Positions 1 to 64,000 of a stretch of 64,000 nt of DNA are shown piece after piece. The notes under the pieces were generated by a model. That model was not told where the DNA came from. It worked only from the letters and a program-made list of their open reading frames with translations, and did no database searches. Source of the stretch: Nitrosopumilus sp. (GTDB taxonomy: Archaea > Thermoproteota > Nitrososphaeria > Nitrososphaerales > Nitrosopumilaceae); the NCBI GenBank assembly GCA_965203315.1, contig OZ241857.1, forward strand, positions 960,001 through 1,024,000, written 5' to 3'. A program made the position numbers and the translations under genes. Each line of letters starts with the position of its first letter. Position 1 is the stretch's first letter.

Positions 1-843
1 TAGTATCAGCATTGCAATGGCACCAAACTCTGGAATTACCCAAGTGCCGATTATCTCAATCGTCTCTGATCCTACAGTAAACATGACGGTGACGTCGTTG
101 TCATCGATGACATAGTCATCTGCCTCTTGACCATCAACTAGTGCCATAAGAATTCCGGTTTGAACTTCGGTTGATGGAGATATCGTAAATACACCATCAT
201 CGTGAGCGTCAATGTTAACCACAATAGACTTTGCGTCAACATTGATCATTGCGCTTGTTACAGTACCACCTGTTATCGTATACGGGATACACTCACCACT
301 TGCTTTGAGCTCGTTTGCAGAACATTCACGTGGTTCAGTTGGAGATATGGGTTGTGGAGTCGTGCCGGGCAGTGCTTCACCACCAGTCAGTGTTACACGT
401 AGACTATTCTGTGCACTGCCATATGATACCTTTATGATGTATAGACCATCATACTTCCATAGTGAACCTGCTGTATTCAGTACAGTACGAAAACTCTTGT
501 CACCTGCAACTCCTATTTGGTCTATAGTAACGATAGAATTGAGTGGATTGTATACAGTCACGATTACAGGAGCGCCAAACTCTACATTCGATACTTGACC
601 AGACACTACAATCTCACTCTCATGATCGTATACCATCTTGTCTACAGAGACAGATAATGGTAGATCACGAAGTAGATTTGCTTCTGCAATCATCCTTGCC
701 TCTTCTGGTGTACATTGTATACATGTCATATCATCAGTAGAAAGAGGATCTGAGACGGTCATCTCTGTGTCCTGTTGCGCATAAGCATCTATTGTTAAAA
801 ATGGTATAATTGCAAATAGAGCTAACACACAGTAGCTTTTCAT
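1..843 (-). CDS. PEFG-CTERM sorting-domain surface protein (3' end runs off the window)
   Basis: Not in the ORF track. Manual translation from ATG at 843 gives a signal peptide MKSYCVLALFAIIPFLTIDAYA, an Ig/MG2-like domain, and ...IEIIGTWVIPEFGAIAMLIL at the window edge (PEFG motif followed by a TM helix). Confidence 0.88.
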   Translation of the reverse strand, partial: MKSYCVLALFAIIPFLTIDAYAQQDTEMTVSDPLSTDDMTCIQCTPEEARMIAEANLLRDLPLSVSVDKMVYDHESEIVVSGQVSNVEFGAPVIVTVYNPLNSIVTIDQIGVAGDKSFRTVLNTAGSLWKYDGLYIIKVSYGSAQNSLRVTLTGGEALPGTTPQPISPTEPRECSANELKASGECIPYTITGGTVTSAMINVDAKSIVVNIDAHDDGVFTISPSTEVQTGILMALVDGQEADDYVIDDNDVTVMFTVGSETIEIIGTWVIPEFGAIAMLIL

Positions 844-972
844 ACACAACCCTCTTTTTATGGCATATTATAAGTATATCGTATTTGGTATGACATTCAG
901 CATACGATACATAGATCATGAATTCAGATTATACGATTAGATTTAATTAATGACACACAGATAAAAAACCTA

Positions 973-1887
973 ATGATTACAATAGTGGGATCAGGAAAGG
1001 TGGGAGGAGATGCTGCACTCTTTTCTGCACTAAAACAACTTGATGATCAGATACTATTGCTAGATGTAGTTGAGGGTCTTCCACAAGGCGAGGCCATGGA
1101 CATCAATCACATGTTGTCAGAACAGGGAATAGATGTAGAGGTCAAGGGATCAAACGACTTTGCAGATATGCGTGGATCTGATATAGTTGTCGTGGTTGCA
1201 GGGTCTGGAAGAAGACCAGGTATGACTAGGATGGATCTCTTGAAAAAGAATGCAACAATAGTAAAAGGCATAACACTACAGATCAAAGAGTATGCTTCAG
1301 ACTCGATCATAGTACCGGTAACAAACCCACTAGATCCAATGTCGTATATTGTTCAAAGGGTATCAGGCTTTGACAGATCCAGAGTCATAGGTATGGGAGG
1401 AATGTTGGATCTATCAAGATTTAGACAGTTTATTCATGAAGCTACAGGTTACTCTCGTGACGCAATTCGAGCTCTAGTTATTGGCGAACATGGTGAAGAG
1501 ATGTTGCCACTTGCAAGATTTGCGTCTGTGTCAGGTATACCGTTACCATCACTACTCTCAAGTGCAGAGATGAACGACTTGGTAACAAAGACAAAACATG
1601 TCGCAGCCAAAGTTATAGAACTAAAGGGTGCAACGGTTCATGCTCCCGGTAATGCAATATCATCTATACTTGCTGCCATAAAACAAGACAGAGATCAAGT
1701 AATTCCAGTATCGACGTTTCTGGATGGAGAGTATGGATACAATGACGTATCAATAGGAGTTCCAGCTGTCGTTGGCAAAGATGGCATCTCAAAGATAGTC
1801 GAGTTGGATCTCAACTCGGATGAGAGAGAGTCGTTTGCCAAAGCTATTCAAAATGTAAAGTCTGCAATATCTGGAATTGATATCTAG
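973..1887 (+). CDS. mdh: Malate dehydrogenase (LDH-like)
   Basis: GSGKVG Rossmann motif, [23 protein letters not shown] and GEHG motifs. Confidence 0.95.
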
Positions 1888-1931
1888 ATATTTTGGTAAT
1901 TATTATCTAATAGTGAATTATACATCATACA

Positions 1932-2669
1932 ATGGATACGGATCGTGACATAGCACTAGACGCATTGTATCAGATCGAAGAGATTGCCAAGATTGCCAAG
2001 GTCGACGTCAATAGAAGATCAAGGCGAGGCATTCCAGAGGTCATATATGCAGAGACCAAGAGACTATCTGAGATCAAATCCATAATTCAGGTTATGATCA
2101 AGCATAAAGAACCAGTACTGATATCTAGAATTCAAGATAGAGACTATACAAAGATCATGTCCTTTGCAAAACAGCTCGGGCTCAAAGTTAGATCAGGTAG
2201 AAACTCATCCACCTTGTTGCTATATCACAATACGATACAGTACGACAAGGGCCGAGTGGGAATTCTTTGTGCAGGAACATCAGATGTTGGTGTTGCTGAA
2301 GAATCAAGACTGATGTGCGAGAGTATGGGATGTAGATGCATCACGAGTTATGATGTCGGCGTTGCAGGAATTCAAAGAATATTTCCCGAATTGGAAAAGA
2401 TGGTAAAATCAAACATAGATTGTTTGATCGTAGTAGCCGGGATGGAGGGTGCACTAGCAACGGTAGTATCTAGTTTGGTAGATATTCCAGTTATCGGAGT
2501 GCCGACATCAGTAGGATACGGATTTGGGCAAAAAGGCGTTGCGGCACTCGCCTCTATGCTCCAAAGCTGTGCACTAGGCCTAGCTGTAGTAAATATCGAT
2601 GGCGGTATTGCAGCAGGTGGTATTGCGGCCAATATTGCAAATCGTGCAAGACGACGTAAAGACAAGTGA
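1932..2669 (+). CDS. larB: Nickel-pincer cofactor biosynthesis protein LarB (PurE-like)
   Basis: GIPEVIYAETK, AGTSD, DVGVAG, VAGMEGAL, PTSVGYG and VVNIDGG motifs. Confidence 0.9.
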   Translation: MDTDRDIALDALYQIEEIAKIAKVDVNRRSRRGIPEVIYAETKRLSEIKSIIQVMIKHKEPVLISRIQDRDYTKIMSFAKQLGLKVRSGRNSSTLLLYHNTIQYDKGRVGILCAGTSDVGVAEESRLMCESMGCRCITSYDVGVAGIQRIFPELEKMVKSNIDCLIVVAGMEGALATVVSSLVDIPVIGVPTSVGYGFGQKGVAALASMLQSCALGLAVVNIDGGIAAGGIAANIANRARRRKDK

Positions 2670-3299
2670 TCATCGTTGATTCAACTTGTCTTAAATGAAA
2701 ATTATTTCACATATAACGAGAAAAGCAGTAAGAGATAAAGTTGAATGAGTAGATAGCGTCACAATACAAGACAGACACAAGTTCAATCACCATAGCAAGC
2801 AGAATGAAGTGGGGTCAAGACAAGTTTATCAAATATAGCACATGTCAAGACTGGTTTGGCTCCAAAACAACACAAGGCCAGAAGACAAAAAACCAACTGC
2901 CAAAGAGATCAGAATAGTCAAAATGCATGACATTGATCCACAAAATGTAATTCATCTTTGAAAGAACATTGCAAACATAAAATCGTCCACATATTTGTAG
3001 TGGATAGTCCGTAAACTAATTGTAAGAGAGATTCTTTGGGGCATTTGAAAATGATGCTAGACACTAAACTTGAGTGGATGAACATATTGAATACCATAGT
3101 GAAATAGCACGTTTTGTACTCGATATGAAAACTGACGAGACGTATCTCAAAGCGTTTAGAATAAAATTGGCTAATGCCAAAGTTAGACAAGACTTTGAAT
3201 GGACAGACCAGAATTCTGAAAGTGTGAAATAGTTTTCATTCAAGACAGTGTCGCAAAATCTCGTAAATGATATATACAATGATTGGGGCACAACTGTAG

Positions 3300-4880
3300 T
3301 TGGCTGGCAAACGAATTGTACTTACAGCAGATAGAAGCCTGATGACAAATTATCGAGGAAACTTTTTGTACGGGTTTATAGCGTGTGGTCCATACGAGGT
3401 TTTGCCAGAGTGGGTATTTGATAAAGTATTCTGTCCATCGGTTGAGACAGACAAGACGACAGGAGAGGTAAAGGTAGCTCAAGTTGGACTCAGACGAGTC
3501 GAGAGTTCATTGATACAAGGTGGGTATAGACGCGAGGATGTATTTATGGCACATCCTGAACAGCTCGCCAAGTCCATAGGCCCAGACACAAAGGTTGTAG
3601 GAATTAACGTAATGGATCCTCTAGGGATGGCTCCAGTTACGACAACAATGTCGCCTGAAAAGCTGTCCTATGTTGCAATGAAGTTCAAAAAGATGTGTGC
3701 TAGCATAATTCAACTCAAGAAAAAGTATGATTTCAAAGTAGTTGTTGGTGGAAACGGTGCTTGGGAGCTAGCCAAGTCAGATAGAATGAAGATTCATGGT
3801 ATCGATACGGTTGTGGTAGGAGAGGCAGACGAGTTGGCAATAGATCTCTTTGAAGATTTAGAGCGAGGTGATGCACCAGAGATGATGCATTGTTTTGTTA
3901 GAAATCTAGAAAATATTCCCATAATCGAGGGTCCTACAATAAACTCTTTGATAGAAGCCATGCGCGGTTGTGGACGAGGTTGTGACTTTTGCGATGTCAA
4001 CAAGCGCTCAAAGAAAGATCTACCACTAGAACGACTCCAACAAGAAGCAAAGATCAATTTGAAATATGGATTCGATTCGATATGGCTACACTCAGATGAG
4101 ATGTTACTTTATGGTTGTGATAATCGAGACTTTATTCCAAATCGTGACGCAATAACGGATCTCTGGAAAGGACTCAAGGGACTGGGCGCAAACTTTGTAG
4201 GTACCACACACATGACATTCTCTGCAGTAGCAGCAGATCCTGATCTAATGAAACAGATATCACATATCAACAGACAACATGAGACTGGTAGATGGTTGGC
4301 AACGAATCTAGGAATCGAGACTGTTGCTCCCGACATGGTAAAGAAACATCTTGGCGTCAAGACGAAACCGTTCTCTACCGAAGAGTGGGGCAGTGTTGTA
4401 CGTGAAGGGGCCAAGATCCTCAACGAGAATCATTGGTTCCCAGCAGCTACAATAATCATCGGATGGCCAGACGAAACACCAGATGATATCCAGTATACCA
4501 TAGACATGATGAGTGACTTTAGAGAGATGGACTTTAGAGGTCTAGTGGCTCCACTGTTGTATCAAGACTTTAGTGAAAAGAACTCGATGCACTTTGGAAA
4601 CTTGAACGAGGCACAGTTTACACTGTTTTGGAGATGTTGGGAGAACAATCTACGAGTCATAAATGATATAATTCCAATAATACTCAGAAACAAGACATAT
4701 GGTCCGCCTATGAAGATATTCATGTATGGAATTCTAAAGGCAGGAACTTGGGCCATCATGCGATATCTACGGGGGCTATGCAAAGATCTCTTCAACGGTA
4801 GAATGCCAGACGAGATAGTTGACAAGTACTCTAGGAGTAGATCTGTATCGATGCCAAAGATTCAGACAAAAAAATTATAG
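3300..4880 (+). CDS. B12-binding-domain radical SAM protein
   Basis: CxxxCxxC (GCGRGCDFC), with an N-terminal VVVGG / VVVGEAD cobalamin-binding-like domain. Confidence 0.9.
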   Translation: MAGKRIVLTADRSLMTNYRGNFLYGFIACGPYEVLPEWVFDKVFCPSVETDKTTGEVKVAQVGLRRVESSLIQGGYRREDVFMAHPEQLAKSIGPDTKVVGINVMDPLGMAPVTTTMSPEKLSYVAMKFKKMCASIIQLKKKYDFKVVVGGNGAWELAKSDRMKIHGIDTVVVGEADELAIDLFEDLERGDAPEMMHCFVRNLENIPIIEGPTINSLIEAMRGCGRGCDFCDVNKRSKKDLPLERLQQEAKINLKYGFDSIWLHSDEMLLYGCDNRDFIPNRDAITDLWKGLKGLGANFVGTTHMTFSAVAADPDLMKQISHINRQHETGRWLATNLGIETVAPDMVKKHLGVKTKPFSTEEWGSVVREGAKILNENHWFPAATIIIGWPDETPDDIQYTIDMMSDFREMDFRGLVAPLLYQDFSEKNSMHFGNLNEAQFTLFWRCWENNLRVINDIIPIILRNKTYGPPMKIFMYGILKAGTWAIMRYLRGLCKDLFNGRMPDEIVDKYSRSRSVSMPKIQTKKL

Positions 4881-5198
4881 TTGTGCGATTGCTGTATCAG
4901 CTATTGTATTTCGTTTTGGGGTCAACGAGATAAAGTAAATCTTGTCTGCTCGTTCCACAGCAGATACGTTACGAAACGATTTTGTAGACACGTCAAACTC
5001 GTATATGCCTGGCTCAAGTGAACCTTTTGAATACAGCATCAGATAGGTATCATTTGCTCCTTGATTTAGAGGGATAAATGACATGACATATCCTTTGTAG
5101 GATGCTATCGGCATTGTATTCTTCATTGGAGGTGCAGCTGATGTCAAGAACATAAAGACATCATCGATCGTCTCAAACTCTGTATACTCTATATGCAT
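4875..5198 (-). CDS. Conserved hypothetical protein
   Basis: 107-aa ORF with host-like codon usage, co-oriented with the upstream gene. Confidence 0.75.
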   Translation of the reverse strand: MHIEYTEFETIDDVFMFLTSAAPPMKNTMPIASYKGYVMSFIPLNQGANDTYLMLYSKGSLEPGIYEFDVSTKSFRNVSAVERADKIYFISLTPKRNTIADTAIAQL

Positions 5199-5232
5199 TA
5201 GGTATCATATTACGCAGTAATATAATAATGTA

Positions 5233-6441
5233 CTAAGATCGACGTGAGCGGATACATCTATGTATCGTAATGCCTACAAGTGTCGGAGCTACGATATACA
5301 TTCCAATGTTTAGTGCAATCACAGATATTCCTAGACCCAATACGTCCATCTCAGAGCCGTCTTCTGCCAGAGTCATTATGGAGAGTGATGTAATCATTGG
5401 TGTGATGAATGCACGCACAGTTTGTTGGAAGGCTGGGTTGGATCGTTCCATGTCGGCGATTGTCGGCGAGAATGAATAGTATATCTGGTTAAAGCCAGCC
5501 ATGAATGCAGTACCAGAACCAGTACTCATTACAGTATTGTCTCGAATCTCACGCAAGAACTGAACTTGTGGAGCTAGCTCTGTCCCATGTGCTGCTGTAG
5601 CGATGAGACACCCACCACCAGTTGGTTCTGGTTCGGGCTCAGATGGTACACAGATACCATCCACTAGCTGAGTGCCTGGACCACAAGTGGGTTGAGGCTC
5701 TGGTATAGGAGGTACTTTTGGTACACACTCACCATCTACTCGCTCTGTGTCTGGAGGACAGGGTGGTGGCGGAGGAGGTGGTGGCGGAGGAGCGTCAGGT
5801 ACACAGTCGCCGTTTACTAGTGTTGTACCTTGCTCACATTCTATTGGAGCGGGTGCGTCAGGTACACAGTCGCCGTTTACTAGTGTTGTACCGTCAGGAC
5901 ACTCTATTGGAACCGGATCTGGTTTCGTTGGCTCGACTATCTTTTCTTTTGCTTCAAATGTTAGTATCTCTTCAGCTCTAACATCAGTACCTCCAAAGAA
6001 GACTTTGACAGTATAGTTACCACTGTCTTTCCAAAGTCTTTCACCTAGTGGAAATGTGTATGTGTAGCTACCATCGCTTGTTAAAGATGCAGAAGGAGAA
6101 GCTTTAGAGGGAGATATTTGACCAACGTGTATCAATCTATCAGCAGGAGAGAATATTTGAACTGTGATCGCTGTTTTTGGAGTTTTTGATGCATTGTAGT
6201 TCTTGATTTGACCGCTAAGTTCAACGGTCTCACCTGTGGTATAACTCGCCTGCGGTATAATCACATCTATACCAAGACTTAGCATTGGGATCATTGTAAG
6301 TGGTGGTGCATCATAGATATCAGATGGAATAATCATAGATAGTGGAGATACAGAATCTCCAAAAGAGTCTGTGACTCCCAATGACAAGAGAGATACAGAG
6401 AGTATTGCGATCGCAAACATACTATTTCGTTTCATATACAT
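5233..6441 (-). CDS. CFI-box-CTERM domain surface protein with a Pro/Cys-rich stalk
   Basis: Signal peptide, Ig/MG2-like domain, four CxxGT..V(N/D)GxCVP-type repeats, poly-Pro, and C-terminal GGGCLIATAAHGTELAPQVQFLREIRD...FNQIYYSFSP plus a TM helix. Confidence 0.9.
   Translation of the reverse strand: MYMKRNSMFAIAILSVSLLSLGVTDSFGDSVSPLSMIIPSDIYDAPPLTMIPMLSLGIDVIIPQASYTTGETVELSGQIKNYNASKTPKTAITVQIFSPADRLIHVGQISPSKASPSASLTSDGSYTYTFPLGERLWKDSGNYTVKVFFGGTDVRAEEILTFEAKEKIVEPTKPDPVPIECPDGTTLVNGDCVPDAPAPIECEQGTTLVNGDCVPDAPPPPPPPPPPCPPDTERVDGECVPKVPPIPEPQPTCGPGTQLVDGICVPSEPEPEPTGGGCLIATAAHGTELAPQVQFLREIRDNTVMSTGSGTAFMAGFNQIYYSFSPTIADMERSNPAFQQTVRAFITPMITSLSIMTLAEDGSEMDVLGLGISVIALNIGMYIVAPTLVGITIHRCIRSRRS
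5792..5917. repeat. 63-bp tandem duplication inside the CFI-box gene
   Basis: GCGTCAGGTACACAGTCGCCGTTTACTAGTGTTGTACC is identical at 5792 and 5855. Confidence 0.9.
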
Positions 6442-6834
6442 ATCACTTCATTAATTGAAGGTATTTATGTTTTCAATAAAATAAATGTTGACTAAATGAC
6501 ATCATAAATTAGACATAGATCAGTGAGTCTGTACTTGAATACTCTACATTTGATGGTTGGGCATGTCAGTAGCAAAGTTACCTAGTACAACTAGAGGCAT
6601 AGTCAGATAGTTATGCATTATTTTTAATGTATAACTAGTGATATAGAGTGTACGAGAATTAGAGTGGATTACGAGTGTCGCATACATCACTCTGATCGAT
6701 CCAGCAAGAGATTTAGATCACTAGAATGAGTACGTTGATCTCAAGTCAGAGATGTCGAGTTCAACTGTGATTTTGAGTCTTGCTGTTTGTCATCTCGAGT
6801 ATTGTATATGAGAAGACCACAACATGAATGTCGG

Positions 6835-9800
6835 TTATCGTATAGGAAGAATGCCTTGATCAGCAGCATACTGTAATGATCGAATAAAGACATCATCAGA
6901 GATGGTACCGTTGGACCACCAAGCAGCATTAGACTTGAGCCATGGAGGAATAGAGTAGACACTAGATGTCTTGGTAGTGCTGATAAATCCCGTAGTAACT
7001 AGATGATCCAAAATGTCTAGAAACTCAGAGTTTGGTAGTTTGCCCTGAGCCCACCACCCTGCATTGCTCTTGACCCATGTTGGAATAACCGGCTCACTGA
7101 CTAGAAATGATGTCGAGCCAGCAAGTACGTTATTGTAGTATAGTGATATCTGGTATGTACCTAAAGGCCAGACATTGCTTACAGATAGTGTAGCAACGTA
7201 TGCTCCACGGTTAGATACAGATAATGGAAAACGTTGATCAGTACCGTCTGGAAGAGCCACATTCACCTCTAACTTGCCAGTTGGTTGATGACCCACCAAA
7301 GTTCCAGACAGAGTCACTTCTACTGTACCAGATGTTATAGGACGTAGTATGGATTCGGGATTTACTTGAGGTGTGGTTAGAGCTTGAATAGGTTGAGCAG
7401 GATTGCTGCGTAGAACGCTAGACTTGCTTGGGTTACCAGAGCTGTCTCGTGCATCATAATATACGACATCTAGACTACCACCTGTAGGAGATATCAGTGC
7501 GGTACCATCTCGGTTACATATCTTGGTTGGTATCGAGAACGTTCCTTCAAAGGTGCCCGTACTGACATCAGTCTCAGTAAGTACAAATCCGGTCGCAGCG
7601 AGTCCACCATGCTGTACGCCACCTACAGAGCACCGCTTGTATCGTATATCTTTGAGCAAGATCTCTAAAAGAATCGTATCGTCTTCACCGACTGTGTCAA
7701 CGGCAGGAGAGTTTGGATCATCAACTACTGTATAATAGTCAACTCGATCTGAATGGATGTTTAGATCTGGATCATGTAATGTTACCACAGCTGTCTGACC
7801 AAATCTATACGACTTGGAGTTGATTGCAACAACTCCACTAGTTGTTCCAATCTCTGACTGTGATGATACTATGGACAACTTGCCTATCGCGCTTAGATCA
7901 GAGTACGATATCGTGATATCATCTTCGTCGATGATCACAAACTTGATCTCCGAGTCTATCGTTCTAATATTAGCAACATGATGTGTGGTTGCATGTGTCA
8001 ATACGATATACTCGAGTGTTCCTTCGAATCGAGAGGTATTGTCATCGGTCTCTTCTAGTTCGAATCGATATATCGAGTTGTTTGTGTCATCACCAAATGA
8101 GAATATGTCGATTGCAACATGTCGAGTATCGGTATATGGATCACTACTTGGATTACCCGTAAACTCGACTCCCAGATATACATCACCTGTACGTTGAGAT
8201 ATGTTGTTGACTGTGTCTTCGCTTAGACGAACTAGACCTTGTGGTGAGTTGACCGTAGTTAGAGGCATAGGAGTAGAGTCTCGGGTACCAAAGTATAGAA
8301 CAAAGTCGATATCGCCGGCAGTGTTAAAGATGCCTTCAAGAGATCGTACGTCATAGTTTAGCCATACTGCCCATGCATCAGAGTTGATCACAGATCGTAG
8401 TTGTGTAGCAGATATGCCAACATCTACGACCATCTGTGTAAATGCATCACCAGATGTACTAGATACACCAGATGTATCTAGAGATAGTATAGCAGACGAA
8501 GGGCTACGAATCACTGAAGGGACATAACGTTCGGTAGACTGTGACGAGAACCAGACATCAGATGCTCGATCTAGTGTGATAGGTTTACCTATACGTAGTG
8601 TTGGTAGATAAGGAGTGTTACGAAGATCCAATACATCTTGGGTTATAGGATTGGTGTTTCGATCTGGATCTGACAATGTGATACCGTACAGGATACCTGG
8701 CAACAACGAGTCACTAGTAATGTCTAACTTTTTTTGTAGTTGGATTCCAGCAGTAAACGACCCAGTCAATACATCAACCTTTTTGTCATTGTATTCAATA
8801 ACGGCAGCGTGTCCTCGAGGTGCATCAACACGAGTCTTGAGGTTTGAGCCCTTTTTACGATCTGTATTGTCAAATATTCCAGAATTGGGATCTTGTTCTA
8901 CAAGTGTGATAATGTCACTAAACGTTGTAGAACCATCAGTTATCTGTCTAGTAGGTTGTTTGGTATTGGATACAGTCTCGAGTATAGTACCGAGTTCTAT
9001 CTCGAGTAGTCCATTATCCACAAATCCAAGTTTATTCAGTGAACGCGATATATCAACAAGACCACTACCGCCGTTTGCAGCATTGTTACCTTTATCGTCA
9101 AATGCCCGGTAAAAGACAGATGGAGTAGAACCTACGCCAAAAGTCCAAGAGTCTTTGCTGGTCGGATCTTGATTTAGTTGAGGATCATGTATAGTTAGAT
9201 AGACATGTGCATTTGAAGGATAACGATCTCGATCGAGATCGTGTTTGATGTTAGGTATCTCGTCATGGTGTAGTGTAACTGTCTGTGATGCGCCACCTTT
9301 GCGGTATACAATATCAACCGTATCAAAGTCGTATAGTTGAACTAGTGGCCATGCATTTGGATCAAGCCCTATCTGACCAGACGGGACCAAACCGTTTAGG
9401 TTCATTGATGGTGGTCTCTGTAATACATTGTTGATCTTTGTGGACGCGGTTGGTGTACCGGTACACTTTGAGAACGACTCTTCGCCGTTTGTAAATCCAC
9501 TTAAACCGCCTGAACTTGGAACTGCAAACCCTTCTGTCTCACGCAGAGATATGCCAAATACAGATTGATCTGTATCTGCGCTACAAAAGACTCCAAAGTC
9601 TAAACCCTCTCCAGGTTTTGCGACTGTGCCGTCTGCAGCTTGGGCCATGTCAACATGTGCAAAGTATCCATACCAACTTCCATAAGCGCTTTGGGTCATC
9701 CGGAGTCTATCTCCGTTTATGGTAACGTGTGGCTCACCACTACTCTCACTAACCTCAGAGATATAGTGATCCTCAACGATGACCTCGATGATCATAGAGC

Positions 9801-9948
9801 CACCGATGTGGTTATCAAATTGAGGATTCTCAGCTGATACGTAGAGATTGGGGTTTGCGGCATCTACAGATATCGGATATGACATCATGGAGACGATTGA
9901 GACTAGTGATAACATCACAAGAGTCGTGGTCGAATTTTGGTGTAACAA
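6835..9948 (-). CDS. Large secreted S-layer-like protein with thaumarchaeal C-terminal IPxW repeats
   Basis: Signal peptide, repeated DPD(L/R)N and ETD..T..FEG modules, and C-terminal IPTWVKSNAGWWA / IPPWLKSNAAWWS repeats. Confidence 0.8.
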   Translation of the reverse strand: MLHQNSTTTLVMLSLVSIVSMMSYPISVDAANPNLYVSAENPQFDNHIGGSMIIEVIVEDHYISEVSESSGEPHVTINGDRLRMTQSAYGSWYGYFAHVDMAQAADGTVAKPGEGLDFGVFCSADTDQSVFGISLRETEGFAVPSSGGLSGFTNGEESFSKCTGTPTASTKINNVLQRPPSMNLNGLVPSGQIGLDPNAWPLVQLYDFDTVDIVYRKGGASQTVTLHHDEIPNIKHDLDRDRYPSNAHVYLTIHDPQLNQDPTSKDSWTFGVGSTPSVFYRAFDDKGNNAANGGSGLVDISRSLNKLGFVDNGLLEIELGTILETVSNTKQPTRQITDGSTTFSDIITLVEQDPNSGIFDNTDRKKGSNLKTRVDAPRGHAAVIEYNDKKVDVLTGSFTAGIQLQKKLDITSDSLLPGILYGITLSDPDRNTNPITQDVLDLRNTPYLPTLRIGKPITLDRASDVWFSSQSTERYVPSVIRSPSSAILSLDTSGVSSTSGDAFTQMVVDVGISATQLRSVINSDAWAVWLNYDVRSLEGIFNTAGDIDFVLYFGTRDSTPMPLTTVNSPQGLVRLSEDTVNNISQRTGDVYLGVEFTGNPSSDPYTDTRHVAIDIFSFGDDTNNSIYRFELEETDDNTSRFEGTLEYIVLTHATTHHVANIRTIDSEIKFVIIDEDDITISYSDLSAIGKLSIVSSQSEIGTTSGVVAINSKSYRFGQTAVVTLHDPDLNIHSDRVDYYTVVDDPNSPAVDTVGEDDTILLEILLKDIRYKRCSVGGVQHGGLAATGFVLTETDVSTGTFEGTFSIPTKICNRDGTALISPTGGSLDVVYYDARDSSGNPSKSSVLRSNPAQPIQALTTPQVNPESILRPITSGTVEVTLSGTLVGHQPTGKLEVNVALPDGTDQRFPLSVSNRGAYVATLSVSNVWPLGTYQISLYYNNVLAGSTSFLVSEPVIPTWVKSNAGWWAQGKLPNSEFLDILDHLVTTGFISTTKTSSVYSIPPWLKSNAAWWSNGTISDDVFIRSLQYAADQGILPIR

Positions 9949-10066
9949 TACATAATGAACGGTATAGGTTACACATAATAATTTCGTATGATTGATCTAC
10001 AAGGTTGAACACTAGATAAGAGTCCAAGTTGGCAAGAGTAAGCGTATATCGTGTATCATATGCCGC

Positions 10067-10136
10067 GTGTTGTGTATAGTGTGTTGTGTATAGTGTGTTG
10101 TGTATAGTGTGTTGTGTATAGTGTGTTGTGTATAGT
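10067..10136. repeat. Perfect 14-bp tandem repeat x5 (GTGTTGTGTATAGT)
   Basis: Five exact copies in the divergent intergenic region. Confidence 0.95.
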
Positions 10137-10188
10137 GTATCATAGATCGTATTGTATCAGATATAACAGATCATGTAGATATAATATC

Positions 10189-11547
10189 ATGTATCATACA
10201 CTGTCTAGTAGAACTCGAGTACTAGAGATATCACTTGTGGCAATTGCCTCTGCATTTATAGTCGAGATGGTGTTTGGTATAACAGAAAACAGTCTTGCTC
10301 TGATCACAGACAGCATTCATGCGCTACTAGATGTCTTTGTGACGATAATACTCTTGATTGCAGTTAGAATGGCGTTAAAACCGCCCGATGCAGAACACAC
10401 CTATGGGCACGGCAAGGTCGAGTCACTGGGTGGACTGCTTGGAGGTATTGCTATTCTGCTGATCGCATGTTTCTTCATTTATGAGGCACTGACAAGAATT
10501 CAGAGTCCGCCACAAGTACTGCCGGGACTATACGCAGTGATAGCAGGAGTGTACACGATCGGAGTAGATATCTTTAGAATAGTTCTCCTCAAAAAAGTGA
10601 TAAAGAGTGTAGGAGGGGTAACACTCAAGGCCGACTTTTATCACGCGTTTATGGATCTAGGATCAACTCTGGTCGCGATCGCAGGAATAGTCTTGGTGTA
10701 TTATGGATTTACGTCTGGAGACTTTATAGCTGCGCTGATTCTAGGCGGACTGTTAGTTGCGCTGAGTATAAAGCTGGTATACAAGACTGCACTAGACCTG
10801 ACTGATGTCATATCACCGGCAATGGTAAAGAGAGTGAAAGAGATCACAACAGCCACTAGAGATGTCATAGATGTGGAACAGGTATTGATGAGGAGATCAG
10901 GCGACATAATATTTGCAGACATTACGATAACATTGAATGCTGATGTGACCTTTGATCAGGCACACGATACAGCAAGTAGGGTAGAAGAAAACATCAAAGA
11001 GATCATACCAAACTTGGCAGTTACGATCCACTTTGAACCGAGCTGGAAAGGAATACCTCCTACTGCCAAGATACTCGAGATAGCACAACGTGTCCAAGGA
11101 GTACGTGGCGTACATAACGTTAGTACACACAAGACTAGAGGAAAGATGTTCTCAGATCTACATGTAATGGTAGATCGAGATATAGATCTAAAGTCAGCAC
11201 ACAAGATATCAGAGACTGTCGAAGAAGATATCCATTCACAGATACCAGAGATCGAGCATACGACTATTCATCTAGAACCACATGTAACCATACCAGACAT
11301 ACTAAACATTGAGGACGCAGATGCACACACAAAGATTGAATCTATATTGTCATCGTATAGTCAAGTAAGAAGAGTTGGACGAATAGTCTCATTACGTTTT
11401 GAGAATATGCAAAAGATAGACATCGACTGCTCCTTTGATGGCAATACGTCAATAGAAGAGATTCATGATCTCACATCAGAGATCGAGCAGCAGATCAGAA
11501 CACAGATCAGAAATGCTGTAATCACCATTCATCCTGAACCAGAATAG
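10189..11547 (+). CDS. Cation diffusion facilitator (CDF) metal transporter with three C-terminal dimerisation-type domains
   Basis: ALITDSIH, PPDAEHTYGHGKVE and ADFYH motifs; three (T/V)IH(F/L/P)EP-ending domains. ATG 10189 is preferred because the track's upstream extension begins inside the tandem repeat. Confidence 0.92.
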   Translation: MYHTLSSRTRVLEISLVAIASAFIVEMVFGITENSLALITDSIHALLDVFVTIILLIAVRMALKPPDAEHTYGHGKVESLGGLLGGIAILLIACFFIYEALTRIQSPPQVLPGLYAVIAGVYTIGVDIFRIVLLKKVIKSVGGVTLKADFYHAFMDLGSTLVAIAGIVLVYYGFTSGDFIAALILGGLLVALSIKLVYKTALDLTDVISPAMVKRVKEITTATRDVIDVEQVLMRRSGDIIFADITITLNADVTFDQAHDTASRVEENIKEIIPNLAVTIHFEPSWKGIPPTAKILEIAQRVQGVRGVHNVSTHKTRGKMFSDLHVMVDRDIDLKSAHKISETVEEDIHSQIPEIEHTTIHLEPHVTIPDILNIEDADAHTKIESILSSYSQVRRVGRIVSLRFENMQKIDIDCSFDGNTSIEEIHDLTSEIEQQIRTQIRNAVITIHPEPE

Positions 11548-11580
11548 ACCATCTAGTATCACAGCATTGTATTGTATATG

Positions 11581-11721
11581 AGACTGTATGCGTATTATTA
11601 AGAGTGCCCATGTCCTGTCATCAAATACGATAACAATTAATCGATCTGCCTCTAGAAATCACACCTGTGTTTTACTGTACCTTAAAATGTGCATATGATG
11701 TAAGAAATACGCATACAGTCT
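11581..11721. mobile_element. MITE family C (141 bp)
   Basis: Perfect 16-bp terminal inverted repeats AGACTGTATGCGTATT...AATACGCATACAGTCT; a second, decayed copy at 27003. Confidence 0.8.
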
Positions 11722-11733
11722 ATATACAACTAT

Positions 11734-12066
11734 ATGGCACTTTACCAATTAATGTATCACGTCATGTCATTAAAACTTAAAATTGTGTATATCATAACTG
11801 CACTAGTATTTACATTAATTATTGTATTTATGCAAATTATATTTTATGACTCAAAAGACACTCCACAATTTTTAAGAGATATGAATTACACGATACGTTG
11901 TGATGAACGCTTTCTACAACATCCTATAAATTGTAGGATTGAAGATCAATTTGGCAACAAGATAACAGAAAAAACAATCAATAGTATGTCTTATGCTTGT
12001 TGGGTCAGACCACATAATAGTCACGATTATCTACCATGTATGATAGAAACCGGTAGCCCACCATGA
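11734..12066 (+). CDS. Orphan membrane-anchored hypothetical protein
   Basis: N-terminal hydrophobic helix, four Cys, AT-rich. Confidence 0.6.
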   Translation: MALYQLMYHVMSLKLKIVYIITALVFTLIIVFMQIIFYDSKDTPQFLRDMNYTIRCDERFLQHPINCRIEDQFGNKITEKTINSMSYACWVRPHNSHDYLPCMIETGSPP

Positions 12067-12184
12067 TGCATACAAAAGGTATGATGTCAAGCTGCTACCG
12101 AGACTAGGCATTATTTGACATTATTCATATTGAACACTTTTCATGAAATCAACAATATACGCAAGCATGACTTTACGTTTTCCA

Positions 12185-12297
12185 GGATCTTTTCGATTTG
12201 CGTGGCATGGTGTTTCGCAAGGCCTTTTCTGTAATTTTCACTTATAGAATCTTGTGGTGTTTTCTGTAAACATTCGTTCCATGTAAATCAAAGATCC
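12185..12297. mobile_element. MITE family A (non-autonomous relative of the IS6-like element at 57539)
   Basis: Ends GGATCTTTTCGATTTG...GTAAATCAAAGATCC match the TIRs at 57539/59042; the interior resembles the copy at 20415. Confidence 0.8.
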
Positions 12298-12342
12298 GTC
12301 ACATAGATAATCTCGCCAAATCTTTGATTTGTTCTTGTCCAT

Positions 12343-13083
12343 TCATCGAGACTCTAACTCTTGTATTCTATCTTTAAGTTGATTCAGTTCATTCAAGGTT
12401 GAGTTGTACATGGACTGTAAATCATAGTATTGTGAGTATAGACCAGATATGGTATCTTGAGATTTATGATACTTGATATCTAAATCAGTATAGAGCTTCT
12501 CTAATTCTAATCGTTGTGTTTCGGTTGTATTTAGCTTAGACTTTAGAGATCTGTTATCGATTCTTAGATCCTTTCTATCATTTTTGCATACATGGAATTG
12601 TTCTTTCCATTTGTCCTTTAGGTCTTTGAGTTTATCTTTCTTGGTTTCAAATTTATCTATCTGAGTTTCAAGATTTGTGATATTTTCATTGGCAATTTGT
12701 AGTTTGGTTTTAGGTGTAGGTGGTGTAGTTACAATTACATCAAATGTGGTTGTTGCAGATATATTTCCATATGTTGTAATTAGAGCATATGTTCCATTTG
12801 TGCGAAATAGTCTACCGATGACAAATGTTTCCGCGTATGTTAGATTATTATCGTTGGTGATTTGACCCACATCAACTAACCTTTTGTCTGGCGATTCTAT
12901 TTTTATGGTAATAGCAGTACTTAGGTGATGGCCAATTACTGTTCCACGAATAAATATAGTGTCACTAGTGTGATATGTTGGTTGATCAGTTTTAACTGTC
13001 ATATAGTATGCGTCAACACTCTCTATTAGACCCATAACACCTATGAGACTTGCTACAATAATACTCCCAATTATAATTTTCAT
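12343..13083 (-). CDS. Secreted protein: Ig/MG2-like domain plus a long coiled coil
   Basis: Likely start MKIIIGSIIVASLIG (ATG 13083). The domain AITIKIESPDKRLVDVGQI resembles AITVQIFSPADRLIHVGQI of the CFI-box protein; the C-terminus is heptad-rich. Confidence 0.78.
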   Translation of the reverse strand: MKIIIGSIIVASLIGVMGLIESVDAYYMTVKTDQPTYHTSDTIFIRGTVIGHHLSTAITIKIESPDKRLVDVGQITNDNNLTYAETFVIGRLFRTNGTYALITTYGNISATTTFDVIVTTPPTPKTKLQIANENITNLETQIDKFETKKDKLKDLKDKWKEQFHVCKNDRKDLRIDNRSLKSKLNTTETQRLELEKLYTDLDIKYHKSQDTISGLYSQYYDLQSMYNSTLNELNQLKDRIQELESR

Positions 13084-13092
13084 AAAAGAACT

Positions 13093-13103
13093 CCCCCCCC
13101 CCC
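13093..13103. repeat. C11/G11 homopolymer between a TATA-like sequence and the start codon
   Basis: The minus strand reads TTATA-G11-AGTTCTTTT-ATG. Confidence 0.9.
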
Positions 13104-13202
13104 TATAACATTTACTAAAAGGGAATGGAAGCAGACAAGTTGTGTTCACAGATGTCTCTTGCTTTGACGTCGGCGAATCCTCAAGTTCGTTGTCTAGTAC
13201 CG

Positions 13203-13318
13203 TCTCAACTTGTAAATCAAACGATCAAATAATTTACGCGAGAATATGCTTACATTGACCTTGCAAGAAATTTTTCAAAAACTTACAAACAATATTGCTA
13301 ACACAGTACAAGTTAAGA
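13203..13318. mobile_element. MITE family D (about 116 bp)
   Basis: Inverted ends TCTCAACTTGTA / TACAAGTTAAGA (11/12). Internal blocks TTGTAAATCAAACGAT and AAATTTTTCAAAAAC recur at about 34485-34588. Confidence 0.6.
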
Positions 13319-13335
13319 GATCTACGAGTACTGTC

Positions 13336-14586
13336 TCAGACCAATATGCTTGTAAGATACATCACGCCCATTCCAACCGCAATACCTGCAGGGATCGGAG
13401 CAGCAGACAAGAGTGGAGTCTCTCTGCGTATAGAGTTGAGCAGAACAAAGATCACTTGGAGTATTGCTCCTGTTCCGACACCCAAGAAGATCAATGCAGA
13501 GATAGGCGAATAGATGAATCCACCAACCCACGCACCAAATATTGCAGGTATGCCGGCAATCATACCAAATGCTATGAGTTTTGGAAGGATATTACGTTCA
13601 CGAGCAAGTGGTGCAGCAATAGCAATACCCTCGGTAGTGTTGTGTAGCGCAAACCCAACTATTAGAAATGTACTGAATGCTATCGATCCCAATCCTAGTG
13701 CAGCACCTATTGCCAATCCTTCACCAAAGTTGTGCAACCCTATACCTATCGATATCATCAGAGCCAAGACTATGGGGTTGACCGTACCGACTGCATTCGT
13801 TGTACCATATGGAACGTCTGTATCGATCGAGTCTTGTACATTTGTACTCGATGTGTTTGTACTCGATGTGTCTAGTGTACTAGTATCTTGTACACTTGTA
13901 CGACCTGAGAGCCTTGTACCGGCGTAACATAGTCCAAGAAAGCACAATACGATTGTAGTCGCAAGCAAGAGTACTGCATTGAATCCATTCAGTGTACTAG
14001 ATATGTTGAGCGCTTCCTCGACACTATCGAGTGCCAAGAATAACAAGAGTCCAGCAGTCAGTGCAAGAAAAAAGTGATATCTAGATCTACGAATTCTGCG
14101 GATGAATGGTAGCCATAATATTCCAATCATGACAGGGATGACTCCCACATATGTTCCAATTATTCCAAAAAAGATCACCATGTCCATAGTGACATCTACA
14201 CGAGGAGCAGCTGCTGCGATCTGTCGCTCAAATCTGGTACCATCATCGATTGTGACGCCTATTGTGTATGGCTCGGCTACATTCCAATCAAATGGAATTC
14301 GCACCAGAGCTGTCTCAAACCTATCAAGAGTAGAATCGGGTTCTACTGCTGCAGGATGAATCCTATCGTTGATATCGGCCATTACGATATCTACCTGTAT
14401 TGGCCCGATGTTGCGTACCAAGACATGTACCTCATAGTCTACAAACTCGACCTGTTCTATTGCGATCTCTGGTAGCGGTACACCAAGATCCAACAGCTCT
14501 GATCCAGGTCCAAAGATATACACCAACATGAGTACCACTAGACCAAACGGTGCAAGTCCACTTGCGATCAGTCTCGCACTAGCCAT
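13336..14586 (-). CDS. ZIP (GufA-type) divalent metal transporter with an N-terminal extracellular domain
   Basis: GLHNFGEGLAIG and ALHNTTEGIAI signature helices. Confidence 0.92.
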   Translation of the reverse strand: MASARLIASGLAPFGLVVLMLVYIFGPGSELLDLGVPLPEIAIEQVEFVDYEVHVLVRNIGPIQVDIVMADINDRIHPAAVEPDSTLDRFETALVRIPFDWNVAEPYTIGVTIDDGTRFERQIAAAAPRVDVTMDMVIFFGIIGTYVGVIPVMIGILWLPFIRRIRRSRYHFFLALTAGLLLFLALDSVEEALNISSTLNGFNAVLLLATTIVLCFLGLCYAGTRLSGRTSVQDTSTLDTSSTNTSSTNVQDSIDTDVPYGTTNAVGTVNPIVLALMISIGIGLHNFGEGLAIGAALGLGSIAFSTFLIVGFALHNTTEGIAIAAPLARERNILPKLIAFGMIAGIPAIFGAWVGGFIYSPISALIFLGVGTGAILQVIFVLLNSIRRETPLLSAAPIPAGIAVGMGVMYLTSILV

Positions 14587-15607
14587 ACGTCGACTCCGTA
14601 CTGTTCTTTACAAGAAACATTCCAACCCATCCCTTCTCTGAAAACTCGACCTTGTGTGCATGAAAGAGATATCTACCAGGATATGTATACTCGAACTCCA
14701 TTATGCCACGCTCAGTCTGTGAGAGTGTTATCATATCTGTATAAAATGATGGAACGAGATCAGTTCCGGTCGGATAATACTTGTATAGATTTCCATGTAG
14801 ATGAAAGTTGTTTATCGGATCAAACTCGACCATATTTACCACATAGATACGAATCAGCTCGCCTGTGTTGATCTGAATTGGATGATGTTGATAATAGAAT
14901 GGAATCGTATTTGCAGCATATAGATTGTTCTCCATATCAAAGTCTGTATCAAACGAGTTTAGTACCATGACCATCTCGTCTGCAGGCTCACGTCCTTCTT
15001 TGGGATCTATGATCAGTACTCCATACAGTCCGTGTCCAATGTGCTCCTCGAGAGGCATTATATGACAGTGGTACGGATGAACGCCTACAGGAGCTGCTTC
15101 AAACTCGTAGATAAACTCGCCACCACCTTGACCCACCGTCTCAAATACACCATCCATCTCGGCAGGGTGTATTCCGTGAAAGTGTATTGTGTGTGGTTTG
15201 GAACCGTTGTTGATAAACTTGATTCGTAATAGATCGCCTTCGGTTGCACGTAGAGTTGGACCTGGAACTGTTCCATTAAACGTCCATACATTGTAAAATA
15301 TGCCAGGCGCGATCTCTTGTATCTGATCATCTCTGGCGACAATAGTATACTCACGTATGGTCTGACCGGTATCAGATACAGACTGTACTCCATACTCAAA
15401 GTTTCTCAAGTATTGATCTGGATCAAACTCGACTGTCGATACTGTGTACAGTGGATCTATGACGTCCCCCGAGGTTTTTACCACTGCGCCAGTATGGGTT
15501 ACAAACGTCTTTTCCACTTGAGCTTGGCCAAACATTGGGAGTACAACCATAGCAGTGATCGATACTAAAACCAATACTCCCAGTACCAGTACTGATCTAG
15601 ATTGCAT
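14579..15607 (-). CDS. Two-domain multicopper oxidase
   Basis: Signal peptide; HTIHFHG, YHCH...HIGHGL, NFHLHG and LFHAH copper motifs. Confidence 0.92.
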   Translation of the reverse strand: MQSRSVLVLGVLVLVSITAMVVLPMFGQAQVEKTFVTHTGAVVKTSGDVIDPLYTVSTVEFDPDQYLRNFEYGVQSVSDTGQTIREYTIVARDDQIQEIAPGIFYNVWTFNGTVPGPTLRATEGDLLRIKFINNGSKPHTIHFHGIHPAEMDGVFETVGQGGGEFIYEFEAAPVGVHPYHCHIMPLEEHIGHGLYGVLIIDPKEGREPADEMVMVLNSFDTDFDMENNLYAANTIPFYYQHHPIQINTGELIRIYVVNMVEFDPINNFHLHGNLYKYYPTGTDLVPSFYTDMITLSQTERGIMEFEYTYPGRYLFHAHKVEFSEKGWVGMFLVKNSTESTYG

Positions 15608-15660
15608 ACGTCATGTGTCACATGCTGTCTTTATTTAAATTTTAAACCAAAGCTAACTTT

Positions 15661-15676
15661 TTTAGACTAGGCTAAA
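15661..15676. promoter_or_regulatory. Putative DtxR/MntR-family operator upstream of the MCO-ZIP operon
   Basis: Near-palindrome TTTAGACTAGGCTAAA (14/16), with weaker look-alikes at about 15641 and 15693. Confidence 0.55.
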
Positions 15677-15711
15677 TTCAATCAGACTCTGATTAGATTT
15701 AAACTAAAGTT

Positions 15712-16224
15712 GTGTCGAGGAGTATTGTGCCAAAGTCCGGAGCATTACTTGTTGTATCAGGTGTATTGATCGTTGCAGGATTGGTGCTACTAGTGGTAGC
15801 GAATCAGGTATTACTTGAAGGAGTATATCAAGGCGAGGGACTGATACAAGAAGGACAAGATCTGAACATACAAGGCGAGTTTGAACAAGGAGTTGGTGTG
15901 TACACAGTTCAGATAGTAGGGTTTAGTGCAGATACATTTCAGGTTCGAATCTTGGATCCACGAGATGATGCCATCACGTCACATTATATCGACAGAGAGA
16001 TAATCGAAGAAGAGTTTGTGATAGAGTCGCCCGGCACATACACCATGATAATATCTAGTGTACAGGATACAGAGACGCAGATATTTGCAGCAATAGGTCC
16101 ACTACCAGATGCAAACAAAAAGGTTCTAGGGTTTCTATCAATCTATGTTCTAATAGCTGGAATGTTGATGTTGGTGATATCAGCTGTGTTCGAAGTGATG
16201 CGTAGAAGGAGTAGATCAGTTTAG
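15712..16224 (+). CDS. Hypothetical membrane protein (N- and C-terminal TM helices)
   Basis: Two hydrophobic helices flank a beta-rich soluble domain. Confidence 0.75.
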   Translation: MSRSIVPKSGALLVVSGVLIVAGLVLLVVANQVLLEGVYQGEGLIQEGQDLNIQGEFEQGVGVYTVQIVGFSADTFQVRILDPRDDAITSHYIDREIIEEEFVIESPGTYTMIISSVQDTETQIFAAIGPLPDANKKVLGFLSIYVLIAGMLMLVISAVFEVMRRRSRSV

Positions 16225-16527
16225 AAAGCTGTCCATCGTCTCTAGACTACTTATCGCTGCATCAAAGTTTTCTCCATCTTCTACTATCGAGTTGAGTTTG
16301 TCCAAGTCGGCGTGAATCATGGATCTACCATCGGTTGTATCGTGGTGGATAAAGTTGTGTTCGATCAGATAGTCTAGTCGTTCTAGTACTTCAGACTCTG
16401 ATATCGATGACTCTTCTGCCAGTGTACTACACTCTTTTGGTCCGTCCTCGAGAGCAGCTAGAATCTCAGATGTTACTGGATCAAACATGCAATCCACTAG
16501 TTTTGCTCGATCTGGTATCTCGGTCAT
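16216..16527 (-). CDS. Winged-helix (ArsR-like) protein
   Basis: FDPVTSEILAALEDGPKECSTLAEESSISESEVLERLDYL fits a wHTH pattern. Confidence 0.75.
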   Translation of the reverse strand: MTEIPDRAKLVDCMFDPVTSEILAALEDGPKECSTLAEESSISESEVLERLDYLIEHNFIHHDTTDGRSMIHADLDKLNSIVEDGENFDAAISSLETMDSFLN

Positions 16528-16590
16528 TTTTTTGTAGTGTGTGTCTAGATGATTTATAACTTTTTAAGAAGACGAACGAATCGTCAAACT

Positions 16591-16743
16591 ATGCAAGCCA
16601 TGTGTCTCTTTGATCCGTCTGGAAGAGGTAGACACTGCTATTGTATCGAGATCGATATAGCTAGAGGAGTCAAAGCTTGTTGTAGATGCAAGCGATGGAA
16701 TATCGATGGAAATAACTGGACCAAAGACTCTGACTATGTATGA
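16591..16743 (+). CDS. Small Cys-rich (probable zinc-binding) protein, 50 aa
   Basis: MQAMCLFDPSGRGRHCYCIEIDIARGVKACCRCKRW...; TTTTAA box about 26 nt upstream of the ATG. Confidence 0.6.
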   Translation: MQAMCLFDPSGRGRHCYCIEIDIARGVKACCRCKRWNIDGNNWTKDSDYV

Positions 16744-16758
16744 GATGTATAGAATATC

Positions 16759-16934
16759 GGTTCTGTTCATTTGACGGGGTTGAGATCGCGATGACGTTAT
16801 CTTAAAGAACGCCCAATATGAGACTCAAAACAGTAGGCAATTTACGATAGTGGAGATGAGATCTTTTCCATATTTGCAAAATTTTTCAAGAATTTTGTGC
16901 AGAAAATGCCAACCACCGTCAAATGAACAGAACA
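16759..16934. mobile_element. MITE family B with IS6-type ends (about 176 bp)
   Basis: TIRs GGTTCTGTTCATTTGACGG...CCGTCAAATGAACAGAAC; an inverted homologous copy at 31735-31909. Confidence 0.88.
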
Positions 16935-16976
16935 TCGGGTGGTTAAGTATGGTTTTTATCTAGGAGTCTTTGAATT

Positions 16977-17483
16977 TTGAGATACTTGAGTAGCCAAGAG
17001 TATAGACATATCGTCAGAATTGTAGGGAATGACATCCCTGGAGAGAGAAAGGTGGTCGTAGGACTGACTCAGATAAAGGGGATCGGCTACAACTTTGCAA
17101 CCGCAATTCTAGACTCGTTAAAGATCAACATAAACTCCAACATAGGTAGTTTGACAGATTCGAATGTAGAGGCGATCGAAAAGATCATAAACGATCCCGT
17201 ATCAGAAAAGTTTCCCAAATGGTTTCTCAACAGGCAGAAGGATATAGAGACAGGTAAAGATTTACATCTAGTGACCTCGGATATTCCATTTACACTACGA
17301 AATGATATAGAACGAGAGCGGGTTACCGCTAGTTGGCGCGGATACCGTCATCTCAATGGCTTGAAGGTCAGAGGACAGCGAACTAGAACGGCAGGTAGAA
17401 AAGGAGGAGCAGTCGGAGTAGCCAAAGGAGGCGCATCAGCTCCAGCTAAAAAGTCTACAGGTTCAGCTGGAAAGGGGTCATAG
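16977..17483 (+). CDS. rps13: 30S ribosomal protein S13
   Basis: GLTQIKGIG and [20 protein letters not shown]. Confidence 0.97.
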
Positions 17484-17486
17484 AAG

Positions 17487-18047
17487 ATGGGCGATCCAAA
17501 GTATTCACGCAAGGTATGGAGAAAACCGAAACGGCCTCTAAACTATGACCTAAAGATGGAAGAACTAAAGACCATAGGAACTTTTGGTCTACGAACGAAA
17601 CGAGAGTTATGGAAGGCACATACAGAGCTGTCACGTGTTAGACATCAAGCTAGATCACTTCTTGCATTGCGTCAAGAGGTACGTGCAGAAAGAGAGCCCA
17701 TATTGATGAGATCACTTGCTAGGATTGGACTAGTAGATCGTGACGCAACACTTGATGATGTATTGAATCTAAAGGTAACAGATCTTCTTGCGAGGAGGCT
17801 ACAGACCATAGTTACAAAAAAGTTGGGGTTCAAGACTCCCTATCAAGCAAGACAAGCTGTAATCCATGGACATATAATGATAGGTGATCGCCGAATCAAC
17901 ATTCCGTCGTATACTGTAAAGGTTGAAGAAGAAGAGAACATTCACTTTTCGCCAGATTCAACCATTCCTAAATTGCTTGACAAAGATACCAAGTCAAAGG
18001 AATCGACGCACGAACACGATACAGAAGAGAAAGAAATAGTAGCCTAG
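17487..18047 (+). CDS. rps4: 30S ribosomal protein S4
   Basis: [22 protein letters not shown] and [11 protein letters not shown]. Confidence 0.97.
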
Positions 18048-18211
18048 ATCATACATACAAAAGATATTCCAATTGTAGACACTTGTGTAATGATACTGAC
18101 GCAATAACTTACTAATTTCAACCAGCTTTGTTATCACTGAAAACGAGTAACATATAATGTCTAGAAATAATTTCATATGCGATAGTATGCTGATGTACAC
18201 GTTGGATCGAC

Positions 18212-19549
18212 TTATGGTGTTTTTATCATTATCTTGTTACATATCTCGTTGATCTCTGAATTGTCAGTTTTAGATAAAATCGATAGTATCTGTTTAATAT
18301 CTGATGGATAACTATAGAAGAATTTATCCAAAAATACATCCATACATCTTGCAACTTCTAGTGGAAACTTGTTTGCGTATTTGTAAAGTATCTTTGCAGG
18401 AAAATAAACTTGAACAAATCCTTTAGGGCGAGTTTTGAGATAGTTGATATATGAATCAATACTAGCTTTATCGATCGGACTATGCAGAAACCACGATTCT
18501 GTATGTCTAGATCTAATGAATTTACGTTCCCTCCATAATGTATGCACTTTATCAATAAATTTATCAACGTCCTTATTTCTCAAACGGGCGAATATAAACA
18601 GAGAACAGCTATCTATAGATGCTTCGTCAGCATTATGAACAAATCTCCAAAATATCTCATCGAATCCATCTACATCATAAAGATAACCCGATGTCACATG
18701 TTCTATGGTGTTACGGTATAACATGGTATTACGTATTTTATCTGTCTCTGTACCATTAAGAAGTTCATCGTATATCGATCTTAATTCGAATAGAATTTTA
18801 TCTAATGGACTAACCCATACATACGAACTCCAAAAATAGATTTTAGACTCGTATGATTTAGAAGATATGTTGTGAAATAAATTTAATGCATATTGTTTGT
18901 CTACAGAAAATAACGATCTAAAGAAGAATCCAATTGCGCCATGTTTGGATATAGTATACTTGCTAGGATTGTTTTGATAGTCATCAAGAATCGGTTTGAT
19001 ATTTTTGTGAAATACATCATTTGAATTTTCATTACTAGTACACCACTCCATGTAACGAAATAATGCATGAAAAGACACTCCGCCAACGTCGCTTATTGAA
19101 TAGGTCAGAGAGCCAACGTCAGGATCAAAGTTGTTGTTATGACTAGGTTGTTCGTCTGTAACTAGAAGCATCTTTTGGATCAATTGCCATATCTGTTCTT
19201 TAAAAGAGGGGTCAATTATGTTATATTCTAAGCCTCTTGCGAGTGTGTCAAATGCATGTAGTAGGTGCTCTGACTTGTTATTGACGATCATATATTCAAT
19301 TAAACCCAACATAGACTTCCAGTCCAACTCTTGTGTTTCGTTGATCGCTCCTCTAATTGCAGAAAAAAATTCATCTTGGTCCTCTCTTCGATGACTTGGG
19401 ATTGAGAGAGCGTATCTTGAGGCTGCGAGAGGATTTTCAGACACATATGTTGCAAATAATCTATCTTCATAGTCATGTGTTGATTTAAATTCTTCAAAGC
19501 CTTTTAGAAATTCGTTATCTTGGCTTTGTGGCCTAGTGAGCATTTCCAT
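18212..19549 (-). CDS. AT-rich helical-repeat hypothetical protein, possibly the C-terminal fragment of a larger gene
   Basis: 445-aa ORF with atypical composition and no recognisable catalytic motif. Confidence 0.6.
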   Translation of the reverse strand: MEMLTRPQSQDNEFLKGFEEFKSTHDYEDRLFATYVSENPLAASRYALSIPSHRREDQDEFFSAIRGAINETQELDWKSMLGLIEYMIVNNKSEHLLHAFDTLARGLEYNIIDPSFKEQIWQLIQKMLLVTDEQPSHNNNFDPDVGSLTYSISDVGGVSFHALFRYMEWCTSNENSNDVFHKNIKPILDDYQNNPSKYTISKHGAIGFFFRSLFSVDKQYALNLFHNISSKSYESKIYFWSSYVWVSPLDKILFELRSIYDELLNGTETDKIRNTMLYRNTIEHVTSGYLYDVDGFDEIFWRFVHNADEASIDSCSLFIFARLRNKDVDKFIDKVHTLWRERKFIRSRHTESWFLHSPIDKASIDSYINYLKTRPKGFVQVYFPAKILYKYANKFPLEVARCMDVFLDKFFYSYPSDIKQILSILSKTDNSEINEICNKIMIKTP

Positions 19550-19907
19550 TCATTATAGATGTACATTACAAGTATTTATCTCTTAATCTTGTGTTAATAT
19601 GATTGTGTGTGTCAAAAACCATTTGTGTCCCAGTTCAATCAGGAACATAAACGCAAGCTATCGAGAATATTTTATCATAAAAGTGAAGATACATTATTCG
19701 CTAGATGCTACACATGTGTCACATGGCGCATATGTTTCTTACTATGCATTTTTACATATGTAACAACGGAATAAAACTGCTAGACGAAATCAAACTAGTA
19801 TGATCACCTCTGACAGTCATTAAAGCTAAACTTGTGATTACGTGCACTAGTATGCATTTGATCACAGATATTACCTTGCAGTAAATATTAGATCGATCTG
19901 TAGTTAT

Positions 19908-20369
19908 CTAAGGAAGTGTCTGCGTGTCATTAAATAATTTCAGTATATTGTACTCGAATTCGTCAAGAATTTCTTCTGCTTGATTCTGATTCAACACATC
20001 ACAGTGGTGAGCATAGTCACTTAATTCACGATACATTTTATTGATTTTTTCTTCATATTGTTCCATATCATTATTATGGATTGTTTTTTGTCGATTCCTA
20101 AATTTTTTTGCATTTTCTACAACACATTTTCCTCTATTATGTCTAACTACACTATATTCTATATCTAACCCGTCAACATGATGTTTAGCAAGAAGTTCGA
20201 TCATTTCTCTTAATGAATGGGCAAAATGTACTGTTCTTTCATCATAATCATCCATTTCAAACAACACATGTCTTGCTCCCACATATACACCATTTATGAT
20301 CTTTCCCTTATACGGAATAGTTTCTAGTATATTTGATATAATATCACAACTAGATACTTTTACATTCAT
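19908..20369 (-). CDS. HEPN-like / predicted nuclease-domain protein (possible N-terminal fragment)
   Basis: YVGARHVL...ERTVHFAHSLREMIELL and YRELSDYAHH resemble HEPN-type helical nuclease domains. Confidence 0.5.
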   Translation of the reverse strand: MNVKVSSCDIISNILETIPYKGKIINGVYVGARHVLFEMDDYDERTVHFAHSLREMIELLAKHHVDGLDIEYSVVRHNRGKCVVENAKKFRNRQKTIHNNDMEQYEEKINKMYRELSDYAHHCDVLNQNQAEEILDEFEYNILKLFNDTQTLP

Positions 20370-20414
20370 TTGTTATTTTTCATTATTGGATTATTTAAAG
20401 ATTTTATACAAGAA

Positions 20415-20528
20415 GGATCTTTTCGATTTACATGAATTGCGTTTCACGAGACTTTTTTCTAAAAATGTCCCCATAAAATTTCTGTATTTTTCTGTAAAAA
20501 TTCTATCCCACGTAAATCGAAAAGATCC
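20415..20528. mobile_element. MITE family A (114 bp)
   Basis: Perfect 17-bp TIRs GGATCTTTTCGATTTAC...GTAAATCGAAAAGATCC, identical to the left end of the IS at 57539. Confidence 0.9.
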
Positions 20529-20895
20529 AATGTTGACAAATCCGGTCCAATTTAAAAGAATCCAAATTTAATACTAGATAGACACAACTAGAAACCAACA
20601 TGTCATTACACAAATGAGATCTTTGCAAACCAATGAATTGACTGTCAAGCATAAGACAGAACTTGACACATGTATGATAGCTGATTATGTCCTATATTTA
20701 CGAAATCATAGTCATAACAACTACATGTGCAAGATCATCACAAGACTTCAAATTTACATTCGCCAAAAGACAATCCAAAAAAGATCAGTATTGGTGATCT
20801 AGAAAAGAGAATGTCATCTCAGATTAGGAAGTAGAATCTACTTGTGACGTATAACCATATCAGTAAATAACCCCCCACGAATTACATCAACAGAG

Positions 20896-22629
20896 ATGTG
20901 TTCGATAATTGGATACTATGGCAAGTCGATAGCTGCGCCGATTCTAGTAAAGAGCCTCAAGCGGATGGAGTATCGCGGATACGACAGTGTTGGTGTTGCA
21001 ACAAAGGATGACGCCATACATCTAAGAAAAGGGACAGGAAACGTCAATGATGTAAATTCAAGACTCAACCTAGATGTACTGCCAGGCAAGATAGGAATAG
21101 GGCATACCAGATGGGCCACACATGGCAAGGTAACAGATACAAACGCTCATCCACATGCAAGCAACTCTAGCAAGATAGCTCTTGTACATAACGGCAAGAT
21201 AGACAACTTTGAACAGCTGCGAGACGAGTTGATACAAGACGGCTATACGTTTGAGAGTGAGACCGATACCGAAGTGATAGTAAATCTGTTGCAGAGAAAT
21301 TATACAGGAGACATCAAAGCGGCACTAACCGCTACTGTAGACAGACTAGAAGGAGAGTATGCATTTGTTGCAATGTTTGAAGACGGTCAACTAGCAGCTG
21401 CAAGATTGCATGCTCCACTAGTGATCGGTCTTGCAAAAGATGCTGTCTTTTTATCTAGCGACGTGCTAGGATTCATCGAGCATACAGACAATGTGATATA
21501 CATTGAGAATAGAAACTTTGTAATCATAAACGATGATATCGAGATACTAGACTTTGATGGAAACAAGGTTGATCATGCAGTAACAAAGATATCAAAAGAG
21601 TTTGGTGATGCGTACAAGGACGACTATGCACACTTTACATTAAAAGAGATATACGAACAACCAGATACTGTAATCAGAGCAGTCAATCACGATACAGCAA
21701 TTACAGCAGCGCTGCCACATATTACATCTGCCAAGAACATCTACATCACTGGTAGTGGCAGTAGTTATAATGCATCTCTGGTTGCAAAGCAGGTGTTTGC
21801 AAAATATGCCAAGATTAGAGTCGAGACGATAATGTCAAGTGAGGTGCAGTTTGCAGTCGAGATGATCGAGCCAGACTCGGTACTTGTTGCAATCTCACAG
21901 AGTGGTGAGAGTGCAGATGTACTAGAAGCAGTAAGGATAGCAAAGGAGAACAACTGCAAGATAATCAGCATAGTCAATGTATTGACGTCATCGCTTGCTC
22001 GCGAGTCTGACATCGTAATAGCAATGAACTGTGGCCCAGAGATTGGTGTAGCAGCAACAAAGAGTTTTACATCTCAACTAGCTATACTGTACACTATTGC
22101 TCAAGAGATATCTGACAGTCTAATCTTGGATACAAAACAGATATCACAAAATATCTCAAAGACTCTAGATGCGCCAGATAATATCAAAGAGATAGCAGGT
22201 CATCTCAAACATATATCAGATATTTATGTACTAGGACGAGGGATACACTATCCCATAGCTATAGAAGCAGCGCTAAAACTCAAAGAGATCACGTATATTC
22301 ATGCCGAAGGTATACCAGGTGGTGAGTTGAAACACGGTCCTCTTGCGTTGATCGATGAGAACGTCTTTGTTATAGTCATAAACCCCAACGATACAACATA
22401 CAACGATACAGCAACTAGTACTCGAGAGATAAAGGCGAGAGGAGCAAAGATCATAGGCATATCTGATGTGTACAGCGACATGTATGATTATTGGATAGAG
22501 ATTCCAAATAGCGAGTATACGATATGTGAGATTGTTCCGTTACAGTTGTTGTCGTATTATATTGCACTAGAAAAGGATGCAGATCCTGACTATCCTAGAA
22601 ACCTAGCAAAGTCGGTTACGGTAAAGTGA
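20896..22629 (+). CDS. glmS: Glutamine--fructose-6-phosphate aminotransferase
   Basis: N-terminal Cys (MCSIIG), EYRGYDS, GHTRWATHG, SQSGES, AATKSF and PRNLAKSVTV. Confidence 0.97.
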   Translation: MCSIIGYYGKSIAAPILVKSLKRMEYRGYDSVGVATKDDAIHLRKGTGNVNDVNSRLNLDVLPGKIGIGHTRWATHGKVTDTNAHPHASNSSKIALVHNGKIDNFEQLRDELIQDGYTFESETDTEVIVNLLQRNYTGDIKAALTATVDRLEGEYAFVAMFEDGQLAAARLHAPLVIGLAKDAVFLSSDVLGFIEHTDNVIYIENRNFVIINDDIEILDFDGNKVDHAVTKISKEFGDAYKDDYAHFTLKEIYEQPDTVIRAVNHDTAITAALPHITSAKNIYITGSGSSYNASLVAKQVFAKYAKIRVETIMSSEVQFAVEMIEPDSVLVAISQSGESADVLEAVRIAKENNCKIISIVNVLTSSLARESDIVIAMNCGPEIGVAATKSFTSQLAILYTIAQEISDSLILDTKQISQNISKTLDAPDNIKEIAGHLKHISDIYVLGRGIHYPIAIEAALKLKEITYIHAEGIPGGELKHGPLALIDENVFVIVINPNDTTYNDTATSTREIKARGAKIIGISDVYSDMYDYWIEIPNSEYTICEIVPLQLLSYYIALEKDADPDYPRNLAKSVTVK

Positions 22630-23686
22630 GTCGAATGTATTCGTCTCGAATTCGCTCTAGTAGCTGATCTCTAGATATACCAGACTTTAGCATGGATGAT
22701 ATGATACAGCCGCCTGCTCCTACTCCCTCTTTTGCAAACCCATCTGCAAATGCGTGCAGTCCGGGTATCTTTGAACGGTCTAGTTGAGGATCGACAGATA
22801 CTGCGGTTCCGCCTATATCTGTTATAATATCGACAAAGTTTGCAGTGTTATCTTGTACAACATATGACGTGGTTCCGATTATAGATCTGGTCTTGTTGAA
22901 TCCAATGTGTGTTGCAAATGCTAGAACAGCCGCCATCTGCGTTCCACCTGCAAGTATAACACTAGATATCTCTGATGCCGTACTTAGCATTCCTGCAACA
23001 AACGGGATCATGGGATCGCCTGCTGCAGCAACCACAGCGTACGGGTCTTTAGAGTCTAGTCTAGATAGTGCCAAGCGTACTGTGTCATCTTTGAGTTTGG
23101 ATGGATTGTTGGGGCTGGTAGAGCTGACCCGTGCATCATCAAGTCCAAGTCCTTGCATTACACCCAACGCAGTCGTCGTGCCACCAGGAATAGACTCGCC
23201 GATCACTAGACAGTCTGTAACAGACGCGAGCATTCTGCCCACTATTCGTCCATAGTCTACAGCATGCGTTACATCTGAGATGGTCATGGCAGGACTTGTT
23301 GCAATGTTGTTACCTGGTTTGAGACCGGTCTCGATGTATGGCAGTTGTGGTAGAATCCTACTACCGGCGTTTATCGTAACATGTGGGATACTTGCTGACT
23401 CTAGGGCAGACTTTGTCAAGAGGGCAGGAGTAGGCTTGCCATCAGGCGTCATCGGAATTCCGTCGATGCTCTTACAGTATCCATAATGGAGATACTCGGC
23501 GTCTGCAGGTGGTGTATACCTCATCATCTCTGAACTAGAACCGGCTATCGTTATGCCAGGAATCTCTGCAGTATACGTATATGATATTACAAACGCAAAT
23601 AGTGATCTGGCAGACCTTGTGTCTTTTAGAAACTGTCTGGCAATATCTTGATCTCCTATTATATCAAACTCTTCGATCGACATCAA
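22616..23686 (-). CDS. cobT: Archaeal CobT-type nicotinate-mononucleotide phosphoribosyltransferase
   Basis: TPPADAE, PTPALLT, GESIPGGTTTA, LAGGTQM and KEGVGAGG. Confidence 0.85.
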   Translation of the reverse strand: MMSIEEFDIIGDQDIARQFLKDTRSARSLFAFVISYTYTAEIPGITIAGSSSEMMRYTPPADAEYLHYGYCKSIDGIPMTPDGKPTPALLTKSALESASIPHVTINAGSRILPQLPYIETGLKPGNNIATSPAMTISDVTHAVDYGRIVGRMLASVTDCLVIGESIPGGTTTALGVMQGLGLDDARVSSTSPNNPSKLKDDTVRLALSRLDSKDPYAVVAAAGDPMIPFVAGMLSTASEISSVILAGGTQMAAVLAFATHIGFNKTRSIIGTTSYVVQDNTANFVDIITDIGGTAVSVDPQLDRSKIPGLHAFADGFAKEGVGAGGCIISSMLKSGISRDQLLERIRDEYIRLTLP

Positions 23687-24291
23687 CCCATCATCTGTAC
23701 AAACTCTTGTTCGGTTCTCTTTTGCATAACTGGATTTGTATCTTTCTGGTGTGATATTGTGGATGTTGGTGTACTACCATAGTTGTGTCCAGGGTATATC
23801 ACCAAAGAGTCATCTAGGGTGTACAGTACATCAAATATACTATGATACAGCTGGCTAGCACTACCTCCAGGTAGATCAACTCTACCACATGTTCCAACAA
23901 AGATCGTATCACCTACAAAGATCTTGCCATCACCTACAAGACAGATACTATCAGCAGAGTGTCCAGGGGTGTACAGTACAGTCAGTTTAGAGTTGCCAAA
24001 GGTTATCGTGTCTCTGTCGTTTACGGATATGTCGTGGTATAGTTCGGATGTCTTGTATTGAATTATCTTGGCACCTGTCTGTTGTACAATACCTTCGTTG
24101 CCCACGGTGTGATCAAAGTGATGATGTGTGTTTATTATGTATAGAACTTGGAGATTATTCTGTTGGATGACTGTTTGTAATTTATCTAGATCCCATGACG
24201 GATCTATAATCACAGCAGTATCTGTATCTTCATCTTGTAGTATGTAAGTAAAATTTTGCATCTGACCTACTGAGATCTGGTATACCTTCAT
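23683..24291 (-). CDS. Metallo-beta-lactamase-fold hydrolase (glyoxalase II-like)
   Basis: THHHFDH, TPGHS, GDT and PGH motifs. Confidence 0.92.
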   Translation of the reverse strand: MKVYQISVGQMQNFTYILQDEDTDTAVIIDPSWDLDKLQTVIQQNNLQVLYIINTHHHFDHTVGNEGIVQQTGAKIIQYKTSELYHDISVNDRDTITFGNSKLTVLYTPGHSADSICLVGDGKIFVGDTIFVGTCGRVDLPGGSASQLYHSIFDVLYTLDDSLVIYPGHNYGSTPTSTISHQKDTNPVMQKRTEQEFVQMMG

Positions 24292-24926
24292 AGTATCCCC
24301 TCCTCTGCTTCTGGGGGAATGCCAATCTTTGCTACATGAACGATACCTGTCAGATCTGGTCGTTTTGGGATACCTTGTTTCATCTTGTGAAATGTTACCG
24401 TCATGTCACATATAGTATGGATATTTGCTGTATCGCCTGTCTGCGGATCCATACCCGACGGAACATCGAGTGCGAGTTTGAAACATGGTGTGTCGTTGAT
24501 GTATTTTATTGCGGTATAGTAGGGCTCCCGAATTGTACCTGTTATGCCTGTACCCAAGAGTGCATCAACTAGAATATCAGGTGTGTCTGGAGGTATGTCA
24601 ACAGATAGGCGAACAGATGGCATCTTGGATAGAATATCATAGTTCCATCTACACTCTTGTGTCTTTATTGCAGCGTATCCGGCAGGCATCATCACAGTGG
24701 TATCTACATGATATCCAGCAAGGTGACGTGCTACAACTAGACCGTCTCCCCCATTGTTGCCAGAACCGGCAAAGATGTACACTCGTTTAGATGATATGTC
24801 GGGTATTGCATCAACAAGATATCTGGTGGCTGCTGCTCCGGCGTTCTCCATCATAAATTTCTTCAAGAACCCCATCTCATGCCCTTTGTTCTCGATATTA
24901 TACATTTGATCTACGGTGATCTCCAT
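24288..24926 (-). CDS. nnrE: NAD(P)H-hydrate epimerase (YjeF N-terminal)
   Basis: MENAG, GNNGGDG, DALLGTG and DVPSG. Confidence 0.92.
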   Translation of the reverse strand: MEITVDQMYNIENKGHEMGFLKKFMMENAGAAATRYLVDAIPDISSKRVYIFAGSGNNGGDGLVVARHLAGYHVDTTVMMPAGYAAIKTQECRWNYDILSKMPSVRLSVDIPPDTPDILVDALLGTGITGTIREPYYTAIKYINDTPCFKLALDVPSGMDPQTGDTANIHTICDMTVTFHKMKQGIPKRPDLTGIVHVAKIGIPPEAEEGIL

Positions 24927-25147
24927 ATGTGATACTTGGATATCTAAAATAAGAGTTTACGTTTTTGTGATTGTATTGTACATGTATACGTGTGTGTAGT
25001 ATATCTGTATAGTTTGTAGACTGTATGTAGATGTGATCAATCTTGCCAATTTAGAATAAAGCGTCTATAGAACAAAAGCATATTTTGTGTATCATATTTG
25101 GTATATCGTATTTGGTATGTCATATCGTGTATCAAACTTGGTATCAA

Positions 25148-25816
25148 TCAGAATCTCGTGTATTCAAAACTCTCATCACTGCTAAACATACGAATATTAT
25201 CAAAGTCTTCTTCAATATCTGTTTTGAGATCTGCAAAGTCTGAATAATCGGTATAAATTACAACTCGACTTCGATTGGACAAATACATACAGAATGCCAG
25301 TATCATACTAGTGTACCCACAATTTATCAATAAGAGCAATATATCGTCTACAGATCTAGTGTTCATGTACGTCTCCTCTGATGCCATTGAAAGTTTTTCT
25401 ATCTGGGCAAATTTCTCCACGATAGGTTCCGACATATAGCTATCTGCTAGCTCTAGTGGCCATTGAAACTCGTCATAGTCACATCCACCACGTCTGAGAT
25501 CTGCGATTACTTTACCATCATATTTTTTATACAAATTCCTCCATGCACGTTCGTACTGTAAATCTGAAATTTTGGCGGACAGGGTACTGTCAAAACTGTT
25601 GTGTATGGGACCACATATTCGTATTTGATCATTATCGTGTACGGTATCAATCATTGCGACTAGATCTGGATCAAGTTGCTCCATTTTAAAGCGAGGAATC
25701 ATCTTGTTTAGTGATGAAGCACAATACTTCATCATTACGTTTACATCTAGTACCATACAAAAGTCATCTTGCGCTGCGTCCTTTAACAAATTTCGAATGT
25801 TTCTCTGTCTAGACAT
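25148..25816 (-). CDS. Hypothetical protein with PIN-like acidic motifs
   Basis: MVLDVNVMM near the N-terminus, SVDD, and IYTDYSDF near the C-terminus. Confidence 0.5.
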   Translation of the reverse strand: MSRQRNIRNLLKDAAQDDFCMVLDVNVMMKYCASSLNKMIPRFKMEQLDPDLVAMIDTVHDNDQIRICGPIHNSFDSTLSAKISDLQYERAWRNLYKKYDGKVIADLRRGGCDYDEFQWPLELADSYMSEPIVEKFAQIEKLSMASEETYMNTRSVDDILLLLINCGYTSMILAFCMYLSNRSRVVIYTDYSDFADLKTDIEEDFDNIRMFSSDESFEYTRF

Positions 25817-25896
25817 ATTTAAAGTTGTAAACTTGCCCTATTTCTAACTTTTTGTACTCTAGTTGTGGGATATAGTAAGGTCGCAGTACAATAAAT

Positions 25897-25980
25897 TCTC
25901 AACTTGTCAATAGCAGTTTTAGAGCAGACTTTTTAAAAATCTTGACTCAGTTCTTTTAGTCTAGATACGATTGGTTGAGA
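25897..25980. mobile_element. Degenerate MITE family D copy
   Basis: TCTCAACTTGT...GGTTGAGA ends; internal TTTTTAAAAATCTTG is similar to the reverse complement of 13203-13318. Confidence 0.4.
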
Positions 25981-26152
25981 TTGAGGTGATATGATATCGG
26001 TGCGCATTATTCAACTTGACGATAGCTGTAACAACGATAAGTTACAATATACAAAAATGATCAGCCCTCACCAACATAATCTCTTTGTTCATGTACCTAC
26101 AAGACCCGACTCCATACAAATCATCCATTGTCAGATAAAATAACTCCTCATA

Positions 26153-26980
26153 CTATTGATCTTTGTATGGTGCGCATCTAGATTCCTGAAAATCATCCAG
26201 AATGAGACTGGGCCTATAAGCTTCTGGAAATGTACATAGAAACCAATCAGGTATATCTAGATCAACTAGGTCAATAGAATATTTTATCACTTGTGGATAG
26301 TCACACGATACATTATTCCTGAGATAGCCATCCACATGATGAAACGCATAAACCTGCTTGTCATCAATCTCACCTAGACCCATATACTTTAAAATATTGA
26401 CAAATGGTTTATCATAAAACTCTTTATCGAGATATGGTCGGGCATACCCATATGACTCCTGTACACCAATAGTCGAATTGTTAAGAAAGGCATTGTAAAG
26501 ACGATTACATCCCTCTTCATCAGGATCATTGTTACAGTTATTTTCAAAATACTTTTCGTCTGCGATATATGATAGCGTAGGAGCATCAATAGCATTCTTT
26601 AATTCTTCATAGCTGGGAATTATATGTACTGTCTCATTACCATAATCTTCTCGCATACACGATATAACAAAGGTTTGACCCACCTTGATGTTTTGAACAT
26701 GTGTAAAGTTTAATCCATCATAGGTCATGTATTTAGTATTTGGTCTAAACCCCACATCAATTGATCCGTCAGCTAAAAGTGTGATACTTTTCATAGTATA
26801 AAAATTAAAATCTTGGTTTTCAACGCGAGGATAATGAAAGTCAGCTACAACATAATCAATTAATGGATCTTTCATAGGAACAGTATATGTGTAATAGTTG
26901 TATATTGGCATAGGAATAGTGATGCACATGATAGTAGCTATAGCAACTGATAGCAATATGACAACAGTTCTGTATTTCAT
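26153..26980 (-). CDS. Orphan membrane-anchored hypothetical protein
   Basis: N-terminal TM helix, several Cys, Tyr/Asp-rich. Confidence 0.7.
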   Translation of the reverse strand: MKYRTVVILLSVAIATIMCITIPMPIYNYYTYTVPMKDPLIDYVVADFHYPRVENQDFNFYTMKSITLLADGSIDVGFRPNTKYMTYDGLNFTHVQNIKVGQTFVISCMREDYGNETVHIIPSYEELKNAIDAPTLSYIADEKYFENNCNNDPDEEGCNRLYNAFLNNSTIGVQESYGYARPYLDKEFYDKPFVNILKYMGLGEIDDKQVYAFHHVDGYLRNNVSCDYPQVIKYSIDLVDLDIPDWFLCTFPEAYRPSLILDDFQESRCAPYKDQ

Positions 26981-27002
26981 AGTAAATCCACAAAGACATT
27001 AT

Positions 27003-27096
27003 AGACTGTATGCGTATTTCTTACATCATACTCACGTATAATACAAAATACTGGACTAGCTAGAATAATTGTAATCGGTACGACGATTATAGGCAC
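27003..27096 (-). mobile_element. Decayed MITE family C copy (inverted)
   Basis: AGACTGTATGCGTATTTCTTACATCATA is the exact reverse complement of 11694-11721; patchy similarity continues (TAATTGT.ATCG, GGCAC). Confidence 0.7.
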
Positions 27097-27133
27097 AAAC
27101 AAAAATAGAAAATAAGGGTTAGAAAGTATCATA

Positions 27134-27361
27134 CTAACGACACATCACACACGTATACCAGACCAGTCTTGGCCGTTGACAGTTGATTATTTCTGAATTT
27201 GGTTCATTTTCATATATCTGGCATAAAGAGCAATTTTCAGATATTGCTTTACGAAACGATTCATCATTACAATCTCTAGCGACCCCAGATGCATCCATGT
27301 TGGCAAAAACATATGGTTGGTTAGCAGATGAATGCCATCCGACAACTTGCATCTTGTTCAT
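27134..27361 (-). CDS. Possible small Cys-rich hypothetical protein
   Basis: 75-aa ORF with six Cys; TTTATA about 65 nt away on the opposite strand and no other support. Confidence 0.3.
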   Translation of the reverse strand: MNKMQVVGWHSSANQPYVFANMDASGVARDCNDESFRKAISENCSLCQIYENEPNSEIINCQRPRLVWYTCVMCR

Positions 27362-27770
27362 GTTACTAGTTGTTGTATGGCTTATTTACTATATATGAGA
27401 GACGTGTCTATGATACGCAATGCTTTATACAAGTATCAAAATTAACTCTATTTACTAGATAAACGTCAACGGATAACAAACTTGTGAATCTTTGTTAGAA
27501 AGCATTCGGCAATGCGTACAGCAAGACCCCATAACAAAAACGAGAGGATTGAGTTTATTCTAACCATCAAAAATTTACAATATTCAACACGTATTCCACA
27601 ATATTATTACACAATTTTAAGAATATGTGCAGTCTAGATACTAGCACATATTGTAGAGCCTTTCATTCACTATATTTATGCATAAATTATAAACTATCAA
27701 TTCACCAATATCAGACAAAGCAGTAATAAGTGTGCAAAAACCTTTATCACGAATATTATTCAAGTATTGT

Positions 27771-28388
27771 ATGTCGCTAGATCGTGTCAAGTCATCACTC
27801 GAAGAGATATCGAGATCCCTAGACGATACACAAGATAGACGTGAAGAATTGATAAAGAGTTCACGCGAGATAGTCGTCTTGTGCAGTAAGGCCATATCTG
27901 CTGTACATCGGATGGAACTAGAGTTAGCATTACAAAATACAGAGAGATCGGCTGTACTCATAAAACATCTACGAACAAGAGTCAGAGGAGATCTCGCAAG
28001 ACAGTTGTTGGTACCAGAACAAGAGTATGTAGAGGCGATGGCACTTGTCGCTATATCTCAAAACGATACAATTCCATCGCATAGAGATCTGGATGTATCT
28101 GAAGAGGCATATGTACTAGGACTGCTAGACTGTGTAGGCGAGTTGAAGCGAATGACCCTAGATCATCTACGAAGAGACGCGTCCGATGCTGCAATACAGA
28201 CATTTGAGACTATGGAGACACTGTACCAAGAGTTGTATCATTTTTCCATATATGATAAAGTACTAAAGGAGGTTCGACGCAAGATAGACGTGAATCGCAG
28301 TCTAGTCGAGAGTGTCCGGAGTACAGTAACTGAAGAGATACGCCGTAACAAGTTTGTCGATAGACTTGGTGCGGGCGATGGGATTTGA
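27771..28388 (+). CDS. Translin-family RNA/DNA-binding protein
   Basis: REELIKSSREI, EQEYVEA, YVLGLLDCVGELKR and RRKID motifs; ATG 27771 preferred. Confidence 0.88.
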   Translation: MSLDRVKSSLEEISRSLDDTQDRREELIKSSREIVVLCSKAISAVHRMELELALQNTERSAVLIKHLRTRVRGDLARQLLVPEQEYVEAMALVAISQNDTIPSHRDLDVSEEAYVLGLLDCVGELKRMTLDHLRRDASDAAIQTFETMETLYQELYHFSIYDKVLKEVRRKIDVNRSLVESVRSTVTEEIRRNKFVDRLGAGDGI

Positions 28389-28454
28389 ACCCACGAACTC
28401 CTGAGAGACTAGCCCCTCAAGCTAGCGCCTTTGACCAGGCTGGGCGACACCCGC
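28367..28454 (-). tRNA. tRNA-Leu(GAG), intronless, with encoded CCA
   Basis: Reverse complement GCGGGTGTCGCCCAGCCTGGTCAAAGGCG-CTAGC-TTGAGGG-GCTAG-long variable arm-GTGGGTTCAAATCCCAT-CGCCCGCACCA. Confidence 0.96.
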
Positions 28455-28506
28455 AACGAAATCTGCCTGTATGGTTTTTATAATCCTTGATTACTGTGTC
28501 GATAGT

Positions 28507-28743
28507 ATGCTAATTCCTGTACGCTGCTTTACATGTGGAAATCTTATCGCAGACAAGTTTGAGAGTTATCAGAGTATGATAAAGGCAGAGCAAGATCCCT
28601 CAGAGGCTCTCGACTCTTTGGGAATTACCAGATACTGTTGTAGAAGGATGTTGTTGACTACGGTGGAGACCATTCAACAGATCATACCATTCTATGAAGC
28701 AATTAATCGGAGAAAGCAGCAAGTTCAATCTGAATTAGAGTAG
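28507..28743 (+). CDS. rpoN: DNA-directed RNA polymerase subunit N (Rpo10)
   Basis: MLIPVRCFTCG...RYCCRRMLL. Confidence 0.97.
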   Translation: MLIPVRCFTCGNLIADKFESYQSMIKAEQDPSEALDSLGITRYCCRRMLLTTVETIQQIIPFYEAINRRKQQVQSELE

Positions 28744-28745
28744 AC

Positions 28746-30047
28746 TTGGACCGTATCACCTCGATCAAAGGCAGAGTTGTGTATAACAGTCGTGGTAGCA
28801 AGACGGTAGAGATAGATGTTAGAGTCGGCGATGTGTTGGGTCGTGTATCTGCACCATCTGGTGCAAGTGTAGGAAGACACGAGGCAACCAGTTTACCAAA
28901 AGGAGCAGCAGATAGTATTGAAACACTACACAACAATGTAGCAAAGTTTGTCGGTCTCGATATAGCGGATCTCAAGTCGATTCATGATACCATTCGAGAT
29001 ATAGATGACACATCAAACTATTCAAAGATAGGTGGTGCAGTAGCATTTGCAGTAACTATTGCAGCTGCAGATGCGGCAGCCAAGATATCAGGTGTGCCAC
29101 TATTTGCTAGCATATCTGATGTACTCTCATCTGTATCAACTGGAACAGCAAATGTATCATCTAATGTATCATCAAGTGTATCAAGTACAGAAAAAAGATT
29201 CAGATTTCCATATCCATTGGGAAACATTCTAGGAGGTGGAGCTCATGCCGGGCCAGGTACTCCAGATATTCAAGAGATTCTAGTATGTGCTGTTGGAGCA
29301 GATAGTATTGAAGATGCAATATCCATAAACCTAGATGTACACAAAGAGTTGCGAAATATCATTCAGAGTCGAGACATCGAGTTTACAAACGGTAGAGGTG
29401 ATGAAGGCGGATGGGCGCCCAGAATGGACAACCAGACAGCACTAGAGGTATCAGCTCAAGCTTGCGAGAGTCTAGGGTATACACTAGGCCAAGAGGTGGC
29501 ATTTGGAGTCGACTTTGCAGCATCTACGCAGTGGGATGAAGAACAGTCCAAGTATGTGTATCAACGAGCAGGCTTTGAGAATACACCAGAGGAGCAGATC
29601 GACTTTGTGTCAGATATTATAAAACGATTCAAGTTGATATATGCAGAGGATGCTGTACACGAAGAAGCGTTTGCAGAGATGGCAGAGATTACATCAAAGT
29701 TTCCCGATGTGATGATCACAGGTGACGACCTAACCGTCACAAACAGTACAATACTAGACAGAGCGATATCACAGAGATCGTGTAATGCAGCAATACTAAA
29801 GGTCAATCAAGCAGGTAGTCTATACGACGCGTTACAGTTTGCAGACCATGCCAATCGACATGATATCCGTCTGATCACATCTCATCGCTCCGGCGAGTCT
29901 ACTGATGCACATATATCACATATTGGCATTGCGACAGGTAGCAAGATGTTAAAGGTAGGAGTGGTCGGTGGCGAACGAGTAGCAAAACTCAACGAGTTGT
30001 TACGTTTATCAGGGCATGATTTAATATGTGGCATGGCAGAGGTCTAG
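28746..30047 (+). CDS. eno: Enolase
   Basis: NSRG, APSGASVG, GDEGG, TGDDL, LKVNQAG, SHRSGES and ERVAKLNELL. Confidence 0.96.
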   Translation: MDRITSIKGRVVYNSRGSKTVEIDVRVGDVLGRVSAPSGASVGRHEATSLPKGAADSIETLHNNVAKFVGLDIADLKSIHDTIRDIDDTSNYSKIGGAVAFAVTIAAADAAAKISGVPLFASISDVLSSVSTGTANVSSNVSSSVSSTEKRFRFPYPLGNILGGGAHAGPGTPDIQEILVCAVGADSIEDAISINLDVHKELRNIIQSRDIEFTNGRGDEGGWAPRMDNQTALEVSAQACESLGYTLGQEVAFGVDFAASTQWDEEQSKYVYQRAGFENTPEEQIDFVSDIIKRFKLIYAEDAVHEEAFAEMAEITSKFPDVMITGDDLTVTNSTILDRAISQRSCNAAILKVNQAGSLYDALQFADHANRHDIRLITSHRSGESTDAHISHIGIATGSKMLKVGVVGGERVAKLNELLRLSGHDLICGMAEV

Positions 30048-30051
30048 AGTC

Positions 30052-30672
30052 ATGAGCGAACTAGAGATGAACAATATCCAAAAGAAGATACTAAAGACAG
30101 GTATAGGAATAGGTACATCTGTAAAGACCAAGTTTATGATCCCGTTTATCGTAGGCATGAACGATGACAAGGTGTATAGACTTGACATCAAGAAGACGCT
30201 TGCGAGAATAAAGACAGCAGCTAGGTTTGTCAACCATGTTGGAGCAGAGAATCTAGTTGTGTGTTCTAGTCAAGAGTATGTCGAGACTCCGATCGAAAAG
30301 TTTTGTTTGGTGGTCGGCGCCAAAAAGCTCTTTGGCAGATTCATGCCAGGAACACTTACCAATCCATCACTACCAAACTATATCGAACCAAAGTTGGTAC
30401 TGATATCTGATCCTCAACTAGATAGCCAAGCTATAATCGAGGCAACAAATGCAGGCATTCCGGTTATAGGTATAGCAGATACAGACAACATTACATCAAA
30501 CTTGGATATAGTAATTCCAGCAAACAATAGAGGTAGAAAGGCCATAGCGACAGCATACTGGCTACTCGCATATCACATACTTGTAGAGCGAGGAGACTTG
30601 AAAGAGAATGAATCTCCAAAGTACGATATAGACGACTTTGAGACAAAGATGATAGAAGGAAAGAGCGAGTAG
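30052..30672 (+). CDS. rps2: 30S ribosomal protein S2
   Basis: GRFMPGTLTN, DSQAIIEA, DTDN and IPANNRG. Confidence 0.96.
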   Translation: MSELEMNNIQKKILKTGIGIGTSVKTKFMIPFIVGMNDDKVYRLDIKKTLARIKTAARFVNHVGAENLVVCSSQEYVETPIEKFCLVVGAKKLFGRFMPGTLTNPSLPNYIEPKLVLISDPQLDSQAIIEATNAGIPVIGIADTDNITSNLDIVIPANNRGRKAIATAYWLLAYHILVERGDLKENESPKYDIDDFETKMIEGKSE

Positions 30673-30675
30673 AGT

Positions 30676-31719
30676 TTGAGGGTCAAAGCCATAGCACCTG
30701 GCAAAGTGATACTGCTCGGCGAGCACTTTGTTGTACATGGATCACAAGCTGTACTGTGTGCGATAGATAGAGACGTCACGATAACCATGTCAGAACTAGT
30801 TCGTAAAGTATCGATAAAGTCTGACTTGGGTAGCATCAGTGTAAATACTGGTACGCCTATCAACTATATTCCGCTCGAGTTTCGACCAATATACTATATC
30901 GCAGAAAAGGTACTAAAAAGGAGCAACATAGGCGGAGTCAGAATTGTAATAGATTCTAGGATTCCGCCCGGAGCAGGTCTTGGATCATCGTCTGCCTGTT
31001 GTGTTGCAGCAGTTGCCGCAGCTACAGAGTTTGCATACAAGATAACCGATAGATCTAGCTATAAGATAGAGGGCATAGTCGATGATATGATAGAAGAAGT
31101 TATAGAAACGGCGATATTGGCAGAACGGACGATCTTTCCAGATACCTCTGGTATAGACTGCATGGTGTCGGCATATGGCGGTCTTGGGACATATGATGGC
31201 GTCTTTAACAAGAACGAAGATATCGCATATGGTAGAGACGTCGAAGAGATGGAGAGGATAGAAGAGATGGAGGATAGTGTTATCCCCAAGAATGATATGA
31301 AGTTTATAATTGCAGACTCGGGCGTGCGACATAACACACGAGAGATGGTAGATAAAGTTGGCACATACAAGAGACAGAATCCCAAAGAGTTTGACGAGAT
31401 GTGTAACAGTATAAACGAGATGGTACAAGAGATACCAGAGATACTAGTTGCTAGTGATCACAAGAGACTTGGTGCACACATGAACAAGAACCACCAATAT
31501 CTACGAGAGATTGGTGTGTCAAATAATACACTAGATGAGATGGTAGAGTTGGGTTCTACTCCGTATGGTGCAAAGATAACCGGTGCTGGAGGTGGAGGGG
31601 TAGTATGTGCGATCACAGATCGTGCTACAGAGCATGAAATGTTGTCGAGATATCGTAATGCTGGCTATGACTGTGCTGTAGTCGGCATAGCAAACGATGG
31701 CGTTGTAGCTTTTGTGTGA
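30676..31719 (+). CDS. mvk: Mevalonate kinase
   Basis: PGKVILLGEHFVVHG, PPGAGLGSSSA, SGID and KITGAGGGG. Confidence 0.95.
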   Translation: MRVKAIAPGKVILLGEHFVVHGSQAVLCAIDRDVTITMSELVRKVSIKSDLGSISVNTGTPINYIPLEFRPIYYIAEKVLKRSNIGGVRIVIDSRIPPGAGLGSSSACCVAAVAAATEFAYKITDRSSYKIEGIVDDMIEEVIETAILAERTIFPDTSGIDCMVSAYGGLGTYDGVFNKNEDIAYGRDVEEMERIEEMEDSVIPKNDMKFIIADSGVRHNTREMVDKVGTYKRQNPKEFDEMCNSINEMVQEIPEILVASDHKRLGAHMNKNHQYLREIGVSNNTLDEMVELGSTPYGAKITGAGGGGVVCAITDRATEHEMLSRYRNAGYDCAVVGIANDGVVAFV

Positions 31720-31734
31720 TAAAGACTGCGTCAC

Positions 31735-31909
31735 GGTTCTGTTCAATTGATGGGGGTTGGCATTTTCTGCACAAAATTCTCGAAAAATTTTGCAAAGTAT
31801 GGAAACGGCCTCAGAATGACTATCGTAAACTACTGCTGTTGAGTCACATATTGTGCGTTCTTTAAGATAACATCATGACGATCTCAACCTCCGTCAATTG
31901 AACAGAACC
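31735..31909. mobile_element. MITE family B (175 bp), inverted relative to 16759
   Basis: TIRs GGTTCTGTTCAATTGA...TCAATTGAACAGAACC; the interior is the reverse-complement homologue of 16759-16934. Confidence 0.88.
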
Positions 31910-31997
31910 CACCATCTTGATACTATGTCTAGCTTTGTGGAATGGTTTCCAAAAAACAGAGGTCATAGTTTTAATTTACCACGACATACTAGAACAC

Positions 31998-32738
31998 ATG
32001 ATTCTATTAAAGTTGGGTGGATCTATAATCACAAATAAGAATAGACCGCTCACACCGCGTCGAGCTACAATATCAAAGATAACAGAGGTTCTAGATCTAG
32101 ATGAGCCACTTGTCATAGTACATGGTGGTGGATCATTTGGCCATTATTGGTCTGTAAAGTATGACATGCATACTGCTGCAAAAGAGTACGATGCACGAGG
32201 CGTGTCGATAGTAAAGAATTCGATGATTCAATTGGACAAGATAATCTTGGATGCAATGGTACACAATGGATTGAAACCATACTCGTTACCGCCCACAGAC
32301 TTTATGCGTGGCGATAGACCGATTCGTACAAAGATATTAGAGATTGCAAATATTGCACAGAGTATGATTCCAGTTACATACGGCGATGCGTTATGGTATG
32401 GTAAGAACATGACATACATATTGTCAGGAGATAGAATAATGAGTATACTAGCAAAGATTATACGACCACGTCTATGCATATTTGCATTAAACGAAGATGG
32501 ACTATACAGAGACATGAAGACGCGAGAACTGATACGAGAGGTCGATGGTCATGTACCGGATATTAAAAGTAATGTGATGGACGTTACAGGAGGAATGACT
32601 AGAAAGATAGAGTCAGCTAGAACGATTGCAAAAAAAGGAATAGATGTATTCTTTGTAAACGGAGCCAAACCAGAACGACTAGTACAAGCAATCAAGAGAG
32701 ATAAATTTGAAGGAACTATGTTTAGAGGTAAGATATGA
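31998..32738 (+). CDS. ipk: Isopentenyl phosphate kinase
   Basis: LKLGGSIIT, HGGGSFGH, SGD and DVTGGM; located between mvk and idi. Confidence 0.92.
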   Translation: MILLKLGGSIITNKNRPLTPRRATISKITEVLDLDEPLVIVHGGGSFGHYWSVKYDMHTAAKEYDARGVSIVKNSMIQLDKIILDAMVHNGLKPYSLPPTDFMRGDRPIRTKILEIANIAQSMIPVTYGDALWYGKNMTYILSGDRIMSILAKIIRPRLCIFALNEDGLYRDMKTRELIREVDGHVPDIKSNVMDVTGGMTRKIESARTIAKKGIDVFFVNGAKPERLVQAIKRDKFEGTMFRGKI

Positions 32739-33376
32739 CAGAGTTTGTTATTCTAGTAGATGCAGATGACAATCAGATAGGACTCGAAGAGAAGGTAAAG
32801 TGTCATTTACCACAAGGTAGGCTACATCGTGCTTTTACTGCATTACTGTTTGATGATACAGGTAGACTAGCTCTAGCTAGACGAGATGTCTCAAAGATGC
32901 TTTGGCCGTCGTACTGGGACGGAACCTTTGCGAGTCATCCGCGAGAGGGAGAGACGTATGTTACTGCCGGTCAACGGAGAATGCCCGAAGAGTTGGGCAT
33001 ATCCACGAGACTCGACTATATCAACAAGTTTGAGTACCATGTACGGTACAAGGATGTAGGATCAGAGAACGAGATATGTGGGACATTGATCGGCATAGTG
33101 GATCAACCATCAAGTCTACGTGAGGTGAAAGGTGAGATAGACGAGATACGATGGACCAGTGCTGAACAGCTATTGGCAGAGATCACAGACAGTCCCCAGA
33201 TATACTGTCCGTGGATGCTCATCGCATTAGAGTTGTTAGACAAGACAGATATCTCGCTACGAACAAAGTATCATAATATATTGACAGAGTGGTGTAGCGA
33301 TATGATGCATAAAGGAATGACAACTGCAATTAACCATCACATATTACCAGAACGGTGGAGACTCGTACATGGATAA
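32735..33376 (+). CDS. idi: Isopentenyl-diphosphate delta-isomerase type 1 (Nudix fold)
   Basis: KVKCH...LHRAF, ASHP, RRMPEELG, ENEIC and CPW. Confidence 0.9.
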   Translation: MTEFVILVDADDNQIGLEEKVKCHLPQGRLHRAFTALLFDDTGRLALARRDVSKMLWPSYWDGTFASHPREGETYVTAGQRRMPEELGISTRLDYINKFEYHVRYKDVGSENEICGTLIGIVDQPSSLREVKGEIDEIRWTSAEQLLAEITDSPQIYCPWMLIALELLDKTDISLRTKYHNILTEWCSDMMHKGMTTAINHHILPERWRLVHG

Positions 33377-34340
33377 TACACCGCAGCATGTCAAGAGCAT
33401 AGATCGATATCTAGAGGGCAAGATACGTGGCGATCCATCAAAGTTGTACGAGGCTGCAAATCATCTGATCAAACACGGTGGCAAGAGACTTCGACCGTAC
33501 ATGCTAATAAAGAGCTGTCAGATGTTGGGTGGCAACGCAAGAACTGCAATGCCTGCAGCTGCAGCAGTAGAGATGATTCACAACTTTACTCTAGTACATG
33601 ATGATATAATGGACAACGATGAGATTCGACACGGTGTCCCGACGGTTCACAAAAAGTTTGGCTTGCCAGTAGCAATACTCGCAGGCGATGTACTCTTTTC
33701 AAAGGCATATCAGAGTGTTATACGAGCAAAGGTACCACCAGAAGCTACAGTCCAGTTGGTGTCAAGATTGGCTGAAGCGTGTGTAGATATCTGTGAAGGT
33801 CAGATACTAGATATTAGAATGGCAGAGAGGAAAAAGATTCCATCTCGTATCGAGTATCATAAAATGATCAATAAAAAGACAGGTGCGCTCTTTGAGGTCT
33901 CGTGTGCGATGGGAGCCATCTGTGCTACACAGAACAGACAAGAGATTACAAGACTTGCTGTGTTTGGCAGATGCATGGGAGTTGCATTTCAGATGATCGA
34001 TGATCTGATCGGTGTCATGGGAGATCCAAAGGTTACGAAGAAACCTGTCGGAAACGATCTACGTGAGGGTAAAAAGTCATTACCTATACTGTTAGCCATG
34101 AAGGTTGCACGAGGCAGAGATAAACAGAACATCATGTCTACTTTTGGTAATCCAAAGGTATCAAACAGAGATCTCCTAAAGGCAGTAGACATTATACAAT
34201 CGTTAGGTATCGACAAGGAAATACGCCTAGAAGCAAATCTGTATGCCAGCCATGCAGGAACTATTATTTCAAAGTATAATGGTACAGCAAAACAAGATCT
34301 ACAGAAACTCTTAGAGTTTGTAGTGCTGCGAGATGTCTAA
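33369..34340 (+). CDS. Geranylgeranyl diphosphate synthase (polyprenyl synthetase)
   Basis: GGKRLRP, HDDIMD, GQ, KT, FQMIDD and DLREGK. Confidence 0.94.
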   Translation: MDNTPQHVKSIDRYLEGKIRGDPSKLYEAANHLIKHGGKRLRPYMLIKSCQMLGGNARTAMPAAAAVEMIHNFTLVHDDIMDNDEIRHGVPTVHKKFGLPVAILAGDVLFSKAYQSVIRAKVPPEATVQLVSRLAEACVDICEGQILDIRMAERKKIPSRIEYHKMINKKTGALFEVSCAMGAICATQNRQEITRLAVFGRCMGVAFQMIDDLIGVMGDPKVTKKPVGNDLREGKKSLPILLAMKVARGRDKQNIMSTFGNPKVSNRDLLKAVDIIQSLGIDKEIRLEANLYASHAGTIISKYNGTAKQDLQKLLEFVVLRDV

Positions 34341-34484
34341 TTGATAACATGTATGAAATGTACATGATAACGGTCTTTGTGAACATAGATTTTGGTAGAA
34401 GAATAAACTAGAGATCGATATTGAAGGGATTGTTCTTTTAAATTGACATAGGTTGAGACTCTACAAGATCTCCAAAACATAATG

Positions 34485-34588
34485 TTTGTGAATCAAATGA
34501 TTGGACAATACATGAGATTGCATTACTCTGGTATCTAGGTAAATTTTTCAAAAATTTAGTGTCATCAACTTCTACCAAGTTAAAAGAG
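34485..34588. mobile_element. Degenerate MITE family D copy
   Basis: TTGTGAATCAAATGAT, AAATTTTTCAAAAATTTA and CAAGTTAAAAGAG are collinear with 13210-13319. Confidence 0.5.
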
Positions 34589-34641
34589 CCACTTAACATT
34601 TAGGAATAGAGGTTTTATACTTCATGTAAATACAAGATACA

Positions 34642-35646
34642 TTGGAGTTTAGAGATAGAACAGACAGTGAGTTTTTAGAAGCCTTTACAAAGATACTACA
34701 GTCCCACAATGACAAGAACAATACATTCAAGTTTGCTCTTGCCAGATTCTTGTTAGAATATAGCAGAGAATCAAGTGATCCAATGGTACGATTCAGAGAA
34801 ATTGCCAAATACTTTTTCAAGTATTATTGGTTACAGGAATGTAAATCTAGGATCAGGCAAGGTCCTCCACATCAGACTCCAAAAGTGATTACGATAATTC
34901 GTGAGAGATTTACTGATAAAATATACTTGCAGACATATGGAGAGATACTTAGAGATCGAACAAAAGACGTAGAATGGTGCATCTCTGAGATCCAGAAAAA
35001 TTGTTTCCGTGATGTAATACATAGATTTCATCACGCTGTAGGTGATCAAAAGATCTTTTTTGATTATCGGGTAAAACGTTATCAGGACAAATCTGGTAAT
35101 GCTCTAATCGATGTAGGCGGAGGGATACGAATCAATCCAAACGCAATGCGATTCTTTAAAGAATACTATCAGGCACTTCATCGCGCTGTAATACTAGAAT
35201 GGATACGATTTTTGGAGAAACGCAACTTCGGCATTCCACACCTAGTTAAAAAGATAGAAGGCACTGTTACCAAACCGGATGTCAAACCAGAACTTGTACA
35301 AGCTTTGAAATCTTTTACATACTCGTGCTTTTATTGCGAGAGACATCTAGATTTGAAACCAAAGCCACATGTAGATCATGTAATACCCTTCGAGTATGTG
35401 GGAGATACAGAGCTGTGGAATCTCGTATTGACATGTCAAGAATGTAATTCTGAAAAATTGGGCAGACTTGCACCTCTAAAATATCTCGAAAAACTACTAG
35501 ATCGAAATATCTGTTATCAGCACAATAACAAGATGAATAATTCACTAAAGATGTTAAACTATGGAGCCGAGTCTATACGATGGCATTACAAAAATGCATA
35601 CATGTATGGATACCCAATAGTAAATGACTTTCCAAAGATCAGATGA
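34642..35646 (+). CDS. HNH endonuclease (accessory, restriction-like)
   Basis: CFYC...HVDHVIP...NLVLTCQECN zinc-binding HNH; N-terminal NTFKFALARFLLE. Confidence 0.88.
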   Translation: MEFRDRTDSEFLEAFTKILQSHNDKNNTFKFALARFLLEYSRESSDPMVRFREIAKYFFKYYWLQECKSRIRQGPPHQTPKVITIIRERFTDKIYLQTYGEILRDRTKDVEWCISEIQKNCFRDVIHRFHHAVGDQKIFFDYRVKRYQDKSGNALIDVGGGIRINPNAMRFFKEYYQALHRAVILEWIRFLEKRNFGIPHLVKKIEGTVTKPDVKPELVQALKSFTYSCFYCERHLDLKPKPHVDHVIPFEYVGDTELWNLVLTCQECNSEKLGRLAPLKYLEKLLDRNICYQHNNKMNNSLKMLNYGAESIRWHYKNAYMYGYPIVNDFPKIR

Positions 35647-35755
35647 TACAATGTGTATAGTTGAGATGGTTTTACATATACAATCACATTTCTAAATTCT
35701 AGAACTGGTACTCCGGATGTAAACTCGGTGCTAGACACAATTGATATAAAACATC

Positions 35756-37462
35756 ATGGAACATAATGTGGTTATGACGTCAGATGTGGAATCAAAGATC
35801 AGACAAGCTGCTCTATACAATGCAGTTCAGTATGGTGGTAAGACACAGGACAAGATAATACTAGGCAAGATTCTCGGTGGCAACCCCGAGCTGCGAAGTA
35901 ATGTGGCAGAGATAAAGGATACAATATCACGTATAGTATCAGAGGTGAATACTCTAGGCATAGAAGAGCAACGTGTCGAGTTGTCCAAGTATCCTGAAGT
36001 GGAGACCAAAAAGACTGTACAACGTGAGGGGCTACCCGAACTAGAGAATGCAGAACAAGGAATGGTTGTTACCAGATTTCCACCAGAGCCCAATGGTTAT
36101 CCACACATTGGACATGCAAAGGCAGCTATAATCAACTCCGAGTATGCAAAGATGTATGGCGGCAAATTCATCTTACGAATAGATGATACAAACCCCGAGA
36201 CGGAACGCATGGAGTATCATGCAGCAATCAAAGTTGGATTAGAGTGGCTAGGAGTAGAGTGGGATATCATAAAGAGTACATCAGATGACATGGAACTATT
36301 CTATGAGAAGGGACTGGAGTTGATAAAGAGATCAAAGGCATACGTATGTACATGTAAACGAGATGCCATCAGCAAGAATAGACGTGAACGCAAGTCCTGC
36401 AAATGTAGTAGAGGAGATACAGAAAAGAATCTCAAAGGATGGCACCACATGCATACAAAGTTCAAACCCGGTGTAGCAATAGTTCGTTTTCGTGGCGATA
36501 TGGAATCAGACAATGCCGTAATGCGAGACCCTGTCTTGTTTAGAATAATACATGAAGGACATTACACTTTGGGGGAACGATACAAGGTGTGGCCAAGCTA
36601 CGACTTGGCAGTTGCTATCGAGGACAGTATAGATGGCATAACTCATGCGTTTCGTTCCAAAGAGTTTGAGTTGCGACGTGAGTTGATCGATGCGATACTC
36701 GATGCACTAGGGATGCGTAAACCGCATCAAGGATTCTTTTCTAGATTAGAGTTGGAAGGGATGCCTACATCCAAGAGAGTTATTCGACCGTTGATCGATG
36801 AAGGAAAGATATCATGGTATGACGATCCAAGACTGCCCACACTAGAAGGACTGAAACGACGAGGCATCAAGCCAGAGGCCATACGCAAGTTCATAATGTC
36901 GTTGGGATTGACACGAGCAAATACACTTGCTCCCTTTGATGTACTAGAGTCATTCAATCGTAGATTGGTGGATTCTTCTAGTATCAGACTATTCATGGTG
37001 AGTAATCCACGGGTGTTGACTGTACGTGGTATACCGAATGATGTCATTACAATAGCAAATCATCCAACAAAGGACATGGGAACTAGAGAGATATCGATAA
37101 CAGATAGGTTTTACATATCTGGCGATGATCTAGATGGTGTCGTACAAGGTACCAACGTTCGTCTGCTAGGTCTAGGAAACGTAACCATCACAGATATTGA
37201 AAAGTTAGAGGGACAGTTCAATGATGTAGACAGCGATGTAAAGATACAATGGGTGCCTGTAGATACTGCACACAAGATACGAATCATCATTCCCAATGTA
37301 CTGTTTGATGGTGATACGTTCAACGAGAACAGCATTGAAGAGCTAGATGTTTATACAGAACCACATTATCAAAAGCTAGATGACGGGGACGAGATCCAAT
37401 TTGTTAGATTTGGATACTGCAGAAAGGACACGCAGAACATGGCGATATTTACACACAAGTGA
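35756..37462 (+). CDS. gltX: Glutamate--tRNA ligase
   Basis: RFPPEPNGYPHIGH, RIDDTNP, PTSKR and QFVRFGY. Confidence 0.97.
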   Translation: MEHNVVMTSDVESKIRQAALYNAVQYGGKTQDKIILGKILGGNPELRSNVAEIKDTISRIVSEVNTLGIEEQRVELSKYPEVETKKTVQREGLPELENAEQGMVVTRFPPEPNGYPHIGHAKAAIINSEYAKMYGGKFILRIDDTNPETERMEYHAAIKVGLEWLGVEWDIIKSTSDDMELFYEKGLELIKRSKAYVCTCKRDAISKNRRERKSCKCSRGDTEKNLKGWHHMHTKFKPGVAIVRFRGDMESDNAVMRDPVLFRIIHEGHYTLGERYKVWPSYDLAVAIEDSIDGITHAFRSKEFELRRELIDAILDALGMRKPHQGFFSRLELEGMPTSKRVIRPLIDEGKISWYDDPRLPTLEGLKRRGIKPEAIRKFIMSLGLTRANTLAPFDVLESFNRRLVDSSSIRLFMVSNPRVLTVRGIPNDVITIANHPTKDMGTREISITDRFYISGDDLDGVVQGTNVRLLGLGNVTITDIEKLEGQFNDVDSDVKIQWVPVDTAHKIRIIIPNVLFDGDTFNENSIEELDVYTEPHYQKLDDGDEIQFVRFGYCRKDTQNMAIFTHK

Positions 37463-37468
37463 TGTACA

Positions 37469-38341
37469 ATGAAGATAGTTAGACTGGTATCCGGAAATAT
37501 AGAGACATATGGTTTTGTAGATGGCGATAACGTAGCAGTAAAGGATGAGATCACAAAGGTTACCGGCGTACCTGTGCCACAGAGCATCAAGGACTTTATG
37601 TTCGATGGTTGGTATCAAGAGATCTATAAGGTAAGAGATCAGCTCTCATACAGTAGCAAGTTGACGGACTATAAGATTGTCCATCCAATACCAAATCCCA
37701 GAAAGATCGTATGTCTAGCGTTCAACTATGTGGATCATGCCAGAGAACAGGGACTACAAGCACCGGAGGATCCTGCGATCGTCATAAAACCACATACAGC
37801 CTTGACAGGCACTAGCTCGGATATCATATGTCCAGACTTTGTAAAACAACTCGACTATGAGATAGAGTTGGCTCTGATAATCGGTAAAGAGTGTAAAGCA
37901 GTTAAACCGTCTGATGTACATGACGTAATATTTGGATACATGATACTAAATGATGTCTCTGCCAGAGATATCCAGTTCAAAGACAAACAGTTTACACGTG
38001 CAAAGGGGTTCGATACGTTTGCTCCATGTGGCCCATACATCACAACAGCAGATGAGATTGTTGATCCTCAGAATCTTGCCATGACTACAAAGGTGAATGG
38101 AGAGATCAGGCAGTCTTCAAACACATCAAACATGTTTATCAAGATATGTGATATTGTATCCAAGATATCCCAAGGAATGACACTTGAGCGTGGAGATATC
38201 ATATCTACAGGTACACCAGCAGGAGTAATGTTGAACAAACCAAATGCAGTATTCCTCAAAGATGGAGATCATATAGAGATGGAGATCGAAAGATTAGGTG
38301 TACTCACCAATACGATTCGAGTTGTGCCATCACCAGTATAG
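37469..38341 (+). CDS. Fumarylacetoacetate hydrolase family protein
   Basis: NYVDH, DYEIEL, NDVSARD, KGFDTF and STGTPAGV. Confidence 0.93.
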   Translation: MKIVRLVSGNIETYGFVDGDNVAVKDEITKVTGVPVPQSIKDFMFDGWYQEIYKVRDQLSYSSKLTDYKIVHPIPNPRKIVCLAFNYVDHAREQGLQAPEDPAIVIKPHTALTGTSSDIICPDFVKQLDYEIELALIIGKECKAVKPSDVHDVIFGYMILNDVSARDIQFKDKQFTRAKGFDTFAPCGPYITTADEIVDPQNLAMTTKVNGEIRQSSNTSNMFIKICDIVSKISQGMTLERGDIISTGTPAGVMLNKPNAVFLKDGDHIEMEIERLGVLTNTIRVVPSPV

Positions 38342-38466
38342 TCTCATTTAAGATTGTCCACCACACAGGATGCAATTCAGATGTCAGAGATTTGATTTGT
38401 TATTATTTCTGTAGAGTGTCAACTATATTTCACTTTGTGTTTTTATATCTAGAACGATATTACTAG

Positions 38467-38808
38467 ATGTTCAAGATGTCAGAGAGGCTAGATAACAGTC
38501 ACAAGCCAAAACGAGTATGGATTACGATACTTTTAGCTATGATATTCCCCGGTGCAGGACACTTGTACCTAGAGCGATACAAACGAGGCATAGTGATGAT
38601 GGCACTCGTGTTAGTATCAAGTATTATTCCAGCTATAATGTTAGGGATAATGTACGGTGCAGAGATGGAACCTGATATCCCTAGTGCACTAATGGAAGAG
38701 ACGATCGCTGTATTGGTTGTAGCTGCAGTCTTTCTATTGCCGATAGGGTTAGGCATATGGCAGATTGTGGACGCGTACAAGATATGCAAACGTTATAACA
38801 GCATTTGA
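38467..38808 (+). CDS. Small membrane protein (TM2-like PGAGHLY motif)
   Basis: FPGAGHLYL..YKRGI, three hydrophobic segments, WQIVDAY. Confidence 0.7.
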   Translation: MFKMSERLDNSHKPKRVWITILLAMIFPGAGHLYLERYKRGIVMMALVLVSSIIPAIMLGIMYGAEMEPDIPSALMEETIAVLVVAAVFLLPIGLGIWQIVDAYKICKRYNSI

Positions 38809-39320
38809 GATATCAGAGATGTTTATTCATTAAATAAAATGTGGATTTTAATGATATGTGATCTGCTTTGATCGTACTCGTTGTAGCAATATGGATCGAT
38901 TTTATGTCATTTTGTACGATATAGTTTTGCAGGTATGATATGATCGGCATTATCGTATCTTGTGAATCAGAGAACAATGTAACAATAACGCTATCAAAGA
39001 TATTCGACTTTGTGATGATCCCGACAGACTCGTTGTTATCTTTGATACAACGTATAATGTTGTTCTGAGCAACAAGTCTCTGTACTATATCGTCGTCTAG
39101 CTTGAGCCATCGCCACGAATCTACATAGTAGTGGTACTTTGTACAGTCTATGTCTGTAGTCAAACTAGCTTTGATATTGTTCACGGTATAATCTGCGTAA
39201 TCACCGATGTTATCTTTGTCACTAGAATGTAACGTGTAAAAGTTCCAAGTATCGAGTATCGCATAGTCCATGGACTGAGCCATCGCGATCGATGATGCAT
39301 TGTTGGACTCTACCAACATG

Positions 39321-40857
39321 GGAGTTCATGCGAAAGTCGTTTTGAAGACTCGGGACGCCTAGCAACAAAGACATTCCAAATTATAAAGTGATCTCAGGTT
39401 TGTGATCTGTGCAATTGTACAATTATACATGTAGAGTCAAAACAGTGAATTATACCTTGATATCTTACAATATCATTCTATAAATCACAATGTTGGTGCG
39501 TATTATTTACGCAACTATTCGGTGAGATAATTTCATCTTTTTTAGTTTAGCCTGTTTTTTACGGTTTATCTTTACTCTCCATGCTGCAACAAGCTCTTCT
39601 AATCTAGGACTAGGTCTGCCGTGTTCATGATCCCAAAGAACGTGATAGTTGACCAGTGTAGATGCCATCTTGAAGGCATCGTTGTATTGGTCGTCATCTC
39701 CTCGGAACATGTTGAACAAGAGTTTAAACTGCTTTACACATCCAACTACGTGTTCTACTGTGGCGCGTTCACTGTCTATCTTTTTGTTGTATATCTCTTG
39801 TTCTTTTGTGAGTTGCCCACCTTTGGGTTTCTTGTATTTTATGCCTATCTTGGCACCTACAAAGATATCTCGAATCCCTAGGAATCCCAGATCTACTAGA
39901 ATGTACAGTCTTTGGCGAAGTGGAGTGTTTGGATCTGTTAACGACATGGACCACTTGCCAAGATTCAGTTTGAGCTCTTTGAATATGCTGAAATCGTGTG
40001 TCTTACCAGGAAACGTAGGAGACACATGTACTATCAGTCTCTCTTTTGTACACATCAATAGAGTATTTACCGTATGCATCTTTTTTTTGCCTGATTTGTA
40101 GTCATTGCGTATCTCTCTATCTACGGGTGTTGGAACACGAGTGTGTGATCCATCGAACAAGAATGTATGATCCTTTACCCATTTTGCAAGCTCTTTCTTT
40201 GTCTTGCATTTACTTATCGCATTTGCCAACTCGTCTGGCGAAAAACCCAAACTTTGAAAAAACTGATTCATGTATGTACAGTACCGGGACACATTACTCT
40301 GATCTATACCAAATCTACTGGCAAGATGGCACTGACTGTGACCACTTACCAGTCTCAGAATTGCCAAGAGCATGGCATACTCGGGAGTTAGTTTGGATAT
40401 TCTTCCACGCACTATGAGAACATTACGAAACTGTCTGTGAACATCTGCTGCCGGTATCCATTCTATAAACAGGCCGAGCAAAAAGTTAAACATGTCAAAA
40501 TCCAGCTTTGTATGCTCCCATAGAGTCTTTTCATTGCTAAGAATATTCTTACATGGAGGGAGCTCGAGTTCTTTTTTTGCTGCTTTGAGCTGTTCTTCTG
40601 CTATATCTGCACGTTCTTCGGCTGCTTTGAGTCGTTGTTCAAGCACTAGTTCCTTGTTCGAGTTAGCCATACTCTTGTTTATTCAAATTGGTATTTACCA
40701 TAGAGTGTCTTAAAAAATTGTCTTGTTGCGTATTCTATTTTTGGTTAATTTTTTACTCCTCCTCAGATACACGAAACCCGCAATAACTCGGAGAATTTAG
40801 TCAGATTTGACCCATCACACATCATATGTGCCTGAAAATGACTTTCGCATGAACTCC
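39321..40857 (-). mobile_element. IS5-family (DDE_Tnp_4/Harbinger-like) insertion sequence, 1537 bp
   Basis: Perfect 18-bp TIRs GGAGTTCATGCGAAAGTC / GACTTTCGCATGAACTCC, flanked by the 3-bp direct repeat ATG. Confidence 0.93.
39507..40670 (-). CDS. Transposase (HTH_Tnp_4 plus DDE_Tnp_4 type)
   Basis: LASRFGIDQSNVSR HTH, FDGSH, SGKKKMH, HD, DLGF and RATVEH. Confidence 0.92.
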   Translation of the reverse strand: MANSNKELVLEQRLKAAEERADIAEEQLKAAKKELELPPCKNILSNEKTLWEHTKLDFDMFNFLLGLFIEWIPAADVHRQFRNVLIVRGRISKLTPEYAMLLAILRLVSGHSQCHLASRFGIDQSNVSRYCTYMNQFFQSLGFSPDELANAISKCKTKKELAKWVKDHTFLFDGSHTRVPTPVDREIRNDYKSGKKKMHTVNTLLMCTKERLIVHVSPTFPGKTHDFSIFKELKLNLGKWSMSLTDPNTPLRQRLYILVDLGFLGIRDIFVGAKIGIKYKKPKGGQLTKEQEIYNKKIDSERATVEHVVGCVKQFKLLFNMFRGDDDQYNDAFKMASTLVNYHVLWDHEHGRPSPRLEELVAAWRVKINRKKQAKLKKMKLSHRIVA

Positions 40858-41281
40858 ATGCAAGACGTCTGTGCACCGTCGTCTGATCCGAGTTGTTCTG
40901 CATAGGCTAAGAGCTGTGTTGCGATCCCTCGCCTACGAAAGTCTGGCGATACTCGCACGCCCTCAAACCACATCTGCGACTTTGTTGTGGAACAGTGACA
41001 TATGCCTACGGGTCTGCCAACATCATAGATCAATAGATGCCCATGATTCAGCCAGTGACCCCAAACCTGATCGATGTAATCGCCCCAAGAGAATGTATTT
41101 TGACAGAAATCTAGTACGATCGGCTCATCAGCAGGTACTGCTCTTCGAATCATGGGCGATCCCATAGGTACTAGATATTACGATAGAGGTTATTATTGAT
41201 ACTTGACTGTATATAGGGACGTGTAGGGCTATGCAGTCGATAAAAGGAAAAAATATTAAAGAATCACTTGTTGTATAACGT

Positions 41282-41590
41282 ATGGGCAAAATTATAGTCG
41301 GTAAGACATCTGATATTACAACTGGCAAGATGGTAAAGGTTTCAGTAGATGGGAGAGAGATTCTGGTTGCAAACGTTGATGGTACCTACTATGCAATCGA
41401 CGATACGTGTACACATGCAGGTGCAAGTCTTGCAGAGGGCAAGTTGGATGGATGTACAGTAACATGTGGATGGCACGGAGCACAGTTTGATTGCAAGAGT
41501 GGTAGTTTGACAAAGTTTCCAGCAAAGATCAGAGACTTGACATCATATGCAATATCTATCGAAGCAGAGGATATCTTTGTAGAGGTATGA
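41282..41590 (+). CDS. Rieske [2Fe-2S] ferredoxin
   Basis: CTH...CGWHG. Confidence 0.93.
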   Translation: MGKIIVGKTSDITTGKMVKVSVDGREILVANVDGTYYAIDDTCTHAGASLAEGKLDGCTVTCGWHGAQFDCKSGSLTKFPAKIRDLTSYAISIEAEDIFVEV

Positions 41591-41600
41591 GGCGGATACG

Positions 41601-41870
41601 ATGGTAAACGATGCACAAAACAACGAGTCGATGAATGAAGCAGTAGAGACACTGAATCAGATCGTAGCAAACAGTACTACACCCAGAACCATAAAAAAAT
41701 CGCTAACCGATCTTGTTGAGGAACTAAATAGTTCAGAGTATTCGTTGTCTGTTAGAGCTGCAAACGCAATAAGTATCCTAGATGATGTTACTCAGGACCC
41801 AAACATGCCATCATATGTACGAACTCAACTCTGGCAAGCAGTATCAAAGCTAGAGAGCATAAGAGAGTAG
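41601..41870 (+). CDS. UPF0147 family protein
   Basis: TPRTI...RAANAISILDDVTQDPNMPSYVRTQLW. Confidence 0.9.
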   Translation: MVNDAQNNESMNEAVETLNQIVANSTTPRTIKKSLTDLVEELNSSEYSLSVRAANAISILDDVTQDPNMPSYVRTQLWQAVSKLESIRE

Positions 41871-41880
41871 AGTACTTGGT

Positions 41881-42642
41881 GTGTATAGATTGAAGTTTAG
41901 TGAGTATCTAGATACGTTGCCATCAAATATCATTAGTGGTGAAGACGTAAAGTTACATTCTGGATCACTGCGCGATATATTCCGTTTGGTCGAGATGAAA
42001 AAGGATGATGTATTTTATCATCTTGGGTGTAGTGATGAAGAGGGATTAGAGATTGCTGTTGACGAGTTTGGAGTAAGAAGAGCAGTCGGAGTTGACAACA
42101 ATGAATCCAAGATCAAGTCTGCTAGAGAACGTTCTAGCATGAATAATGTAGAGTTGATATGTGATGATATACGTAATATCGACATATCCGATGGTACCGT
42201 CTTTCTGTTTTGGTTTACAGACGATAAAGTAATTGAAGACATGTTACCGAAATTTCTCGCATTACCAGATGGTTCACGTGTGGTTACCATTTGGGGTCCG
42301 TTATCAGGTTATCTACCAGAGAAGGTAAAGTTTCCATATGTCATGTGTACTGTACCATTCAAACAAGCTCCAAGTATGCGAGAACAATTACTTGCAGTAC
42401 TGGGTGTAGAGTGCGTAGATTTTATTACTGCTTGGGAGTTTGCAGAGAGATATACAAAGGCCATTGGTGATCCTAGTGTCAAAAATGATCGATTCTTGAC
42501 CATAATTCAGATGTTGGTGATATGGATAAACGCTAAAAACCTCGGAGTTGCGTGTGGGGATCAAATTCCTGAATCGATCAAGACGTATATCGGCATAATG
42601 AAGATGCACTTTGATATCGACTTTGAGTATCTGTTGAAATGA
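41881..42642 (+). CDS. SAM-dependent methyltransferase-like protein
   Basis: DVFYHLGC, AVGVD and DDI motifs of a class I MTase fold. Confidence 0.75.
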   Translation: MYRLKFSEYLDTLPSNIISGEDVKLHSGSLRDIFRLVEMKKDDVFYHLGCSDEEGLEIAVDEFGVRRAVGVDNNESKIKSARERSSMNNVELICDDIRNIDISDGTVFLFWFTDDKVIEDMLPKFLALPDGSRVVTIWGPLSGYLPEKVKFPYVMCTVPFKQAPSMREQLLAVLGVECVDFITAWEFAERYTKAIGDPSVKNDRFLTIIQMLVIWINAKNLGVACGDQIPESIKTYIGIMKMHFDIDFEYLLK

Positions 42643-42729
42643 TCTCTAGTACATTGATGTACCGATCAGATTTGGTCTAGGTTGAGATCTTTATGTAATC
42701 TTTTTATCTTATCTAGACCGATATAATAC

Positions 42730-43077
42730 ATGGAAGGAAGGTTAAACATCAACGTCTCTACAGTAGACTATGATAAGACGAGTAAGGCTTTGACCTATCA
42801 ACTTGCACTACTAGAAGAGATGGTTCATGGAGAGGACGAGTTTGTCATGACGGATTCAGAGTTTGCTTTTGGGTGGCACTTTTTTGTACTAGGCGTAAAC
42901 AAGTCGATGATTAGCAAGTTGGCCGAGATGATGGGGCCTGACTTTGAGAGGATCAAAGGCAAGGGAATGGAGAAAAAGTTCCTAACATGGTTGACAAACA
43001 AGATTGGTGATAAATCCCCTAGATTCAAACTTGCAATCAAAGAAGAGATGGAATCTAGCAAGTATGGGATATTTTAG
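42730..43077 (+). CDS. Conserved hypothetical protein
   Basis: 115-aa ORF with host-like codon usage. Confidence 0.75.
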   Translation: MEGRLNINVSTVDYDKTSKALTYQLALLEEMVHGEDEFVMTDSEFAFGWHFFVLGVNKSMISKLAEMMGPDFERIKGKGMEKKFLTWLTNKIGDKSPRFKLAIKEEMESSKYGIF

Positions 43078-43100
43078 AGCATAACGCACAAGCCAATTTT

Positions 43101-44843
43101 ATGTGGCATATACTAAAGATTAATATCATAGTACAATTGTTTATACAAACATTGCTAGTATACGAATTATATTTACAAAACAAAGATTCTGGTAGTGAGT
43201 CTGGAAAGGGAAATCCAATAAAAAAGATCTTTATCGACAAAGATGTTATCGAGATAGATGATACTCCAATAGACAAGTATGGCAAAGAGTGTACAGCAAA
43301 CCACATAAAAAATTGGCTACAAGAAAACTTGGACATGCCTATCGATATTAGAAGAGAGGTTGGCCTCCCAAACAAAATTGTTGCATCAAATGCAGCAAAA
43401 CCATATATCACAATATATGGATATATCAATCTGAACATCAAAGACAAAAAAGGTAAGAAAGAGATCTCGGGTAGAATAACACTAGGAGATAAAAAAAGAA
43501 AACCATATGCAGAGTTATCTTTTCCTGAAAAAGAGATAGAGATTGACAGTATCGACACCAAATTAAAAATAAACGACTCGGAATATTTTACATCAGACGA
43601 GGTCACACTATATGAGCAATATCACAAAAATCAGATAATTCGAAATGGAAACTTGCCGGCTGAGCTCTTTGAAAAGATTGCTCAAGAGTTTTTCAAGTAC
43701 ATTTTAGACAAAGAAGTTGAACCGCCCAATGGTAAAACTGCATTTCATTTATACATACTTCCAAATAATAGTCATATCAAATATGTACCAAAAAACCAGA
43801 AAAAAGACGAACCAGAAACGATTGATGCGTTTGGAGAAACAGGCACATGGTCCAACAAACGATCACAAGGCGTGACTTTTTTTTCATATGATGATAAAGC
43901 ATTTACTATCAACTGTAAGGAAAAAGAAGAATTTTATAAGAATGTTGGAATTAATGATTCATCATTGGAAAATATTTTTCTTCCTGAAAAAAATAAAATA
44001 AACATAGTCGGATTTGAGTGGTATTTTCTTAACGTAAAAGATCAAAAAGAGGTTTTTCAAAAAGGTGGAATTTATGAACAAATATATACAAACTATCAAA
44101 AACTTAAGCAAGACAACATAGAACAAAATGCGTATTGTAAAATACTTTGTGTTAAAAAAACGCAAGCAAAACGAGAAGTGTTGATAGACGAAAATCTGAC
44201 AATGGGCATGATGGATCAGATCTTTAAAGGTGTCACAGAAAAAGATCTAGTTCCGTCAGCATATGAAAGATTGATTGTTACTCGTAGAAAAAAATCAACA
44301 TATCGCTATTATATTCAAGCCATAAAATCGCTACTAAATCAGACATCGTTTGACCGAGAACAGTTGAATAAAATATTCATAGAACAGATTCGGATCAAGA
44401 TACGTGAGTGGATAAAGGCAAAGTCAGACAACGAGCCCATAGAATGGTTCAACCAATTCGAGTTTTGTTACAAAACATTAATATATACTGAAAAGGGAAA
44501 AGATATCATGGACTATGAAAAATTTGCTGAAAATGTAGGAAAAATGTCCAGAGAGTATATTACGTTTAGAAAAAAAGTTGGAAGCGACAATAATTCATTA
44601 CGAGATATTTTGACAAAGACGAAATATGACCGAGAAACACTAAAGTTTGTGGTAAAAACAATCTCAAGAGGCATACATTTGACAAATACAACTAATAAAC
44701 AAGAGTTAGAGAAAATTGACAATAAAATATCTAAATTGATGTCATCGTCACAGATCGATATTGATCAAAACAAAGACATTGTAAATAGAGACATGTCATA
44801 CTATTTTTACCTAGGCTATTTTAGGAGGCAAGAAACAAATTGA
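43101..44843 (+). CDS. cas8b: CRISPR type I-B large subunit (divergent Cas8b-like); true start uncertain
   Basis: First gene before cas7/cas5/cas3; helical C-terminus ending YYFYLGY. Assigned mainly by position. Confidence 0.7.
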   Translation: MWHILKINIIVQLFIQTLLVYELYLQNKDSGSESGKGNPIKKIFIDKDVIEIDDTPIDKYGKECTANHIKNWLQENLDMPIDIRREVGLPNKIVASNAAKPYITIYGYINLNIKDKKGKKEISGRITLGDKKRKPYAELSFPEKEIEIDSIDTKLKINDSEYFTSDEVTLYEQYHKNQIIRNGNLPAELFEKIAQEFFKYILDKEVEPPNGKTAFHLYILPNNSHIKYVPKNQKKDEPETIDAFGETGTWSNKRSQGVTFFSYDDKAFTINCKEKEEFYKNVGINDSSLENIFLPEKNKINIVGFEWYFLNVKDQKEVFQKGGIYEQIYTNYQKLKQDNIEQNAYCKILCVKKTQAKREVLIDENLTMGMMDQIFKGVTEKDLVPSAYERLIVTRRKKSTYRYYIQAIKSLLNQTSFDREQLNKIFIEQIRIKIREWIKAKSDNEPIEWFNQFEFCYKTLIYTEKGKDIMDYEKFAENVGKMSREYITFRKKVGSDNNSLRDILTKTKYDRETLKFVVKTISRGIHLTNTTNKQELEKIDNKISKLMSSSQIDIDQNKDIVNRDMSYYFYLGYFRRQETN

Positions 44844-45763
44844 TCAAATCTGAAATACTCTTCTACTACGAATCAAGACAAAATCCAAATGGGGATCCGG
44901 ACGCAGACAATCAACCACGGATTATGCATGATGACACAATTATCGTAACAGATGTAAGAATAAAAAGAACTATACGTGATTTTGCAAAAGAGAAACACGG
45001 TTATAAGCTCTTTGTAGATTATGGAAAAGATGGCAACCCGGTAAGAGCAGACGAACGAGCAAAAGAGATACGTGAATCTGCAGAAGATAAAACAAAAGGC
45101 TACATTGAAACACTGCTTGAAAACACATTCGATGTTCCACTATTTGGCGGTTTAGTAACAATACGTGGCAACACAGAAGATGAAGAGTCTGGAGCAGACA
45201 AAATTACTGGTCCGGTTCAATTTGCAATTGGGAGAAGTGTCAATAAAGTCAACATAATTCAACCATCAATCACTGCGAGATTTGTTGGGCGTGAAAAAGA
45301 AGGTAAAGTTCAGCACTCCACCATTGGAAGATTCTATGCTGTAGAATATGCGTTGCTAAAGATCATGGGGGCTATAAATCCTACAAATCTTGGAAAATAT
45401 CATAATGGATCAATTAAGACAAAATTTGAAAAATATGTTGACGAACTTCCATTGATATTATGGGACGGTACAAATCAGTTAATCACGAGATCAAAATATC
45501 CACAAAAAAGCATCTTATTCATCCAAGTTGATTACAAGGATGTCATATATAATGATCTAGGCGATCTAGTAGACGAAAACGATTCATTAAAAGATCGGCC
45601 TACCGAACTCGGTATCCAACCATTAAACTTTGATAGACTAGTATCAACATTAAACCAACGAAAAGATAAGATCTATAGGCTAAGAATAAAATCAATCGAT
45701 GACGTGAACATATCTACACTCACAGAGAAATTGGATAGCAGTATCACTGTTGAATTGTTATAA
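44840..45763 (+). CDS. cas7: Cas7 (Csh2-type)
   Basis: NPNGDPDADNQPR, VTDVRIKRTIRD, DVPLFGG and TGPVQF. Confidence 0.93.
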   Translation: MIKSEILFYYESRQNPNGDPDADNQPRIMHDDTIIVTDVRIKRTIRDFAKEKHGYKLFVDYGKDGNPVRADERAKEIRESAEDKTKGYIETLLENTFDVPLFGGLVTIRGNTEDEESGADKITGPVQFAIGRSVNKVNIIQPSITARFVGREKEGKVQHSTIGRFYAVEYALLKIMGAINPTNLGKYHNGSIKTKFEKYVDELPLILWDGTNQLITRSKYPQKSILFIQVDYKDVIYNDLGDLVDENDSLKDRPTELGIQPLNFDRLVSTLNQRKDKIYRLRIKSIDDVNISTLTEKLDSSITVELL

Positions 45764-46506
45764 TGACAAAGATAATCTCGTTTGACATAACTGGTCAATT
45801 CGCATCGTTTAGGGATCCATCAATCACATCAAATCAAACAGTGTACTATATACCATCAAAATCATCAGTAATAGGAATATTGGGAGCCATAACAGGTGTT
45901 GTTCGTAGCAACAAATTAGGTGATTTATACGCTAAAGAATATGTAGAATTTTTTTCTCAGATTCAAATTGGCATACAGTTGCTAAACAATCCAAAAAAAA
46001 TCACATATTTTACAAATTATCGTTCATTAAAAGATGCAAAAACAAAACCGGTAAAGAAAGAGATACTAGAAAAACCAAGATATAGGATTTATATCAAAAG
46101 TTCTACAGAAATGCTAGAAAATATAAAGCAAACCACAATAAACAACACATATCATTTTTCACCCTATCTGGGTCACGCATATTGTCCTGCAACAATAACA
46201 AACACCCAAATATATGATGCACAAAGAATTGATACTGTAAATGATGAAGAGACCGAATGTGTAATATTAGATGAAGCAGAAAATTTTAATGAGAATTTTA
46301 ACATATCGTTACAAATAAAATTTGATGAGGGCTCAGTTATGATCGAGCGACATTTGCATCATTTTATTAAAGAAAATCAATTAGAGAAAAGAGTCTTAAA
46401 ACATTGGGTACCCATAGAATCATCTACGTGCATCATTGAACAAATAGAGAAAAATACATTATCAGAATTTTATAAAATTGGTCAAAAGGTGTGTTGTATC
46501 TTTTGA
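45763..46506 (+). CDS. cas5: Cas5
   Basis: FDITGQFASFR, PSKSSVIGILGAITG and PYLG. Confidence 0.92.
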   Translation: MTKIISFDITGQFASFRDPSITSNQTVYYIPSKSSVIGILGAITGVVRSNKLGDLYAKEYVEFFSQIQIGIQLLNNPKKITYFTNYRSLKDAKTKPVKKEILEKPRYRIYIKSSTEMLENIKQTTINNTYHFSPYLGHAYCPATITNTQIYDAQRIDTVNDEETECVILDEAENFNENFNISLQIKFDEGSVMIERHLHHFIKENQLEKRVLKHWVPIESSTCIIEQIEKNTLSEFYKIGQKVCCIF

Positions 46507-48668
46507 CTTTTTTGTCACATTATGATATGCGATTAATTGATCATTTGAAAACAGTAGCAGATAGATCAGAAGAAATTGTAAAATACACTAAATTTGAATC
46601 GAGTAAAATCGCATACATCTCAGGACTTTTTCATGATTTAGGGAAGCTAAACCCGTATTATCAAAAAATGTTTGCAGAAGAACCTGGTAGAGAAAAAGAA
46701 GTAAAAAAAGAGCTAGGAAAAGAATATGATGAATTTCATTCGCCATACTCTCAATGGTTATCAAGTAAACTGCTTAAATCTACAGAGTTATCTGCTCAAG
46801 AAAAACAAATAATATTAATGATGATTTATTCTCACCACGGAGTCAAACGAAACAGCCTTGGAAAAGACCGCAATAGCGATAAAAGTCGAAATACTAAACG
46901 CCACATAATAGATAACTGGAAAAAATTTATAGAATTATACGCCAATACAGATGAGTTTAAAAAATTTAATACAAATATTGAACTTGATGAGCGCGATAAA
47001 ATTCACAGAGTTGGCAATTTAAAGGTGAGAAATGAACAGTCATATCTAGAAGAGTTCATTGAAATTTCTTATCTATTTTCTGCCTTATTACAAGCAGATA
47101 AAGGAAGTTTTAGTGACAGTAAACCAAAAAAAATCGATTTTTGTATAAATACAAAAAACTTGGAGAAAAATACCAAACTGGGAGACTATAGAACTAAATT
47201 TCAAAATCATGTATTAGAATCAATCAAGTCACATAATAGCCCAATAACTATTATAAATGCACCAACAGGAATTGGTAAAACAAAAGCATTTCTAGATATT
47301 ACCAATTATTTACTAGAACAATCATCAGGCATAGAGAGAGTATTTTATTTTGCTCCATTACTAGCTCTCACGGATGATTTTGAAAGTAAATTTAAAGAAT
47401 GCATACCAGATGAGAGTCAATGTCTTACATACAATCATATCTATTCCGGTACTCTAGATAAGAAAGATAATGACAAGCATGAAGAAAATAATGAACCAAC
47501 ATGGAAGTTTGATCAAGAAGCATTTAATGAGAAATTCATAATAACAACCATGCATAGACTTTTGATGACTATATATTCAAATAAAAACAGAGATAGTATG
47601 AAGTTTGCGTCATTAAGAGATTCTTTATTAATTTTAGACGAAGTTCAAACATTGCCAAAATTCCTCTTAAAAAATTTGTGCGAGATTTTTAAAATAATGA
47701 AAGACAAGATGAACACTAGAATAATTCTACTAAGTGCAACAATACCACATGAGTTATGTGGATTAGATACAATTAAAATGAATGAGCAAGATAAACATGC
47801 GTATCTTAAAACACGAGAACGTGAGATCATTATTTGTGATAGAGTAGATATTAGTGATATGTCACATGGAGCAAATTTAATCATGGTCAACACAAGAAAA
47901 GAAGCAGTTACAAAATTTGATGAAATGAAAACTAAGAGCAAAAACGTTTTCTATATTTCGTCAGGTGTGACTAAAGAAAAGCAGAGAGAGATATTAACAA
48001 AAATTAGAAAAGAAATAGATGAAAAAAGAGACTTTATTCTAATTGCAACTCAGGTAGTTGAATCAGGAGTAGATATCAGTTTTTCAAATATATGGAGACA
48101 GATGGCGCCTTTAGACAACATCATACAAATGATAGGTAGATTAGATCGAGAAAACGAAAATAGTGCAAGTAAGATGTACATATTTCCAGCTAAAAACTCG
48201 ACACCCTATTCTACACTAGAATTTCAAACCTCAAAAAAATATTTAATGAACATAAGTAATTCTAGCCAGTTGTACCAAATACTACCAGAATATTACAAAG
48301 AGATATCAATGGAGAATAAGACCCAGCTTGAAAACTCTATAAAATTAGAGAACAAGATTAAATGTTTGGATTTTAAAGAAGTGTGGAACATAATACATAA
48401 ACATCTAATTCAAGATTATAACGAGTCAGTCTATATACCAAACAAAATAGAGGATTGGGAATCAATTCGTGATGATTTACTATCTAACAAGAAACGAGAT
48501 CTCAGAAAACACAGCAAATTGATTGCATCACTACCAAAAAATCCATATGATATCAAAGATTTGTTTGATGAAGACTTGTTTGAGAAAAAGATACTATATC
48601 CTAAAAAAGATAAAGTAAAAGATCTATATGATGAACACATAGGGTTGGATAAATGGAAGAGACAATAA
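46491..48668 (+). CDS. cas3: Cas3 HD nuclease-helicase
   Basis: LIDHL, HDLGK, HHG, AD; APTGIGKT, DEVQ, SAT, TQVVESGVDI and QMIGR. Confidence 0.95.
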   Translation: MLYLLTFLSHYDMRLIDHLKTVADRSEEIVKYTKFESSKIAYISGLFHDLGKLNPYYQKMFAEEPGREKEVKKELGKEYDEFHSPYSQWLSSKLLKSTELSAQEKQIILMMIYSHHGVKRNSLGKDRNSDKSRNTKRHIIDNWKKFIELYANTDEFKKFNTNIELDERDKIHRVGNLKVRNEQSYLEEFIEISYLFSALLQADKGSFSDSKPKKIDFCINTKNLEKNTKLGDYRTKFQNHVLESIKSHNSPITIINAPTGIGKTKAFLDITNYLLEQSSGIERVFYFAPLLALTDDFESKFKECIPDESQCLTYNHIYSGTLDKKDNDKHEENNEPTWKFDQEAFNEKFIITTMHRLLMTIYSNKNRDSMKFASLRDSLLILDEVQTLPKFLLKNLCEIFKIMKDKMNTRIILLSATIPHELCGLDTIKMNEQDKHAYLKTREREIIICDRVDISDMSHGANLIMVNTRKEAVTKFDEMKTKSKNVFYISSGVTKEKQREILTKIRKEIDEKRDFILIATQVVESGVDISFSNIWRQMAPLDNIIQMIGRLDRENENSASKMYIFPAKNSTPYSTLEFQTSKKYLMNISNSSQLYQILPEYYKEISMENKTQLENSIKLENKIKCLDFKEVWNIIHKHLIQDYNESVYIPNKIEDWESIRDDLLSNKKRDLRKHSKLIASLPKNPYDIKDLFDEDLFEKKILYPKKDKVKDLYDEHIGLDKWKRQ

Positions 48669-49309
48669 ACATATGTTATTCTAAAATTAGTGTAGATTCA
48701 GACATTACACTTACAGCTACACAATTACGTTCATACATAGGATATAGATTCATTACAGATACAGAATTTCATCATCACGATGATAGACCATACCATTACC
48801 CACTAATACAATACAAGAGAGTGCGAGGCCAGCTATATGTTATGGGTATTTCGAATTGCTCTAGACTTGTGTTTGATAGAGTGTCAGGATTACAATATAT
48901 TGTACTTGCTAAAAAAAATATCCCTATTACAAATATTATATTTGAAAATACAAAACATAGGTTAACAGATGAAATCACGACATATTCATTTTCAAGTCCT
49001 TGGATTGCATTAAATACAGAAAACTATACAAAATTTAAAAATATTGATTCTCGATTCAAAAAAAGGTTTTTAGAAGATATTTTAGTCGGTAACTTGTTAA
49101 GCATGCTTAAAGGTTTAGATATTAGAATAAGTTATCAATTATATGTAAATATAAAATGGTACAAAGAAATACCCATTATTGCACATAAACACAGTTTTTC
49201 TGGATTTCATGCAAATTTCACAACAAATTTATCATTACCAAAATATATAGGATTAGGAAAAAGTGTGTCAAAAGGGTTTGGTATCATTCATAGACACAAT
49301 CAGGCATAA
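48653..49309 (+). CDS. cas6: Cas6 endoribonuclease
   Basis: FHHH...YPLIQYK, SPWIALN, and C-terminal GLGKSVSKGFG. Confidence 0.92.
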   Translation: MEETINICYSKISVDSDITLTATQLRSYIGYRFITDTEFHHHDDRPYHYPLIQYKRVRGQLYVMGISNCSRLVFDRVSGLQYIVLAKKNIPITNIIFENTKHRLTDEITTYSFSSPWIALNTENYTKFKNIDSRFKKRFLEDILVGNLLSMLKGLDIRISYQLYVNIKWYKEIPIIAHKHSFSGFHANFTTNLSLPKYIGLGKSVSKGFGIIHRHNQA

Positions 49310-49352
49310 AAAGTATCGACAAAATAATAAAGTAGTCAATACACCCAACAAT

Positions 49353-50333
49353 ATGATCATAGAGATTGCAACTCATGGATCTAGTATCAAAAGGAGACGA
49401 GAGAGATTTTTGATAAGGATCCCAGATCAAAAAGACTCGGAAATATCTGCAGAAAAAGTCAGTGCCATATTAATAAGCGCTAATGCTATGATAAGCACAT
49501 CAGCAGTAAAACTTTGTATAGAAAGACACATACAACTAGTCATAACAGGTTGGTCAGGTAAACCTATTGCACGAATGTGGACGAGTTCGCCTGGACGACA
49601 AACTCAAATTCGAAGGCAACAATATTTAAATTATGATACTCAATTTGCATTTGAAACAATCAAACAGATATTGATCGAAAAATTAGGAAGACAAAAACGA
49701 TTTTTAAGTGAATTAAAACGAAACAGAAAAGACGAAACAATTGTAAAGAATCTCTCAGAGGCGATAATTTTTTTTAATAAAATTATACATGAAGTTAAAG
49801 ATTCAAAATACAACAAATCATTCGCTAATAGCTTTTTAGGATTTGAGGGTAGTTGCGCAGTAAGATATTTCAGTATGTTATCAGCATGTTTGCCAAAAAA
49901 ATGGCGATTTTTAAAGCGAACACAAAATCCTGGATTAGATCCTTTTAATGCAGCTCTCAATTACATGTATGGAATTGCATATTCAAACATAGAAAAAGTG
50001 GTAGTATTGTCAGGTTTAGATCCTACTGCAGGATTTTATCATAAAGATAATTACGGAAAACCAACACTAGTATTTGACTTGATCGAACCATGTAGACCAA
50101 TAATTGATAAATCATTAGTATATTTGTTTAATCGACGTATTGTGAGAGAAGGCTGGTTTGCAAATTCAGCAAGTCCATGTACATATGTTGAATTAACAAA
50201 AGAGGGTAGATCTGAGCTAATCTCAACATATAGAGAAAATTGCCAGAAGAATATTGAAAAAGAGACGTGGAACAGATGTCAAAATCTGACAAAGTCACTT
50301 CTAGAACTTGATAGAGAGGTTGATATAAAATGA
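49353..50333 (+). CDS. cas1: Cas1 integrase
   Basis: GFEG, YF, DPFNAALNYMY, GLDPTAGFYH and LVFDLIEP; ATG 49353 preferred. Confidence 0.96.
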   Translation: MIIEIATHGSSIKRRRERFLIRIPDQKDSEISAEKVSAILISANAMISTSAVKLCIERHIQLVITGWSGKPIARMWTSSPGRQTQIRRQQYLNYDTQFAFETIKQILIEKLGRQKRFLSELKRNRKDETIVKNLSEAIIFFNKIIHEVKDSKYNKSFANSFLGFEGSCAVRYFSMLSACLPKKWRFLKRTQNPGLDPFNAALNYMYGIAYSNIEKVVVLSGLDPTAGFYHKDNYGKPTLVFDLIEPCRPIIDKSLVYLFNRRIVREGWFANSASPCTYVELTKEGRSELISTYRENCQKNIEKETWNRCQNLTKSLLELDREVDIK

Positions 50334-50626
50334 AATCAATTTACTATGCGGTATATGATATTAGTCAAGATGGCATACGTGAAACAGTGATAAATATACT
50401 AAAAGATGCTGGGTTGAGTCGAGTACAAAAGAGCGTCTTTTGTGGAATGATTTCCAATCAGGAGAAGAAAGATTTAGCTGAAAGAATAAAAAGAATAATA
50501 GACGCTGAGACTGACTCGTTTTATTTAATTATGAATTGCAATCGATGCTTTGAAAAAGTCATACTCATTGGAAACGACTTTGATCTTCAATACGTTACAA
50601 ATAGCAAGCCCTCAATGGTGTTTTGA
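50330..50626 (+). CDS. cas2: Cas2
   Basis: VYDIS and RVQKSVF. Confidence 0.96.
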   Translation: MKSIYYAVYDISQDGIRETVINILKDAGLSRVQKSVFCGMISNQEKKDLAERIKRIIDAETDSFYLIMNCNRCFEKVILIGNDFDLQYVTNSKPSMVF

Positions 50627-50627
50627 G

Positions 50628-51215
50628 ATGATTACGGTAACAACGGTTGTTGAGCATGTGTTTTGTCCAAAGTTCACATATTATGGTCAAGTCATGGGTC
50701 TAGAGCAATACGAAGAAAAGCGAGGCACTGTAATTTCCGGAAGAGAACATCATAGTAAATCAGAAAAAACAAATAGAAATTTTATCCCGCAAAATCTGCA
50801 AGGAGAGAAGATCACGTCCTTAAAGATGTATTCAAAGAAACATGGCTATGTTGGGATAGTAGATCACTGTGTAGTAACTAGTAACGAAGTAGTGCTTTTT
50901 GAGCGTAAATATACAAGCCAAGTAAAAGTTCATGATAGTCTCAGGGTCCAACTGGGCTTACTTTCAATACTACTAGAAGAGAATCTCGCCAAGCCAGTTC
51001 ATAGGGCATTTGTAATATTTACCAAAGATGACACCAGAACGCAGATCGAAGTAGAGATCGATGCTGGTATGAAAGAGTTTGCCATAGATAGTCTGAATGA
51101 TGTCAAAAAAGTTATCAAGGAGTCCCTACTACCAGTATCCCATTATGACAATCGGTGCGTAAATTGCTGTTATAACAAAATATGTGATGTAGGTTCATTA
51201 AATAGTCCAAGATAA
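50628..51215 (+). CDS. cas4: Cas4
   Basis: FCPK, GIVD...ERK RecB motif, and C-terminal CxxCxxxxxC. Confidence 0.93.
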   Translation: MITVTTVVEHVFCPKFTYYGQVMGLEQYEEKRGTVISGREHHSKSEKTNRNFIPQNLQGEKITSLKMYSKKHGYVGIVDHCVVTSNEVVLFERKYTSQVKVHDSLRVQLGLLSILLEENLAKPVHRAFVIFTKDDTRTQIEVEIDAGMKEFAIDSLNDVKKVIKESLLPVSHYDNRCVNCCYNKICDVGSLNSPR

Positions 51216-51294
51216 TTTTATATTAATGACATATGAAAACCAATATCATGTAATATTGAGCGTTGTTTAGGCATTTATAGCAAAAAAACGGGCT
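51216..51294 (+). promoter_or_regulatory. Probable short CRISPR leader
   Basis: AT-rich with TTTATA boxes. The adjacent repeat is perfect, whereas the distal repeat is degenerate. Confidence 0.6.
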
Positions 51295-54200
51295 GTCTGA
51301 ATGAAACTTCTACTAAAACAAAGATTGAAACTATAATAAAAAAAGGAGTGGGGTGATGTTGGCTAGTCTGAATGAAACTTCTACTAAAACAAAGATTGAA
51401 ACTAACCACCACTCCTTTTTTTATTCACAAATATTAGTCTGAATGAAACTTCTACTAAAACAAAGATTGAAACACCAAGTGTCAATAGCGTGATAATAGC
51501 GTGTCAAAGTCTGAATGAAACTTCTACTAAAACAAAGATTGAAACATCGCTTGACCGTGTTTAGTACGTGCTTCCAAATTAGTCTGAATGAAACTTCTAC
51601 TAAAACAAAGATTGAAACTAACATACCACACCCAAACCACGACGCATACAAATGTCTGAATGAAACTTCTACTAAAACAAAGATTGAAACCCGCTTGTTT
51701 TCAGGAATCCACGTGTCGACATGTTAAGTCTGAATGAAACTTCTACTAAAACAAAGATTGAAACTTCTTTGCTTCATGAAATCGTTCTTTCCAATTGTCG
51801 TCTGAATGAAACTTCTACTAAAACAAAGATTGAAACCACGGTGTCTGACCGTGATAATATCCACACATTCTAGTCTGAATGAAACTTCTACTAAAACAAA
51901 GATTGAAACTGGTCATCAGCGTATATACAACTGTGTGGTGTTGGGTCTGAATGAAACTTCTACTAAAACAAAGATTGAAACTCCGATAGTGAGCGGTGTT
52001 TTCTATTGGAATGAAGTCTGAATGAAACTTCTACTAAAACAAAGATTGAAACCTCAACGTGATGTCTGGCTTGATTTGCTTTTGCCTGAGTCTGAATGAA
52101 ACTTCTACTAAAACAAAGATTGAAACCTGTTTGTAGTTGCGTAGCCTGTTTGATTTTTTGCGTCTGAATGAAACTTCTACTAAAACAAAGATTGAAACGT
52201 AAATGGATCACATGTTCTCTTTTTGCTTATGCAGTCTGAATGAAACTTCTACTAAAACAAAGATTGAAACAACAGGTGATGACAACACAGTACATCACCG
52301 TACTTGTCTGAATGAAACTTCTACTAAAACAAAGATTGAAACTGTAAAACATCTAGAGCGCGAGAACGAAGCGATGGTCTGAATGAAACTTCTACTAAAA
52401 CAAAGATTGAAACTCCTGTCGTAACGTCCACTCCTGAAGTCTTGAGCAGTCTGAATGAAACTTCTACTAAAACAAAGATTGAAACGACATCTCATGCTAT
52501 TTTCTCTAGAGACACTAGAGAGTCTGAATGAAACTTCTACTAAAACAAAGATTGAAACCATATTTTTATGCGTTATTTAAACGCAAAATAAAAGTCTGAA
52601 TGAAACTTCTACTAAAACAAAGATTGAAACTCATCTGATTCGTTTAATGCCCATAGGTATTTTTCGTCTGAATGAAACTTCTACTAAAACAAAGATTGAA
52701 ACATCACCTATTGATATAATGTAATATGTGATTTAGTCGTCTGAATGAAACTTCTACTAAAACAAAGATTGAAACCAATATCTGGGATATAATACGTATA
52801 TTAAGCTTCAGTCTGAATGAAACTTCTACTAAAACAAAGATTGAAACTCGATACGCCATAGCCCTCACTATTTGGCACCTCATGTCTGAATGAAACTTCT
52901 ACTAAAACAAAGATTGAAACATGCCCTCCCAGCGATAATCGTCCACATTGCGTTTGGAGTCTGAATGAAACTTCTACTAAAACAAAGATTGAAACTCTTG
53001 TGCCTTCTATCTGCCTCTTTAGCAGCTTGTGTCTGAATGAAACTTCTACTAAAACAAAGATTGAAACAGCGTACATGGGTATTTTTTGGGCTTTTTTTCT
53101 CTGTCTGAATGAAACTTCTACTAAAACAAAGATTGAAACTGAACTAAAAACTATACAGGTGTTGGTTTCGGTCAATAGTCTGAATGAAACTTCTACTAAA
53201 ACAAAGATTGAAACTCGGCGCAGTCTATTACGTCTTGGATTGCTTCCTCTGTCTGAATGAAACTTCTACTAAAACAAAGATTGAAACCGATAATTGAGGA
53301 ATAAAAAAAGAAAAGGGGTGATGTGTCTGAATGAAACTTCTACTAAAACAAAGATTGAAACAGTATTATCCTCCTTTTTTTTATCCAAAAATCGTAGTCT
53401 GAATGAAACTTCTACTAAAACAAAGATTGAAACTCATCAACGCTTTGATCATGTCGTCCAATGCTTGACCCGTCTGAATGAAACTTCTACTAAAACAAAG
53501 ATTGAAACCCCTCTTTTTCTCATGTTTGTTCATTTTTTCCAACTTCGTCTGAATGAAACTTCTACTAAAACAAAGATTGAAACACGCAAAATAAAATCTG
53601 AATATTGGGATCTGTACAGATCGTCTGAATGAAACTTCTACTAAAACAAAGATTGAAACATGATTTTTTCAAGGATAAATCCTTGTGGTGTCTGTGGTCT
53701 GAATGAAACTTCTACTAAAACAAAGATTGAAACAACGCATATATGCGTACCCATTTTACGATCACCCGTCTGAATGAAACTTCTACTAAAACAAAGATTG
53801 AAACTGGACAAGTACGGTAATTTTTTACATACATGGTTTGTCTGAATGAAACTTCTACTAAAACAAAGATTGAAACGGATAGATCGCAATTCAGACCCAC
53901 AAGGACTTCATAGTCTGAATGAAACTTCTACTAAAACAAAGATTGAAACTCGTAATATCTGTAATAATACATGAAGCATCTAGAACGTCTGAATGAAACT
54001 TCTACTAAAACAAAGATTGAAACTTTCGCGATCTGTTTCATTCGATCAGATCGCGCGATCGCGTCTGAATGAAACTTCTACTAAAACAAAGATTGAAACA
54101 GAGATCTGTTAAGAGATCTCAAAAGCCTAAAAAGGTCTGAATGAAACTTCTACTAAAACAAAGATTGAAACAGTCAAATATCGCATAAAAATATGCAAAA

Positions 54201-56339
54201 AAAAAAGGTCTGAATGAAACTTCTACTAAAACAAAGATTGAAACTTTTCTATTGCACTCTAATCAGCACCCAAGATGAGTCTGAATGAAACTTCTACTAA
54301 AACAAAGATTGAAACTTCTTCATCTTTACATAGGATTGCCAATGCCATTGAGTCTGAATGAAACTTCTACTAAAACAAAGATTGAAACTTGGTACGAGTA
54401 CGACGAGCGTGAAGCAACAAGAGGTCTGAATGAAACTTCTACTAAAACAAAGATTGAAACTTGCTATGCACTTCTAAACATGGCTGGATTGTGTGTCTGA
54501 ATGAAACTTCTACTAAAACAAAGATTGAAACTGTACCTGATATACCTCGTAGTATCGGGTCTCGGGTCTGAATGAAACTTCTACTAAAACAAAGATTGAA
54601 ACTTTGGAAGATCTGAGTAAGAAAGAGTACGGTGCAGTCTGAATGAAACTTCTACTAAAACAAAGATTGAAACCTTCTTTTTTTCATTGATCATTGTTTT
54701 GATGTATTCGTCTGAATGAAACTTCTACTAAAACAAAGATTGAAACAATCAAATATCGCATAAAAATATGCAAAAAAAAAAGAGTCTGAATGAAACTTCT
54801 ACTAAAACAAAGATTGAAACATTAAGCCTATTACGGCTTGATCTCTTTTTTCTTGTCTGAATGAAACTTCTACTAAAACAAAGATTGAAACTATCGTAGA
54901 TACAAACACAGACCTAGAAATCATACGTCTGAATGAAACTTCTACTAAAACAAAGATTGAAACTCATAATATAAGACTTTAGAATTTAAGCCAGAATTGT
55001 CTGAATGAAACTTCTACTAAAACAAAGATTGAAACTAGACACGTACTAGTTATATCCCTCCTTTTTTTATTTGTCTGAATGAAACTTCTACTAAAACAAA
55101 GATTGAAACTGTATATGCCTGATAAATCAATATCAGTCAGGTATAGTCTGAATGAAACTTCTACTAAAACAAAGATTGAAACTTTAGAAGAGCTCTCTTC
55201 TAAACAGTACGGTGCACCTAGTCTGAATGAAACTTCTACTAAAACAAAGATTGAAACCTGATCTGATTCCAGATCATCATCATGTTCTATAGTCTGAATG
55301 AAACTTCTACTAAAACAAAGATTGAAACATGTACAGGTGGGCGGTGGCGTTGGTGATCTTGGCGTGTCTGAATGAAACTTCTACTAAAACAAAGATTGAA
55401 ACGCTCAGGCATCAATGAAGCAACAAATCGTTAACTGTCTGAATGAAACTTCTACTAAAACAAAGATTGAAACATTTTAGATGCTGCGCCAGTTGCGAGT
55501 TGGATTCCGTCTGAATGAAACTTCTACTAAAACAAAGATTGAAACTGTGCCTTCATCGTTTTTCTGTGGGCTGATATCTGTCTGAATGAAACTTCTACTA
55601 AAACAAAGATTGAAACCTGTTTCTGGCATAGTCCATACTTTGTATGTGATTTGTCTGAATGAAACTTCTACTAAAACAAAGATTGAAACCACAATTAACA
55701 AAATACAGAGTGCGTGGTAATAATAGTCTGAATGAAACTTCTACTAAAACAAAGATTGAAACAAACAATTGGAGGTTAAACCATGATAGACGATGAGGTC
55801 TGAATGAAACTTCTACTAAAACAAAGATTGAAACCCAAACAGCACCGTGCAAGAATCACACATGTAGCGGTCTGAATGAAACTTCTACTAAAACAAAGAT
55901 TGAAACTCTGGGATATTAGACGTATTATTAAATCTATCAGGGTCTGAATGAAACTTCTACTAAAACAAAGATTGAAACATGTCTGGTATATTGCTTCGGT
56001 TTGGGTGGTTTTGGTCTGAATGAAACTTCTACTAAAACAAAGATTGAAACATCGTACTTCATCATCGTCGGTGTCAATATCGTGTGTCTGAATGAAACTT
56101 CTACTAAAACAAAGATTGAAACACCCACCACCACTCCTTTTTTCAATATTCTTTCTGGGTCTGAATGAAACTTCTACTAAAACAAAGATTGAAACTTATC
56201 GCACTTCCTATGAACGCTGCCGGTACGTTATGTCTGAATGAAACTTCTACTAAAACAAAGATTGAAACGGAACACAGATGCGTATAAAATATGCCAAATC
56301 TGGTCTGAATGAAACTTCTACTAAAACAAAGATTGAAAT
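51295..56339 (+). CRISPR. CRISPR array: 70 repeats of 37 bp (GTCTGAATGAAACTTCTACTAAAACAAAGATTGAAAC) and 69 spacers of 34-39 bp
   Basis: Repeats counted by hand; 3' ATTGAAAC handle; the last repeat ends GAAAT. Confidence 0.98.
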
Positions 56340-56693
56340 CTTCAGTGGAGTCGCAATTTTTTAATTGCTGAAATAATCGTGTAGATAATTCTAAGACAAT
56401 AAAGATTTAGTTCAAAAACAGATCTAATTTTATATAATTTTGTACAGTGTGCCTGTTAGTTAAAATTGTGAGCACAAAATACACAATTGTCAGTACTAAT
56501 TATGCGCACGATGTTTGATGTATGGAAAACATTAATACTTATTAGACAATATGCGTCATAGTGACGATTTACGCACAATTTAAAACAACAAACAATATTT
56601 CTAAATATAACAATCAAACAAACTACGCAATTGCTAACCAACATGAAATTAAATTCTCAATACGCATTACCAGTACTTCCAACTGTCTGCTTA

Positions 56694-57538
56694 TTAACAA
56701 GCTGCAGCAGCAATCTTTGGCGGAGGCCATTTTTCTCGATAGAGTTCAATGTAATCTAGCACAAGATCTCTGAACGTAAGTTGAGGAATGTGCCACCAAC
56801 CAACATTCAATGGATCATTTTCATCATCTATGTTACGTGCTATGATCCAAGCATTATAAAACAAAAGAGAAAAAGAAAACAACAAATCTCTTACTGATTC
56901 ATTTTTAGTTGTAGTTGGTAATCTCATCTTATCGACTACCCTATATCCAGTTTCAATAACCCATCGCTTTGCGTATTTTTTTGTATCAATTCTTGGATTG
57001 TTTGTTGCGAATGGAATGTAGTCTATTTTACCATCCTTTTCAATTTCTTCTATGATCATGTAATAGTCCATTGACAAGCCTTTGCCATTAGAGATCGTAC
57101 GTTTTGATACTCGTTTACGTTTTCCTTGTTTGTACTCTTCTAGATATCGCCTTGTCTTGGCGTTATTTTGACAGATGGTGAGAAATGTGTAACCTCGACC
57201 TTGCAGCAGCTGCAAGATCTGTGTAGTAAGAAACTCACGATCCATCAACCAGTTACCAATGTCCAGACGCAGATCTTCACAATCTTTGATGATTTTACGC
57301 ACAAAATTGGGGTTTTGGTCTCCTTTGTACATGGCATGTTTTGACACAACTAGTGTTTCGCCTTCGTTTATGACTTGTGCTGTCATGTACTTTTCATGTA
57401 ATGCATATCTGTCGTCAACCGGACCATAGCATAGTTTAGTATCTGTTTTGTCATCATATCGTGCATATTTGTGCAGATCAATTGCTATATCTTTTGGCTC
57501 TTTAGACCAACGACCCATATCTTGTAATGCTGCGATGT
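56694..57538 (-). pseudogene. 5'-truncated ISH3/IS4-like transposase
   Basis: IAIDLH, LMDREF and RWVIETGYR form a DDE triad. The frame stays open up to the IS6-like TIR at 57539, so the N-terminus is missing. Confidence 0.8.
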
Positions 57539-59042
57539 GGATCTTTTCGATTTACGTTGGATGGATTTTTTTTTACAGACACATCATTGCAAGACTTTAT
57601 GGAATTATTGAAACGAAATATTCAAACTTTGTATTAAAATGTCAATTAAAAAAACACTTGTTATTTAATTCTGTTAGAATTTACTAGACAAATTTAAAAT
57701 TATACAGAGTTTTCACTGCGTTCAGTATTAATGTGCGCCATTTATTTGCTCCTTTTATGATAATTCCAGCTCTGTCGGCTGGTGTGTCACTGTTTAAACC
57801 CATATGTGGTCTAATGTAATTGTAATGTATTCTAATTCCACGAATAAGAAAAGCATTTTTGAAGCCTTTGATTTTTTGTTCAACATGTCTAAACTTTCCA
57901 TTAAAACTCTCCATCTCATTGTTGTGTACATGATCACCTGCCATGTGAATTTCTCTAATGTGAATAGATGACTTGCCTGATTTTGCTTTTGCAAATATCT
58001 TCTTAAACGATGCTTCATAACAAGCTGCGCCATCAGTTATCAGCACAGATGGTGTTTTTTGTGCAATCTTTTCTGCTTCTTTAAATAATTTATTGACTTG
58101 TGCTTTATTTTTCTTCTTGCCAACTTGACTGCCCAGCCAAAACCTTGTTTTACGATCCAGCATCGCAAAGAGATAATGCAGTTTGCCATTGATCTCGAAC
58201 CACACTTCATCAGCATGATATATCTCACCAATTTGAGGTGCGAGTGTTGAAATGTACTCATCCATCAATTTGACGTATCTTACAGTCCAGTCGTGAATGG
58301 TGGTACACCCAACTTTGACACCTTTCTTTGCCAAAAATTGTACGACTTCACTCAAGCTAGATCCTGTAAGATGTAAATGTATTGCATCAGTTACATGCTC
58401 TGGTGACGCGGCTAGTCCCTCAAATCCTACATTTCCAGAAAACGATACCTCGCATATCTTGCAGTAATATTTTTGATTATCATAATTTTTGTTAGGTCTG
58501 ATGCCATTTTTTACAGTCTCTAGTGTGCCACAATGTTTACAACAAATCTTGCCATCATTTAGTGACTCTAGCGTAGTTTCTTTTGTTTTTGTCCCAACCT
58601 CCACTACGATATCAACCATTTTGACATGTTTGCATCTCTTTTTTCCAAACTTGTAGCCTTTACAAGTGCAAAACCAATTTCCTGGTTCACCCATAACATC
58701 GTATGTTTCATCTCCTGTTTGAATCTTGACTTTGTAGTGGTTATCTTGTACTTTTTTGACACACTTGCACATTTCCAAATATTCTTTTGTAGCATCAGAC
58801 ATGCAGATTTGCTCTAGATTTTGCTTCACATGTGTAGTAGAAATATACTAGTATATACCACTTTTTTTAAAAAAAGTTAATTTTTTAGTTAAAAAAATTT
58901 TATTCATTTAAAGTTTTCTATCATATACTAAATTACAAATAGAAATCTAGTAAATATGACGCAATCGCTTTATTTTTGAAGTGTTGGGTAGTTTTAGGAA
59001 AAAGTCGTCTAAAAAACCATCCAACGTAAATCGAAAACATCC
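57539..59042 (-). mobile_element. IS6-like insertion sequence, 1504 bp
   Basis: 26-bp TIRs GGATCTTTTCGATTTACGTTGGATGG / CCATCCAACGTAAATCGAAAACATCC (one mismatch); no target duplication. Confidence 0.9.
57684..58829 (-). CDS. IS6-family DDE transposase with N-terminal SWIM zinc finger and zinc ribbon
   Basis: CTC...CKH (SWIM), CKHC...CKIC, ADEV, TDG, NEMESF and HYNYIRPH. Confidence 0.9.
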   Translation of the reverse strand: MKQNLEQICMSDATKEYLEMCKCVKKVQDNHYKVKIQTGDETYDVMGEPGNWFCTCKGYKFGKKRCKHVKMVDIVVEVGTKTKETTLESLNDGKICCKHCGTLETVKNGIRPNKNYDNQKYYCKICEVSFSGNVGFEGLAASPEHVTDAIHLHLTGSSLSEVVQFLAKKGVKVGCTTIHDWTVRYVKLMDEYISTLAPQIGEIYHADEVWFEINGKLHYLFAMLDRKTRFWLGSQVGKKKNKAQVNKLFKEAEKIAQKTPSVLITDGAACYEASFKKIFAKAKSGKSSIHIREIHMAGDHVHNNEMESFNGKFRHVEQKIKGFKNAFLIRGIRIHYNYIRPHMGLNSDTPADRAGIIIKGANKWRTLILNAVKTLYNFKFV

Positions 59043-59300
59043 TACACCAAGACCAATAGGTGTGACCGCTCCTGCCCAAAAACCGAATTCAAACACCAAC
59101 GAGATATTTCCAAGTGAAGAGTTGCCATCAACAGCTTGTGCTGCAAGCATAGTTCCGACCATTGCTAGTGGCAAACTCTTTCCTGCAACTATCAATCTCT
59201 TGCCGCTGTGTCGAACCAGTCTTCCAGCAAGGACACCCACCACGAGTGTGATTACAATGAATACAGTTATTGCAATTCCGAAACCATCAAACTCAACCAA
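59043..59300 (-). pseudogene. 3'-truncated sodium:solute symporter
   Basis: IVAGKSLP...AAQAVDGNSSLG matches an SSS N-terminus; the frame runs into the IS TIR after about 86 codons. Confidence 0.82.
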
Positions 59301-59476
59301 CGGTTATTAGGGAGTAAAAAATTATATAACTTTTAAAAAAACCAAGTATAATACGTTTTACTAATAGAAATTGATTCGTATAATACATTTATGAAATTTT
59401 TCTGTTATCTTTTTACTATTATTGTGAGATAATGGTGATCAAAGTCTTATTTACTAAAAGAACTACAACACATACA

Positions 59477-59641
59477 ATGGATAAACAGTTTGCGTTTGCT
59501 GTATTGCTGATAATAATCGGTGTTGCGTTGAGTCAGTCCGGAACATCAGACTCTTTTTACATAGGTCTAGGATACGGAATTGTCGTGATGGGTTCTTTTT
59601 GGATAGTTTTAAGAATAATTCATGAGATAAGAGCACACTGA
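59477..59641 (+). CDS. Small two-TM membrane protein
   Basis: MDKQFAFAVLLIIIGVAL...IGLGYGIVVMGSFWIV. Confidence 0.55.
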   Translation: MDKQFAFAVLLIIIGVALSQSGTSDSFYIGLGYGIVVMGSFWIVLRIIHEIRAH

Positions 59642-59675
59642 AAAATAATATAAGCAATAATGATATTCACTTTGT

Positions 59676-60188
59676 ATGCCTGGAAAAGGGTATTCAACGG
59701 TTGGACTGAAACCAGTGATAATCCAGAAACTCCAAGATATTACAGACAAGAACTATCCTGGGATGTTTCTCCCATCCACACTGATAATAATGATGAATGA
59801 AGTAAAGAAAGGCTACTATTCAGTTGATCCACAAAAGATTCGATTGGATCTCTCTGGTAGATACAATACCATCACTATTCGCTCAGATGTGAAAGAATGG
59901 TTAGAGACTAATCACGAGAGTTTAGGCACGGAATATGAACAGAGATACAGAGTAAAATGCTTTACAAAGTTTGTATCCTACTTTATCATAAACATGATAG
60001 AGTCAAAGCTAAATACTCAAAACCACGTCATAAACATCAAGGAATCTGACTTTGCTTGGCTACATGAAGAGTACCAAAAACAGAAACAAAAGACTTTACC
60101 GACGCCTAGCTTTGAACGATTTGCAGACGTGTACATCAATGATCTCTTTGGTAGAATCAAAGAAGCGAAAAAGATACTAACCATATAA
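59676..60188 (+). CDS. Conserved hypothetical protein
   Basis: 170-aa ORF beginning MPGKGYSTVGLK. Confidence 0.75.
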   Translation: MPGKGYSTVGLKPVIIQKLQDITDKNYPGMFLPSTLIIMMNEVKKGYYSVDPQKIRLDLSGRYNTITIRSDVKEWLETNHESLGTEYEQRYRVKCFTKFVSYFIINMIESKLNTQNHVINIKESDFAWLHEEYQKQKQKTLPTPSFERFADVYINDLFGRIKEAKKILTI

Positions 60189-60251
60189 GATCACATATCG
60201 GAATCTAATAGATCACATCTCTAGTGTACATACTATACAATATTAAAAAAA

Positions 60252-60503
60252 TTAGAGTGGAGTCATTGTGTCAATTAGACGTGCATTAGTGACTTGACCA
60301 TCTCTCTCTTGTATCTCAAGATCTACAGTATATTTTAGATCATTGAGCATAAAGTTCACTTGAATGTCCCATGCTTGACGCGGTCCTTTTTCAGGTATTT
60401 GAAATGTCTCATTGATCTTAAAGTCAGCTACGTCTCCGTACAATGCATTGACAACTCGTTTTGACTCACGTTCTATATCTTCAGGAGTACTGACTTGCAT
60501 CAC
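60252..60503 (-). CDS. Small hypothetical protein (PepSY-like topology)
   Basis: A helix followed by beta strands (AWDIQV...YTVDLE...GQV). Confidence 0.7.
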   Translation of the reverse strand: MMQVSTPEDIERESKRVVNALYGDVADFKINETFQIPEKGPRQAWDIQVNFMLNDLKYTVDLEIQERDGQVTNARLIDTMTPL

Positions 60504-60533
60504 ATATTATACATTATACAAATATAAAAATAT

Positions 60534-61793
60534 TCAAAATAGTCCTAGTCGTTTTAATAACGGCACTTTATTTTGTTGTTCCATATCTGCAATGATCTTG
60601 TTGCGATAATATTCTGCAGTTTGATTGTCAGGATCAATTGCTAGTGCACGGTTATACCACTCTAGTGCTGCATCTAGTCGCTTTTGCGCAAATAATAATC
60701 GCCCCTTATAGCTTAACGCATAAACATATTTTGGATTGATCTCTATGGCCATATCACAGTATCGAAGCGCTACATCATACTGCTTCATGTGTTCAAGAAG
60801 CCAAACCATAGTACATATAGCCTTTACATTCTTGGGATCAATATCTAATGCGCGTTGAATATGAAACATCGCTGCCCCGCGTTCTTTCAGCGAGAATAGT
60901 GCAGTTGCTTTGCTGTACAATGCACGTACATTATCTGGATCATATTCCAATATACGTTCAAAACAATCTACAGCTTTTTGGTACATTCCTGTTCGATCAT
61001 ATACAAGTCCTTTATGAAGCAGTGCTTTTGTACAGTGCGGATCTATCTCTAACGCTTTGTCATAAAACTCAAAGATCTCTTTGTTTGAGAATCCAGCATA
61101 ATCCAACGTCCAACCTTTGGCAACAAGTGCATCTGTATTTCGATGATCTGCATCTATTGCACGAGTATAGAGTTCGATGGCAGTTTGGTGTCTACCCAAA
61201 CTAGCTAGATCCCTACCCTGTTCAAACAATACACGAGATCGTTGACTATCTTGTTCTGCCGCTTGCTCAAACAACAGTATTGCTTCATCTTGTCTACCTA
61301 TCCTTCCAAGTATCAATCCCTTTTGATACAATGCAAAAGACAGTGTAGGATCTATCGATAATGCACGGTCTACCATCAACAACGCTGTATCATTATCATC
61401 TAGATCACTATAACAAGACGAGATTACGACCATAGCATCTACATGATCTGAATCTAGCTTTAATGAATCTCCAAGGACGGTGATCGCTTCTAGATATCTT
61501 TCGTCTTTATGTAAAGAACAACCTTTATGATATAATGCATAGTGGTTATCTACATCTATCTTTAAAATCGCATCAAAACATAATATTGCGTCTTTGTACT
61601 TTGACATCTTGTATAACGTTACTCCTTTATGCATCAATGCTTTGATATTCTGTGGTTCTTTTGCAAGAACTTTGTTAAATGTAGATACTGCTTTCTTGTA
61701 TTGATTATACATTTGATACTCGATTCCTTGGTCGATGTAATGTGAGATATCATGCATTGGAATAATTAGGAATTCGTCATTATTATAGTTCAA
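60534..61793 (-). CDS. Tetratricopeptide-repeat protein
   Basis: About 11 TPR units (ALxxKG...AL.IDP). Confidence 0.93.
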   Translation of the reverse strand: MNYNNDEFLIIPMHDISHYIDQGIEYQMYNQYKKAVSTFNKVLAKEPQNIKALMHKGVTLYKMSKYKDAILCFDAILKIDVDNHYALYHKGCSLHKDERYLEAITVLGDSLKLDSDHVDAMVVISSCYSDLDDNDTALLMVDRALSIDPTLSFALYQKGLILGRIGRQDEAILLFEQAAEQDSQRSRVLFEQGRDLASLGRHQTAIELYTRAIDADHRNTDALVAKGWTLDYAGFSNKEIFEFYDKALEIDPHCTKALLHKGLVYDRTGMYQKAVDCFERILEYDPDNVRALYSKATALFSLKERGAAMFHIQRALDIDPKNVKAICTMVWLLEHMKQYDVALRYCDMAIEINPKYVYALSYKGRLLFAQKRLDAALEWYNRALAIDPDNQTAEYYRNKIIADMEQQNKVPLLKRLGLF

Positions 61794-61913
61794 ACGTATA
61801 TTACATAATTTTTCATCTTAAATTAACGATTTACTCGTAAAACTTTGACAATTTTTTCGTAATTTACTTGGAATCTTTAATTAGATCATATGTGTAATTA
61901 TATTTGATTCAAT

Positions 61914-63029
61914 ATGGGAATGGAGTTTTATGGAGATGATTATAGAGGAACAGATGTTGCTCCATTTGTTGGAATTAATACATTCTTACATTTACCTTGG
62001 ATAAGAACACATAAAGAATTACTAGATGTAAAACCAGATGTCGCGATAATTGGAGAACCGTTTGATTTTGGAACAACCATACGTCCAGGAGCTAGATATG
62101 GACCGCGTGCAATAAGAGCTGCATCGACTATTCCATCTCCACCATATGAGCGGTTTAATATTGAGACCGGCGCTGATCCATTTGGAACATTTAGAACGGT
62201 TGACTATGGAGACGTACTTGTATCCCCAGGTGATGTAATCGAGTCACATAAACGTATGACGCAAAAAGTAAAAGAAGTACTAGAAGCAGATGGTATTCCA
62301 GTAATGCTTGGGGGGGATCACTCGATAACATATGCAAATGTTCGTGCATTTGCAAAAAAGTACAAAAACATCGGTATGATCCATTTTGATACACATTCAG
62401 ACTGTGCCAAACAGGGCCTTACCGGATACAAGTACGATCATGGCGCACATATTAGAAGAATAATGGAGATGGGTTGTCTAAAAGGAAAAAATTATTCACT
62501 TGTAGGTCCACGCGGATATTGGCCAGGTCCTGATCTGTACAAATGGATGGCAGATCAAGACTTTCAATGGTTTACAATGCTCGATGTCGAAGAGTTGGGT
62601 ATAGACTATATCGCAAAAGAGATAGCAGATCGTGCAAACGATGGTACAGATGCAGTATACCTAAGTTGGGATATTGATTCGTTTGATCCTGCATATGCAC
62701 CTGGAACAGGTGAGCCTGAACCAAACGGCCTCACGTCTCGCGAAGGAATACGTATGATCCGTTTACTATCAAAGTCATTTGATCCAGATCGATTTGCGGT
62801 AGACGTGGTCGAGATATCACCAGCATATGACGTTAGCGACTCTAGCTCATACAATGGTGGGATCACATCAGGATTAGGTCAAAGACTAATAGTCGAGTTG
62901 TTAGCTGGACTCTCACTAACAAAACGTGGTCTAGATGGAGGAAGTCCTGTACGGCCACATGATTACAGAGGTACAGGCCACACATACAGTTTTGGTAACC
63001 CTAGAGCTGAAATTCCAAAGAGGGACTAG
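61914..63029 (+). CDS. Ureohydrolase (agmatinase/guanidino-hydrolase family)
   Basis: RPGARYGPRAIR, GGDHS, HFDTHSD, SWDIDSFDP and APGTG. Confidence 0.93.
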   Translation: MGMEFYGDDYRGTDVAPFVGINTFLHLPWIRTHKELLDVKPDVAIIGEPFDFGTTIRPGARYGPRAIRAASTIPSPPYERFNIETGADPFGTFRTVDYGDVLVSPGDVIESHKRMTQKVKEVLEADGIPVMLGGDHSITYANVRAFAKKYKNIGMIHFDTHSDCAKQGLTGYKYDHGAHIRRIMEMGCLKGKNYSLVGPRGYWPGPDLYKWMADQDFQWFTMLDVEELGIDYIAKEIADRANDGTDAVYLSWDIDSFDPAYAPGTGEPEPNGLTSREGIRMIRLLSKSFDPDRFAVDVVEISPAYDVSDSSSYNGGITSGLGQRLIVELLAGLSLTKRGLDGGSPVRPHDYRGTGHTYSFGNPRAEIPKRD

Positions 63030-63380
63030 ATGATAACCGTTATAGTTCAGGGCGCTCCTGATACTAGACCATTATGCAGATCATTTGATTACAACTCTGA
63101 CATAATGTCATCTAGATTGACAACTATACGTGAGCGCCTGATGAGTAACACTCCATTAAACTTTGATGAGACAATACTCTTGTTTGCAGCATTTGTATCC
63201 GAATCAAGAGATCATACTTTGATTCAAGATCAGATTCGTAAGATTCTCCTACCCCATCAAGTTATGATTGGAGTGCCAGAGAGTATCTACAAGATGACAT
63301 TTCACATAAAAGACAAGACCATCACGATCATAGAGCCCATCGCGATATACTCATACTCGATGAGTGGAGATCTAAGTTGA
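63030..63380 (+). CDS. Urease gamma-subunit-like protein
   Basis: LNFDETI and QVMIGVPE...PI echo the UreA motifs LNxPE and DVMEGVPE...PI. Confidence 0.6.
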   Translation: MITVIVQGAPDTRPLCRSFDYNSDIMSSRLTTIRERLMSNTPLNFDETILLFAAFVSESRDHTLIQDQIRKILLPHQVMIGVPESIYKMTFHIKDKTITIIEPIAIYSYSMSGDLS

Positions 63381-64000
63381 TAGATATCATATACACATTG
63401 ATTCAGAGTGACAACTATTACATAGTTTTGTTGTCAGGATTGTTGATTGGTGTAATACATGCATTTGAACCAGATCATCTGAGTGCAGTCTCGACTCAAA
63501 TTCAACAAAAGAGTAATGATCTTGAACATCGGTTGATCAACTCGTCACTATATGGAGTGTTGTGGGGAGTTGGACATACGTCAGGCATCGTAATGATTGG
63601 AGTTGCTGTTGTTCTTTTGTCAATTACCATTCCTGAAGAGTTTTTTGTAGGAGCAGAGATGCTAGTAGGTATTACACTAATTGTACTTGGAATCTTTGCA
63701 ATATACAGAACTCGTCACTCTCATCCACATACTCATTCAGATGGTACAGTTCACTCTCATCCACATACGCGTGGGCATCATACTCATGGACATCGCTCAT
63801 ACATCATAGGCTGTCTGCATGGAGTTGCAGGCAGTGGTGGATTGATCATACTCATATCTGTAGGACTAGGGAGTATCGAGTCATTGATACCATTTTTGAT
63901 GATCTTTGGTATAGGGAGTATCATGGGCATGGCTATAGCTAGTGGAGTTATCGGAATACCACTAACCATGATAAAGGCTGATAACACACGTAGATATCTA
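63377..64000 (+). CDS. Nickel/cobalt transporter (NiCoT/UreH-like), runs off the window
   Basis: Not in the ORF track. From TTG 63377: GVIHAFEPDHL, WGVGHT, a His-rich loop HSHPHTHSDGTVHSHPH, and LHGVAGSG. Confidence 0.88.
   Translation, partial: MIDIIYTLIQSDNYYIVLLSGLLIGVIHAFEPDHLSAVSTQIQQKSNDLEHRLINSSLYGVLWGVGHTSGIVMIGVAVVLLSITIPEEFFVGAEMLVGITLIVLGIFAIYRTRHSHPHTHSDGTVHSHPHTRGHHTHGHRSYIIGCLHGVAGSGGLIILISVGLGSIESLIPFLMIFGIGSIMGMAIASGVIGIPLTMIKADNTRRYL

Follow-up and report, generated by a model that had tools for sequence, protein, structure and literature searches.

Six of the 69 spacers in a CRISPR array of an ammonia-oxidising archaeon share a C-rich pyrimidine run that leads into an oligo-T run, which raises the question of what these spacers were copied from and why one short signal recurs among them. 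The array lies in the 64,000-nucleotide (nt) stretch of Nitrosopumilus sp. DNA analysed here (the window), and its host carries amoA. Our preferred answer, to which we assign a probability of roughly 0.55, is that the six spacers were copied from the ends of transcription units in a lineage of tailed viruses, repeatedly from a single block of the viral genome that is a hot spot for spacers.

The CRISPR–Cas locus

The array is preceded by a leader and by one operon that holds a type I-B-like gene set (Cas3 with HD and helicase domains, Cas5, Cas7, Cas6b, Cas1, Cas2 and Cas4).

43101..51215, + strand: cas operon, type I-B-like by Pfam profile matches, in the order 580-aa open reading frame (large-subunit position), cas7, cas5, cas3, cas6b, cas1, cas2, cas4
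51216..51294, + strand: leader, 79 nt, AT-rich, from the cas4 stop to the first repeat
51295..56339, + strand: CRISPR array, 70 repeats of 37 nt ending ATTGAAAC, 69 spacers

Pfam matches cover Cas_Cas7 (1e-39), Cas_Cas5d, the HD and helicase parts of Cas3, the N and C domains of Cas6b, Cas1 (5e-68), Cas2 and Cas4. The best NCBIfam match of Cas7 is the type I-B family Csh2, at 131 bits and below the curated cut-off of 171.55, and the 580-aa frame in the large-subunit (Cas8b) position (43101-44843) matched no family in Pfam or NCBIfam. A regular-expression parse of the array gives spacer lengths of 34–39 nt (n = 69) and 69 identical repeats out of 70, the last one deviating at its final base; because this degenerate repeat lies at the far end, spacer 1 is the newest. 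The array is the only one with this repeat in the seven-contig assembly, none of 400 other genomes searched in the family has the repeat, and CRISPR looks uncommon in this archaeal family.

A motif shared by six spacers

An earlier note on this DNA, made from the letters alone, had picked out the six spacers by position, and its central observation is sound: all six coordinates are spacer starts, and the strings that it quoted are present.

51332..51365, + strand: spacer 1 (newest), motif as reverse complement
51403..51436, + strand: spacer 2, motif forward: TAA stop, CCACCACTCC, T7, ATT
53288..53324, + strand: spacer 28, loose motif, reverse complement
53362..53396, + strand: spacer 29, motif forward, CCTCC + T8
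55036..55072, + strand: spacer 52, motif forward, CCCTCC + T7
56123..56158, + strand: spacer 67, motif forward, CCACCACCACTCC + T6

The strict form, CTCC followed by T6 or longer, occurs in 5 of the 69 spacers (2, 29, 52 and 67 forward, 1 in reverse) with runs of T6-8, so that the CTCC-T6-8 description holds for these five and not for spacer 28, which has a looser version, CCCC-TTTTC-T7. Both orientations do occur, as had been noted, spacers 1 and 28 carrying the reverse complement. The further statement that the flanks differ applies to part of the set: spacers 1 and 28 are the same at 22 of 25 aligned bases, flank included, and spacers 2 and 67 agree in 22 of 25 aligned columns, the remaining three being one 3-nt gap (alignment score 36).

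The strict motif is rare, with only 15 occurrences on both strands of the 2.47-Mb assembly. Spacers of 38.6% mean G+C might be expected to resemble one another to some degree, T-runs being common in AT-rich DNA, but chance resemblance has a practically negligible probability. The shared words reach 14–17 nt, the longest exact ones (17 nt) joining spacers 2 and 67 and spacers 1 and 2; the pairs 1/28, 2/67, 1/2 and 1/67 have gapped alignment scores of 34–38, above the maximum of 30 among 23,460 shuffled pairs; and P is ~6e-6 against the composition of the virus-like contig described below. Over all spacer pairs, 54 words of at least 9 nt are shared, whereas 30 shuffles averaged 17.9 such words and never gave more than 30. 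The pairs 1/28, 2/67, 40/48, 21/64 and 46/54 all outscore every shuffled pair, as expected if related sites were sampled repeatedly; the similarity of spacers 29 and 52 is borderline (score 28 versus a null maximum of 30).

A virus-like contig targeted by the array

The assembly that contains the host also contains a 53.6-kb contig, C7, which encodes a terminase large subunit, an MCM-like helicase, an exonuclease, a methyltransferase and an HNH endonuclease. Judged by its gene content, C7 is a tailed-virus-like element on a complete-looking contig. Four protospacers in it match their spacers perfectly, and a TTA or TTG PAM lies 5′ of each.

52343..52448, + strand: spacers 15 and 16, perfect C7 matches (spacer 15, 34/34 at C7 1914-1881, PAM TTA; spacer 16, 35/35 at C7 47025-47059, PAM TTG)
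54316..54351, + strand: spacer 42, 36/36 at C7 53262-53297, PAM TTA
56051..56085, + strand: spacer 66, 35/35 at C7 3078-3112, PAM TTG

On the spacer-identical strand, TTA or TTG precedes 4 of 4 perfect and 7 of 9 significant C7 matches, compared with a background of ~4% of C7 positions (4339 of 107,170). For 58 of the 69 spacers, no C7 match rises above the shuffled level.

Terminator-like ends in a block of small genes

Between about 1300 and 5300, C7 contains a block of 4 kb in which ten small genes, each a unit of its own, lie on one strand. Most of these genes have their own promoter-like box containing ATTATCGTAA, a word with 6 copies on the same strand of the block versus 7 in the other 2.4 Mb. 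Eight of the ten gene ends carry a pyrimidine tract with T6-7, the run starting 0–16 nt after the stop, in a recurrent pattern of stop codon, short C-rich pyrimidine tract, T6-7 and then usually AT. Elsewhere in C7 a T5+ run within 45 nt of a stop was found at 1 of 39 genes (24173-24811), the last gene of the long plus-strand late block. Seen together, spacers and C7 sites share a run of at least 5 T in pyrimidine context, with T6-8 after CTCC, CCCCC or TCCC. Of the seven CC+T6 sites in C7, five start no more than 10 nt past a stop codon and read in sense, a placement with a chance of ~2e-10 by rough estimate, and these five lie within 3 kb. Host genes do not usually end this way, a point against our preferred answer: of 989 long host open reading frames, 6 carry CC+T6 no more than 40 nt from the stop, and 6.2% have any T6 run there.

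The C7 positions support the interpretation of the motif as a putative archaeal oligo-T (U-tract) terminator: its location is observed, and its function is suggested by where it lies. Among the listed sequencing runs that contain this DNA, none is recorded as RNA. The proposal that the invader carries a dispersed, repeated terminator-like element is thereby borne out by five C7 copies in sense behind small-gene stops, and the alternative wording of a cassette boundary fits too, since the element marks off promoter–ORF–terminator units of one gene each. In archaea, U-tracts together with aCPSF1 are reported to act as terminators, the number of U-tracts setting the termination efficiency, and the thaumarchaeal aCPSF1 orthologue is described as acting alike (PMC8716108). 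The host has a candidate aCPSF1, a β-CASP domain in a 659-aa open frame at C1:1360341. The C7 and spacer motif resembles such terminators in having T6-8 on the sense strand after pyrimidines, at the 3′ end of the transcription unit; it differs in that the putative C7 terminator begins on the stop codon or within 16 nt of it, and in a conserved, C-rich lead-in (CTCC or CCCCC) that is rare at host gene ends.

A bacterial-type intrinsic terminator was considered and rejected, as no consistent stable G+C-rich hairpin directly precedes the T-run. When the 40 nt before the run were folded, four of eight sites had z ≤ −2.7 and the remaining four z > −1.4; stems, where present, end 7–12 nt before the run.

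Read on the opposite strand, the motif becomes an A-run, GGAG and then G-rich sequence, and could be a Shine–Dalgarno site before viral start codons. The host 16S ends GGATCACCTCCTTT at its 3′ side, and the reverse complement of the motif does resemble the complement of that end; an ATG follows the G-rich part by a few bases in spacers 1 and 28; and the 17-nt core may play this part in 29 IMG/VR contigs that contain it and are dissimilar to C7. We nevertheless hold this explanation to be very improbable for the six spacers. Behind none of the five C7 copies does a credible open reading frame start on the purine-rich strand, the sole candidates being frames with TTG or GTG starts that run antisense to genes with a promoter-like box, whereas the other strand has a promoter-fronted, ATG-initiated frame ending exactly at the motif; the late operon is also closed by the same T-run signal.

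Where the motif spacers match C7

Spacer 1 has 15 nt identical to C7 1347-1361, a terminator-like site after the stop at 1365, with TTG as the PAM in C7. The first 23 nt of spacer 2 equal C7 2973-2951, comprising the stop codon and terminator-like tract of a 156-aa gene; overall its identity there is 26/34 (z 5.8) and the PAM is the non-consensus CTA. Seventeen nt of spacer 67 are identical to C7 2971-2955, and the perfect protospacer of spacer 66 lies ~105 nt from the terminator-like site that resembles spacers 2 and 67. Spacer 28 shares 18 nt with C7 1817-1834, an interrupted T-run after the stop at 1836; it starts CGATAAT, which after a TTA PAM (the PAM here being inferred) would spell ATTATCGTAA, the promoter-like word of the C7 block, on the opposite strand. 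Spacer 29 has no significant match to C7 and the match of spacer 52 is limited to a 15-nt core; these two spacers have no C7 locus assignment.

Exact protospacers of the six were found in no collection searched; the case that they come from C7-like blocks is made by partial matches of 15–23 identical bases. They do not all map to one locus, given partial matches on at least three C7 terminators (stops 1365, 1836 and 2971). Nor do they behave as six independent loci: spacers 1 and 28, and spacers 2 and 67, look like the same or sister terminators taken from diverged variants. Mosaicism of the virus shows in a run from another study, which contains near-identical pieces of C7 (1576-2753, 3472-4585 and 4979-5283, with 0 to 6 other letters each) and has almost no depth at C7 2809-3276, the gene and terminator-like unit matched by spacers 2, 67 and 66.

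A spacer hot spot and repeated sampling reduce the excess

Five of the nine significant C7 matches fall inside 1300-5300, which is 7.5% of the contig (P 2e-4), and seven of nine fall in 52600 to the end plus 1-5300, which is 11.8% (P 9e-6), although the detection of partial matches favours conserved segments and may inflate this hot spot; of the four perfect matches, two lie inside the block (P 0.03). PAMs are as dense in the block as in the rest of C7 (85 versus 80 per kb).

Whether the motif exceeds its share of PAM-adjacent sites depends on the reference. The excess is real over the whole of C7, from which 0.25 strict-motif spacers per 69 would be expected and 5 were seen (P ~6e-6). It shrinks to 5 seen against 2.0 expected per 69 if all spacers came from the block (P 0.05), and to P = 0.31 for three or more when the six are counted as three loci at the block rate, because the block is a spacer hot spot and homologous terminators were sampled repeatedly (1/28 and 2/67). 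Acquisition biased to the motif itself, one of two explanations offered in the earlier note, is thus not required, the hot spot being the whole small-gene block, with ~2 of 69 expected if spacers come from such blocks. T6+ or A6+ runs occur in 15 of 69 spacers; the corresponding share is 12% for PAM sites in the block (P 0.016) and 2.5% over the whole of C7, and some extra bias to T-run DNA beyond block sampling may exist.

A direct bias of acquisition towards the motif or T-run DNA could arise if prespacers came from broken DNA, stalled forks or R-loops where strong terminators close early units under heavy transcription, or if Cas1–Cas2–Cas4 preferred T-run DNA. The residual excess of strict spacers under the most generous, block-only model and the T-run count just given speak for it, as do two adjacent motif pairs, (1,2) and (28,29), with P 0.057 for at least two pairs, and the report that highly transcribed loci are hot spots in Pyrococcus, where a type I-F case is also cited (PMC5737086). 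Yet the T-run starts anywhere from position 13 to 27 and in both orientations, so the motif is neither PAM-locked nor ruler-locked; the block has no higher PAM density; re-sampling of homologous loci takes away much of the excess; and the source genomes may be richer in T-runs than C7. On balance, we consider such a bias unlikely.

Motif spacers might instead be kept, or prime the uptake of more spacers, if their shared core let them recognise several sites or variants, producing a self-reinforcing family. In type I systems, among them the type I-B systems of haloarchaea, primed adaptation is known, and a target that is seed-matched and PAM-mismatched primes rather than interferes. Spacer 2 on C7 is of this kind, matching over 23 PAM-proximal bases and then diverging, next to its CTA PAM; the C7-matching spacers also cluster, and there are several old–new pairs of related spacers. 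Against this, with the site of spacer 2 itself set aside, motif spacers match at most 23 of 36–37 bases on 9 C7 terminators, PAMs at cross-matched terminators are mostly wrong and, unlike in primed adaptation, C7 matches fall on both strands with no visible strand bias. The idea that retained spacers cross-react with many sites likewise fares poorly, as the best identity to a non-best C7 terminator is 22/34. Retention or priming as the cause of the family is in our view rather doubtful.

We therefore return to repeated copying from a hot-spot block as the preferred explanation. C7 would be one member of the tailed virus lineage that supplied the six spacers, and the type I-B system, with its 5′ TTA/TTG PAM, would have sampled the C7-type block far more than the rest of the virus. 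As the block is full of look-alike terminators, many spacers from it would have the motif in common. Homologous terminators would have been re-taken from diverged variants (spacer 28 then 1; 67 then 2; perhaps 52 then 29), and the count would rise to six because they were taken more than once. The hot spot most likely marks the places on the incoming or replicating genome at which usable DNA ends form; the block adjoins the terminase gene and a likely packaging start. Uptake primed by older spacers with partial matches may add to this.

Relation to known systems

Hot spots of acquisition in archaea are reported at free DNA ends and highly transcribed loci, and a phage-terminus case is cited (PMC5737086). 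C7 resembles these in that, with PAM density taken into account, its protospacers are concentrated in one region, and differs in that its hot spot is deduced from a natural 69-spacer array and one reference virus rather than from an acquisition experiment. Spacers from AT-rich elements are described as bearing promoter motifs and T-rich pyrimidine terminator motifs (PMC3315313), and work on Cbp1 and Cren7 describes how spacers from AT-rich viruses bring such motifs into Sulfolobales arrays (PMC3315313, PMC10883916). Those motifs were generic and counted over thousands of spacers, whereas here the loci of one specific family of viral terminators can be found in a virus from the host's own assembly, and the host is an ammonia oxidiser. 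Among tailed phages, early or accessory blocks of promoter–ORF–terminator units are comparable, as the ten small genes of C7 adjoin packaging genes and the block is mosaic between variants; C7, as an archaeal virus, has TATA-type promoter boxes and oligo-T ends, not sigma-70 promoters and hairpin terminators. The case is a record of a host and its virus, with known kinds of signal and hot spot, and adds no new mechanism.

Implications

Viral terminators that enter an array in sense orientation could act as internal terminators of the pre-crRNA and would then poison long arrays, a possibility that we regard as quite improbable. The crRNA-sense strand of this array carries 12 T6+ runs in 11 spacers; spacer 2 (T7), the first, and ten further spacers (T6-8) would cause stepwise attenuation from the leader. 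All four perfect anti-C7 spacers (15, 16, 42 and 66) lie behind at least two sense-strand T-runs and, if internal termination were real, would be under-expressed, which would explain how C7 persists beside a nominally immune host in the same assembly. The terminator-dense early block and the hot spot would then amount to a passive counter-defence, and spacers that carry terminators would be a price paid for sampling regulatory DNA, perhaps also a viral escape route.

The matches also counsel caution in spacer-based host assignment, as matches of 15–23 nt to regulatory repeats can mislink a spacer to a locus or element. Few host–virus pairs are known in ammonia-oxidising archaea, and C7 is tied to its host by four perfect spacers. 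The locus gives the PAM (5′ TTA/TTG) and the part of the virus that the system remembers, and the C7 block offers candidate promoter and terminator signals for a poorly studied group, of possible use in annotation and in building genetic tools.

The CRISPR locus and its host

The genome (2.47 Mb in seven contigs, 39% G+C) belongs to an archaeon, with a small-subunit rRNA that scores 1437 bits against the archaeal model versus 1079 against the bacterial one. As amoA is present and mcrA absent, the host is an ammonia oxidiser. A regular-expression parse of the window delimits 70 direct repeats of 37 nt (51295-56339), 69 of them identical, the final base deviating in the last copy, and 69 spacers of 34-39 nt. 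Upstream of the array lies an apparently intact cas operon encoding Cas7, Cas5, Cas3 (HD and helicase domains), Cas6b, Cas1, Cas2 and Cas4; a 580-aa open reading frame (ORF) at the large-subunit position matched no Pfam or NCBIfam family. We call the system type I-B-like, the nearest model to its Cas7 being type I-B Csh2, with a score below the curated cut-off. Spacer 1 is the newest, as follows from the arrangement cas, leader, array and from the degeneracy of the final repeat.

Transposase genes (DDE_Tnp_4, DDE_Tnp_1 and IS240-like) stand on both sides of the locus, at 39507-40670, 56694-57518 and 57684-58829. A search for the repeat that tolerated 3 mismatches gave no match in 400 other family genomes, and a 29-nt piece of it was absent from the genome and metagenome contigs searched. 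The flanking transposases and the absence of the repeat from the 400 genomes are compatible with acquisition of the CRISPR-cas locus as a mobile block.

A pyrimidine/oligo-T core shared among spacers

Six positions had been singled out in the earlier note as spacers converging on a terminator-like motif; each of the six coincides with the start of a spacer, and the strings given there are present. The strict motif, CTCC followed by at least six T, occurs in 5 of the 69 spacers and 15 times in the whole assembly, both strands counted.

Motif spacers (sp, numbered from the leader; window position, motif)
51332, sp1, strict motif, reverse
51403, sp2, strict motif, forward
53288, sp28, looser form, CCCC-TTTTC-T7
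53362, sp29, strict motif, forward
55036, sp52, strict motif, forward
56123, sp67, strict motif, forward

The resemblance among these spacers is not due to chance: the longest exact words they share reach 17 nt, and four pairs (sp1/sp28, sp2/sp67, sp1/sp2 and sp1/sp67) have gapped alignment scores of 34-38, against a maximum of 30 in 23,460 shuffled pairs. Since the similarity of some pairs extends into the flanks, it is more than a generic pyrimidine/T pattern. The description of their flanks as different thus fails for sp1/sp28 (identity 22/25) and sp2/sp67, in which flank and core are both common. As a seventh member we considered sp31, which matches the C7 terminator at 4313 in 25 of 38 positions, not above shuffles (C7 being a viral contig of the same assembly).

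Other spacers are also related to one another. The pair sp40/sp48 (54172-54207 and 54747-54783) agrees at 34 bases, comprising a small palindrome and then A10, and is matched in reverse by sp18 (52559-52593); sp46/sp54 (54603-54636 and 55183-55220) form a further related pair; and sp21/sp64 (52776-52810 and 55907-55941) resemble a promoter-like repeat at C7 3444 and 5150. Regulatory repeats in general are re-sampled by the array, and the terminator is only one case.

A co-assembled virus as target

All spacers were mapped to the assembly by local BLAST and by an ungapped scan with 60 shuffles. Four match contig C7 perfectly (sp15, sp16, sp42 and sp66), each protospacer carrying the consensus protospacer-adjacent motif (PAM).

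Perfect protospacers (C7 positions)
1881-1914, consensus PAM
3078-3112, consensus PAM
47025-47059, consensus PAM
53262-53297, consensus PAM

Five partial matches outscore every one of the 60 shuffles (z at least 4.9): sp21 (31/35), sp50 (28/35), sp2 (26/34), sp23 (26/38) and sp30 (26/38). TTA or TTG precedes 7 of these 9 significant matches, including all four perfect ones, against about 4% of positions in C7, and the PAM is therefore 5' TTR. Judged by its predicted genes (terminase large subunit, MCM-like helicase, exonuclease, DNA methyltransferase and HNH endonuclease), the 53,622-bp C7 is a tailed-virus-like element. Virus and nominally immune host thus co-occur in one assembly; possibly the population is mixed, the CRISPR system is inactive or attenuated, or the virus has a counter-defence.

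The motif spacers match C7 only in part. The first 23 bases of sp2 match C7 2973-2951, a site at which sp67 matches over 17 bases; sp1 matches over 15 bases at 1347-1361, with TTG adjoining in C7, and over 17 bases at 2951-2967; and sp28 matches over 18 bases at 1817-1834.

The terminase large subunit appears as two overlapping ORFs (C7 5327-6262 and 6250-6738), only the second of which matches terminase PHROGs. In a neighbouring 887-aa ORF (7799-10462), residues 401-478 match an unrelated PHROG and might be an insertion, for example an intein.

A block of putative promoter-gene-terminator units

The partial matches of sp1, sp2, sp28 and sp67 fall in C7 ~1300-5300, a block of ten small minus-strand ORFs (40-156 aa). 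A run of T6-7 begins within 0-16 nt after the stop codon in eight of the ten genes, and in seven of those eight a C-containing pyrimidine tract leads into it.

Motif sites in the block (C7 position; stop codon, lead-in, T-run)
1365; TAG, CCCCC, T7
1836; TAA, CCCCC, TTTTC, T7
2405; TAA, CTCC, T6
2971; TAA, CCACCACTCC, T7
4313; TGA, TCCC, T6

Among the 39 other C7 genes, only one (24173-24811, the last gene of a long plus-strand structural block) has T5 or longer within 45 nt of its stop. A box containing ATTATCGTAA precedes most of the small genes; within the block, that strand has 6 copies of ATTATCGTAA, and the other 2.4 Mb together have 7. With its stop-adjacent T-runs and upstream boxes, the block has the look of a row of promoter-ORF-terminator units. 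CC+T6 occurs at seven sites in C7, five following a stop in the sense orientation and two antisense to Lys-rich coding sequence. The position proposed for the motif, as a dispersed terminator or cassette-boundary element, is thereby borne out at five of seven sites; its function as a terminator is inferred.

Also within the block, a ~90-nt element at C7 4886-4978 has at least seven copies in two host contigs (C1 912116, 60890, 1219584, 936829, 937757 and 1412430; C5 50154) at 85-94% identity, and its summed contig depth is very high in all four runs compared. Virus and host thus seem to have a small mobile or repeated element in common.

Oligo-T terminators are known in archaea. Just 4 of 8 sites have a hairpin ahead of the T-run, and there the two do not adjoin, so we rejected a bacterial hairpin terminator and regard the signal as of the archaeal oligo-T kind. 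A Shine-Dalgarno (ribosome-binding-site) reading was also rejected, the purine-rich strand having no credible ORF that starts behind the motif. From its placement, the motif is probably a transcription terminator. Published work describes the terminator motifs of archaea as pyrimidine stretches rich in T (PMC3315313) and U-tracts as acting with aCPSF1, a thaumarchaeal orthologue behaving alike (PMC8716108). The host encodes a beta-CASP open frame of 659 aa. No RNA run was among the nine sequencing runs listed for C7 1-7000.

The C-rich lead-in belongs to the virus, and the motif is not a general host gene end: of 989 long ORFs in the host, just 6 have CC+T6 within 40 nt of the stop, and 6.2% are followed by a T6 run, compared with 2.4% for the opposite strand. 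A stop-like triplet, C-rich tract and T6 form a cluster at just one further place in the assembly, host C1 307800-308145, a tandem repeat with four copies of TAGTTTG(A/G)CACCC+T6, 115 bp apart.

A hot spot and re-sampling reduce the excess

Expected frequencies were taken from every 35-mer behind TTA or TTG on both C7 strands. Across the whole of C7, 16 of 4339 such sites contain CC+T6, which predicts 0.25 in 69 spacers (P(5 or more) 6e-6); in the block the figure is 10 of 341, which predicts 2.0 on the assumption that a block of this kind supplied all 69 (P 0.05). The suggested over-representation of the motif relative to PAM-adjacent sites therefore holds against C7 as a whole and is marginal against the block.

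Five of the nine significant matches lie in the block (7.5% of C7, P 2e-4) and seven in 52600-end plus 1-5300 (11.8%, P 9e-6), figures to be read with 58 of the 69 spacers having no above-shuffle C7 match and with conserved DNA favouring the detection of partial matches. PAM density does not explain the hot spot, being 85 per kb inside the block and 80 outside. Re-acquisition from escaping virus variants is known, and here loci have been sampled repeatedly, as in sp1/sp28, sp2/sp67 and the non-motif pairs sp40/sp48, sp21/sp64 and sp46/sp54. Regional acquisition hot spots are likewise described in an earlier study (PMC5737086).

The motif excess is smaller because the block is a hot spot and its loci are re-sampled: when only three loci are counted, the whole of C7 gives P(3 or more) 0.002 and the block 0.31. 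A residual acquisition preference for T-run DNA is a less likely rival account. The five strict-motif spacers against 2.0 expected from the block speak for it, as does the presence of T6+ or A6+ in 15 of 69 spacers, such runs being found at 2.5% of sites in C7 and at 12% of those in the block (P 0.016 for the block); the hot spot and the three-locus count weaken it.

Cross-reaction and priming

Retention of the motif spacers through cross-reaction at many sites had also been proposed. When each was aligned to each of nine C7 terminators, the best identity was 26/34, for sp2 at its own site (PAM CTA); all other pairs reached at most 23 of 36-37, with PAMs mostly wrong, and these values leave cross-reactive retention unsupported.

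At C7, sp2 matches perfectly over the PAM-proximal 23 nt, its distal part has diverged and the PAM is non-consensus, features typical of targets that give rise to priming in type I systems. Primed adaptation may have contributed. No strand bias was seen among the C7 matches, and the adjacency of two motif-spacer pairs, (1,2) and (28,29), is only suggestive (P 0.057).

Mosaic variants and a search for the source virus

More than 90% of the words of C7 1-7000 are present in three runs of one study and 59% in one run of another. The latter covers C7 1576-2753, 3472-4585 and 4979-5283 near-identically (0 to 6 other letters per piece) and lacks 2754-3471 and 1171-1575, depth being close to nil over 2809-3276 and low over 1171-1404. 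Of the absent segments, 2754-3471 corresponds to exactly one unit, a promoter, 156-aa gene and terminator matched by sp21, sp66, sp2 and sp67, and the block is thus mosaic at roughly the scale of a single unit. This suggests that single promoter-gene-terminator units are exchanged or lost between variants, and such mosaicism fits spacers that carry a C7 terminator core with other flanks.

Exact protospacers of the six motif spacers were not found in the phage, plasmid, IMG/VR, JGI metagenome or GTDB contig collections, nor were close relatives of C7 or a second array with this repeat. The whole array gave only chance-level matches to enterobacterial and other phages in INPHARED (blastn, E up to 10). 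PLSDB plasmids gave no match. In IMG/VR the C7 terminase had no relative; the 17-nt core occurred in 29 contigs, none with another spacer match and none C7-like by blastn or tblastx; and no contig contained a 23-mer taken from the sp15 protospacer or the pieces searched from sp52, sp1 and sp29. A 23-mer common to sp2 and C7 was absent from JGI metagenome contigs, and an sp15 anchor from GTDB genome contigs. Terminase relatives (at most 54% identity) occur as proviruses in 18 of 400 family genomes. Seven 20-kb provirus regions from four of these genomes had no motif cluster and no significant spacer match, with protein similarity to C7 mostly limited to the terminase, and C7 block DNA gave only chance-level matches of 21-75 nt to 40 relatives.

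Putative viral terminators within the array

Each component is separately known, and novelty is confined to the instance: a long type I-B-like array in an ammonia-oxidising archaeon, its co-assembled tailed virus, a PAM and a viral terminator family traceable in the spacers. The import of transcription signals by spacers is described in two papers (PMC3315313; PMC10883916); relative to the archaeal case as reported there (PMC3315313), the imported signal here is a viral terminator family that can be traced among the spacers. The crRNA-sense strand carries 12 runs of T6 or longer in 11 spacers, the first in spacer 2. We consider it improbable that these runs act as attenuators of pre-crRNA synthesis, making the four spacers with perfect C7 matches less effective; were they to do so, attenuation of the array would account for the coexistence of C7 with its host in one assembly.
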